Positions 1 to 64,000 are shown, numbered from the stretch's first letter. The stretch: DNA of 64,000 bases from Geosiphon pyriformis uo1 (GCA_016748015.1 JAAOMT010000529.1:282194-346193), one strand, 5' to 3'. Notes: generated by a model from the sequence alone, not told the origin. Program-made: numbers and translations.

Positions 1-1609
1 CAAAAGGTAACAGAGGTGGAAATCTAGATGAGCTCAAAGAAGCAGAAGCCTTGGCATAAGACTGAGAGCCAACAAAGCATGATATAAACACCATGGAAAG
101 CTTGAGAGGAGAAGATGGAAAAACCTTACAGTCTGCAACCAAATGATCTATTTCTTGATACTTGAAACAATGCCGACAACCAGAAGTTTCTCACCAAATA
201 TGGCATTTTCTCAATATACCAGTCTTGACAATAACGGAGTCCAAATCAGCTTGGGAACCAAATGTAACCAGAGCAAACTGGGACTGACAACTGGACTCAG
301 GAGAATGAAGAATAAAACATGTCCGACTACCAACTTAAAAAATCATATTACTGATTTCGAAAGCTGTGCATCCAGAAGAAAAATTGACCAACTTGGCCTT
401 AAACTTATTACAAGACAAAATGATCTCATTTTGATTCACTAAAGGAAGATCTTAACACTATCTTTGCTCACCAAAACTGACCAATGATTTAAAGCAGACA
501 CAACAGAGTTTAACTTTTTAAAATAAACCACTACATACTGCCAAACACCAATAGGCTTCAGCACAACATGAATGATACTATTAAACACATTGAAAGCTGT
601 CTTAATGTCAACAGCAGACACACCCAAGGACACATTACACAGTGCAACAGCAGCAGAAGAAGAACCAGACTCAGAAATTACCAAAGACTTGGCAATTTTG
701 AAGGTGGCCAAATATACAGAGCTTGTAAGCTCAACTAAAAATGCAGCTTCTAAAGACATTTGAAAAGCAAACTCCATACAAAACAGATTTACATTGTCTT
801 TTGATACTGACTTTGCATCCAAAAGACCATATACTGACTGAAAAACAGTCTTAACATGAGCCAACTTGATCTTGAAAGTAGCACCAGACATCAGAGTAGA
901 GGTCACCCACTCAACAAATCTTTGATGACTAGTAATAGTTTCCCAAACACTACCAAAAGTAGCACCAGAAACTAGAGAAGGAGATAATTCAGTTTTTATT
1001 TGATCAGCCCAGTTCTCAAAAACAGGTGACCCAACAGAAGAAGATTGTTTTGCTTTTAAAACCAGCAATGATCTGCACATTTGGCAATACAACCAGTAGT
1101 TGATCTTGGCTCATCTTGGACAATGTGCTGGATAATACTACAGAGATCTCATCTAAGATCTCATTGGGAACCACAAAAGAATTTAGTATAACAATAGCAG
1201 AGGCAAGTGACTGCCCCCACTTTTCTGAACTTTTGGTCTTTTTGACCATTTTCTTTAAAGAGGTAGTGTTAGAAACACCAGATGTTGAATCTATAGAGAA
1301 GAAAACCAGCTTATTTACTGGTCTATTATTAAAAACTTTTGGGCTCTTAGTCAGAGTGGAGACAACACTGAGACTAACCCAAGTGTGTCTCTTTAAGAGA
1401 ACTTTGACTGGTAAAAAACCAGCCAAAAATGAGAAAGTTGCTTCAGTGGCTACCAAAGACAGCTTTTCATGATTATTGAGTAAAGGAAAGGCTTCTAAAA
1501 CATTCTGTCTAGTTGCTTCTACAACAGAGAAAGCTCCTCTAGTTAAAATTTTGTAAGATATCTCAGGACAGATATTAGGTGTAGCTTTTTTACTCTTTGC
1601 TTTGGTCAT
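1..1609 (-). pseudogene. ORF1 (gag-like; putative RRM region plus CCHC knuckle) of a non-LTR retrotransposon (LINE), degenerate, continues off the left edge
   Basis: Track ORFs 1016-1609 and 439-1092 (-) join through a frameshift. Continued translation gives KCHIW*ETSGCRHCFKYQEIDHLVADC (~130-210), a CX2CX4HX4C knuckle with C>Y (TGT>TAT). RRM-like segments LFCMEFAFQ and YVVVYFKKL are also present. Confidence 0.7.
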
Positions 1610-1831
1610 GGTTATAAAATTAAAGAAACAAAGAATTTAGTATTTTTTATAGATAATCTAATTATATAAAATTCTAAAATAAGTATAACATTAATATAAT
1701 ATTATATAAAAATTAAATAACAGTATTTTTTGTTTTAATAATTTATATTTAAAAACATGAATATAATTTAATAAATAATTGTTTTTTTTGTATTTTATAT
1801 TTATTTTATTTAAAAAATAAAATTTAAAAAA

Positions 1832-1833
<2 letters not shown>

Positions 1834-1865
<32 letters not shown>
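1834..1865 (-). repeat. (TAA)n microsatellite, probable 3' tail of the LINE at 1834-14425
   Basis: About ten TTA units, lying just downstream of the LINE ORF2 C-terminus on the minus strand. Confidence 0.6.
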
Positions 1866-2575
1866 TAACAAGTAAGATCCAAATGTCACTTAGCACAATA
1901 TATTAAATTAAATAATCTAAACTAACCACAAAATATGTATTTTCTACACATGATTAGCCATTTAAGTTAGTCAAAATAATACTACAAATCTATTTTAACA
2001 AACATTATATTATCAATATCAGAAAAAAAACTCCAAAGTTTATAAAAACCAAAACTAATATCATATATCTTTACAATTTTAAGCAACTTAATACCATTAT
2101 TAAAAAACAGAAATAATAAACCATGGATCTTAGAAAACACTAAACTATCATGTATAATCAAGTCTTTTTTCTTTATTATTGCCTTATACTTAGCTTTTAC
2201 TATTCAAATTTTAACATAATAAGCTGTTCTTAAGCCCTATACTAAATCAACAATCTTTCTATTGGCAACTTTAACATTATTAAAAATAGATGCAGTCTTT
2301 AAGCATTGTTTCTTAAATACAAAACTTTTATACAAAACAGTATATATAGCATTATTGGAATTACACAAAAAAAGCATTTGCAAAACATAAAACAATGGCA
2401 AATTCAAATCCAATGCAACATTTCATTGAATTGAGCATGATTCAAACAGATTAATATAAACAACAGAACTTATTAAACACACAAAAAAATGTTTAAAAGT
2501 TTCTATTTTTCCATAATAAAAACACAATATACTAGAATATTTTTTATTTTACAAATGCTTACAGATAATAACTGG

Positions 2576-3453
2576 TGTTACTTATAAAAAAAAACAGATA
2601 TATAAAAAAATAGTAGACCAATAAGCGAGTAGTAGTTAGCACGTAAGCACATTGCTCAGTGATGTGGAACAATATCAGAAATCATGGCACATTGCTCAGC
2701 AATATGGAGCAATATCAGAAATCATAGCACATCACTCAACAATATGGAGTGATGTCAAGAAAAGACGGCACATTGCTCAGCAATGTGAGCATTGCTTGAA
2801 AAATTATAGCACATTACTCGAGAATGTAAGCAATCTTATAGAACCCAAATTATGTATATATAGTGGTAGCATTAGAAGTAGAAAAGACAGACCTCTCAGT
2901 TTAGATTTAATCTAAGCAACTTTTCATTAAAAAATATCAAATAAATAATTATTCACCATCTCAATTCACCCTCCACTATCAACACTTCATGTTGATAGTA
3001 ATTGATACTTAATCATACTGGAACAATAGCTCTTGATCATGGCTATTGACAGGATATTAACTTGCAATTGCTTTTGTTTATTTTCTTTATTTTTCTTCTA
3101 TTTCTTTTATTATTTCTTTGGTTTTACTAAATTGATTAAGGATTAAGTGCTGAGATACAGATGTTATAGGAACTGGTAAAAGACCCATGAAACAAGGGTA
3201 GAACACTCATAGATTTGAGAATAGCTTATTAGGAGGATTACTGGCTACCACACTGAGAAAAAAATTCAACAGAATTGCAATTTCAGGAGGCTACTAAAAA
3301 CAACTATTCAATCTCTGTCTATTATACAAAGAACTCCACAACAAAACCTTCAGATCAACACAAAACCTTTAGATATCAACATCAGAGTACCAACCACACA
3401 CCAAGTTATGGATTTGTTATTTGACTTGAGACCTCAAATAATCATCTGTAACA
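2576..3453 (+). repeat. 5' LTR of element A
   Basis: Direct repeat of 11847-12646. Contains a U3 array of ~40-bp units (2648-2835), TATATATA (2855-2862), a hairpin (3024-3048) and a T-rich tract. Confidence 0.95.
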
Positions 3454-3455
3454 TT

Positions 3456-3473
3456 TGGTGCTCCTTGTGAGGT
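3456..3473 (+). promoter_or_regulatory. Primer binding site TGGTGCTCC(C/T)TGTGAGG
   Basis: Starts 2 nt after the LTR end and begins with TGG (complement of tRNA CCA). The same motif is at 22991-23007(-), 52714-52730(-) and 41169-41185(+). The tRNA is unresolved (3' end like elongator Met or Ile-UAU). Confidence 0.85.
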
Positions 3474-3513
3474 ATAATCTTACAGAAAACCAGCACCAAC
3501 AAATAAATCAACA

Positions 3514-6500
3514 GTGGCAGAATCAGAAAGTATAGGAGCAAACCATTTAGGATTTGCCAAATTCTTGTTCCAACAGTACAGCCAACAATTAGGATTGAAC
3601 AGTAATTATTTCCCAGCAGAATCAGCATTTAACTTTTATGTCAATAATAAAATCACAGACTGCTTAGGAGGAACAGTTAACATTGAAGCTGCAAGGGAAA
3701 ATTTCTATACAAAATTATTTCAACACACCAGCTTACCAAGAAATTACAGTTTCATACCAATTATTAAAAAAATCAACCAAACCATTAAAAGATATACATA
3801 ACAACAATTTTCTATTACCTATGCAGACAAAGACAAAAGAAGGTTGTAAACACCAGCAGTAACACCAAAACAAATACAACCACCCACTTAGAAGAAAACC
3901 AGAGTTGAATTACCAACAAACCCATCATACCACTATACACCTGAAAGTGCCATTAACATTACTTCAACAGGCGCGTCCACATCACACGCAACACCAATCT
4001 TTGAACAATTCCCATTTCAGAGTAAACCAAGGAAAAAAGATCTTCTAAAACCATATGGCGCATATTTTGAAGAATTTAAGTCACAATTACCAATGCTATC
4101 AGAACTTTGATCTCTGCCACCCCAACCAAATTTCAGAACCATGAGTTTCTGGGAAGTAACAGATTTGAAAGAAGAAAAAGAATCTAAATATTAAGAATTT
4201 ACTTACCAGAACCCAATCCTAAAAAACCTGAACATTAAAACCCCGAACTTTCAGACTCAGCAAAATTTAAATTTAGAAAATCCAGAAATCAGAACTCCGA
4301 ATTTCCAAATGCAGCACAATCAGAATGATCAAAACCCTAACATCAATAATCAACAACACTTACCTCCAGTAATTGTGATTAATCCAGTTCCACCAATTGA
4401 CGAACAGCAACAGCAGCTACTTCAACCACCTCAACAACCATAGCAGTCACTTCAACAGTTGCAACAACAACTACAACAACCAAACGTTAATCCAATGGCC
4501 TACACTCTGATAGCAAAACTTGAGAAATTCACTGGCAAAGAAAACAATGCCCAAATGTGGCTAAACAATATGGAAAAAGCCATTACAGCCAATGGCTGAA
4601 ATGATGCCAGAGCCATGCAGGCCATTCCTTATTTTCTCCAAAATACCACCAATTCATGGTATTAAAGCTTGGTTAACAAACCCTAAGATTTTGCTGCATT
4701 CAAGCTTGCATTTCTACAATACTTTAGCAACAATAATAGTATTAATTGGCTAGTAAACACTTTCATCACTATCAAACAAGGGGAAAATGAAGCAGTCACT
4801 ACTTACCTAAGATGCTTCCATAGAAATCTGCACCAGATTCAAGCAATCCAGGCTGACTATTTTACAGTGCTACAAATTCTAAACCAATTTATTAGAGGTC
4901 TGTACAATAGTATTCTCTAATGCGTACGTTCAATGTATCTAGCAGACCTTCAAGTTGCAGTTACCAACGCCTGAGATTTTGAAGCAGCTGAACTCAAAGC
5001 TAACCATGCCCAAGCCATTAACCTAGTGATGAATGAATCATCTGAATTGGATTCCATATTAAAACAATTCAGTAATTCCATCAATCAGAAATTGGAAGGA
5101 TACTTAGCTGACAATCATGCAATTTATCAACCACCCCAATAATGCAATAATTTAGGAATCACAAATCGCTTACAAAATTAATCACATTCCTCATCATTAT
5201 CCAATCAGCCATGGCTGCAAGAAACACATATCTGCTACTATTATGGTAAACAAGGACATTTAAAACTCAATTGTCAGTTAAGAATAGATAACCAATAATC
5301 AGGAAATCAATATCAAAAACCTGATTGCAGGTTTCCAACTCCAAGTTATCAATCAAGCTCAGCAACATATCAACCGACTAACCTGCCAATGATGCAACAG
5401 CCAATATATCAACCACCTATATATTAACCTCCAGTTTATTAACCACAGCCACCAATAATATATCAACCACCACAGCCACAAATAATTTATCAGACTCCTG
5501 CAGTTCAAACACCACCATCAAACTCAGTTCAAATAACATCAGGAAACCCTAGATCGAGAGTTATTCAAAACTGGAGATTGGTAATGGTTGTTTACCAACC
5601 AATTTTCAGTTTATTTAACCAGCCATTAGGACCACAACAGCAGAGTTTGGGAACTGGATATACTTAAAACCTGAATTCCCAGAACTATTTAAGTCTTCTG
5701 GTTACCCCAAAAGATGTTCAACCCAATAATCCGGAAACCAACCAAAAACAATCACTTACCAACAACATACCTCCAGCCATCATTACCAACAACGAATTAC
5801 TAACAGCAATCTTCCCATTTGAACTTGAGAAAACCACATCAGTCCCATTATTCAGTGGAGCCGCTTTTGATACCAAACCAATCACTGCCATGTACACTAA
5901 CACGAAAGTTGATGGCCATGCCCTCAAACTGATCCTAGATAGTGGATTAGCTGGCAGCATCATCACAAAACAACTCATGGACCAATTAGGTCACTGAGTT
6001 GATCAAGCTGTCAGTGCACAAATCATCACGGCTGATAGAGCAACAAAAACTCTGATCAGCAAAATTAATGACTTCCCTATAGAAGTCAATGGCATTATTA
6101 TACTGATCAAGGTATTAGTCATGAAAGCCACTCAGTACCAAGCACTTATTGGCAATAACTGGCTGTCCAAAACTCATGCGATGCTCAATTGGAACACCCA
6201 AAAGCTTCAGCTTAGTCAAAACGGTCAATACACACATGTACCAGCCATGTGTGGCCACTTCAAGCCCATCATTATGTCATCAGCACCACTTATCGAGTTT
6301 GAAGAAAAAAAAGAGAAACCTATTTGGAAAGTATACCAAGTCTCCTGGACTAACAAAGACCACAATGAGTTGCTGCTAATACTCTCCTGGGACAACAACA
6401 ACAAAGGAAAACAGAAGAAAGAACTTATCTGGAATAACAACCAAGCCTGGGAAACTGATAATGACCAAGACAAATCAACAAACTGGGAATGGAAAGAAAC

Positions 6501-9500
6501 GGACAAGAGAAAGGGAAAGGAGAAGGAAAAAGAAACCACCCTTATCAGTAGCACTTATAGTTCATATGCTTACACTTCATTACAACCATCCAATTATCAT
6601 CGACCAAAATTAGAATGTGTTGATTGTGGCAAGAAGTTGTTGTTAATGGATGCATGCTGTGGCAATGATAAGGAATACTCCATGGCAACAAAATTCTATT
6701 GCTGCCCATGCATTATAGAATGCTTTGGATGACTGAAACAACAAGGAAAATGGGACAACCAACTATGTCTCACATGTGGAACCATTTTGCCTGATAAAAA
6801 AATGTGGAATGACATTCCTGGATGTGGAAGAACATGCGATGAGATGTGTCAATACATAATTCTAATCAATAACTGGGTATGCAAGAGAACACCAATTGAC
6901 AACGCCTGAAAATGAGCATTGCAATAATTAGAAGAATATCCTCACAATGAAGATAAACTCTGGAGAATGGCAAGTGTGAAAGCAGAAGGTGCAACAACCA
7001 GCAAACTACTGGAAATCAAAAACAACCCTCTATCTTTTTTTGAACCTGAATATGTCCAAACTTTCAACATCTTTGGCAATATTGAAGATAATTCAGAGGA
7101 ATTCCACAAACATTACCAGCAATTAACACCCATCAGAGAAGAGCAGGAACAATGCTTGGAAGAAATAAACATCCAATTATGTGACCACTGTTTAATTCCA
7201 TGTGATTTCTAGTATTGCAATGAGTGTGACCTTATTTACAATTCACTATCACACATAATCTACATGATCCCAGAAGAAAACAAACCAATGAGCAACTACA
7301 TATTGGAATTGGAATCAGTTTTCAATCTTAATTCAAACTCTGACAATAATGACGATAAAAACACTGGTTCTAGCTCTGCTTAAAATGGCAACAAAAATAA
7401 CAACAATTTAGACCCTGATTCAAACTCCAAAATATATATTGCCCTCCCTGATCTTACTAAGGAGCAAGAACTGAAATAGTTCAGTGATAATAATGAAGGT
7501 ATTATGCCTGAATGTGTGCATGATACTAATGCAGGATTTGATCTGAAATATCTGGGAAAAGATTTTATCAAATTGGAACCTCATTTGTGTATTTGCATCG
7601 ATCTGAAAATAGCACTGGAAATTCTAACAACAACAATAGTTCAATTAGCATTCAGGAGTAGTTTAGCAAAAAGGGGAATCAACATCAGAGGAGGAATAAT
7701 TAATGCAGAATACATAAGAAATATCATTGTTATGCTACAAAATAACTCAGAAAAAGTATATACCATAGATCTAAATAAAAAGATAGCACAAGCAATATTC
7801 CTACCTCTGATGAAAGTAGCCCAGCTAGTGTTAGTGGGAAACAGAGAAGAATTAGGGATTACAGCTAGAGGAATATAAAGATTCAGATCAATGGGTAGAA
7901 TAGATATATTAGTTAATATGGCAGAGGAAAATATTGTTAACAAAGGAGAAATTATCTCAAACCATCAAACAATTTCCATTCTACCATATGACCAGTATAT
8001 GTTAGTTATAAAAAGAGAAGTAAAGAATCAAGCTCAGTTGTTTGAAGCAGAAACTACCATTTGAAAATCAGAAGAAATTGGACTCACCAATCTCTACATA
8101 TTAGTCAATAGCCCCAAGAATATCAAAATTCCCATCTACAATACAATAGAACGTGTTATTGAAATACCAAAAAGAACCATCATTGGATATTTAACCACCG
8201 AAGTTGAAGACCAATCACCAAACCATATTCCAAATTTTTCACAGTTTTGTGAATATGTGGACATCACATCACAAACCATCTATGAACAAAGTGAATGTTA
8301 TCTGCTCCAACTAGAACAATTGGAACAGATAAACATGGGAAATCTAGACCCACTCCAACAAATGCAATTAAAAACATTACTCAGCAACTTTAATGACATC
8401 TTTGCCAGTGAAAACGAATTTGGCAGAACCAACATCATATAGCATCAAATCAAAACTGGAGATGTAATACCAATTAAACAAAGAGCATACAGAGTATCAC
8501 TAGCTAGCCATGAGATCATTTGTCAAGAAATTAACTGAATGCTTAACAATGGGCTAATTCAGCCATCAATAAGCCTATGGTCATCACCAGTGGTACTAAT
8601 CCAGAAGAAAAATAGGAAAATTTGCTTTTGTGTAGATTACTGGAAACTGAATAAAGTAACCAAAAGAGATAGCTATCCAATACCCAAAATTCAAAAGCTG
8701 TTCAATGCTTTTGAAGGAAATAAATGGTTCTTGACACTAGATTTAGATAGTGATTACTGGCAAGTAGCCATGGATCCAGCCAACAAAAAGAAAACAGCAT
8801 TTACTACAAGAGAAGGAAATTTTGAATTTGAAGTCATGTTATTTGGATTGATGAATGCACCAGCCACATTCCAATGGCTAATGGAAATTGTATACACTGG
8901 ACTACTATGGAAGTCAGTAGTCATATACTTGGATGATACCAATGTGTTCTCAAAAACATTTGATGATCATTTGCATCATCTTCAACAAGTGTTTGAAAAG
9001 TTAAAAAGAGCCGGACTGAAATTAAATGCAACCAAATGTTTCTTTGGAAAAACTGAACTCAAGTTTTTGGGACATGTGGTGAGCAAAGATAGAATTAAAA
9101 CAGATCCAGACAAAATTGAAATTGTTAAAAACTTTTTAGTACCATATAATCTCACAAAATTGAGAGCATTCTTGGGATTTGCCGGATACTACCACCACTT
9201 TATCAAGGACTTTTCCAAAATAGCTCAACCACTACATCAACTCCAAACAAAGAATGTGAAGTACAAATAGACAGAAACTCAACAAAAAGCTTTTAACATA
9301 TTAAGAAGAAAGCTTATTCAAGCTCCAGTATTGATGTATCCAGATTACAACAAACCATTTATTATTACTACCAATGCATCCAGCCAAGCATTGGGAGCAG
9401 TACTATCACAAAAAAGACTGGATAGAAGAGAGCATTCAGTAGCATACACCAGTAAAAGCCTAAGTCCAGCTGAAAAAAACTATGGAATGCCAACACTAGA

Positions 9501-9729
9501 ACACTTAGCTATCTATTGGGCTGTCATCAAGTGGAGAAAATACTTGAGCCAAAAGTTTGATGTATATACTAATCACAAAAAATTAACATCAATTCAGAAA
9601 CAAAAATTTGCAGACAATTGCCATGTTAGATAGAAGATAAAACTTTCACTTTTTAATTATACAGTACATTATAAAAAAGAAAAAAACAACAGAAATGCTG
9701 ATGGATTGTCACAAATGAGACAAATCTAA
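3514..9729 (+). pseudogene. Single-frame Gag-PR-Cys-rich-dUTPase-RT-RNaseH polyprotein of element A (2072 codons, many nonsense transitions)
   Basis: All track fragments (3514, 6121, 6967, 7504, 8257, 8539, 9331) share one frame. Capsid AKLEKFTGKENNAQMWL (~4510); knuckle CYYYGKQGHLKLNC (~5233); protease LILDSG (5929-5946); RT YLDD (8926-8937); RNase H TNASSQALGAVLSQ...NADGLS; stop TAA at 9727-9729. Confidence 0.9.
7480..7900 (+). other. Trimeric-type dUTPase domain inside pol (element A); homologs in C, D, E and F
   Basis: Five dUTPase motifs: AGFDL (I), RSSLA (II), GGIINAEYIRNI (III, from G-I-D-x-x-Y-x-G), KIAQAIF (IV), RGI*RFRSMG (V, from RGxxGFGSxG; F has *GINGFGSSG at ~46138-46167). Confidence 0.9.
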
Positions 9730-9760
9730 AAAAAATTTCAACCCAAAAATATAACAAAAA

Positions 9761-11141
9761 ATGAATATACAAAAATACCAACAACTTCAATATTATATAA
9801 ACACCTAATTGTTCAAGGAGAAATTATCTCAAAAAGAACAAAGAAACATAAAACAACAATCAAAATATTTTATCAATTATCAAAATATACTTTACTAAAA
9901 GAACAGAAAAAATTCAGATTAACCAACTAGAGTAATCACAAAACCAGAAAAAGAGACAATATTATTCAACATACACTCAGACCTAACAGCAGGACATTTT
10001 TATAAAAAAGCAACCATAGAAAGAATCAGAAAGAGATATTATTAGCCATCAATGTATCCAGACATCATTTAATATGTTCAGAATTGTGATGCTTGTCAGA
10101 GAAGAGGTAAAATAAGACCAAGTGAACCATTAAAACCAATCAAAGTGGAACAACCATTCGATCGCATTGGAATTGACTTAATTGGACCATTAACAATCAC
10201 CAGCAGAGGCAACAGATATATTGCAGTAGCCATGGACTATCTCACTAAATAGCCAGAAGCAAAAGCCATTCAAAGAGCAGATGCAGAATTTGTTGCCGAA
10301 TTCATTCACCAAGACTTGATTTGTCAACATGAATGTTCAAAAAAACTACTATCAGATCAAAAAACTCACTTTGTGAACAGAACATTAACAAAATTAAGTC
10401 AGAGATTTGAAATCAAAAGACCATTATTATTATTATACCATTCACAAACAAATGGGTTAGTTGAGAGATTTAACAAAACATTGTGTGAAGCAATTGCCAA
10501 AATCAGTCAGAAAAACCAGGACAAATAGGATTTGTTTATACCATCAGTACTATTTGCTTATCAGACAATGAAGCAAGACACTACACAAGCAACATCATTT
10601 GAATTAGTATATGGTAGAACAGCAACATTACTAGTTGAGATAGAAGTCAATACATATCCAACTAAACCAATAACAGAAGCCAATTTTCAAGAAACATTGT
10701 TGAAAAGAACATATGACTTAATAGAAACACTAGAAAACAGATGATGAAAAGCAGCTAATAACATTCAAAAGTCACAAGAAAGACAAAAAAAAGACATGAT
10801 AACCAACTATCAGATAAACCAGTTGAATTCAAGATTGAAGACAAAGTACTTTTACATTGTACCAAAGTGGAAAAACAATGGAGTGGAAAATTTGATCCCA
10901 AATGAGACAGACCATTTCACATAGAAGAAATTCTTGAAAATGGAGCTTATAAATTAGATAGAACAACAAAATTTTAGCCAAAGCAGTACATGGTGATCGA
11001 CTGAAACCATATCATCAGATAGCATTATTATTCACCAATAACATTCCACAACTAGGAGTACAAAGAATATTAGTTTAACCAGATAAGATTCCATGAGATC
11101 TGAAACCAATCATAGTTATTGAACCAAACACGTCAAATTAA
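9761..11141 (+). pseudogene. Stand-alone integrase ORF of element A (HHCC, DDE core, GPY/F-type tail)
   Basis: ATG at 9761 in a different frame from pol. Translation includes MNIQKYQQLQYYINT, HSDLTAGH, CDACQRRG, IGIDLIGPL, SDQKTHF, QTNGLVERFN, DRPFHIEE and VHGDRLKPY. Confidence 0.9.
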
Positions 11142-11832
11142 ACAACCCAAAAGAGTATATAAAGACACAATACACATGACAAAAGCAACCAAAAAAATAA
11201 AAATACCAGAGCATATTTACACTATAGCTCAACAACTGTTTCAGGCCTTAAGTCAACAACAATTAGACATAGAAATTATTGTTAACAACCAAACAATTTG
11301 CTATTAAAACACCAAAAAAAAGACAAAAAACACTTCATATCAACAGTTACCAAAGAATGATAAAAACTGATCAGATAACATAATAGAAAAAGTAAAGAAC
11401 ACTTTTGGGAAAATACCTATTATGGCACCAACAAAAGAACTTACAAAAGAGAATTAAAAACAATAAACAAAACAACTTCCAATATCATACTGTTACTACC
11501 AGTTAGGTCGGAAGTTGAATATTCAGGAGTTGTATACTGACAAATCCAAGAGAATATTCAACCAAGACATAATACAACAAATTGAAGAATTTATCAGAAA
11601 GAAAACGAATTCAACACTACATGTTAAAACAATGTACCAACTACACAACATATTTCGAAACTATCCAGAAATACTGTTACACTCTGACATGGAAACCATA
11701 ACTATTAACCAATGGGGAAGGATGAACAATACACAAGTAGAAAACGTGAGAAACAGAGTCGAACAAACAATACTTAAAAAAGAAATATTAGAACTAATTC
11801 AAAATAAAAATTTCAACAGAGCTCAATATTAA
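11119..11832 (+). pseudogene. ORF3, unknown ~230-aa hydrophilic protein in the env position (element A)
   Basis: Track ORFs 11119-11307 and 11515-11832 are one frame with C>T/G>A-type stops. It ends RAQY* immediately before the PPT. Homologs in C, D, E and F. Confidence 0.8.
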
Positions 11833-11843
11833 AAAAGAGGAGA
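11831..11843 (+). promoter_or_regulatory. Polypurine tract of element A
   Basis: AAAAAAGAGGAGA then TAA and the 3' LTR start at 11847. Equivalent tracts precede the 3' LTRs of C, D, E and F. Confidence 0.85.
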
Positions 11844-11846
11844 TAA

Positions 11847-12646
11847 TATTACTCATAAAAAGAAAACAGATATATAAAAAAAATAGTAGACCAATAAGTG
11901 AGTAGTAGTTAGTCCGTAAGTATATTGCTCAGCGATGTGGAATGATGTCAAGAAAAGATGGCACATTGCTCAGCAATGTGAGTATTGCTTGAGAAATTAT
12001 AGCACATCACTCAAAAATGTAAGCAATCTCATAAAACCCAAATTATGTATATATAGTGGTAGCATTAAAAGTAGAAAAAACAGACCTTTCAATTTAGATT
12101 TAATCTAAGCAACCTTCTATTAAAAAATATCAAATAAATAATTATTCACCATCTCAATTCACCTTCCACTATTAATACTTCATGTTGATAGTAATTGATA
12201 CTTAACCATACTGAAACAATAGCTCTTGATCACGGCTATTGATGGGATACTAATTTGCAATTGCTTTCATTTATTTTCTTTATTTTTTTTCTATTTCTTT
12301 TATTATTTCTTTGGTTTTACTAAATTGATTAAAAATTAAGTACTGAGATACAAATGTTATAAGGACTAGTAAAAAACCTGTAAAACAAGGATAGAACATT
12401 CATAGATTTGAGGATAGCTTACCAGAAAGATTACTGGCCACTATGCTGAGAAAGAAATTTGATGAAATTGCAATTCCAGGAGGCTACTGAAAACAACTAT
12501 TCAATCTTTGTCTATTATACAAAGAACTTCACAACAAAACCTTCAGATCAACACAAAATCTTTAGATATTAACACCAAAGTACCAACCATGCACCAAGTT
12601 ACAGATTTGTTATTTAACTTAAGACTCTAAATAATCATCTATAACA
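11847..12646 (+). repeat. 3' LTR of element A
   Basis: Colinear with 2576-3453 but lacks two ~40-bp U3 units. Confidence 0.95.
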
Positions 12647-14425
12647 CTGATAAGTAATTGTACAAAGCTTTTATAAAATATAAATATAAACTAGCAATAA
12701 ATTTATTTGTAAAATCAGTTACTATATGTAAGTCAAAATACCAGATTGAGAAAGTTCAAATTAAATACATATATTTTGCCATATTTATATTAATAATGTC
12801 AAATCCAAGCCCAATCTTCTAGTGTGTACAATAAACAGCCCTAAAAATTTTATGAATAAAATAACAAATATTCTTAGATATTATCATCCTACTAATCTTA
12901 ATATATTTTTTATTAATAATAACAGAAAGCATTAAATTCGAATATGAAGTTAAATTGGCTAGCTTATCAGCATACTTATTGCCCAATACACCCAAATGTC
13001 TCTTAACTTTATTTTAAAAGACATTAAGTCTTTTACTTCTAACAGAATTTATAACACAATGTTTTTTTAACCAGCAACTATTATAAAAGTTTGGTAAATT
13101 CATGTTTAATTTCATAACACAAGTATTTAAAGCAGTTTAACTGTCTGAATACATTATAACAGTACTGTAAGTTAGAACATACTTCAAAACCAGAACAATT
13201 GCTTAGAATTCTACTATTGTAAAAGATACCAAACCACCAATTTTAATACCAACATTAATATTTAAATCAAGAAAATACAGTCATACTATATCTTATTTTA
13301 TATATATCCAAGTTTTTTAAAGACTTATCTGTATAAACATTAACAACATCTAAATTAGTATTAGAAAGACACAATTTGATTTCAGAAAAGCCACCAATAT
13401 CAAAAATATTTGAAGGCCAGAAGCTATTAATAAGCAACTGAATATTAAGATAAAATACAGAACTGGCCAAAAAATTATGTGCTATCCCAAATTAAACAGA
13501 AACCAGACCCTTAAGATCAAGTTTTTTTTAATAATAAAAGCTCTTTTAGTCAAAAACCAACTCTTTCTTATTATACAATTATTCAACAAAGGCAATACCA
13601 AATCTTCTAAATAAACAAAAAATATTATAGAACACCAAATCTCTTAAAACAAAAAACATTAGAATGTTACCAAAAAAATGGAATACAAAGAAAAGATTAT
13701 TATTAAGAAACATGTTATAATCCAAAAATATCTTTACTATATTAGCCAAAAGTTGTTAACTAGACTGACTCTTAGCTTCATAAAACAATACAAAGAGTAA
13801 ATAGAAAATTAATCCAAAATTTGCAAATCCAAAGACCTATAATCAAACAGATAACCAAAAATCTTACTAATATTTAAAAAACTCAATACAGAAGCTGCTT
13901 TATTCTTAGCTTGTATTTGCTTAAACAATTTCAAGTTATATAATAATAAATGATAAAGAGTTTTATTAGGAAAATTTTTCAGCAAACCAGCTTTTATTCT
14001 CAAACTCTTCTTAATTAGTGTATCTTACTTATTACACATACTTTTAGAGATAAAATTAAACTAAGTTCTGTAACCAACTATAGACTACAGCACAACTGAA
14101 ACCAAATAAAAAAACTGTTTGTCTAAGATGGCTTTTTTCAAGACCAAATTAACAAAAAATCTGATGTTAGAGTAAGTTTTTACTAAACTAGGTCTTAATA
14201 AACTCTCAGAAAACAAAAAAATACCAAGATATCTGTAAAACTCCCTTTTCTAAATAATAGATATTGGCAGACCACTTATTATTAATGAGACATTTCTTAT
14301 TTTCTGATTAATAAAAATGGCTACCATCTTTTCATTGTTTATTGAAATGTTATTTATTTTAAAAAAATTACTTGCAATATTTAAAATATGTTAAGTAGCA
14401 ACTTGACTACTTCTTATCTAAATTG

Positions 14426-17400
14426 AATGGTGTTGGTATTATCTAAAAAGTTAAGTATCTGAAGATTTTAATTAAGTTTTTTGTATAATGAACAGATATT
14501 TAAGTGTTGTTTTTCCTGTAGTTTCTTGGAATTGCAATTTCATTGAATTTTTTCCTTAATATAGTAGTTGACAATCTTCCTGATAAGCTATCCTTAATAA
14601 TGAATGTTCTATCCTTGTTCTTGGGTTTTTTACCAGTATTATATCTTGATGTCAATACTTTCGCATATTAATTAATTAGTAAACAAACAAACAGAAAAAA
14701 AAATAAATAAATAAATAAAAAAAATAATAAAAAGAGAAAATAAAATAAGCCAAGACAAGAAAAAGTTAGTATCTTATTAATAGCTGTGATCAAGAGTTAT
14801 TGGTCCAATATAATTAAGTATTAGATACTATTAATATAAGGTATTAATAGTAAGAAGATGAATTTAGATAGTGAATATTTATTTTATTAATATTAATGAT
14901 TATTTAACTAAAGATTCTTGGATTTTATTTTAACTAAGATGTTTTCATTGCTAGATTTGTTTTTTCTGCTTTTAATGCTCTCGTTATATATACATAATTT
15001 GGGTTTTATGAGATCACTCATATTTTTAAGCAATGTGCTATTATTTCTTGAGTAATGTTTACATTGTTAAGCAATATTTTATAATTCCTAACAATGTTTT
15101 ACATTGCTAAGCAATATGCTTATGTGTTAACTACTAGTTTTCTATTGGTCTATTTGTTTTTTCTACTATTTTTTTGTATGCTTTTTTTATAAGTAACATT
15201 ATTTTCTCTTTTTAATATTGAGCTTTATCGAAATCTTCATTTTGAATTAGTTCTATAACTTCTTTTTTTAGTACCATTTGTTCAATTCTGTTTCTTATAT
15301 CTTTGATTTACAAATTGTTCATTCTTTTCTATTGGTTAATGGTGATTGTTTCCATGTCTAGATGTAACAATATTTCTGGGTAGTTTTGAAAGATTATGTA
15401 TAGTTAATAGATTGTTTTAATGTGTAGTGTCAGATTTGTTTTCTTTCTAATAGTGTTTTCAATGTTTTGTATTATTTCTTGATTGAATATTCTTTTAGAT
15501 TTATTAAAATATAACTTCTAAATATCCAACTTTTGTCTTAATTAATAATAGTAGTATAGTATTGGAAGTTGTTCTATCTATTGTTTCCAATTTTCTTTTG
15601 AGAGTTCTTCTGTTGGAGTTATGATGGGTATTTTTCCAAAAGTGTTCTTTACTTTTTTAATTATCTTATTCAACTAGTGTTTTGTTTGGTTCTGAAGTTG
15701 TTAATATAGTGTATTCTTTGTTTTTCTTTTTTGTTTGGTGTTTTAATAGCAGATTGTTTGATGGTTGATAACAATTTTTATGTTTAATTGTTGTTAATTT
15801 AAGGCCTAAAATAATTGTTAAGCTAAAGTGTAGATATGATCTGGTATTTCTATTTTCTTTGTTGCTTTTATTACATATATTATGTTTTTATATACTCTTT
15901 TGGTTGATCAACTTGATGTGTTTGAATCAATGATTATAATTGGTTCCAGATTTTATGGAATTTTATCTGGTTGAACTAGTATTTGTTGTACTTTCAGTTA
16001 TGAAATATTACTGATAAATAATGCTGCTGTATTGTAATATGGTTTTAGTTAATTTCCATGTGCTGCTTTAGCTAAGATTTTGTTGTCTCATCTTAATTTA
16101 TAAGCTCTATTTCCTAAAAATTTTTCAATGTGAAATGGTTTATTCTATTTAAGGTCAAATTTTCTATTTTATTGTTTTTTTACTTTGGTATAATGTAAGA
16201 GTACTTTGTCTTCAATCTTGAATTCAACTAGTTTATTTGATAATTGGTTATTATGTTATTCTTTTTGTTTTTCTTGTGATTTTTGAATGTTATTAGCTGT
16301 TCTCTATCTTTTGTTTTCCAACATTTTTATTAGTTTATATGTTTTTCTTAACAATGTTTTTTGTAAGTTGGCTTCTGTTATTGGTTCTGTTGGATATGTA
16401 TTAATGTTTATCTCCATTAGTAATATTGCTGTTCTACTATAAACAAGTTTAAATGGTGTTGCTTGTATAGTATCTTGCTTCATTGTCTGATAAGCAAATA
16501 ATACTAATAATATAAACAAATCTTATTTGTCCTGGTTTTTTTGACTGATTTTGGCAATTGCTTTACACAATATTCTGTTGAACCTTTCAATTAAACCATT
16601 TGTTTATGGATGATATAATGATGATAATGGTCTCTTAATTCCAAATCTTTGGCTTAATTTTACTAATGTTCTGTTTATAAAGTGAGTTTCTTGATCTAAT
16701 AACAATTTTTTTGGACATCCATATTAACAAATCAAATTTTGATAAATGAATTTGGCTATGAATTTTGTATCTGCTCTTTGAATTGCTTTTACCTCTGGCC
16801 ATTTTATGAGATAATTTATGGCAACTGCTATATAATGATTGTTTCTGCTAGTTATTGTTAATAGTCCTACTAAGTCAATTCCAATTCTATTAAATAGTTG
16901 TCCCATTTTAATTGGTCTTAATGGTTTGTTAGGTCATGTTCCTCCTCTTTTCTGACAAGCATCACAATTTTGAACATATTAGATAATATCTGGATATATT
17001 GATGACTAATAATATTTTTTTCTGGTTCTTTCCATAGTTGCTTTTTTATGAAAATGTTTTGTGGTTGAATCTAAGTGCATGTTGTATAATATTGTTTCTT
17101 TTTCTGGTTCTGTAATTACTCTAAGTGGTTAATCTGGATCTTTTCTGTTTTTTCAATATAATATATTTTAATAAATGATAAAATATTTGAATTGTTGTTT
17201 GATGTTGTTTTGTTCCTCTTGAGATAATTTTTTCTGAAACTGTTGAATATTAATATAATATTGGAGTTGTTGATATTTTTGTGTGTTCATCTTTTGTTAT
17301 ATTTTTGGATTGAAAATATTTTTTAGATTTGTCTTATTTGCAACAAACCATCAGCATTTCCATTTTTTTTTCCCTTTTTATAATGTACTATATATTTGAA

Positions 17401-20400
17401 TAGTGAAAGTTTTATTTTCTATCTAACATGACAGTTATCTCTAAATTTTTGCTTCTGAATTGATGTCAATTCTTTGTGATCAGTATATATGTTGAATTTC
17501 TGGCTTAAATATTCTTTCTATTTTATAACTGCCTAATAGATAGCTAAGTGTTCTAGTGCTGGTGTTTCATAGTTTTTTTTGGTTGGATTCAAACTTTGGC
17601 TGATATATATAACTGGATATTCTTGTTTATTCAGTCTTCTCTGAGATAGTATTGCTCTCAATGCTTGATTAGATGTATTGGTAGTAATAATGAATGACTT
17701 ATTATAATCTGGATAAATTAGTACTAGAGTTTGAATAAGTTTTTTTTTTAATATATTGAAAGCTTGCTAAATTTCAATTCATTTATATTTCATATTTTTG
17801 GCTTGAAGTTGGTAGAATAGTTAAACCAGTTTGGAGAAGTTCTGGATAAAGTGGCAATAATATCTAGCAAATCTTAAAAATGCTCTTAATTTGGTAAGAT
17901 TTATTGGTACTGAAAAGTTTTTGACAATTTCAATTTTGTCTGAATCTGTTTTGATATCATTTTTGCTTACAACATATCCCAAAAATTTCAGTTTTGTTTT
18001 GCCAAAGAAGTATTTGTTTGCATTCAGTTTCAATTCAGTTTTTTTTAGTCTTTCAAACACTTGCTGTAGATAATGAAGATGTTCATCAAATGTTTTTGAG
18101 AATACATTGGTATCATTCAAGTAGACAATTACTGATTTCTATAGTAGTCCAGTATAAACAATTTCTATTAGCTGTTGGAAGATGACTGGCATATTGGTTA
18201 AACCAAATAACATAACTTTAAATTCAAAATTTTTTTCTTTGGTAGTGAATACAGTTTTTTATTTATTAGCTGAATTTATGATTATTTGCCAGTAACCACT
18301 ATTTAGATCCAATGTTGAGAACCATTTTTTTTCTTCAAATACATTAAATAATTTCTGAATCCATGGTGTTGAGTAGCTGTCTTCACAAATTATACTGTTG
18401 AGTTTTCTATAATCTACACAAATGCAAATTTTCCTATTCTTTTTCCAGACTAGTACCACTAATAATAATCATGAACTCATTAATAGTTGAATTAATCTGT
18501 TGTCTAACATTTGGTTGATTTCTTGTCAGATGATTTCATGGCTTGCTGGTGGTACTTTGTATGTTCTTTGTTTAATTGACATTGTATTTCCAGTTTTAAT
18601 CTGGTACTGGATAATGTTAGTTCTGCTAAATTCATTTTCATTGGCAAAGATGTCAATGAAATTGTTAAACAACATCTTGAGTTATATTCATTGAAGTGAA
18701 TTTAAGTTTTCCAAATTTATTTGTTCCAATTGTTCTGATTAGAGCAAATAACATTCTTTTTGTCTGTATATTGTTTGTGATGTAATATCCACATATCCAC
18801 AAAGTTGTAAAAAATCCGAAATAGTGCTTAGTAGTTGGTTCTCAACTTCAGTGCTTAAATATCTGATGGTAGTTTTGCTTGGTATTTTTATGGTGTCTTC
18901 AGTTGTGTTGTGGATGGGAATCTTAATATTTTTGTCATTTTTAGCCAATATGTAAAGATTGGTAATAGCAATCTCTCTTGATTCACAAATTGTAACTTTT
19001 GCTTCAAAAATCTGGAGCTGATCTCTTACTTTTCTTTCTATAATTACTAAATACTGGTTATATAATAAGATGAAAATTGATTGACAGATGAAAATAATTT
19101 CTTCTTTGTTAATAACTTTTTTTTCTGCCATATTAATTAGTATGTCTATTCTATCTGTGAATCTAAATTCACTTATTTCTCTTGCTGTTATCCTTAATTC
19201 TTCTTTTTTTCTTACTAATATTAACTAAGCTATTTTAACCAAAGACAGGAATATTGTCTGTGCTATCTTTTCATTTGGCTCAATAATGTAAGTCTTTTCT
19301 GAGTTGTTTTGTAGTATTGCAATAATATTTCTTACATATTCTGCATTAATTATTTCTCCTCTTATATTAATCTCCTTTTTCACTAAACTATTCCTAGATG
19401 CTAATTAAACTATTTTTGTTACTAGAATTTTCAGTGCTACTTTCAGATCAATACAGATGCATAAATGTGATTCCAATTTGATCACATTTTTTCTTGGATA
19501 TCTTAAATTAAATCCTGTATTAGTATTATGTGCTTGTTTTGGCATAATATCTTCATTATTATTATTAAACCATTTAAGTTTTTGCTCTTTGAACAAATCA
19601 GGGAATGTAATATATTGTTTTGGGTTTAAATCAAAGTCTGACTAGTTGTTGTTATTGGTGTTGCCATTTTGGATTGAGCTAGAACTATTGTTTTTATTAT
19701 TATCATTAGAGTTTGAATTCGATTCTAATTTCAATACACAATTGCTAATTGGTTCTTCTTTTTCTTCTGAGGTTGTGTAAATCATGTGTAGTGATGGATT
19801 GTAAATAAGATTACACTTATTACAATATTGAAAATCACATGAAATCAAACAATAGTCACATAGTCAGGTGTTTAGTTGTTCTAAATATTGCTTTTGCTCT
19901 TTTTTGGTAAGTGCTAAGTCTTAATAATGTTTGTAGAATTGTTTTGAATTCATAGTATCAAAGACAATATTAGAGTTTAGAATCCAATTGAGTTTTATGA
20001 GTTCTGGTGAGTTATTTTTAATTTCTCTTATTTTTTCAATTAACACACCTTCAATTTTGGTAAAAGCTATTTGCCAGATTTTGTTGTCATTGTGTAAACA
20101 ACCATCTAGATATTTTATAGCTCTTCTCCAGACAGTGTCTATGGACATGTTTTTTCTTATCCAATTACTAATTAGAATTGTGTATTGATACAATTTGTTA
20201 CATGTTTTTCTACAACCAGAAATGTTGTTCCATATTTTTTTACCTAAAAAAGTTTCCTTACATATAAGACATGGTTTGTTGTTATTTTTCTTGTTTTTTT
20301 GGTTATTTAAAGTATTCAAAGACATATAGGCAGCAGTAGTATTTGGTGGCCATTGGCCATTTTTTATTATTACTACAACATACATCTATTGTAGACAATT

Positions 20401-23400
20401 TTTTGCCACAATTAACACAGATCAGTTTGGGTCTATGATAGTAAGTTTGAGATATGACAATATATGGTGTGTATATAGATATGGTAACTTATATAAGATC
20501 TTCTTCTTTTTTTTTCTCTTTTTTTTTTTTCTCCCAAGTCAATATTGATAATAATTTGTTGTGTTCTTTTTTGTCAGTCTATAAGACTTGATAGGCTTTT
20601 TAGGTAAGTTTTTTTTCTTTTTCCTTGAACTCAATTAATAGTGCTGGTATATTGGTAGTCTTGAAGTAATTGCAGGTTGCTAGTACTTGAATATGTTGAC
20701 TATTGACTGTTAACTGAAGTTCTTGAGTGTTTTAGTCAAGGATAACATTGGTTTTAGACAGCCAGTCATTACCAATAAGGGCTTGGTATTGAGTGGCTTC
20801 TATTACTAATATCTTAATCATAATAATAATACTGTTGACTTTAAATAGAAAATCATTAATCTTGCCAATAAGAGTTTTCATTGCTCTATTGGCTGTAATA
20901 ATTCAGACATTGGCAGTATGATCAACTTGATAACCTAATTGGTTCATAAGTTGTTAGATAATAATGCTGTCTGCTGAATCAGTTTAATAGACTGACTATT
21001 AACTTTAGCATTAGTGTATATTGCAGTAATTAGTTTCATGTGAAAAGTAACTTCACTAAATAAAAGAGTTTCTGATAGTTTTTTAAGTTCAAAGAAAAAG
21101 ATGGCAGCCAATAATTCATCCTTAGTAATAGTAGCTAGAAATATGTTGTTAGAAAGTAGTTAGAGTTGATTGAATTCTTGTTTGCTAAATTCAGCATCTT
21201 CTGCAATAACCAAAAGACTTAAGTAGTTCTGGGAATTTGGGTTTTGGTTGTACCCAGTTCCTGAACTCCATTGATGAGATCCTGATGGCTGACTTAATAA
21301 ACTGGAGATTGGTTGATATATTACTATTGCCAATCTCCAGTTTTGATATATATGTGTATTTCTCAGTCTTTGGTTTCTAAATAACATCTGAGCTATGTTT
21401 TATGGTGGTGTTAGAATAGATTGGAGTTGATAAAATACTGGTGGCTGCAGTTGATAAATAATTGGGACTGGAGTTTGATAGATTGAAAGTATATATAGTG
21501 GTTGTAGCATTATTTGCAAGTAATAGAGTTAATATTAATCTTAATTTGGTAAATAATTCAGAGTTTGGAACTGGCAATCAGAGTTTTGATATTGATTTTC
21601 CGATTGTTGATGAGTTAATCTTAATCAACAGTCTATTTTTATGTGTTTTTGTTTACCACAGTAATGGCAAATGCATGTCTTTTGCTGTCACTACTAATTT
21701 GATAAAGATTAACATAACTAATTTTGGAGTCAATTAGAACTTTCTTGATTATTATGTTATTGTAAAGGTTGATAAATGATCTGGTTGTTAACTAAGTATT
21801 CTTTCAATTTCTGGTTGATTAAATTACTGAATTGTTTCAATTTGAAATTCAATTCAGATGATCTGTTCATTACTAGATTTACAGCTTGGACATAATTGGC
21901 TTTGAGTTTAGCTGATTCAAAGTCTTTAGCATGTGTGACTGTGGCTTGAAAATTGCCTAGATGTAATAGACATATGTATTGTAAGATACTACTACACAGA
22001 TCATGAATAAACTGGTTCAAAATCTGCAGTTCTGTAAAGTAGGCTGCATTAATTACTTGAATTTGGCACAAAGTTCAGTAGAAGCATTTCAAGTAAATAA
22101 TAACTGCTTCAGTATCTTCTTGTTTAATAATAGTGAAAGTATTGGCTAAGTAGTTGATGCTGTTATTATTACTAAAATATCTTAGGAACTTAAGTTTAAA
22201 CATGTTGAAATCTTGGGATTTATTTACCAAGCTTTGATATTACAAATTAACAGTATCTTGAAGAAAGTATAAGATAACTTGCAGTACTCTGGCATCATTC
22301 CATTTATTGGCTTCAATGGCTTTTTCTACATCATTTAGTCATGTTTGCATATTATCCTCTTTACCAGTAATTTTTCTAATTTGGTAATTGATACATAGGC
22401 TATTAGTGCTACAATCAGTTGTTGTGGTGGGTTTGGTTGTTGTTGAGGTTGTGGCAGCAGCTGAAGTTGTGTGACAATTGGTATAATTGGGGGGGGAGAG
22501 GGATTAATAACAATTTCTGGAGGTAAGTTTGGTTGATTAATAATGGCAGAGTTTGGATTGTTCTGATTTTGCTGGATTAGAACAGTCAGAGTTTAAATTT
22601 CTGGGTTTTCTGAGATTGGATTTTGATAATTAAATTCTTAATTGTTGTTTTTCTCTTCCTCTAATTCCATTAATTCCCAAAGGCTAATAGTTCTGAAATC
22701 AGGTTGATGTGACAGGAATTGAAATCCTGATGGTGTAGATAATTAATTTGTTGTAGAAATTTTCTCTTGTGAATTTAGTATTTACTGATTTTCCTAAGTA
22801 TAATAAAATTCTTTTATTAATGTAGAAATTAAAGACTAATTCTGCTAATAAGTGATTACTGGTTAGTTCTAAGCATTGACAATAGTATTGAAATAAAAAT
22901 TTAGTGAATCCTAAATGATTTGTCTTTATTTTTTCTGATTTTGCCACTTTTGAATAGTTGTTACTAGTACTAGTTTTCTGTAAAATTATACCTTACAGAG
23001 AGCACCAAATGTTATTGGTGATTATTTGGGAATATAGAAACAAATAACAAACTTATAACTTGGTGCTTAATAGTTTAATAGTGTTGGTATTATTTGAAGG
23101 GTTTAATATCTGAAGATTTTGGTTGAGTTTTTTGTATAATAAACAGAAATTTAAGTGTTGTTTTTCTCATAGCTTTCCAAAATTGCAATTCCATCAAATT
23201 TTTTTCTCAGTGTGGTGACCAACAATTCTCTTAGTAAGTTATTTTTAATAATGAGTATTCTACTTTTGTTTCTGGGTCTTTTATCAGTATTATATCCTGA
23301 TATCAGTACTTCCATATATTAATCAATCAGTAAACAAACAAACAAAAAAAAATAAAAAATAAAAATAAAAAAAATAATGAAAAAAAAAAACAAAATAAGC

Positions 23401-23889
23401 CAAGACAAGAAAAAATTAGTATCCTATCAATAGCTGTAATTAAGAGCTATTGGTCCAATGTGATTAAATATTAGATACTATTAATATCTTATGTTAATAG
23501 TGAGGAGATAGATTTAGATAGTGAATATTTATTTTATTAATATTGATGATTATTTAACTAAAGATTCTTGGGTTTTATTCTAACTAAGATGTCTTTACTG
23601 CTAGATCTGTCTTTTTTGCTTCTAATACTCTTACTATATATACATAATTTGGGTTTTATGAAATTGTTCACATTTTCAAGTAATGTGTTATCATTTCTCG
23701 AACAATGCTTACATTGCTGAGCAATATGCCATAATTCCTGACAATGTTCCATATTGTTAAACAATATGCCATAATTCTTAACAATGCTTTACATTGCTAA
23801 GCAATATGCTCACATGTTAACTACTAGTTTTCTATTGGTTTATCTGTTTTTTTCTACTATTTTTTTGTATGCTTTTTTTATAAATAATA
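14426..23889 (-). mobile_element. Ty3/Gypsy copy C (family 1), 3' LTR tip deleted, inserted in gag of D
   Basis: 5' LTR 23010-23889; truncated 3' LTR 14426-15198; PBS 22991-23007; gag GTG 22947; pol stop 17323-17325; integrase ATG 17290; ORF3 ~15930-15212. There is an internal gag deletion near 22740 and the protease LDSG is lost near 20980. Confidence 0.92.
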
Positions 23890-25578
23890 CTGTTCCAAAG
23901 TAAACAGAAGAAAACAAAATTATTAGAAACATACAGCAATTATTTTGAGGAATTTAAATTGAAATCTTTAACACTATAAGAAATCCAATTACTGCCATTA
24001 CAACCAGATTTTGAAGCTGGTAGTTCTTGAGAAATAACTGACTTCAAGAAAGAAGAAAACAATGATCAGAGAATTAATAATCAATCTCAGAAAACCCAGA
24101 AATACAAACTCTGATTATTCTAACTCTGCAAAATCAGAACAATCTAAATACTGCTCCTATTGTTCTCCAAAATTTATCTTTAGTAATCATAATCAATTTA
24201 CCACCAAATGCACCAATTACCAAACATCAATAATAACAGTCACAACTATCATTCTAACAGCAACTACAATAAGAACTACAATTACAACAACTACTAATAG
24301 CATTGATCGCATATGCACCAATTGTCAAACTTGAGAAATTTATCAGTAAGGAGGACAATATGCAAGTATAACTCAATAACATAGAAAAAACCATCAAGGC
24401 CAATAGATAGAATAATGCCAAGCATTATAAACAATTTCATATTTTCTTCAGAATACCACTAATTCCTAATATCAAAGTCTGATTCAGAAATCCCAAGATT
24501 TTAACACATTTAAAGTTGAATTTTTAAGATATTTTAGTAATAATAATAGCATCAATTAATTAGCCAATACTTTCACAACTATTAAACAAGAAGATACTAA
24601 AGCTGTTACTACTTACTTAGGATGCTTTTACAGAAATCTGTGCCAAATTCAAGTCATTGATGCCAATTATTTTACAGTAGCCCAAATCTTGAATCAGTTT
24701 ATTTGTGAAATACACAGCAGCATCCTGTAATACATATGTCTATTACATTCAGTCATACTTCAAACTACAGTTAATTATGCCAAAGACTTTGAATTAGCTG
24801 AACTAGAAACTAATTATGCTTAAGCTGTAAACTTAGTAATAAACAGATCATTTGATCTGGATTCCAAATTGAAACAATTCAATGACTCAATTAACTAAAA
24901 GCTTGAAAGATACTTAGCTAACAACTAGGCAATTTATTAACCTCCACAATGGTGAAATAATTAAAAAAACTCCAATTATTTTTAAAATCAGTCATGTCTA
25001 TTATTATTGATGAATCAATTATAACAACCAAAGACATGTATTTGTTACAACTATAGAAGACAAAACTATCTTAGAATAGATTGCTGTATCAAATTTGATA
25101 ACCAATAATCAGAAAATCAATATAAAAACCCCAATTACCAGTTCTAAACTCCGAATTACAACTCAAATCAAGATTAATATTAGCCCTATTACTCACCTAT
25201 AATGCAATAAATATACTCACTTTTAATATATTAAACTCTGGTACTTGTAATATATCAACTACAGTCACAAATTATCTATTAACCACAACAACTTCAAACA
25301 CCACCACAAAACTCAGTTCCAATAACACACAGAAATCAAAGACTAAGAATCACACACATCCAACAAAATTGAAAATTGGTAATAGTAATATATTAACTAA
25401 TCTTTAGTTCATTGAACCAGTCATTAGAACCCTGCCAGCAAAGTTCAAAAACTGAATATAGCCAAAACCCAAATTTCCAGAACTATTTAAGTTTCTTGGT
25501 GACCTCAGAAAACATCTTATTCTACAATCAAAAAACCAACCAAATGCCACTTACTAATAATATACCTTCAGCAATTAT

Positions 25579-26417
25579 TGTTACAAGTGATTATTTAAGA
25601 TCTCAAAGCAAATAACAAACCTGTAATTTGGTGCTTAATTAATATAAGTGGTTGGTACTATCTAAAAATATTGTTGATCTGAAGGTTTTGTAGTAGAGTT
25701 TTTTGTATAATGGACAGAGATTCAGTGGTGATTGTAGTAGTTTTCTGGAATTGCAATTTTTGCCCAATTTCTTTCTCAGCTTGGTGGCCAGATTTATTTT
25801 GGCAGTTGTGCCCTTTTGGTAAGTTATCTGTTAATATATATATAATTCTACTCTTATTTTTGGGTCTTTTATCAGGCTATCTTTGACATCAATAATTCAG
25901 CACTTAATTCTCAATTAATTAGCAAACACAACAAAATAAAGAAAATAAAAAAGATAAAGAAAAGATAAAAAAAATAAGCCAAGACAATTTGCATATTAGT
26001 ATCCTATCAATAGCTATAATCAAGAGCTATTGTTCTAGTGTGGTTAAGTATCAATTACCATTAACATGAAATGTTGATAGTGAGGAATAGATTAAGATAG
26101 TGAATAATTATTTATTGATATTTGTGAATGAAAACTGTGACATCTGTCTTTTCTGCTTTTAATGCTATCACTATATATACTTAATTTATGTTCTATGAGA
26201 TTGCTTACACTTCTGAACAATGTGCTATAATTTCTTGAACAATGTTTATATTGCTAAACAATGTGCCTTAATTTTTTAATATTACTCCACATTGTTGAGT
26301 AATGTGTCATAATTTCTAACATTGTTCCATATTGCTGAGCAATGTGCTCATGTGTTAACTACTACTCTCCTTATTGGTCTACTGTTTTTCTATATCTGTT
26401 TTTTTTTATGAGTAACA
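25579..26417 (-). mobile_element. Solo LTR (family 1, 40-bp-array U3) inserted in D upstream of the protease
   Basis: TGTTAC...GTAACA termini. Perfect TSD TTAT (25575-25578/26418-26421). The D frame NNIPSAI|ITNNELL rejoins across it. Confidence 0.92.
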
Positions 26418-29400
26418 TTATTACCAACAATGAATTATTGGCTGCTATCTTTTCCTTTGAACTTGAAGAACTGACAGCAAAACCCTTATTTAGTAGAGCT
26501 ACTTTTGATACAAAGTTCATCACAGCAATGTACACTAATGCCAAAGTTGATGGTCACTTCATTAAACTAATTTTAGATAGTGGTTTAGCAGACAGCATTA
26601 TCACTAAGCAACTTATAGACCAATTAGGTCACTGAGTTAATTGTGCTATCAGTGCCAAAATAATAATGGCTAATAGAGCAACAAAAACTCCAATCAGCAA
26701 AATTGATGACTTTTCATTTGAAGTTAGTGGCATCATCATGCTTATAAAGATTCTTGTTATGGACATCACACAGTACCAAGTACTAGCTACCTGTGGTCAC
26801 TTCAAAACCACCATAATAACACCATTAATAAAATTTGAGAAAAAAGAGAGAAAATCTATTTGGGAAGTCTACCAAGTCTTATGGACTAATACTGATCACA
26901 ATAAATTACCACCAATATTCTCTTGAAATAACAAAGGAAAAAAAAAAAAGAAAATGAGCTATCAACAAACACTACCAATTGCAATACCACTAGTGACTAA
27001 AAAAAATTATACTTAACTAATACTAGACTAGAACCTCTACATATACCATTAAAATATAAGGACTGTAGAAAAAAGCTTTTATCTATGGGAGTCTGAATTT
27101 CATCCAACAAAAACTATTGAATACAAACACATTATTATTGTAAGCCATATTATAAAAAATGCTATGGTTACTCTAAGCAACAAGACAAGTGGGACAACAA
27201 ACCATGTTTTGTTTGTGGCAAACAGTTATTTGATGAAGGAATATGAAATAACATTCCTGGTTAAGGAAAAACATATGACACTTCATGTCAATACACAATT
27301 CTCATAAACAATTGGATAAGTTATGATACATCCATCAATGCAGCATGGCATTGAATAATTTTTTGCTTGAATGGCTATTCACATGATAAAAACAAAATTT
27401 AGCAAATAGCCAATGCCAAAGTTGAAGGCACTTTGCCCAGTAAAATATTAAAGATCAAAAACAACCCACCAGAACCAGTTGAAACAGTTCTTATTCCCAA
27501 CTCTGATGCTTTTTTAGACATTAAAATAGGCCCAAAAAAATTCCACAAGCATTATTAAAACTTAGCACCAACCAGAGAAAGAGCAAAAACAACAGCTAAA
27601 ATAATTAAATACTCAACTATGCAGATATTGTTTAATTTCCAGTGATTTTAAATATTGTAATAATTGTAATGTTGTTTACAATCCACTACTATGCATGATC
27701 TACACAATCCCAGAAAAAAAAAACTTATCAGCAATTGTGTATCAGAATCAGAATCAAAATTTAATTCTGATTCAAACTCTGACAATGACAACAAAAACAA
27801 TGGTTTCAGTTCAGTCCAAAATGGCAATACTAACAACAATAATTTAAACTTCAATTCAAACCTCAAATAATAGATCATGCTCCAATCTGTCAAAGGAACA
27901 AGAACTCAAATGGTTCAGTAATAATAATAAAGATATTATGTCAGAACAAGCACATGATACCAATACAAAGTTTGATTTAAAATATTCAGAAAAAAATGCC
28001 ATCAAATTGAAACCACATTTATGCATTTGTATTGATCTGAAAGTAACACTGAAAATTCTAGCAACAACAATGATTCAACTAGCATCTAGAAATAGTTTAG
28101 CAAAAAAAGAAATTAATATAAGAAGAAGAATAATTGATGCAAAATATATAGAAAATATTATTACAATACTATAAAATGATTCAAAAAAACCATATATTAT
28201 TGAACTAAATAAAAAAATAGCACAGACAATATTTCTATTTTTGGTTAAAATAGCTTAGTTAGTATTAGTAGGAAATAGAAAAGAATTAGGAATGACAGCA
28301 AAAGGGATAAATGAATTCAGATTTATGGATAAAATAGATATACCAGTTAATATGACAAAGGAAAAAGTTATTAACAAGAGAGAAATTATCTCCATTTGTC
28401 AATTAATTTCTATTCCATTATATGACCAGTATTTAGTAGTTATAGAAAGAAAAATAGAAGATTATTCTCAAATTTTTGAAGCAGAAGCTACCATTTGTAA
28501 ATCAGAAGAAATTACTATCACCAATCTCTAAATACCAGCTAAAAATAACAAACACATCAAAATTCTGATTTACAACACAATTAAAGACACCATCAAAATA
28601 CCAAGTAAAACTATTATCAGATATTTAAGCATTGAAGTTGAAGACCAACTACCAAGCACCATTCCAAATTTTTCACAACTATACAGATATGTGAATATTA
28701 CATCACAAGCAATATATAAGCAAGAAGAATGTTATTTGCTCCAACCAAAACAACCAAAACAAATAAACTTGAGATATCTAAACCCATTTTAACAGATGCA
28801 ACTTAAGATGTTGCTTAATAATTTTACTGACATTTTCACCAGCAAAAACAAATTTGGCAGAACTGACATCATCTAACACCAAATCAAAACTGAAGAGACA
28901 ATGCTGATTAAACAAAGAGCATACAAAATATTACCAGCAAGTTATGAAATCATTCAACAGAAAATCAACCAGATGTTAAACAATGGATTAATTTAACTAT
29001 TAATAAGTCTATAATTATTACCAGTAGTACTAGTTCAGAAAAAGAATGGAAAAATTTGCTTTTGTGTGAATTACAGAAAACTTAACAGTGTTACTTATGA
29101 AGACAGCTATTCAACTCCACAGATTCAAAAATTATTCAATGCTTTTAAAAGGAAAAAATAGTTCTCAACATTAGATTTGGACAGTGGTTACTGACAAGTA
29201 GCCATAAAACTGGAAAACAAAGAAAAAACCACTTTTACAATCAAAGAAAAAAATTTTGAATTTGAAATAATGTCATTTAATTTGACCAATGTACCAGTCA
29301 TTTTTTAATGGCTTATAGAAATTGTTTATATTGGACTACTATGAAAATTAGTAGTTATATACTTGGACAATACAAACATATTTTCAAGAACATTTAATGA

Positions 29401-32400
29401 CCATCTTCACCATTTTTAACAAGTGTTCAAAAGATTAAGGAGAGCTGGATTAAAGTTGAATGCAAACAAATGCTTTTTTGACAAAACAAAACTGAAATTT
29501 TTGAGACATGTTGTAAGCAAAGACAGCATTAAGACAGATTCAGACAAGATTAAAATCGTCAAAAACTTTCCAGTACTAACATATCTTATCAAATTAAGAG
29601 CATTTCTAAAATTTGTGAAATATTACTACCACTTTATCCAGAACTTTTCTAAACTGGCCCAACCACTTTACCAACTTCAAACTAAAAATGTAAAATACAA
29701 ATAAACTAAAGCTCAACAAAAAGCTTTCAATATTCTAAGAAAAAAGCTTATTTAAGCACCAGTATTAATCTATTCAAATTATAGCAAGCCATTTATCATT
29801 ACTACTGATACATATGGTCAAGTATTAAGAACTGTACTATCTTAGAAAAGACTAAATAAACAAGAACATCCAGTAATATATGTCAGCCAAAGCTTAAGTT
29901 TAGTAAAAAAAAACTATAGTACATTAGCATTAGAACACTTAGCTATCTATTAGGCAGTTATGAAATGAAAAGAATATTTAAACCAGAAATTTAAAATATA
30001 CACTGATTACAAAGAATTAACATTAATCCAGAAGCAAGAATTTGGAGATGACTGCCATGTCAAATAAAAAATAGAATTTTCATTATTTAAATATATTGTA
30101 CATTACAAAAAGAGAAAAAAAAACAGAAATGCTAATGGTTTGTCACAAATAAGACAAATCTAAGAACATTTTAACCCAAAAATATAACAAAAGATAAATA
30201 CACAAAAATATCAACAACTTCAATATTATATTAATACCCAATAATTCAAGAAGAAATTATCTCAAAAAAAACAAAACAACATAAAACAACAATTAAAATA
30301 TTTTATTACTTACCAAAATATATTATATCAAAAAAATAGAAAGAATTCAGATCAACCACTTAGAATAATCACAAAACCAAAGAAAAAAACAATACTATAT
30401 AACATGCATTCAAATCCAATAGCAAGACATTTTCATAAAAAAGCAACCATGAAAAAAACCAGAAAAAGATATTATTAGCCATTAATATATTGAGACATCA
30501 TCTATTATGTTCAAAATTGTGATGCTTATTAAAGAAAAAAAGGAACAAAACCCAATAAACCATTAAAACCAATTAGAATAGAATAATTATTTAATAAAAT
30601 TGAAATTAACTTAATTAAATTATTAACAATAACCAGTAAAGGCAATTATTATATAACAGTTATCATAGATTATTTCACAAAATAACCAGAGGTAAAAGCA
30701 ATTCAAAGAGCAGGTGCAAAATTTGTAACTGAATTTGTTTACCAAAATTTGATTTATTAACATAAATGTTCAAAAAAATTACTATTAGATCAAAAACTCA
30801 CTTTGTAAACAGAACATTAACAGAATTAAGCCAAAGATTTAGAATTAAGAGACCATTATTATCACTATATCATCCATAAACAAACAGTTTGGTTGAAAGA
30901 TTCAACAAAATATTGTGTAAAGCAATCACCAAAATCAGTCAAAAAAATCAGGATGAATGGAATTTGTTTATACTATTAATACTATTTGTTTATTAAACAA
31001 TAAAACAAGATACTATATAAGCAACATCATTTAAATTAGTATATAGTAGAACAGCAACATTACCAGTTAAAATAGTTGTTAATACATATCTAACTGAACC
31101 AATAACAGAAGACAATTTTTAAAACACATTGTTGAAAAAAACATATAAATTAATAGAAACTCTAGAATACAAATAAAAAAGAACAGTTGATAATATTCAA
31201 AAGTCACAAAAAAAACAAAAAGAATGACATGATAACCAATTACCAAATAAACCAGTTGAATTCAGGATTGAAAACAAAGTATTCTTACATCATACCAAAG
31301 TGGAAAAACAATGGAATAAAAAATTTGATCTCAAATAGAACAGACTATTTCACATTAAAAAAATTCTAGGAAATGAAGCTTACAAACTAAGATAAGACAA
31401 TAAAATCTTAGTTAAAGCAGCACATAAAAATTAACTAAAATTATATCACAATATAATGTTATTATTTATCAGTAATATTTTATAACTGAGAGTACAACAA
31501 ATACTAGTCCAACCAGATAAAATTTCACAAAATCTGGAACCAATTATAGTTATTAATACAAACATATCAAATTGATCAACCAAAATAATATATAAAAACA
31601 CAGTATATGTGACCAAAAGCAACAATAAAAGATAGAAATTACTGATGACATCCATTTATTTACACAACAACTATTTCAATTGATTTAATAAACAAACCTG
31701 AAAATCACCATTAACCAATAAATCATTTGGTATAAAGATAATCAAAAGAAAACCCAATGTAAGATGCACAAAAAATTGGAAAATACTATAGACAAGATAA
31801 TAGCAAAAGTAAAGTTGTTAATAAAAACATTAGAAACAGTTATACTATACCAAAAAGTAACCAAAAAAACTTAAAATTGGTGATTACAACAATTTTTAAG
31901 AAACTTTTATTATTATTACTTAGAACAAAAACTAAATATTCAAAACTTATACATAAACAAAACAAAACAGTTATTCAATACAACAATACTACAACAATTA
32001 AAACAATTTGTTTACATAAACATGAGCCATATATTGGCTATATGTAAGATTTCAAAATCAACCAGCCATACTACTTTATTCAACAATGAACACAGTTACA
32101 ATTAATCAATGGGGAAAAATGATCAATACCCAATTTAAAGAATTACAGATCAAAATAACTCAAGTAATTCTTGAAAAAAAAGTCCAGAAATTAATCAAAG
32201 AAAGAAAATTAGAAGATATAAAAGATCTTGACAGAGCTTAATATTAAAAAAAGAAGATAATATTACTCATAAAATATAGAAATTATATATTAATACACAA
32301 AGTAGCCAATCAGAATAAGACATAGTAAAAGTGGAATTCCAGGATTTTTCTTAAAGAAATTACAGAATTCCAAAATTACAAGATTCCAGAATTTCAGAAA

Positions 32401-35400
32401 TCTTGTATACTGAAATTTATGTATATATAGCAATAGCATTAGAAACAAAAAGAGCAGAATACCCAGTTAAAAATTCTTAGTTTAGAACTTTTAATTTCAA
32501 TTCCCTATCTATCTCTTCATATGATAGTATTCTATGACTTGAAATAGAAACATCAATTATTAATAAAATACTTGTTATCATCACAATTTATTTTTTTACT
32601 ATTAACAACTCATATTGATAGCATCTAATACTTAATCACATTAGACCAATAGCTTTTAATTACAGTTATTAACAGAATACAAATTTTTTTTGTCTTGACT
32701 TATTTCATTTTTTCTTTTCATTATTTTCTTTATCTCTTTTCATTATTTTCTTTTCTTTTGCTTTGTTTTATTGTGAATTTACTAATTGCTTAAAAGATTA
32801 ATGCACAGTGTTATAGGTAATTATTTGGGGTCTTAAAGCAAATAACAAACTCATAACTTGGTGCTTAATTGATTTAATAATATTGATAATATTAGTATGT
32901 CAGTTGTATCTAAAAGTTTTTTTGTTAGAGTTTTTTGTATAATAAACAGAGAGTTAATTAATTGTTTTATCTGTAGCTTTCCAAAACTACAGTTTTGTTA
33001 ATTTTTTTCTCAGTGTAATGACCAGTAATCCTTCTGGTAAGATATCCTTAATTCTGAGTGTCTATTCTTATTTCTGGGTCATTTACCAGTATTATATCTT
33101 GACATTAGTACCCCCATGTGTTAATTCTCTTAATTGAATTAGTAGTAAAAGAAATCAAAAGAAAATAAAAGAAATAAAAGAAGAAAATAAAGAAAATTAA
33201 AGAAATAAGCTAAAACAGTTTTGTAAGTTAGTATCCTGTCAATAGTTGTGATTAAGAGCTATTGTTCCAGTGTGTTTAAGTATTAACTACTATTAACATG
33301 AAGTGTTAATAGTGGAGAGTAGATTGAGATAGTGAATAATTTATTTATTGATATTTGTGGATGGAAAATTGCTTAGATCAAATCTAAATGGAAAGGTCTA
33401 TCTTTTCTGCTTCTAAAACTACTACTATATATACATAATTGAAATTCCTTAATTCCTCAATTTTTTACACCAGGAATTCTGCAATTTCTTATATGAGAAT
33501 TCTGAAATTCTTGGAATTCTGCAATTTCTCTTGAGAGGAATCTTAGAATTCCATATTTACTATGGCTACTTTTGATTAGCTAATTTATATGCTAATTATA
33601 TGTTTTATATTCCATAAGTAACATTATTCTCTCCTTTTAATATTGAGCTCCATCGAAATTTTCCAAATTTTCTAATTCTAATTCTCTATTTTTGAGTATT
33701 TCCCGAACTTTTTTTTCAAAAATTACTTGTGCTATCTTGTTTTGTAAGTCTTTAAATTGGGCATTGGTTATTTTTTCTATTTGGTTAATAGTAATAGAGT
33801 TCATTTCTGAATTGAGTAAAATTTCTGGTTGATTTTGAAATCTAGTATATAGCTAATAAATGGCTCTTGCTTGTGTAGTCAAATTGTTCTCTCTCACAAA
33901 TTGTTTCAGTTATTGCAGTATTGTTGTGTCAAATAATTGTTTTGTTTTATCTATGTACAAATTCTGAATGTTCAAGTGTCATTCTAAGTAGAAGTAACAA
34001 AAGTTCTTTGGAAATTCACGTATCCACCATTTCCATATTTTTTTGGTCAATTCTTAATATGTGGTGATATTTATTGGTTCTTCTATTGCTAATTTTATTT
34101 TCAGAACCATTTTATTAATAGTGTTTTCTGTTTTTTTTTGAATTTTATATTTAGATATCTTTTTGGTATTTTGGTATTAAATAGTTTATTGGTTGATAGT
34201 AATTTTCATATTCTGTTGTTAAATCAATTGGAATAGTTGTTGTGCTAGTGAGTGGATATCATTAGTGATTTTCATTTTTCTGAAGTCTTCCGTCACATTT
34301 ATCATGTCTTTATATACTCTTTTATTGTTCAATTTTACATGTTTGATTCAATAATTATGATTGGTTTCAGATCTCATGAAATCTCACCTGGTTGGATTAG
34401 TATTCACTATACTTTCAGTTGTGAAATATTACTTATGGATAGTACCACTATATAGTAATATGGTTTCAGTCAATCACTATGTGCTGCTTTGATTAAAATT
34501 TTGTTGTTCAATCTTAATTTATAAGCTCCATTTTTAAGAATTTCTTTTATGTGAAATAGTCTGTCCCATTTAAGGTCAAATTTTTCACTCCATTGTTTTT
34601 TTGCTTTAGTACAATGTAAAAGTACTTTGTCTCCAATCTTGAATTCAACTGGTTAATCTGGTAGTTGGTTATCATGTCTTTTATTTTGTTTTTTTTGTGA
34701 CTTTTGGATGTTATTAGTTGCTCTTTGCCATTTGTTTTCTAGTGTTTCTATTAAGTCATATATTCTTCTTAGCAATGTTTCCTGAAAATTGTCTTTAGTT
34801 ATTGGTTTTGTTAGATAAGTGTTGACTTCTATCTCCACTAGTAATGTTGCTGTTCTACCATATACTAATTCAAATGGTGTTGATTGTGTAATGTCTTGTT
34901 TTATTGTCCAATAAACAAATAATACCAATGGTATAATCAAATTCCATTTGTTCTGGTTTTCTTGGCTGATTTTGGCAATGGCTTCACATAATGTTCTATT
35001 AAACCTTTCAAATAGCTTATTTGTTTGTGGATAGTATGGTAATAATAATGGTCTTTTTATCTTAAATCTTTGACTTAATTCTAACAATGTTTTATTCACA
35101 AAGTGAGTTTTTTGATCTAATAATAGTTTTTTTAAACATTTGTGTCAACAGATTAAATCTTGATGAATGAATTCAGCAACAGATTTTGCATTTGCTTTTT
35201 GAATGGCTTTTGCTTCTGGCCATTTTGTGAGATAATTCATGGCTACTGCAATATATCTGTTGCCTCTGCTGGTGATTGTTAATGGTCCAATTAAGTTAAT
35301 TCTAATGTGATTGAATGGTTGTCTTACTTTAATTGGTCTTAATAGTTCACTGGGTTTTGTTCTTTTTCTTTTCTGATAAGCATTACAATTTTGAACATAT

Positions 35401-38297
35401 TAAATGATGTCTGGATACATTGATAGCCAATAGTATTTTTTTTTGGTTCTTTTTATTGTTGCTTCTTTATGAAAATGTTCTGCTGTTAGATCTGAGTGCA
35501 TGTTGAACAAATATGTGTCTTTTTCTGATTCCATAATTACTTTGGTTAATTAATCTGGATTTCTTTTGTCCTTCTGGTATAGTATATTTTAATGGTTAAT
35601 AAAATATTTTGATTGTTTTTTTATGTTTCTTTGTTCCTTTTGAGATAATTTTTTCTTGAAAAATTTGGTATTTATATAATATTGGAGTTGTTGATATTTT
35701 TGTATATTCATCTTTTGTTATATTTTTGGATTAAAATGTTTTAAATTTGTCTCATTTGTGACAATCCATTAGCATTTCTGTTTTTTTTTTTTTTATAATG
35801 TATTGTATAATTAAATAATGAAAGTTTTATTTTCCATCTAACATGGCAATTATCTCTAAATTTTTGCTTTTGAATTGAAGTCAATCCTTTATAATCAGTA
35901 TATACATCAAACTTTTAACTCAAGTATTCTTTTTATTTAATGACAGCCCAATAGATAGCTAAGTATTCTAGTACTGGAGTTCTATAGTTCTTTTTCACTG
36001 GATTTAAGCTTCTACTGGTGTAAGCTACCGGATGTTCTCTTTTTTCTAGTCCCCTCTGTGATAGTACTGCTCTTAATGCTTGACCTGATGTGTCAGTAAT
36101 AATAATGAATAGTTTGCTGTGATCTGGATAAATTAATACTGAAGCTTGTATAAGCTTTTTTCTTAGCATGTCAAAAACTTCTTGCTGGATTTCTGTCTAT
36201 TTATATTTCACATTCTTGGTTTGGAGTTGATGTAATGATTGAGCCAATTTAGAAAAATCTTTAATAAAGTGGTGATAGTACCCTGCAAATCTCAAGAATG
36301 TTTTTAGTTCTGTGAAATTATTTGGTACTGGAAAGTTTTTGACAACTTCAATCTTGTCTGAATTTGTCTTTGCTTACAACATGTTCCAAAAACTTGAGTT
36401 CAGTTTTTCTAAAAAAGCACTTGTTTGCATTCAATTTTAGTCCTGCTCATTTCAGTCTTTTGAATACTTATTGAAGATGGTGAAGATAATCATCAAATAT
36501 TTTTGAGAACATGTTGGTATCATTCAAATATATGACTACTGATTTCTACAATAGTCCAGTATACACAATTTCTATTAGCCATTGGAATGTGGCTGGTGCA
36601 TTCATCAATCTGAATGGCATAACTTCAAACTCAAAATTTTTCTCTCTTGTGGTAAATACTATTTTCTCTTTGTCGGCTGGATTCATGGCTACTTGTCAGT
36701 AACCATTATCTAAATCCAGTGTTGAGAACCATTTATTTCCTCCAAAGTGTCAAATAATTCCTGAATTCGTGAAGTTAGATAATTATTTCCATGAGTAATA
36801 CCATTAAATTTTCTATAATCTACATAAAAGCAGATCTTCTCATTTTTTTTTTGGACTAGTACTACTGGTGATAACTATGGACTCATCAATGGCTGAATTA
36901 GCCTATTGTCTAACATTCAGTTGATTTCTTGATGAATGATCTCATGGCTAACTGGTGGTACTTAATATGCTTTTTGTTTAATTGGAATTGCATCTTTAGT
37001 TTTGATCTGATGTTAGATGATGTTGGTATAACCAAATTCATTTTCACTAACAAAGATGTCACTGAAATTGTTGAATAACATCTTTAATTGCATCTGTTGG
37101 AGTGGGTCTAGATTCTCCATGTTCATCTGTTCCAATTGTTCTAATTAGAGCAGATAACAATTGTTTTGTCTGTAAATGGTTTGTAATGTGATATCCACAT
37201 ATCCTCAAAGCTGTGGAAAATTTGGAATGTAGTTTGGTAGTTGATTTTCAACTTCAATGGTTAAGTATCCAATAATGGTTCTTTTTGGTATCTTGATAAC
37301 ATTTCTGGTTGTATTATAGATAGAAATTTTGATAGTTTTGGGGCTTTTGGCTGGTATATAAAAATTAGTGAGTCCAATCTTTTTTGATTCACAGATGGTG
37401 GCTTCTGCTTTAAACAACTGAGCTTGATCCTTTACTTCTCTTTTTATGGCTAACATATACTGATCATATGGTGAAATGAAAATTGGTTGACGAGTAAAGA
37501 TAATTTCTTCCTTGTTAATAACTTCTTTTTCTGCCATATTAACTAGTACATCTATTCTATTCATAGATCCAAATCTTTGTATCCCTTTTGTTGTTATCCT
37601 TAATTCTTTTCTGCTTTTCACTAATACTAACTGAGCTATTTTTACCAAAGATAGAAATATTGCTTGTGTTATCTTTTCATTTGGATCTATAATATATGCT
37701 TTTTCTGAGTCATTTTGTAGTATAACAATGATATTTTCTACATATCTTGCATCAATTATTTCTTTTTTAATGTTGATTCTCTTTTTTGCTAAGCTACTTC
37801 TAGATGCTAATTGAACCATTGTTGTTGCTGGGATTTCAATGCCACTTTTAGATCAATGTATGTGCGTGAATATGGTTCCAATTTGATGGCAACTTTTTCT
37901 AGATATCTCAAATCAAACCTTGCATCAGTATTATGTGTGCATTTGGGCATAATATCTTCATTATTATCATTGAACCATCTGAGTTTTTGCTTTTTGGAGA
38001 GATCAAGAAGCATAATGTATGTTTTGGAGTTTGAATCAGAGTTCAAATTATTGTTATTTTTATTGCTATATTGAGCAAAGTTGAAACCAGTGTTTTTATC
38101 ATCATCATTATTGGAGTTTGAATTGGGATTGAAAATCAATTCCAATTCTGATGCACAGCTGTTGATTGGTTCTTTCTCTTCTGAGATCATGTAGATCATA
38201 CATGGTAGTGGATTGTAAATGAGGTTACACTCATTACAGTACTGGAAATCATATGAGATCAAACAATAGTCACATAATCTTGTGTTTATTTCTTTTA

Positions 38298-38596
38298 NNN
38301 NNNNNNNNNNNNNNNNNNNNNNNNNNNNNNNNNNNNNNNNNNNNNNNNNNNNNNNNNNNNNNNNNNNNNNNNNNNNNNNNNNNNNNNNNNNNNNNNNNNN
38401 NNNNNNNNNNNNNNNNNNNNNNNNNNNNNNNNNNNNNNNNNNNNNNNNNNNNNNNNNNNNNNNNNNNNNNNNNNNNNNNNNNNNNNNNNNNNNNNNNNNN
38501 NNNNNNNNNNNNNNNNNNNNNNNNNNNNNNNNNNNNNNNNNNNNNNNNNNNNNNNNNNNNNNNNNNNNNNNNNNNNNNNNNNNNNNNNNNNNNNNN
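38298..38596. other. Assembly gap (299 N) inside the Cys-rich region of element E
   Basis: Run of N. The matching segment in copy C is about 600 bp, so the gap is probably under-sized. Confidence 0.95.
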
Positions 38597-40151
38597 GTAT
38601 ATATATATGGGGTATAAGTGGTAGTGGTAGTTGATATTAATTCTTTTTTTTTTTTTTTTTTTTTCTTTTGTATTTTCTTCTTACTCTCACTTTATTAGCT
38701 CTTCCTGGTTGTTGTCAATTCCTCAAACTTGATCAGAATTCTAAGTAGATTTTTCTTTTTTTTTTCCTTTCCCATTGTCATTCCATAAGAATATCAGTGT
38801 TAATTCATTGTGGTCTTTGTCAGCCTAAAAGACTTAATAGGCTTCCCAATGAGGTTTGTTTACTTTTTTCTCAAGTTTAACTAATAGTACAGACACATTA
38901 GTAGTCTTAAAATGACCACACATTGCTGGTGCTCATGTGTATTGGCCATTTTGGCTGATTTGCAACTCTTGGATAGTCCAGTCAAGTATTGCATTGGTTT
39001 TGGACAGCCAATTATTCTCAACTAGAGCTTGATATTAGATGGCCTCTATGACTAATACTTTAATTGGCATGATGATGCCATTGATCTCTATAGGAAGGTT
39101 ATCAATCTCACTGATTGAAGTTTTAGTCACTCCATCAGTAGTAATTATGTGTGCACTGGTAGCATAATTAACTTGGCAATCTAATTGGTCCATGAGTTGT
39201 CATGTAATAATACTGCCAGTTAATTCACTGTTTAAGATCAGTTTAATGGCATGGTTATCAACTTTTGCATTAGTATACATGGGGGTAATCAGTTTAGTGT
39301 TAAGAGCTTCACTGAATAATGAGACTGGTGTGGTTTCTTCAAGTTTGAAAAGAAAAATAGCTGCTAAAAATTCATTGTTGGAAATAGTTGCTGGTGGGAT
39401 ATTGCTAGTAAGTGGTTGCTTCTAGTTAAGTTTCAGATTGTTGAATGGGGCATCTTCTGGGATAACCAGAAGACTTAAATAGTTTTGGGAATTCAGGTTT
39501 TGGACATGGCTGGTATCTGATTTTGCTGACGAGATTCTAATTGTTGGGCTAATAAACTGGGGATCAGTTGGTAGACTATTATCACCAATCTCTAGTGTGT
39601 TTTGTTTTAAGGTAAGTTTTGTGGCAGTGTTTGAATTTGTTGGAGTTAATAGATTACTGGTGGCTGCAATTGATATATTACTTGTGACTGTGGCTGATAA
39701 ATTGGAGTTTGATATACTGGTGGTTGATAGATTGGCTGCTGTGTCATTGGCAAGTAAGTGGATTGATATTGATTTTGGTTTAAGTAAGAATTCAGGATTT
39801 GAAACCAGTAATTGAAGTTTCTGTATTGATTTCCCAATCATTGATTATTATTATTAGATCAGCAGTTAATTCTTAGATGGTCTTGTCTTCTACAGTTGTG
39901 GCAAACACATATCTCTGGCAGCCATAACTGATTGGATGATGATGGTCATGATTGATGTTAGAAACAATTCACATTTTCTTGGCTACTGCATCACTGTGGA
40001 GATTGATAAACTGCCTAATTATTGCTAGCTAAGTATTTTTCTAGTTTCTGATTAATTGAATCACTAAGGTGTTTCAATTTAGAATCCAAGTCAGATAATC
40101 CATTTATTACTAAGTTTATGACTTGAGCATAATTAGCTTTTAATTTGGTGG

Positions 40152-40704
40152 TGTTACCCGAGTAGAAAAACCAAACCAAAGTTATAAAGAAACATGACCA
40201 GAACATGACATAACACAAAATAGTGTGCAATAACATTGAATAATGCATTATAACTTAGAATAATACAGGATAACATATTACAATATGGGATAACACAGAA
40301 TAACACTAAATAATATGTTATAACATAGGATAGCTAGCAATAACGAGCAATAGCTAGCAATAGTAAAACAATTGAAAGCAATCCTGTAAAACCAAAAGAA
40401 TGTATAAAAGCAAGTAGTTGTAGAAGTTAAAAAGACAGTTAGTTAGCAATCAATTCTATTTTGTATTATACTTATCATATATTCATAGTTTAAAATACAA
40501 TAAAATATCAAAAACCAAAAAAAAATCCAATTTACCACTTCATGTTCACCAATATTATGAATTTCAGTTAAAAATTGAAATTAGTATTTCCTACCTTTGT
40601 TCTGGGACAGATATCATTAGCATAAATACTTCAAATCTTAATGATTTAGACCAATTGTTCTTGATTATGGCAATTGACGGAAATTAATTCTTTTTTCTTT
40701 CTTT

Positions 40705-40755
<51 letters not shown>

Positions 40756-43700
40756 CTGTATTTTTTTTTTTTTCTTTTTTTGTTTGAAGTGGCAATATAA
40801 AAAAATCGACTGTCTTGGAATAGACTTTGTGATAGCCTAGTAAAAGAAGGAAGCTCCCTCTAAGTTTTGGATATTAATATTATCTTGGTAACTTATCAGA
40901 ATGGCGAAAAGACAATACCAGACTCTAACAACTGCACTCATTAGTGCAGAAAAGAAAGCTCACATTTGTGGAAAATGTTGCAATCAACAAAAGACAAATT
41001 CTGTGCCTTATAACCAAAGAACTCAACAGGTAAAATTCACATTCAAGAATAGACCTTCAGAGACTGATAACACTAACATGGTAGAAAAAGCAGTCAATCT
41101 TAAAAAATAACTCTAAAATAAAGTACCAAACATTACCACCATACTCTACCCAGTTTACCCATAACATTTGGTGCTCCCTGTAAGATTATAAATCCACAGA
41201 AACAGAGCACTCCAGAGATACACAAAAGTAGCAACTATTGAAACAATAGGAAAGGACCACTCCTTATATGGAAGAGCACTATTTTAATACTTTCGAAAAA
41301 ATCTAAGAATACCAGCAGAAACCACCATTACAGAAAGTAATTTTTGCAACTATATCAACACAAAAATCAACTGTTTGTTAGGCCATACAACTAATACAGG
41401 AAGACTTGGAAAACAAATCCATTAAAGCTTACTAAGGTACTCAATAATTATTACTACTCAAGCAATTGCTGAAACTTTACGCATAATCAATACAGACATT
41501 AAACACTATGTAACTCAATGATTCCCTCAAGTACAACAACCAATAGAATCCGATCCAGAAAAATACAAGTATAGATTCAATAATCCCACAATTGTCCAAG
41601 ACAAGTCCATGGTCAACAAGAAACCAAGGTGTCTCTCCCCAACAACTTTTTTATACCATCAGACACCCCAAAGTAGAATTGTATTCAACCTACCCCCAGA
41701 AACCCAGTCAGAAACACCATGAAATCCTAGAAATCCACATTCTTGGGATCAACACAGTTGGACCAAATCACTAGGAGAATACAGATTGCTGTTTGAAAAT
41801 CTTACTTCAACAGCCAGTCAAACAGAAAGAAACATTTCAACTTGGGAGCAACCACCAGCACAAAACCCAACAGAATCAGCATCTCCTCTGATGGAAAGAA
41901 CAGCTATCTTACAACCTATTAGTACAAGCAACAAAGGGAAACAACCAGCATTAGCACCTAGAGAACACTCAAATACATGAACACCAATTCTTTTAAACAT
42001 AACCAGTAACACCCCACCCATCAACTAGATCATGGCTTACCAAGATATTGCTAAGTTAGAAAAATTCTCAGAGGAAGAAAACAATGCATATTTGTGGATT
42101 GTGGAAGCCAAAAAAACAATTACTACCAACAACTGGAATGATGACAGAGCTATTCAAGTGCTGCCATTCTTTCTAACTGGAACCACAAACTTGTGGTATT
42201 AAAGTCTTACAGAAAAACCAACTGACTTTAATACTTTTAAGCTTATCTTTCTATGATACTTTTGTGACCCCAATACTTTAATTTAATTGCAAAACCAATT
42301 CAGCATAATTAAACAAAAAGATTACGAAGCAGTAACTACTTATCTCAGACAATTCAATCAAATTCATCATCAAATATTAGCTATTAAAAGGGACTACTAC
42401 ACTATGGTGCAAGTTTTTAATTAATTTATTAAAAGATTGTGGAATAGTATTCTAAGATCTGTAAAACCCCATTATCTGACCAATTTACAAGACACTATTG
42501 CCTTTACTTGCGATTTTGAGTTTGCAGAACAAGAAACAAAACATACCCAAGCCATTAATTTAGCCATTAATAGAACCTTTAACATCGATGCAAAGATAAC
42601 CCAATTAAGTGAGAAATTAACTCAAAAAATTGAGAAATTCTTAGCCAAAACTACAGAAACTTATCAATCACCACAATGGAGAGAAAATAACAACAACAGC
42701 AAATATTTACAGCAACAGAACTATCAGCAACAGCAACAACCTTGGAGATCTAATTCCCATAACTGTTACTACTGTTAGAGATCTGGACACATTGCTTGGG
42801 ACTGCAGAAAAAAAATAATAGACCAAAATTCAGAAAACCAATATCAGCAACCAAGATATTAGCAAAACCTGGTATCCCAATATTCCATACCTCAAAATCA
42901 ACTGCCTCAGTATGCACAACAAGTTCCATACACTCAACCACCACTCCTGAATTATTATCAATCATCATTAATAACCCAAGCAATTCCTCACTATTAAACT
43001 CCTCTTTACAACCAGTTCAGACCTTGAATTATCAACTATAATCAGGAATGGAGGAATTTCAACAACAATTAGGTGCAAACCAACAGTAGACCATCTCAAC
43101 CAATCCCTTGTGGTCCTGCTTAATCTCGACCAGCATCCACTGAATATCTGAATCAAGCTTCTTATCTCAGTTTCATGGAAGACCAGGGTTTTAATAAATC
43201 TACATCTGTAGAAAAGAGAGATGTAAAACAAATTTCCTAACCTTCCAAGCAAACAAAAAGCAATATCCTACCAGCCACTATTACTGAAAACACCACCCTA
43301 GCTGCCATATTTTCTTTTGATATTGATAATTTGAACACCCATAGCCTTTTTAGTGGAGCAGCCATCAATTAGGATAAACCAATAATGACTCTATACACTG
43401 ATGCCAGAGTTGGAAGAATAGACATTAAATTAATCTTGGATAGCAGATCAGCTGGTAGCATAATCACAAAGCAGTTCATAGACTAACTAGATTGCCAAGT
43501 AGACCATGCTGCTACCACCTGGATCATTACAGTAGATGGAAACACAAAAACTCCAATAGGAGAAATTAACAACTTCCCTTTCAAGATTAATAGAATCCAA
43601 ATCCCTATCAAAGTACTTGTTATAAAAGCTACTCAATATCAAGCTCTGGTAGGAAATGATTGGCTGTCAAAAGCCAATACCACACTTGACTAGAACACCC

Positions 43701-46700
43701 AAGAACTTCAACTCATGTTCAACAGACAGTATGCCTAAGTCTTAGCTACATGCAAACACTTTAAAACCCAACATACTAAGAAATCCCTTATTGAATTCGA
43801 AGACACACCACTACTACCAACCATCAAGATCTATCAGGTTTCATGGGCAGATGATTATTAAACTGAACTATCCCTACCACCAACTTGGAAAAAAAAAAAA
43901 AAGCAGAGCTAAAGAAGAACCCCAATTGTCATCACTAGGATACATAACCTTAAACCAAAAAAATCTATTTTACCAACTTCCAAGACTAATATGTGTTGAT
44001 TGTGAAAAAAAGCTATCCACTATGGGCACATATATTAGAGACAACAAAAAATGGCCTATTGCCACCAAATACTACTACAGACTTTGTTTACTGGAAAGAT
44101 TTGAATGACCAAAACAACAAAACAAGTGGGACAATATGCCATACTTCGCATATAGCAAGATTCTGCCCAAAGAAAGACTTTGGAATGATGTGTTTGGCAA
44201 AGAAGAAACATGTAATAAGACTTGTCAATACACTATATTAATTAATAATTGGGTATGAAAGGGAACCCTCATCGAGGATGCTTGGAAATAAGCACTCAAT
44301 AGACTGAATAGTTATTCACATGATAACCATGAAATTTGGAGAATGGCAAGTATCAAAGCCAAAAATGCTATGCCTAAAGAAATACAAAAAATCAAGGACA
44401 ACCCTTGGATGCCCAAATACAATGGATCCGACTACCCTGTAGATGATTTCTTTATTGTGTTAACAGTAGAATTTTAGCCATTAATTAGCATGAAATTACT
44501 CTTAAAATTCCTATTATTAATTAGTATACATTATTATTATTTTAATTATTACTTATTATTTAATCAAATTATCAAATATTATTACTCAATCAATAATTCG
44601 ATTTGTACTCTAGAAATTAAGATGATCAAATTACACAATACTCTAAACTATTTAACATAATCAAAATTCGCCAAAATTAATGAAAATTGGCCGAAATAAT
44701 CAAATAATTCAGTGAAATAACTTGTAATTCACCAAAATGTATCTTTAGTTCACTCAAATTATAGCAAAGAGAAAAGTGCAAGTTCAAAAACTAGTACTAC
44801 AACAAGTTGTATAAAAGAAAAGCTTCTCTCTTCAAGAAAATATATCTTCTCATAGTATCTTACCATAGTAACTTACTTCAAATATCTTAATTAGAACAAA
44901 TCATCTTTTACAAAATCAAATAAAAATTAAAATATTCGAAAACCAAATCCTTAAAATTATTACACTTAAAATTTCCTTAACACAACTAACATTTTGAAAT
45001 TGATTAGCTACCAATTTCAGTAATCTGTTAGTGACTCCAGGCTTAGATAGAAAACGTTTCCCTTGACAAAATTCTATTTTTTTACATTTTTTTTATTTTT
45101 CTTTTATTTTTTTTATCATAATCATTAGGGTAGCCTATAGACGAGATTTCTGTAGAAGATTTGACTTTTATAGCAAAGTAACTACACATTTTAGTGAGCT
45201 TTCAGACAAGCAATTTCTGAAAAAAAGTTGATGTTTACTACAATGTAACTACATAAAGTAATTGGCAAGAAATTGGCCATTCTACTTATAAGCCCAGTAG
45301 TTCAAATTATAAGAAATAATTTGAAGATAAATTCAGCTACTGGAGGTCCAACTACTTCCTGGAAACGTGAAATCACAGCAAATCAACATTAACAACATTC
45401 AAAAAAAGAGACCAAAAACCTCCAGTAACAACAGATGACCCTGATGCATTTTAGAGCCAATATTAGGAATTGGCTCTGACTCGAAAAGAGTAAAAACAGT
45501 GGTTAGTTGATCTAAATACCAAACTATGCAATTACTGCTTAATTTCTTGCCACTTCTAATACTGCAATGAGTGTGATCTTATGTTCAACCTGCCTCTCAG
45601 AATTCTATACCCAATTACCGAATTACCTGAGTCTAAGGAAGAAGAGGAATTACTCACCAAAGACATATTATTTCAAGAGCCGAATCAGACTACAGAAATA
45701 AAACAATACCTCATGTACTCTGATCTCTCCAAAAAATTAGAGTTAAATAGTACAGTAATAACAATGAAAGAATATGCCCAAAAAAAGCACATGCAACCAA
45801 TACAAGTTTTAATTTAAAATACCCTAAACAATCACCCATAGTTATAGCTCCACATTCTCTAATAAAAATAGATCTCAAAATAGCACTAGAAATTTTTGTT
45901 AGCACTATAGTACAAGTAGCATTTAGATTGAGCCTTGCAAAGAAAGAAATCAATATAAAAAAAGGAATTATTAATGCTGACTATACAGGAAACATCATCA
46001 TGATGCTACAGAACAATTCAGACAAACTCTACAAGATCAAATCTTATAAAAAAATTGCCCAAGTCATTTTCTTACTTTTAGTCAAAATACTCCAACTAGT
46101 TCCAGTTACCACCCAAAAAAAATTAGGCTTTATGGTCTGAGGAATCAATGGGTTTGGCTCAAGTGGAAGAGAGAACATAATGGTCAATTTTATGAAAAAG
46201 AATAGTGACCAAATAGAACTTATCTATACTGACACCATCATTTCCATCTCTTTTTATTGGCAGTACATTCTCAAAGTCAACCAAAGAATTCAGAATCAAG
46301 CACTAATCTTTGAGACTGATCCCGAGATCTGCTCAATAGCCAATATTACTAACTTGTACTTACCAGCCAAAGTTCATAAACACTTCAAAATTTCTATCCA
46401 AAATTCAATCAAAGATGTTATCAAAATTCTTGAAGAAATTCTTGTTGGTTCTATATCTTCAGATATTTAGAATCCAGAAAAACTCCAGCTCATTTCAGAT
46501 TTCACTCAATTGTTCTTGTTCTGTAACATTACCTTATAAGTATGAAACCTGCCAAAGGAAAGTTACTTGTTCATGCCAGAAGAAATCAATAAACTCAATT
46601 TGGGAAACTTAAGCACTTTACAACAAATGCAACTTAAAATTCTATTAAATCAATATGCCAATGTTTTTGCCAGCAAAAATGAATTTGGATGCACCAATAT

Positions 46701-49700
46701 TGTAAAACACCAGATTGACACTAGAGATGTTCGACCCATTAAGCAGTGAGCTTATTGCGGACTCCTATCTGACAATAATCTGATTAAGCAGGAAGTACAA
46801 CAAATGCTTAACAATGGACTGATTAAAAAATCATTAAGCTCTTGGTTCTCTTCAATGGTCTTAGTCACAAAGAAGAACAGAAAGGTACAATTCTGTGTAG
46901 ATTACTGGAAATTAAATAGCATTACCTGAGAAGATAGCTATCCCACTCCTTTTATTCAAAAAATCCTAGACAACTTAGGAAAGAAGAAATGGTTCTTGTC
47001 ATTAAATCTAGCCAGTAAATATTGGCAAGTCAAAATGGACCCAAAAGACAGAAGAAAAATGGCATTTACCATCTGAGATAAAAATTTTGAATTCAATGTA
47101 ATGCCTTTTGGACTGTGCAATACTTCCACTATCTTTCAATGTCTTATGGATGTTGTGTATAAAAGAATCTTGTGGAAATCAGTCATAGTATACTTAGATA
47201 ACACCAATGTTTTCTTGGAAACATTTGATGAACATTTGCTTCATTTGCAACAAGTCTTCAAACACTTTCAAGCTGCCAGATTGAAACTCAACCCTGATAA
47301 ATGCTTTTTTAGGAAAACCGAACTGAAATTCTTAGGACATGTGATCAGCAAAAACAAAGTAAAATTCAATTCAGACAAAATCCAAAAGATCAAAGATTTT
47401 CCAGTCCCAGTTAACCTATAAGAGCTACAAAAATTTTTAGGATTGGCTGGATACTACTGCCAATTTGTCAAAAAATTCTCAACTATTGCAAAACTTCTTT
47501 ATTACTTGTTGTCCAAATATGTGTCATATCTGTGAAAAAAAAAGCAACAAAAGGCCTTTGATTATCTTAAACAGCAATTAATTACATCTCCAATATTAAT
47601 CTATTCTGATTTCACTAAATGATTCATTGTTGCTACAGATGCATTAAAAAATGCACTAGAAGCTATATTATCACAAATAGGACCAGATAGAAGAGAACAT
47701 CTAATTGTCTATGCCAGTTGCAATACCAGTCCTGCAAAAAAAATATATAGTACAACAGATTTGGAATGTTTTATCATTTATTGAGCCATACAAACATGGA
47801 AACACTATTTCAGGCAACTATTTGACCTATATACTGAACATAAAGAACTCATCTGGTTACTTAATAACCCACAACTGAAAAAAAAGTATGCAAGATAGAG
47901 TACTTATCTGCAATAATTCCCACTTAAAGTTCATTACAAGGAAGGATCCAAGAACACCAATGCTGACAGTTTGTCAAGAATGCTATGAACCTAATCTCAG
48001 ACCCATGAATACACTTACTTATCAGCAATTATATTAGTACCTATTAACACTATATTTTAGAGAGATATTATCTCAACAGAAACAAAATACCATACAAAAA
48101 CAAGCACAAAATTACTTTATTCAAAATAACCAACTCTATTGTCAAGAACAACAAAACCACACCACCCCACAACAATTGATCAAGAACAGTAAAAAAGAAG
48201 CTATATTATATAGTATGCATTCTGACCCAACTGCAGAACACTTCAACAAAGACATGACTCTGGAAAAAACAACAAATCTATACTATTGGCCTATAATGTA
48301 TAAGGATATCTTCAAATATGTTTTCAATTGTAACTCATGCCAGCAAAGAAGAGAAGCCAGAATAACAGAACCACTTTAATCCATTTCAGTTGGAAGTTTA
48401 TTTAATAGAATCAGAATTAATTTGATTGGTCCTCTCTCGATTACATCCAAAGAAAATTGTTATATTGTGGTAGCTGTAAACTACCTTACAAAATGGCCAG
48501 AAACCAGAGCAATCCAAGTAGCTAATACCAAAACAATAGCCAAATTCATACACCAAGATCTAATATGTGGACATAAATGCCTGAAAGAACTATTATTGGA
48601 CCAAGGAACACATTTTGTTAATATTATGTTAACTAAATTGAGTCAACATTTTGGTATAAAACAACCTCTATTGTCACCATATCACTCACAAACAAATGGA
48701 CTAGTGGAATGGTTTAACAGAACATTATATAAAGCATTAGCAAAAATAAGTTACGAAAATGAACAAGAATAGAACTTATTCATACCTTCTGTACTTTTTG
48801 TATATCAAACATTAAAGCAAAATATAACACAGTTTACATTATTCGAATTAGTCTATGGAAAAAAAGCAATGTTACCTATTGAACAAGAAATAGTGTTTTA
48901 TCCAACAAAACTATCAATGAAGAAATTTTTGAAGCTACCTTACACCAAAGAACATACCAGCTAATAGAAACATTAGAAAACAATCATAAAACAGCAGCTA
49001 ACAATATTAATCATGCTCAAGAATAACAAAAAGAAAGACATAATAACCACCTACCAGAACAACCAATGGAATTCAAAATTGGAGACCAAGTACTATTACA
49101 TCGTATAAAAGCTGAGAAACAATGGAGTGGAAAGTTCGACCCAAAGTAGAATGGTCTATTCCACATACATGAAACTTTAGGAAATAGAGCTTACAAATTA
49201 TGATTGGAAAACAGAATTTTAAAGAAAGTAGTATATGGAAATCAGTTAAAAATTTATCATACAAAACAGAAATCATCATTATTAATATTTCAGCTAAGAA
49301 CACAAATTTCATTAATTAGACCAGAAGATATACCATGAGATTTGGAACCAATCATCATCATTGAAACATAGACAATATGCAGCAAATTAAATTAGGGAAT
49401 TCAAATATATATAGCATCTGAAAAACAGCAAAAAATGATAAAGCTTTTAACATAGACTTGTCAAATCAAATTCTACAATTCTTGAAACAACTATTTGATG
49501 CAATTTGACAATCTTCTGTTCAAATAGAAGTGACAATTGATAGAAAAAAAATACACTATAAAGATAAGAGCAAGAAAGGGATGGGCATAAGTTCAATTAA
49601 AACTAACTATTCTTATCCTTACACCCTGCCTGAGAAAAAATTTTTACAAAAAAGAATTAAATCATCTTGAGTGGGGCTTGAAGAAAGCATGGAGGAACAA

Positions 49701-51186
49701 GAAAAAGTTTATAAAAGAAGATACTTGGTCCCTAAGCTAGAAGAAATCAAAAAAGCTTTAGCTTATAGAATTAATCTTCCCAAAACAAGAGAATAGACAC
49801 TAGACAACACAAAAAAATGGAAAGAAAGACTTCTTCCAGCTTATTAGTTTTACAAAGTAGATGAACAATTAGACTTAAAAACACCATATGGAGACTTCAG
49901 CCAGAAAACTTTCAACAAAGAAGCAATACAACAAGTAGAAAAATTCATAGGAAGAAGCAATCTGATTCTACATTACAAAGCAGCATACTGACTATATGCC
50001 GCTTTCCAATATTGTCTAAATATACTGTTGTATAGATTTATAAAGATGATAACAGTTAACAACATAAAACAAATTACCAATTAACAGTTCAAAAACCTAT
50101 GAAAAAAACAATATTCGACACAATCATCAAACATTACACAAATAAAGACATAGGAACAGATACATATGATTTCACAGGAGCTTAATTTTAAAAGAGAAGG
50201 ATAATATTACCCAAGTAGAAAAACTGATCTAAAGTTATAAAGAAACGTGATCAGAACATAACATAACACAAAATAGCATACAATAATATTAAATAACGCA
50301 TTATAACTTAGGATAGTGTAGGATAATATATTACAACATAGGATAACACAAAATAATACTAGATAATGTGTTATAACATAAGATAGCTAGCAATAATGAG
50401 CAATAGCTAACAATAGTGAAGCAATTAAAAGCAATCTTGTAAAACCAAAAGAATGTATAAAAGCAAGTAGTTGTAGAAGTTGAAAAGACAATTAATTAGC
50501 AATCAATTCTACTTTGTATTATATTTATCATATATCCATAATTCGAAATATAATAAAATATCAAAAACCAAAAAGAAATTCAATTTACCACTTCATGTTC
50601 ACCAATATTACAGATTTCAGTTAAAAATCGAAATCAGTATTTCCTATCTTTGTTTTAGAACAGATGCTATTAGCATAAATGCCTTGAATTTTAACAATTT
50701 GAACCAATTGCTCTTAATCATGGCAATTGATGGAAACTAATTTTTTTTTCTTTTTTTTCTTTTTTTTTCTTTTTTTTTCTGTATTTTTTTTTTTCTTCTT
50801 TTGTTTGGAGTGGCAACATAGGAAAATCGACTGTTTTAGAATAGACTTTATGATAGCCTGGTAAAAGAGGAAAGCTCTCTCTAAGTTTTGGATATTAACG
50901 TTATCTTGGTAGCTTATCAGAAGGACAAAAAAACAATACCAGACCCTAATAACTGCATTTGTAAGCGCAGAGAAAAAAGCTTACATTTGTAGAAAATGTT
51001 GCAATCGACAAAAGACAAACTTTGTGCCTTATAATCAAAGAACTTAACAGGTAAAATTCACATCCAGGAATAGATCTTAGAGATTGATAAAACTGACATG
51101 ACAGAAAAAGCAGTCAATCTTGAAAGATAACCCTAAAATAAAGCATCAAACATTACCACTATATCCTACCCAGTTTACTTGTAATA
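40152..51186 (+). mobile_element. Ty3/Gypsy copy F (family 2: distinct ~1-kb LTRs, same domain architecture), inserted in gag of E
   Basis: LTRs 40152-41166 and 50205-51186. TSD GTGG (40148-40151)/GCGG (51187-51190). PBS 41169-41185; gag from 41228; protease LILDSRSAG ~43430; dUTPase ~45770-46170; RT ~46800-47500; stop 47986-47994; integrase ATG 48005; ORF3 ATG 49377 to ~50190. Confidence 0.93.
44458..45430 (+). mobile_element. Solo LTR G of a third family, inserted in pol of F
   Basis: TGTTAAC...GTAACA termini. The F frame DDFF|TDDPDAF rejoins across it. TSD is imperfect (ATTG/ACAG). TGTATAAAAG (~44808), a hairpin (44995-45019) and a T-rich tract (~45075-45115) occur in the same order as in the other LTRs. 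Confidence 0.8.
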
Positions 51187-53849
51187 GCGGATTTGAAATT
51201 TTGTGCATTGGTGACTACATTTTGGAAGGTTTGTGGATGCATTGGACATATGCATTGTAAGATGCTATTGCACAATCTGCGAATAAACTAATTCAGAATT
51301 TGGGTTGCAGTAAAATAATTGGTGTCAATGGCTTGTATTTGGTGCAGATTTTGATAGAAACATCCTAAGTAAGTGGTGACTGCTTCAATATCTCCCTGTT
51401 TAATAGTGGTGAAAGTGTTGGCCAAGCAATTAATACTGTTGTTATTACTAAAATATCTTAAAAATTCTAATTTAAATGCATTGAATGTTTGGGGTTTCTG
51501 AACTAGACTATGATACCATAAGTTGGCAGCATTCTAAAAAAAATAGGGGATTGCTTAAAGTGCTCTGGCATCATTCCAATTATTGGCAGTGATGGCTTTG
51601 ACAACATTGTTAATCCATGCTTGGGTATTATTTTTTTTGCCAGTGAATTTCTCAAGTTTGGCAATTGAAATGTAGACCATTAGATCCACATTTTGTTGTT
51701 AAGATAGTTGTTGTGGCTGTTGTAGTTGTTGAAGGGATTGTTGAATTTTTTGATTTAGTTGTAGAGACTTGGCTATTGAATTAATCAGTGGCTGATTGAT
51801 GATGATTATTGAAGATACATTTGGTTGATTAATAAATTCAGAAATTAGATTATTCTGATTTTGTGGTGGTTGAATATTCAGAGTTTTGATTTCCAGATTT
51901 TCTAAATTTAGATCTTGCTAAGTTTGAAAGTTCAGGGTTTTAATGTTTGGATTGTTTGGAATTAGGTTCTAGTAAATAAATTCCTAATCTTCAGCTTCTT
52001 TTTCTTCCTCTTTTTTTGATTCTGTTATCTCCCATGGGTCAACTGTTTCAAAATCTTGTGGAAATGACAGTGATCAGTATTCTGATAGGGTGGTTGATTG
52101 TGATTTAAATTCTTCAAAATAATTGTTGTAGGTCTTTAATAATTCTGCTTTCTTTTGTTTACTTTGAAATAGAAGTCGTCCAAATATTAATGTTACATTT
52201 GATGTGGATGCACCTGTTGATGAAATGTTGATAGCGCTTCTGAATATATAGTAGTATAATGGGTTTGTTGGTGATTCAATTCTGGTTTTCTTCCAAGTGG
52301 GTGATTGAATTTCTTTTGGTGTCACTGTTGGTGTTTGTAGTCTTCTTTTTTCTTTGTTTGTGTAGGTAATAGGGAATTGTTGTTGTATGTATCTTTCAAT
52401 GGTTTGATTAATTTCCCTGATGATTGGTATGAAACTGTAATTTCTTGGTAAGCTGGTGTGTTGAAATAATTCCGTATAAAAACTTTCTCTTGCTGATTTG
52501 ATGTTAACTGTTCTTCCTAAACAGTATGTAATCTTTTCATTGACATAAAAGTTGAAAGCAGATTCTGCTAAATAATGGTTGTTGTTTAACCCTAGTTGTT
52601 GACTATACTGTTGGAATAAGGATTTGGTGAATCTTAAATGGTTTATTCTTATGTTTTCTGGTTCTGCCACTTTTGGATAATTGTTGTTGGTGCTGGTTCT
52701 CTATAGAATTATACCTTACAGAGAGCACCAAATGTTACAGGTAATTATTTGGGATCTCAAAGCAAATAACAAATCCATAACTTGGTGTTCAATTGATTTA
52801 ATGATGTTGATAATATTGGTATATCAGTTGTATCTAAAGGTTTTTTTGTTAGAGTTCTTTGTATAATAGACAGAAAGTTAATTAATTGTTTTATCTGTAG
52901 CTTCTCAAAACCGCAGTTTTGTTAATTTCTTTCTTAGCATAATGGCTGGTAATTTTCCTAGTAAGATATCCTCAATTCTGAATGTCTACTCTTATTCCTG
53001 AGTCTTTTACCAGTGTTATATTCTGACATCAGTACCTCCACATGTTAATTCTCTTAATTGAGTTAGTAGTAAAATAAATCAAAAGAAAATAAAAGAAATA
53101 AAAGAAAAAAATAAAGAAAATTAAAAAAATAAGCCAAGACAGTTTTATAAGCTAGTATTCTGTCAATAGCTGTAATTAAGAGCTATTGTTCCAGTGTGTT
53201 TAAGTATTAACTACTATTAACATGAAGTGTTAATAGTAGAAAGTGAATTGAGATAGTGAATAATTTATTTATTGATATTTGTAAATAAAAGATTGCTTAG
53301 ATTAAATCTAAATGAAAAGATCTGTCTTTTCTGCTTTTAAGGCTACTACTATATATACATAATTGAGATTCTTTAATTTCTCAATTTTTCATACTAGAAA
53401 TTCTGCAATTTCTTGTATGAAATTTCTGAAATTTCTGGAATCCTGCAATTCCTCTTAAGAGAAATTCTGGAATTCCACATTTACTATGGCTACTTTTAAT
53501 TGGCTAATTTATATGTTAATTATATGTCTTATATTCTATGAGTAACAACAGAATTATTGATGTCAAAATGACTGGTAAAAGACCCAAAAATAAGGGTAGA
53601 ACACTCAAGGATTAAGGATAGCTTACCAGGAAAATTACCAGTTATCATGCTAAGAAAAAAATTTAATGGAATTGTAATTTTGGGAAGTGACAGATAAAAC
53701 AATCATTAAATTTCTGTTCATTATACAAAAAACTCAACCAATATCTTTAGATATGAAAACCTTTAGAAATTATCAACACTAATCAATTATTAAGCACTAA
53801 ATTATGAGTTTGTTATTTGTTTTCAGACCCCAAATAATTACTTGTAACA

Positions 53850-56800
53850 ATGATTTAAAACAAAAAATACATAAGTGAAGTTTTTTTTAAGCTAATTTAT
53901 TTCAAATAGTTTGTATAAAAATAGATTTGGTAATATCTTTAATAAAATTCAATTATATTTAAGAATGAGTTTGATGACAGATTTTTTTATTTTTTATTAT
54001 TAAATATTTGAGTTGTTTATATATGTATTTGTCAAGAATTTGTAATTAGTCTATTTGTTTTTTAAGAAGTTTTTTTAGTTTATATAACTTTTATATATAT
54101 ATTACAGAAGAATATAAACATTTAATAGTCATAAAAATTTTATTGTTTATATGTTTTAACTTTTTTGCTAAAATAATTTCTTTTTTTTGGTATTTAGAAA
54201 GTTTTTTTTAAGACACATTTAATATGATAAATTTTTTTATAACAAGAATATTTAATATTTTATATATATATATATAATCTACTATTGTATTTTACAAAAA
54301 TATGATTTATATTAATTTGTAAATTATAACTATAATTAATTATAAAAAAAATTATGGCTTAAATTGGTAATAATATTATAATATATAGTTTTTTTTATAT
54401 ATTATATTAAGTATTTAATATTTTTTATATCTTCTCGTATATATTGTTAAATAAAAATTGATTATATAAATTTTTTTATTAATTGAATTTAAATTTTTTT
54501 ATAGATTATATACAGTTGTTTTTATAAGCAAAATATAAAATAAAACTTTATACATATTTTTAATATTTTATAATAATTTATTAATATTGGTTTTAGTTAC
54601 TTAAACTGTATTTTTTTTAATTAAAATAAACTATTTAAAAACCAAAAAATCAATTTAATTATGATTGGTGAATTTTATAAAAGTTTTTTATTATAGACTT
54701 ATTAATTATATTGTTGCTTTTAATCAAATTTAATACTTTTAATATAAGTTTTTTTAATATAAAAGTAATATAGATAATTTTACCAAATTTTAAAAAAATA
54801 AAAACCTTTTTGAATTTATTTATACTTAAAAACAACTTTTAAATCAACTTTAATTTTTCTTGATAAGACTTTTTATTAATTGCTAAAATATTAATATTCA
54901 ATACAAATAATTTTTTAACAAAAATATTCATATTGATTTTGAGAAAAAAAAGAGAAAAAAACTTTATATTTTTATTTATTTTGAAATTTAAAGATTTAAA
55001 AAAGAGATTATTTACTATATTAATATTAAACTATTTTACTTTAAAAGTATTTGTTAAAAAATTAAAATAGTTATCGCTTTTATTATTTATATTGTAATTA
55101 TTATTAACTGAAAAAACATTGTTATTTTTATTATTTGTTTTAGTTTTTATGTTAAAAAACATATTAGAGCTCTTAAAAAATTGTGAATAAATAATAAACA
55201 GAACATTAAAATCAATTTTTTTTTTGATAAAACAGTACTTTTTAAAAAATTTAGAATGAATCAAAAAAAAAGTTTTTGATTAATTATTAAAAAAATAATA
55301 AATTTATATTTCTTTTTAAATAATTTATGTAAAATTTTTAAAATCAAGTTTTTTAATTTGTGCTTTTTAATTAATATTTTTTTACTTATATTATATATAT
55401 AATAAAATATTTAAAAAGTTATATTTATTAATAATAATAAATATATAAATTATTATGTTTCTTTAATATTAAAAATTATGTAAAATTTTAAAATACTTAA
55501 TTATAAAATTATAATAAAGTTTATTAAACATATAAAACATATAAAAATATTTATTAATAAACTTTTATTTTATAAATTAATTAAAAAAGTTATCAATTAT
55601 ATATTAAATGACTTTAAAACTTTACAAATTAATTATTTTGGTATAATTTATCATAATTTACACTTAAATAATAATTTATAATATAAATATAAAAATAAAA
55701 CAAGAATTAAAAATTAAAAATTATGTTAATTAGTAAACAATAAAGCAATAACAATGAATATAATAAAAAAAAACATAGAAAAAAATATACAAAATAATTT
55801 CATATATTTTACTAAAAGTTTTAAAAGAATTTTTTTTTACAAAAAGAAGTAATATTTAGAGTTTTTAATTGTTTTTATGATAATATTTTTATAATAATTA
55901 TTTTAAATAATTAAAAACCTAAAAATAACTTATTTTTAATTTTACTTTTTATTGTTAAAATAATTATAAAATGTTAAAAATGTTATTATTAAAAATTATT
56001 CTGCTGTTAAACAAGTTAAAAAAAAGTTATATGAATTTAGGAAATGTATTTAAAGCGTCTAAAACTCAAAGTTTTAAAATTGTATAGTTTTTAAAGTAAA
56101 AAAAAATAAATAAAAATTTTAAAAAAGAATTTGACAACAAATCTTTTAAGAAAATTTTTAAAATATATTTAAATTTTTAAAAAAACTAAAAAATATAACA
56201 AGATAGCAAAATCTTTAATAACAACAATACTAATGCATATTTATTTAAAAGCAGTTTATATAAATTGTTTTTAATTACACAGATAGTTAATTTTTTTAAA
56301 GAATAATTTATTCAATTTAAAGTAATTAATTTATTAATTTAATTATTATACAGTATATTAAAATTTTTTATTAATTTACTTTATTTATAAAAAAATTAAT
56401 GTATTTGTTAAAAAATAAAAAATTACATCTATTATTAATTATTAATAAAATTTATTTCTTTTACTCTCTATCATATTTAGACAATTTTTTAATATATCGA
56501 ATTTTAAGCATTCATCTTAATTTCTATTTATGTATTATAATTATTTTAATTTTTTTTAAATGATATATTTTATAACTTTTATTATTTATAAATTATAAAT
56601 TTATTAGATTCACATCAATATGTTAAAATGAATTTTATTAATTAATAAATTTATTATAAAGATATTCTTATAACCTTAAACACAATATACAAACCATAAT
56701 AATCGTTTAACAATATTTTATCAATAGACTTAATAATTTTTTAACTTAATAATATACAGAGTTATACAAAAAGCTTTTTTTAAAAGTAAAATAAATTTAA

Positions 56801-57890
56801 GTTTATATAATTACACAAATCAATTAAATTCAAAATTTTATAAATTGTGATAAAAAGTTTTTTTACCATTAAATTTAAATTAACTTTATTCTAATTTTTT
56901 AATAGATTCTTAACTTTATTTATAGTTTAATGTTTTATTCTTTTTCTGCTTCTCTTTTATTGAAACTAAATTTAAATTCGGTTTAAGAAAAATTAAAACT
57001 CATTAAATATATATAATATTTTTTAATATTAACATACTATTACAATAAAACCACAAATTTTATGATATTTTATTAAAAAATAGAATGTGTTAAGTTATTG
57101 ATACAACAATCAAGTTTATCTTTATTTAAAATTAAGCCAACATTAAATTTTAGATAAAGTTTATTAAGATTATTGATAAAATTAAACAATCAAATTAAAA
57201 GTCACAAAATGATTGAAAATTTATTATTATACAAATTCAAAACCATTTTGAATCTTAAAAGCATTAATAAATAAAAAAATGCTTGCTTAAAATTGAAGAT
57301 TTTTTATGTAAATAGCAGTACAAGAATTATATAATGTGAAACATATGAGAGTCACTATAGGTGAAACAGATAATTTAGTAAAATTGATATTAATGTTTAA
57401 GTTTTAATTTCATAAAAGAGCCAATGTAAATAACAAAATTCTAATCATAATGCTAACATTAGATAATAATCCAATTAATTAAAGTTTAATTATAGTTTAG
57501 TTTAATAAACATTAATTTAATAAAAGGATTACATTGATCTATTAGATAGATTTACTTAATTTACAAGCAATAAATTTAAATTGTTTTATTAAACGAAAAA
57601 CATACTTAAAAAATTAAATTTATTTTAATTTGAAAAGCTGAAAAAAATGGATAGAAAAAAAGTCAATATCCAGAAGATTTAAAAATAACAAAAATCCAAA
57701 ATTTAATTCAATTTATACAAAAAGAGGTCTAAACTAATTACAATTAGCTTTGCAAATTAAATAATTGTTTATTAAAAATTATTTAAATATAAATTCTGTT
57801 TTGAATTAATAAATCAATCAATATAAAAACTCTTCAAATATAGCTATAAGCAATATAAAAAATGGTAAATTAAGTAAATAAATAAATATT
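53850..57890. other. Extremely AT-rich, probably fully decayed repeat DNA
   Basis: Very low G+C and no credible ORFs. No family could be recognised. Confidence 0.5.
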
Positions 57891-57899
57891 TAATAATTG

Positions 57900-58280
57900 G
57901 TACTTCACAGTTTTTTATAAATTTAATTGTTACTTCGGTTTCTCCCTTTCTTTCATATTTCATTTAAATCATGATGTTTTATACTGGTTGAATCAATTAA
58001 TCCATAAATTACTGTTGCTTTATAAATTGTATCGAAGCCTCCCTTACGAATTTTATTGACATTATTTAAACCCTTCCATAGAACCCATTCAAATAATATC
58101 ATTGATTATAGTTAGTGTATAGATTAGATTCTTGATTATTTCATCAACTACTTTATTGTCGCTTGGGAATTCCTGGTAAAGTTTTTCAAAAAATAAGAAC
58201 TGGCATGTCACACACTAATCTTTTTCAATGTTCAATTAACAGAGTGAACACAAGTTGCAATTATGAAATTCTGAATTTCA
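57900..58280 (-). pseudogene. Decayed paralog of exon 1 of the downstream TKL kinase
   Basis: Minus strand reads FHNCNLCSLC...CVTCQFLFFEKLYQEFPSDNKVVDEIIKN...EWVLWKGLNNVNKIRKGGFDTIYKATVIYGLIDSTSIKHH...EVTIKFIK. This aligns with AHDCNECKRC...CRACWFIFFEKHYKDFSSGNDEVDKIIKN...EWIPWERLSNINKIARGGFGIIYKAT...VAIKIIK. Frameshifts and stops present. Confidence 0.85.
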
Positions 58281-58549
58281 ATTGGGTAAAGAAAGGATAA
58301 AGGCAAAATGTGAATAGGTTATTATTTAAAGAAAGTTTTTTTAAAATCTTTGTTTTATGGCAATTTTAAAAAGTAAATTTTCAAAGACTAAGTTCTTATT
58401 TATATTGTTTCTCTATGTTCATATAGTTTAACAAATCAATTTAATTGAAACATTATTTGCTACAAATAATACTAGAATTGATTTATTTTGGCCTAGCAAT
58501 AGAAAACCGATTTAGGCATAAAAAATAGCTGAAAATCTTATGAGGGGAT

Positions 58550-59350
58550 AAATTTTTATTAAATAGCCTAAATATAGGCATAACCTTGCAAATTTAATAA
58601 GTTTTCTCGGCTTTATTAGGTTTTTATATTAAAATTATCCTTTTTGATATTGTAATTTATTTAAAACCAGAACAGAAAAGTTTTATTAACGGCTTTTAGT
58701 TTCTTATTTTGCTAATTCAACTGAAAACTTTCGGACCATTATTTATTCAATTGAGGTATTTCAAAGAGTGTCTCTTCTCTTATATTACCTATAAGAAAGT
58801 TTTTATTAATAATAATACTTTAATTAGGCTTACATAAATAAATAAATAACGGAGTGACTCTACAATTACTTTAATAAAAAATAGCCTTAATATACTAATT
58901 CTACTGTTCATTATCTTTAAATAGAATAATACATTTTCAAAATTCAAAAATTAAATGCTTAAAAACAAAATTATTCTTGTGTTTGTTGATAATGCCCCAT
59001 TTTAAACTTTATTTTAATTTAATGAATGTAATTCAAATAAATTTATAATGAATGCTAACAAAAATAAAAAACTTGCAATTTACAACTAGATAAAATCAAG
59101 ATTACATCATATCATAATTTACAAAAAACAAAATTGTTTTCAATCTAAAAATAATATTGATATTAGAAATAAGTTTAACTATGTATTATATGTAGTTAAT
59201 CATATTTATAAATTTAATATATATATTTTATTTAAAAAATAAACTTAATATCAAACATGCCATTGATTTTATTACTTTTGAATCAAATAAAATAATTGAT
59301 ATTACACTCGAGAATTTTAGTTAAAAAAAAAAAACAGGCATTTTTACTTA
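58550..59350 (+). mobile_element. Highly decayed pogo/Tigger-like (DDE_1) transposase relic
   Basis: Fragments in the order expected for pogo transposases: ANSTE..PLFI (~58710-58750), NKIILVFVDNAP (~58965-59000), KLNIKHAIDFI...KKTGIF (~59240-59345). Confidence 0.5.
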
Positions 59351-61225
59351 AAATCAGTTAATCAGAAATTACAATACAATTTATTAAAGATAATATTACA
59401 ATTAACTATAATAAAATTTAAAATACTTTTTACTAATCTTACATCAACTAAGAATAAATTGATAAATGAAATTAAAAAAATATTTATATAATGAAATCGT
59501 CGTTTTAGCCTCTAACTCAAAATGGGTGTTTATAAGCCTTTGGAAAGATTTTATCAAATTTTATGTCTAAAACAATATTAATAGCTGAAATAAATAAAAT
59601 AATAATTATATTATTAATTATCTTTATGATGTTTTCAATATAAAACAAGAATTAAAGTTTAAACTTTAAACTTTAATTAATAGAAAAGACAAAAATTTCA
59701 AGGAAATTTAATTTAAAAACTTTTTACAAAGAAATGGTCTACGAAAGACAAATTCATAATTAATTAAATTTAATAACTGGTATATATTTTTGATTATAAA
59801 ACAATATTAAAAGAAAAAGAAAAATTGTAAATAAAAAAACCAGTCAAATGAAAATATTTAATAACAATTTTTAAAAATTGTAATATTTTTTATATATCTA
59901 ATGCAGATAAAACTAGTTTTAACTAATATAAAATTTTCATTAATTTTATTATTACAAAAAAGCTAATAAACCATTTTAAGAATTTAATTTATAAAAATAT
60001 TTTGATTTAATTAATAAGCAATATAAAATTATGTTTTTAATGACTTTTAAAACATAAATACTTTATTGTTTTTATTTATAATATTTTAATTTAATTTTTT
60101 AGAAATTAAATTTAATAAATTCTTTTAACTAATAAAATTTTTGTGAATCAAATTAAATCTTTTTGTTAAACAATAATATTATTTTTTACTTTTATTAAAT
60201 CTTTAATTTAAAAACTAATCAAAATCAAAACTCTAGTTTATGACAAAATATTATATGTGAATAAAATTAATTTTTTAATTTGTTAATTTCATCAAATTTT
60301 ATTTTAATTTTTTTTTAAATATTAATATAATTGTCAAGTTTATTTTATTTTTGAAAAATTGTATTTTTTAAACCAAAGAAATGTTAAATTTAAAGTAAAT
60401 TATACGAAGAAATAAAACCAGTCTGGAATTTCAAAAACATTTCTTTTTTTAAAATAAATTTTTCGATTGATTTTATGGAATTTCAGATTATTTTCCAGTT
60501 TTTTCTGAGTTAAAAGCAAAAATAACTTTTTATAAATTTAAAATATTTAATTAAAAATAAAATATCCTTTTATTAATTAACAACTTATGCTCAAATGATG
60601 TTTAAGTAATTACTTTTATTATTAAATTTTAACATACATTCACTTTAGGTTTTGAATTTAACATATTGCAATGATAAATTAGTTGATAGTAGCAGTTGTG
60701 AGATTGCTCTGCCATTTAGTCTAACCAATTTGATAAGAAGCATTTAAAGTTAGTGTAAAGAGGAACCGAGAGCTAACAAAATAAGAAATTAATTAAAGTC
60801 TTAATATTTATGATATTTATGCTAAAAATAATCTTTAGAAATCTTCCACAAAGAAATTTCTTTGGTTTTTTCTTACAACTCTAACTCGTTTTATTCTTGT
60901 TCTACAAATAAACTGAATAACTCGTTTAGACAACAATACAATAAGGCTCCTTTGGCGTAATTAGTGAACAATGGCTACTTAAATTTTTTCATGGTCAAAA
61001 CTATTTAATATGATTTGTAGCGAATCACAGTCTAATGAATAAGGTTAATAATTTGATTTGTTACTCTATGCGAACATAGAAGAAACAACATAAATAAGAA
61101 CTCGCCTTTAGACAAATAACTTTCTAAACGTACTATCAAATAAACCTTTAAAGAAACCCTCTTTGAATAATAATATATTATTCACATTTTATCCTTCTAT
61201 ATATCTCTTGTTCTTTATCCACATC

Positions 61226-62590
61226 ATGGAAAACAAAGAAATTAATAGATATCGTCCAGATGCTCATGATTGCAACGAATGTAAACGGTGTCAAGAGAGT
61301 ATTAAATATAATAGTGGTAATGATTGTAGAGCATGCTGGTTTATATTTTTTGAAAAACATTATAAAGACTTTTCAAGCGGCAATGACGAAGTTGATAAAA
61401 TAATTAAGAATCCAATCTACTTTACTAAGAAGAATAATTATAAGGGTTATTTGAATTACTATGAATGGATTCCATGGGAGCGTTTGTCGAATATCAACAA
61501 AATTGCTAGAGGAGGGTTCGGTATAATTTATAAAGCAACCCTAATTGATGGATTAATTAATGAGTGTAGTATAAAACATCATGGTGAAATGGAATATAAA
61601 AGAGAAAGAATAGGCACAGTAGCAATTAAAATTATAAAAACAAACAGTTCAGAAGTGTTTAAAGAGGTAAAAAAAACTATTAATATTAATATTTATATTT
61701 AATTCATATTTACTTATTATTTATTTATTTATTATACACTGTGTTGATAGTTAAATATTCAAAGAGCTATGTTAATTAATAACAATGGTAAATACTTATA
61801 TTTTATCTCTCCTATATTTGGGATTACGCAAAACGCTGAAACACTCGAGTATGGAATTGTGATGGAGTTTGCCAAACATGGTGACATGAGAAAATATTTA
61901 TCAACAAATTTTCATTCTACGAGTTGGGAAGATAAATTATTGATCGCGTCTGATATAGCTGAAGGACTTGATTTAATTCATTCTTCTGGTATGGTTCATC
62001 GTGACCTACACTCGGGCAACATCCTACAACCATTTATTAATATTGCAACGATTGGAGATCTCGGATTATGTCAACCAGTAAACAATAAAGCAACAACAAC
62101 AGAGGAAAAAAAGATATATGGAGTGATTCCATACATTCCACCAGAAGTTTTAAGAGGAGAAAAGTTTACAACGGCTGGTGATATTTATAGTTTAGGAATG
62201 TTATTATGGGAATTAGCAACAGGAAAGCCTCCTTTTTATGATTGTTCTCATGATCATATTCTTATAATGGCTATTTTAAATGGTCAAAGACCTAAGATTA
62301 CATCCCCACTTATTCCACCTTCAATTGCCGAAATAATTGTAAAGTGTTGGGATGTTAATCCTGAGAATCGTCCTACTGCGTTTGAACTTAGAAAGACGTT
62401 TGAGGAACTTGTAAATAAGTTAGTGCGGAAACTTAAGGGCTGGAATTTCGAGGTTTTAGAATCAGATAAATACGTGTTTGAGATGTTAAACAACGACTCT
62501 ACAACAACAACAACAACGCGCATTCATCCAGGAGCAGTTTATACAAGTCGTCTTTTAACTTTGCAAATAATTGAAGAGACAAAAGGTTAG
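61226..62590 (+). CDS. Tyrosine-kinase-like (TKL) protein kinase with N-terminal Cys cluster; exon 1 61226-61666, intron 61667-61750, exon 2 from 61751
   Basis: Motifs ARGGFG, VAIK, HRDLHSGN, DLG, YGVIPYIPPE, DIYSLGMLLWEL and CWDVNPENRP. A phase-0 GTAAAA...TAG intron joins EVFKE|LNIQRAML in frame. The 3' end is uncertain: stop at 62588-62590, or a donor GTTAGT at 62586. TKL expansion is established for Glomeromycotina. Confidence 0.88.
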
Positions 62591-62718
62591 TTATCTATTT
62601 TGTATTGATTAATTTATTGATTTAATTATTATACAGTATATTAACAATTTACTTTATATCAATTTATAAAAGAATTTGTCTATATGCCTGAAGGTAAGAG
62701 TTAAAAAAAGTTTGAATA

Positions 62719-64000
62719 TAGAGTCCTCCCGAAAAGTGATGGCGGGGTATTTTTTTTATACATAATAATTTCTGTTTAAATTTTAACATTTAATAGATAT
62801 ATAAGTAAAGAATATATATGCAAAAAATTAATATTTAATATGTCCTCCTTTTACACTAATACAATCTTGAATTCGATTTTACATACTAGTAATACAGTTA
62901 AAAATGGCCTCATTAGACAGATTATTCCATTCTTCTTCTACTATTGTAATAAAAATCGCTTGAGAGATATTTTTTTGTGTGCTATTATTGCTTTGAGTTT
63001 TTTCTCAACATTTCGTTTAAGAATAGCCCAAATATTCTCAATTGGATTGAGATCTGGACTATATGATGGCCAAGACAAAACGCGATTTGGCAGTTGCATC
63101 TCAAGATCTGCGCGAACATCTTTTGAAGTATGCTTTGGATCGTTATCATGCTGGAAAATCCAACGTTGTCGTCCATATATGCTAGTTGCATTGTAATATA
63201 AATTCTCATTGAGAATTTTACGATAAAGATGTCGGTCCATATTTTCTGTAAAGATGCACATTCCAACTTTTCCATATGCACAAATTGCTCCCCACATATG
63301 AAGTTTAAATGGATGTTTTACCATTGGTGCAATAGGTTTACCCGAATGAGACCAAGCCAAGCAAGTATTTCGAAACATTTGTAAAGTTGTTTCATCTGAA
63401 AATACTACTTTGCGCCAATTATAATTAGAATGTTCTTGAGCCCATACTAATCGGTTTTGTTTGGCTTGTTCGGTGAGTAGAGGTACACGTCTTGGTAAAA
63501 CATCTGTATAACCAAGCCTAGAAAGTTCACTTATTTCAATCTCAGGATATGTTTTTGCAAGTTGTGCCTTGATTTCAATTGCTGTAGTAAAGTGATTTCG
63601 ATTTACGATTTTTCCAATCTGGCGACGCATTTTTGGTAAAGTTTTTCGTGGACGACCTGAACGATGAATTGCTCGAATTTGACCATTTTTACGAAGTTGT
63701 CCTATATATCGTTCACAAGAGCGAAGAGGAACATTAGTTTTTCGAGATATTTCGGTTGGACTTCGATAACCTTGTTGCCAAAATCTCTTAACGACTTCAC
63801 GATTGAATTTTACAGGATTATATTTCATTACAAGAAATAAAACGCGTTATTGATCAAAACAATTTTGTTTTAAAAAATAAAAATAGTAGCATGGAATGTA
63901 TGCGGCGTACAAATTATTACTTAAAATGTCTTAACAATAGCTGATCGGACCATAATAAGAATTACGCGCCGCAAGAGTTACCCCGCCATTACTTTTCGGG
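62719..64000 (-). mobile_element. Tc1/mariner (IS630-Tc1) DNA transposon; right TIR cut by the window edge
   Basis: TIR CCCGAAAAGTGATGGCGGGGTA (62728-62749) is inverted at 63979-64000 with 1 mismatch. TA flanks the left end. Confidence 0.9.
62828..63828 (-). pseudogene. Tc1-like DD35E transposase, inactivated
   Basis: Motifs HRSGRPRK, VVFSDET, FQHDNDPKH and SPDLNPIENIW, with 35 residues between the second D and E. Apparent short in-frame deletion in the second HTH (EIS^ELSRLGY). Frameshift near 62970, after which EEEWNNLS...SM*NRIQDCISVKGGHIKY* continues. Confidence 0.88.

Follow-up and report, generated by a model that had tools for sequence, protein, structure and literature searches.

The 64,000-nt stretch of Geosiphon pyriformis DNA analysed here (the window) carries decayed copies from a lineage of Ty3/Gypsy LTR retrotransposons that likely belongs to Glomeromycotina fungi and whose integrase is a separate gene; on balance we favour translation of this gene by ribosomes that restart after the stop codon of RNase H. 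In retroviruses and LTR retrotransposons integrase is normally carried into the particle within Pol. Where the integrase is free, as in this large clade with its open reading frames, dosage and packaging of the enzyme have to be achieved differently. The question is testable in Rhizophagus irregularis, which has close natural copies. We found no description of a split integrase in LTR retrotransposons in the literature searched (supplements and Repbase/GyDB lay outside this search), nor, in the same literature, of a stop-restart route to their integrase.

Copy A and its three open reading frames

Copy A (2576-12646; + strand, as are all of its features) consists of LTRs flanked by a 4-bp target duplication, a single Gag-protease-dUTPase-RT-RNase H frame, a stop, an integrase ORF and a third ORF. 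The 5′ LTR (2576-3453; TGTTA...TAACA, with 40-bp tandem repeats at 2647-2791) and the 3′ LTR (11847-12646) are about 89-90% identical. A hairpin at 3024-3048, with an 8-bp stem and the loop palindrome TGATCA, is a candidate RNA dimerisation signal. An earlier note on this DNA, made from the sequence alone, had assigned such a palindromic-loop hairpin to the LTR; by a strict scan it is present in 5 of the 10 LTR copies (the same stem recurring in A3, B5, D5 and C3, with TGATCA or TAATTA in the loop across LTR copies) and in none of family E. The tRNA-type primer-binding site (3456-3472, TGGTGCTCC...) has the same start in the related loci L005 and L035.

ORF1 runs from GTG at 3514 to TAA at 9729 in one frame free of frameshifts, as had been claimed, though with 31 internal stops. 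GUG is its likely start codon in the window family, judging by GTG in an AAAGTGG or ACAGTGG context without upstream ATG in copies A, B and D (GTA in E). ORF1 holds an N-terminal domain, capsid, knuckle, Q/P/Y-rich tract, protease, Cys-rich insert, dUTPase, spacer, RT and RNase H, and the Pfam order is Retrotrans_gag, aspartyl protease, dUTPase, RVT_1 and RT_RNaseH, with H2C2 zinc finger, rve and SH3_Tf2-1 in a separate frame. The Retrotrans_gag (capsid) match lies at 4624-4902 (Pfam E 1.3e-6), the CCHC knuckle at 5233-5274 (the second Cys changed by decay to Tyr in A, and Cys in P0037), and Pfam also places the aspartic protease (LDSG) at 5899-6168, the reverse transcriptase core (YLDD) at 8605-9078 and RNase H at 9271-9729, the latter ending in NADGLSQMRQI-stop. 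The Cys-rich insert (6613-7240) and the N-terminal domain gave no significant Pfam match; in a comparison of narrow scope neither was seen outside the window copies and the three Geosiphon proteins that also have the dUTPase, and neither is supported as a trait that defines the lineage. Downstream of the RNase H stop an AUG-free spacer of 31 nt (9730-9760) leads to the ATG of ORF2 (9761-11141), a stand-alone integrase with a YPYY-like N-terminus, HHCC, DDE and GPF, in which copy A has lost 1 nt at each of two sites, near 10790 and near 10955. ORF3 (11176-11832; about 218 aa, no membrane segment, no Pfam match) and the polypurine tract (11831-11843) precede the 3′ LTR, and the proposed three-ORF layout is confirmed in this copy.

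The dUTPase domain (7501-7854) was recognised by Pfam (E 8.5e-13; 48.6 bits against a cut-off of 22), by matches to 30 PDB dUTPase sequences (best E 3e-7) and by what we take to be the five usual dUTPase motifs, recognisable across the window copies; it is predicted, from decayed copies, to be of the trimeric type. Apart from the window copies, only three Geosiphon proteins were found to have the domain, and its placement between protease and RT has already been published for PosPlaTy3-5 of Postia, Juno, Vesta and TelKA of rotifers and Burro of planarians, whose integrase is described as a pol domain in the passages that treat them (PMC2864245, PMC5408684, PMC6431247); it is not supported as a trait that defines the lineage. 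It may be a late capture by the Geosiphon-type family, and would limit uracil in the cDNA. The likeness to dUTPase that had also been suggested for the pre-RT spacer (7894-8310) was not confirmed (hhalign probability 0.08%, E 0.62; no PDB match), and the single-sequence model of this spacer is unusable (pLDDT 29).

The ORF3s of the relatives form a 626-cluster family of small all-helical proteins without a membrane segment (highest 19-residue hydropathy 1.32 across 33 sequences; all-helical structure model of 148 aa). The window ORF3 likely belongs to this family on the strength of sequence comparison, which is weak (hhalign probability 46%, E 2e-4; family HMM at E 0.025-0.4 in copies D and E, no match in A). 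Since it has no membrane segment, ORF3 is not Env; the membrane-glycoprotein ORF3 of env-bearing (errantivirus-like) elements was not found here, and the description of the elements as retrovirus-like was overstated. We propose that ORF3 is a soluble protein with an accessory function that part of the clade can do without. At least one split-integrase element (L023) has no ORF3, and ORF3, too, is not supported as a trait that defines the lineage. ORF3 has no significant Pfam family, and a likeness to DUF1016_N was dropped (1 of 28 members, at E 0.11). Foldseek against PDB and BFVD gave nothing at E 0.001 or better, the best VIA-align hit, importin 13 (Z 5.0, rmsd 3.8, 83 aligned), is not meaningful, and the Atlas matches are unnamed and below 0.9; these searches do not show a new fold.

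Integrase as a separate gene in the window and its relatives

RNase H ends at the same place in all five window copies, with TAA in A-D and TGA in E, and the spacers that follow (31, 32, 30, 29 and 16 nt) occupy all three frames. The integrase start codon is ATG in four copies and ATA, by G>A decay, in copy C. The relatives are 80 related metagenome loci picked by integrase similarity, among which L013/L070, L053/L056, L024/L054 and L030/L035 are near-duplicates. RNase H lies upstream of integrase in 47 of them, and is followed by a stop in 47/47 and fused to integrase in 0/47; the canonical Gypsy arrangement, with integrase as the C-terminal part of Pol, was thus found neither in these loci nor in any of the 5 window copies. 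The 46 measurable RNase H-integrase gaps extend from -20 to +1026 nt and are distributed 12/18/16 over the frames. The context of the integrase start is strong, with a purine at -3 in 41 and G at +4 in 37 of 44 loci. Among the best 120 of 718 integrase homologues (255-451 aa) an N-terminal Met is present in 118, and the zinc-finger His stands at a median of 71 residues; this search covered proteins of 186-594 aa only and could for that reason not reveal fused forms. Fused relatives were met among the 1384-3950-aa proteins of the RT-RH search, at about 46% identity or less. The integrase of L062 is 98.6% identical to an R. irregularis protein. The 270-310-aa tails that follow RNase H in L022, L035 and L052 have no significant Pfam match, and viral contigs gave three weak partial matches.

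The split might be attributed to annotation noise or to a normal Pol that C>T/G>A mutation and small indels have disrupted, and heavy mutation is plain in the window, both in the internal stops of copy A's ORF1 and in the 299 transitions against 8 transversions that separate three LTR pairs. However, fusion is absent from all 47 of the mostly intact relatives, gap lengths vary and fall in all frames, and the Met and the start context are conserved, which makes this explanation scarcely credible. The split-integrase layout is real and not a product of decay.

The split elements appear to form one clade, which is moderately supported by the sequence trees (SH-aLRT/UFBoot 75/76 for RT-RNase H, 97.5/86 for integrase and 96/79 for the concatenation; bootstrap 76-86), the choice of loci by integrase similarity itself favouring an integrase clade. 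The window integrases are sister to that of L016 (94.6/99), whose ORF3 is also the closest to the window's (E 4e-11). All 120 RT-RH matches listed are Gypsy-like polyproteins or Geosiphon fragments, and in the RT-RNase H tree, built without a non-Gypsy outgroup or clade-labelled reference, the clade lies among Gypsy-like matches. The elements have the TG..CA LTR ends, a target duplication of the 4-6 bp class, the primer site, the polypurine tract, the order PR-RT-RH-IN, an RVT_1-type RT and the GPY/F integrase of Ty3/Gypsy. The named hosts are all Glomeromycotina (Rhizophagus irregularis, R. clarus, Entrophospora, Glomus cerebriforme, Gigaspora margarita and Geosiphon), and the lineage is much wider than the window's genome. 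With no fusion in 47 loci and a clade in three trees, the view of the earlier note that these elements are a Ty3/Gypsy lineage of their own is supported, integrase having its own ORF and ORF3 not being Env.

The integrase gene might instead be an independent Ginger-type DNA transposon inserted behind RT-RNase H. In favour of this, the integrase stands alone, measures about 420 aa and shows YPYY-like, HHCC, DDE and GPF motifs, and the elements have TGTNR termini and 4-bp duplications; the relevant part of PMC2836005 gives all of these traits for Ginger1. The integrase of about 400 aa, the YPYY-like start (a match judged by eye), GPY/F, the TGTNR ends and the 4-bp duplication are shared as well with the YPYY-motif Gypsy integrases of Athila/Tat, Cer1, Gypsy-1-I_RO and DGLT-A described there. 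Ginger1, however, has inverted repeats, no RT, C-terminal OTU/Ulp1 domains and CCGG/CCGT targets, whereas the window elements are full LTR retrotransposons; their direct LTRs and RT-RNase H led us to reject an assignment to Ginger1. An insertion is also highly unlikely, given that neither inverted repeats nor duplications were seen where the junctions at the integrase ORF ends were read, that the subclades agree between the RT and integrase trees, and that integrase is followed by ORF3, the polypurine tract and the LTR. With this lineage there is a concrete path by which Ginger-type transposases could have arisen from Gypsy integrase. Many genes annotated as 'DDE-type integrase/transposase' in mycorrhizal fungi may be parts of LTR retrotransposons, as perhaps are some of the fungal Ginger counts based on the rve domain in the portion of PMC5751038 that reports them.

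Expression of the free integrase

A fusion of integrase to Pol by frameshift or readthrough was rejected because the gaps fall in three frames and the stops precede the ATG. The presence of the separate-integrase layout in dozens of intact relatives makes restart after the stop codon likely. We propose that the full-length RNA is polycistronic and that some of the ribosomes that stop after RNase H would scan the AUG-free spacer and restart at the integrase AUG, a step to which we give even chances. ORF3 would be made likewise or from a shorter RNA, and the free integrase would reach the particle or the cDNA untied to Gag, most likely through binding to RT-RNase H or to RNA. The 25 positive gaps of up to 100 nt contain 3 ATG where 22.6 are expected, and stop and start overlap or abut in 10 of the 46 junctions, including ATGA in L078 and TAATG in L049. 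Stop-restart at AUGA/UAAUG is documented in fungi from victoriviruses, and in the victorivirus and hypovirus cases treated in this part of the literature such overlaps yield a separate downstream enzyme (PMC6631646); those are, however, RNA viruses in which restart needs an upstream pseudoknot, and most of our junctions, including those of the window, have a spacer of 16-100 nt.

The gaps of more than 100 nt (11 of 46), in which ATGs occur at chance rates, are left unexplained by simple restart. They speak for a second reading of the same split lineage, which we consider possible though clearly less probable, namely that integrase and ORF3 come from subgenomic RNAs, by splicing or from an internal promoter, like retroviral env. 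The scarcity of AUG in the spacers would also be in keeping with a 5′ UTR on a shorter mRNA, the AG that immediately precedes the integrase start codon of copies B, C and D and the branch-like CTAAT..CAG just upstream of it in E would fit a splice acceptor, and the ORF3s of LTR retrotransposons typically derive from spliced messages in the account given in part of PMC5408684. On the other hand, 17 of the 25 short gaps have no AG in their last 25 nt, and the overlap or abutment of start and stop in 10 loci is not required by splicing. Foamy viruses, in which the whole Pol including integrase is made from a spliced mRNA, resemble these elements in that expression of an enzyme gene is separate from that of Gag and packaging has to follow another route, but there the whole Pol is separate and here integrase alone is cut loose.

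A covarying RNA structure lies just before the integrase start in 20 of the 80 relatives (E below 1e-6) and not in the window. It is situated 4-33 nt upstream of the ATG (18 pattern matches), pairing holds in 98% of its cells and two-sided changes occur at 6 of its 10 pairs, a covariation that related sequences inflate; it has no Rfam match. Its bulge UGNAA and loop NGYGA fit what we take to be the T-loop consensus. In interdigitated double T-loops, two pentanucleotide T-loops intermesh and stack on the tRNA elbow, as described in the pertinent part of PMC4810234. The two-helix structure of the relatives could suggest internal initiation on the full-length RNA, with signals that differ between subclades, an explanation that we regard as improbable: neither the window nor 58-60 of the 80 loci have the structure, its covariation is inflated, and a role in restart, in packaging or in the processing of the RNA would be just as plausible.

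Restart after the RNase H stop remains our preferred reading. A more far-reaching proposal, which we put forward tentatively, is that of an undescribed clade of LTR retrotransposons, hosted by mycorrhizal fungi, whose integrase is unhooked from Pol. Its translation signals would comprise stop-restart, GUG starts, -1 frameshifting, a UGA-CUA readthrough that joins protease to RT, and a new RNA fold with two T-loop-like pentamers that docks a tRNA or the ribosome at the integrase start; the free integrase gene would be the link missing between Gypsy retrotransposons and Ginger1 DNA transposons, and ORF3 a new protein fold.

Known elements and the remaining copies of the window

The window elements share with canonical Ty3/Gypsy (Metaviridae) the LTRs, the tRNA-type primer site, the polypurine tract, the gag-PR-RT-RH-IN order and the HHCC/DDE/GPF integrase, and differ in that integrase is outside Pol. 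Gmr1-like Gypsy elements have integrase upstream of RT and were rejected because it is downstream here. As PMC12440569 presents them in part, Ty3/Gypsy elements encode one protein (gag-pol) or two (gag, pol), with integrase within Pol; Troyka was rejected on the CG..CG ends and 3-bp duplication given there, as opposed to TG..CA and 4 bp here. Fungal chromoviruses, including the dUTPase-bearing PosPlaTy3, have a chromodomain at the integrase C-terminus, whereas no PF00385 was found on the 120 integrases listed or in the scanned window pieces (the last 55 codons being outside the scan). Rotifer elements also carry non-Env ORF3s; in the descriptions available their ORF3s are of Env, GDSL, DEDDy or membrane types, none of which is the type of the ORF3 found here.

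The window holds five copies of the internal region with two LTR families, as first proposed (LTRs of A-D 76-80% alike, E 66% to A); the letters are ours and may differ from those of the earlier note. Copy B (14420-23889, - strand) belongs to the LTR family of A, its left boundary is approximate, and it yields no target duplication because the end of its 3′ LTR is lost. Copy C (23893-53849, + strand) lacks its 5′ end, has a solo LTR (25579-26417) in pol and contains copy D inside its 3′ LTR. Copy D (32809-53547, - strand) has both LTRs and includes an assembly gap of 299 N at 38298-38596; it is split by the nested copy E (40152-51186, + strand; second LTR family, same three-ORF layout). A copy 'D' without a 5′ end had been reported, and one such copy does exist, from about 23.9 kb; the copy at 33.6-40.1 kb (our D) is not truncated, but resumes at 51.2-53.5 kb with a matching target duplication. 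Duplications of 4 bp and not 5, the length given in the earlier note, were found at all four insertions that could be measured, with CTGG/CTGA for A, ACAG/ACAG for D, GTGG/GCGG for E and TTAT/TTAT for the solo LTR, and the termini TGTTA..TAACA were borne out, some copies showing forms decayed by G>A/C>T. Element ages based on the LTRs were rejected because the LTR differences are almost all transitions. LTR elements make up 41.2% of the G. pyriformis genome according to the section of PMC11952901 that reports it. Copy A matched 18,811 contigs of one DNA sequencing run, a figure in keeping with a highly repeated family though no measure of copy number; the run may be the window's own source.

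A separate integrase gene

Copy A (2576-12646; LTRs at 2576-3453 and 11847-12646) carries a primer site of TGG type at 3456, and its polypurine tract spans 11831-11843. Its ORF1 runs from a GTG at 3514 to a TAA at 9729 in a single frame with 31 internal stops and zero frameshifts, and Pfam placed capsid, protease, dUTPase, RT and RNase H within this frame, while the zinc finger, core and SH3-like domain of the integrase lie in another frame. The RNase H end point is identical in all five window copies and the integrase starts 16-32 nt further on, with three frames represented.

A protein search with the integrase frame yielded 718 proteins; the best 120, which were listed, are 255-451 aa long; 118 begin with Met, and the median position of their zinc-finger His is residue 71. 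Since fused forms (integrase joined to RT-RNase H) are outside the reach of such a search, the DNA of relatives was examined instead, taken from the top 80 of 573 matches in metagenomes (loci with L-numbers). RNase H was found upstream of the integrase in 47 loci and fused to it in none; with the five window copies, this bears out, with small corrections, the three-ORF organisation with a split integrase described in the earlier note. In the 46 loci with a measurable gap (the start in L018 is damaged), the two ORFs overlap or abut in 10, and are separated by 3-50 nt in 6, by 51-100 nt in 19 and by longer spacers in 11. Several contigs run from the integrase into ORF3, polypurine tract, LTR, primer site and gag, which identifies them as LTR elements and rules out that the relatives are DNA transposons. 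In L022 (4354-5163), L035, L047, L052 and L066 an in-frame tail of 220-310 aa, without significant Pfam match, lies between RNase H and its stop.

The window elements are a Ty3/Gypsy lineage, and the stand-alone integrase is a trait of this lineage. Trees compared the window copies and split loci with fused Pol proteins from an RT-RNase H protein search (thinned to 66 of 115 rows for RT-RNase H, 69 for integrase and 49 for the concatenation). Window copies and split loci formed one group on RT-RNase H (SH-aLRT/UFBoot 75/76), on integrase (97.5/86) and on the concatenation (96/79). P0120, a long-branched fused protein, fell inside this group in the first FastTree run and outside it in IQ-TREE; the sister of the group is unstable, a Rhizopus element being part of it on RT and long-branch sequences on the concatenation. 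Named hosts are Rhizophagus, Entrophospora, Glomus, Gigaspora and Geosiphon, the majority of members having no recorded host. A Gypsy clade whose integrase is a gene of its own was not found described in the accessible literature.

Candidate signals for translation

A frameshift or readthrough fusion of the integrase is ruled out by the variable frames and the upstream stops. The integrase ATG has the context expected of a genuine start codon: a purine at -3 in 41 and G at +4 in 37 of 44 loci. In short spacers (25 loci) AUG is scarce (3 seen vs 22.6 expected) and AG near the integrase start is missing in 17; at some starts, stop and start overlap as ATGA or TAATG, the same signals that drive stop-restart in fungal victoriviruses (PMC6631646). 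Because of the start context, the AUG-poor spacers, the few AGs, the overlaps and the victorivirus precedent, we favour, at about even odds, termination-reinitiation, in which ribosomes would terminate after RNase H and reinitiate at the integrase ATG. Against it stand the 11 long spacers, where ATGs occur at chance rates, an AG at the integrase start in window copies B-D and a branch-like signal in E.

Directly 5' of the integrase ATG, relatives carry a 42-nt RNA structure (e.g. L022:5191-5232 and L062:53-95) that consists of a 4-bp helix, an 11-nt bulge, a 6-bp helix and an 8-nt loop. A pattern search detected it in 18 loci, and a covariance model trained on 16 of them did so in 20 of the 80 loci (best 80 of 573); the window has none. 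In the alignment 98% of cells pair and 6 of 10 pairs show two-sided changes, pairing dropping to 24-59% in slid controls; ten loci scanned gave no Rfam match. We take the pentamers in its bulge and loop to resemble the T-loop consensus. Kinship with the tRNA-elbow-binding motif described in PMC4810234 is a guess. The integrase of L062 shares 98.6% identity with a protein of R. irregularis.

ACGGA occurs, often repeated, in 11 of 44 regions upstream of the integrase (1.8 expected) and AACGG in 12. This is a possible second translation signal, although the loci with ACGGA in the 80 nt before the ATG (L002-L012, L017 and L053) are related. In ten loci (L021:2882-2887, L023, L024, L031, L033, L054, L055, L057, L063 and L075) an in-frame TGA stands between protease and RT, with CTA next in nine, which fits a known readthrough context; TGA readthrough likely separates Gag-protease from RT-RNase H. 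In L003 (1960-1975) and L004 (330-342) the gag stop directly follows TTTAAAC and pol lies in the -1 frame, which makes a frameshift site likely.

Accessory genes

By sequence, the dUTPase of the window copies is genuine, and its position between protease and RT is already published (PMC2864245, PMC5408684 and PMC6431247). Among the matches listed, only three Geosiphon pyriformis proteins cover this region (56-66% identity), and it was found in none of the best 80 of 573 loci, many of which do not span it. For a further spacer before RT, proposed to be "dUTPase-like", profile comparison, a PDB search and modelling gave no confirmation.

The ORF3 of copy A has no Pfam match. Where copy A has its ATG (11176), C and D have GTG and B has GTA in the alignment, and GUG may therefore have been the original start codon here too. 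An ORF follows the integrase in 36 loci (best 80 of 573), 31 of them connected by BLASTP; a profile of 31 sequences reached 626 clusters at 50% identity, among them proteins of R. irregularis, Glomus cerebriforme and Gigaspora margarita. The family has neither a significant Pfam family nor a membrane segment, and its AlphaFold model is confident (pLDDT 92.8) and all-helical, with no clear structural match. The window ORF3 matches that of L016 (E 4e-11), also the sister of the window integrase, and the remaining family weakly (probability 46%, E 2e-4), with YxLG and downstream motifs lining up. In L023 the polypurine tract lies directly 3' of the integrase and ORF3 is absent, thus ORF3 is not required for the split. 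The reading as a distinct lineage proposed in the earlier note is supported in part: the separate integrase stands as the lineage trait, while the dUTPase is a local add-on and ORF3 a common accessory gene. The ORF3 slot holds a NUDIX hydrolase gene in L059 (1945-2889) and a helix-turn-helix gene in L003 (6546-6944); a Mrr-type nuclease ORF lies upstream of gag in L075 (752-1414).

Nesting and decay in the window

The five internal copies are nested: a solo LTR lies inside pol of copy C, copy D inside the 3' LTR of C, and copy E inside gag of D. The two halves of D meet at residues 512/513 (numbering of the ORF1 of A) and share an ACAG duplication, hence D has both ends; the 5' end of C is missing. 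Target duplications are 4 bp in all four measurable cases. The palindromic-loop hairpin attributed to the LTRs is present in 5 of 10 LTR copies by strict scan and in none of the family of E.

Three LTR pairs (A, D and E) differ by 299 transitions vs 8 transversions, C>T changes affecting 93% of CpG, 50% of CpC, 29% of CpA and 29% of CpT sites, and CpG content is 0.18 of expectation. This transition-dominated, CpG-heavy decay implies that the copies are younger than their LTR distance of 11-15% suggests. C>T occurs in all dinucleotide contexts, and repeat-directed mutation is a possible cause, although RIP was reported as undetected in Gigaspora (PMC8647823). LTR elements make up 41.2% of the G. 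pyriformis genome (PMC11952901); with the Geosiphon proteins that match the dUTPase region and the kinase-like gene described below, this fits G. pyriformis or a close relative as the probable host.

The Cys-rich insert of copy E is broken by ~1 kb of unrelated sequence (44405-45434). Positions 54001-61000 are very AT-rich (GC 10-25%) and are followed by a kinase-like host gene (61112-62590, + strand), presumably of a type expanded in mycorrhizal fungi, and by a stop-free Tc1/mariner transposase ORF (62941-63846, - strand; DDE_3, HTH_Tnp_Tc3_2).
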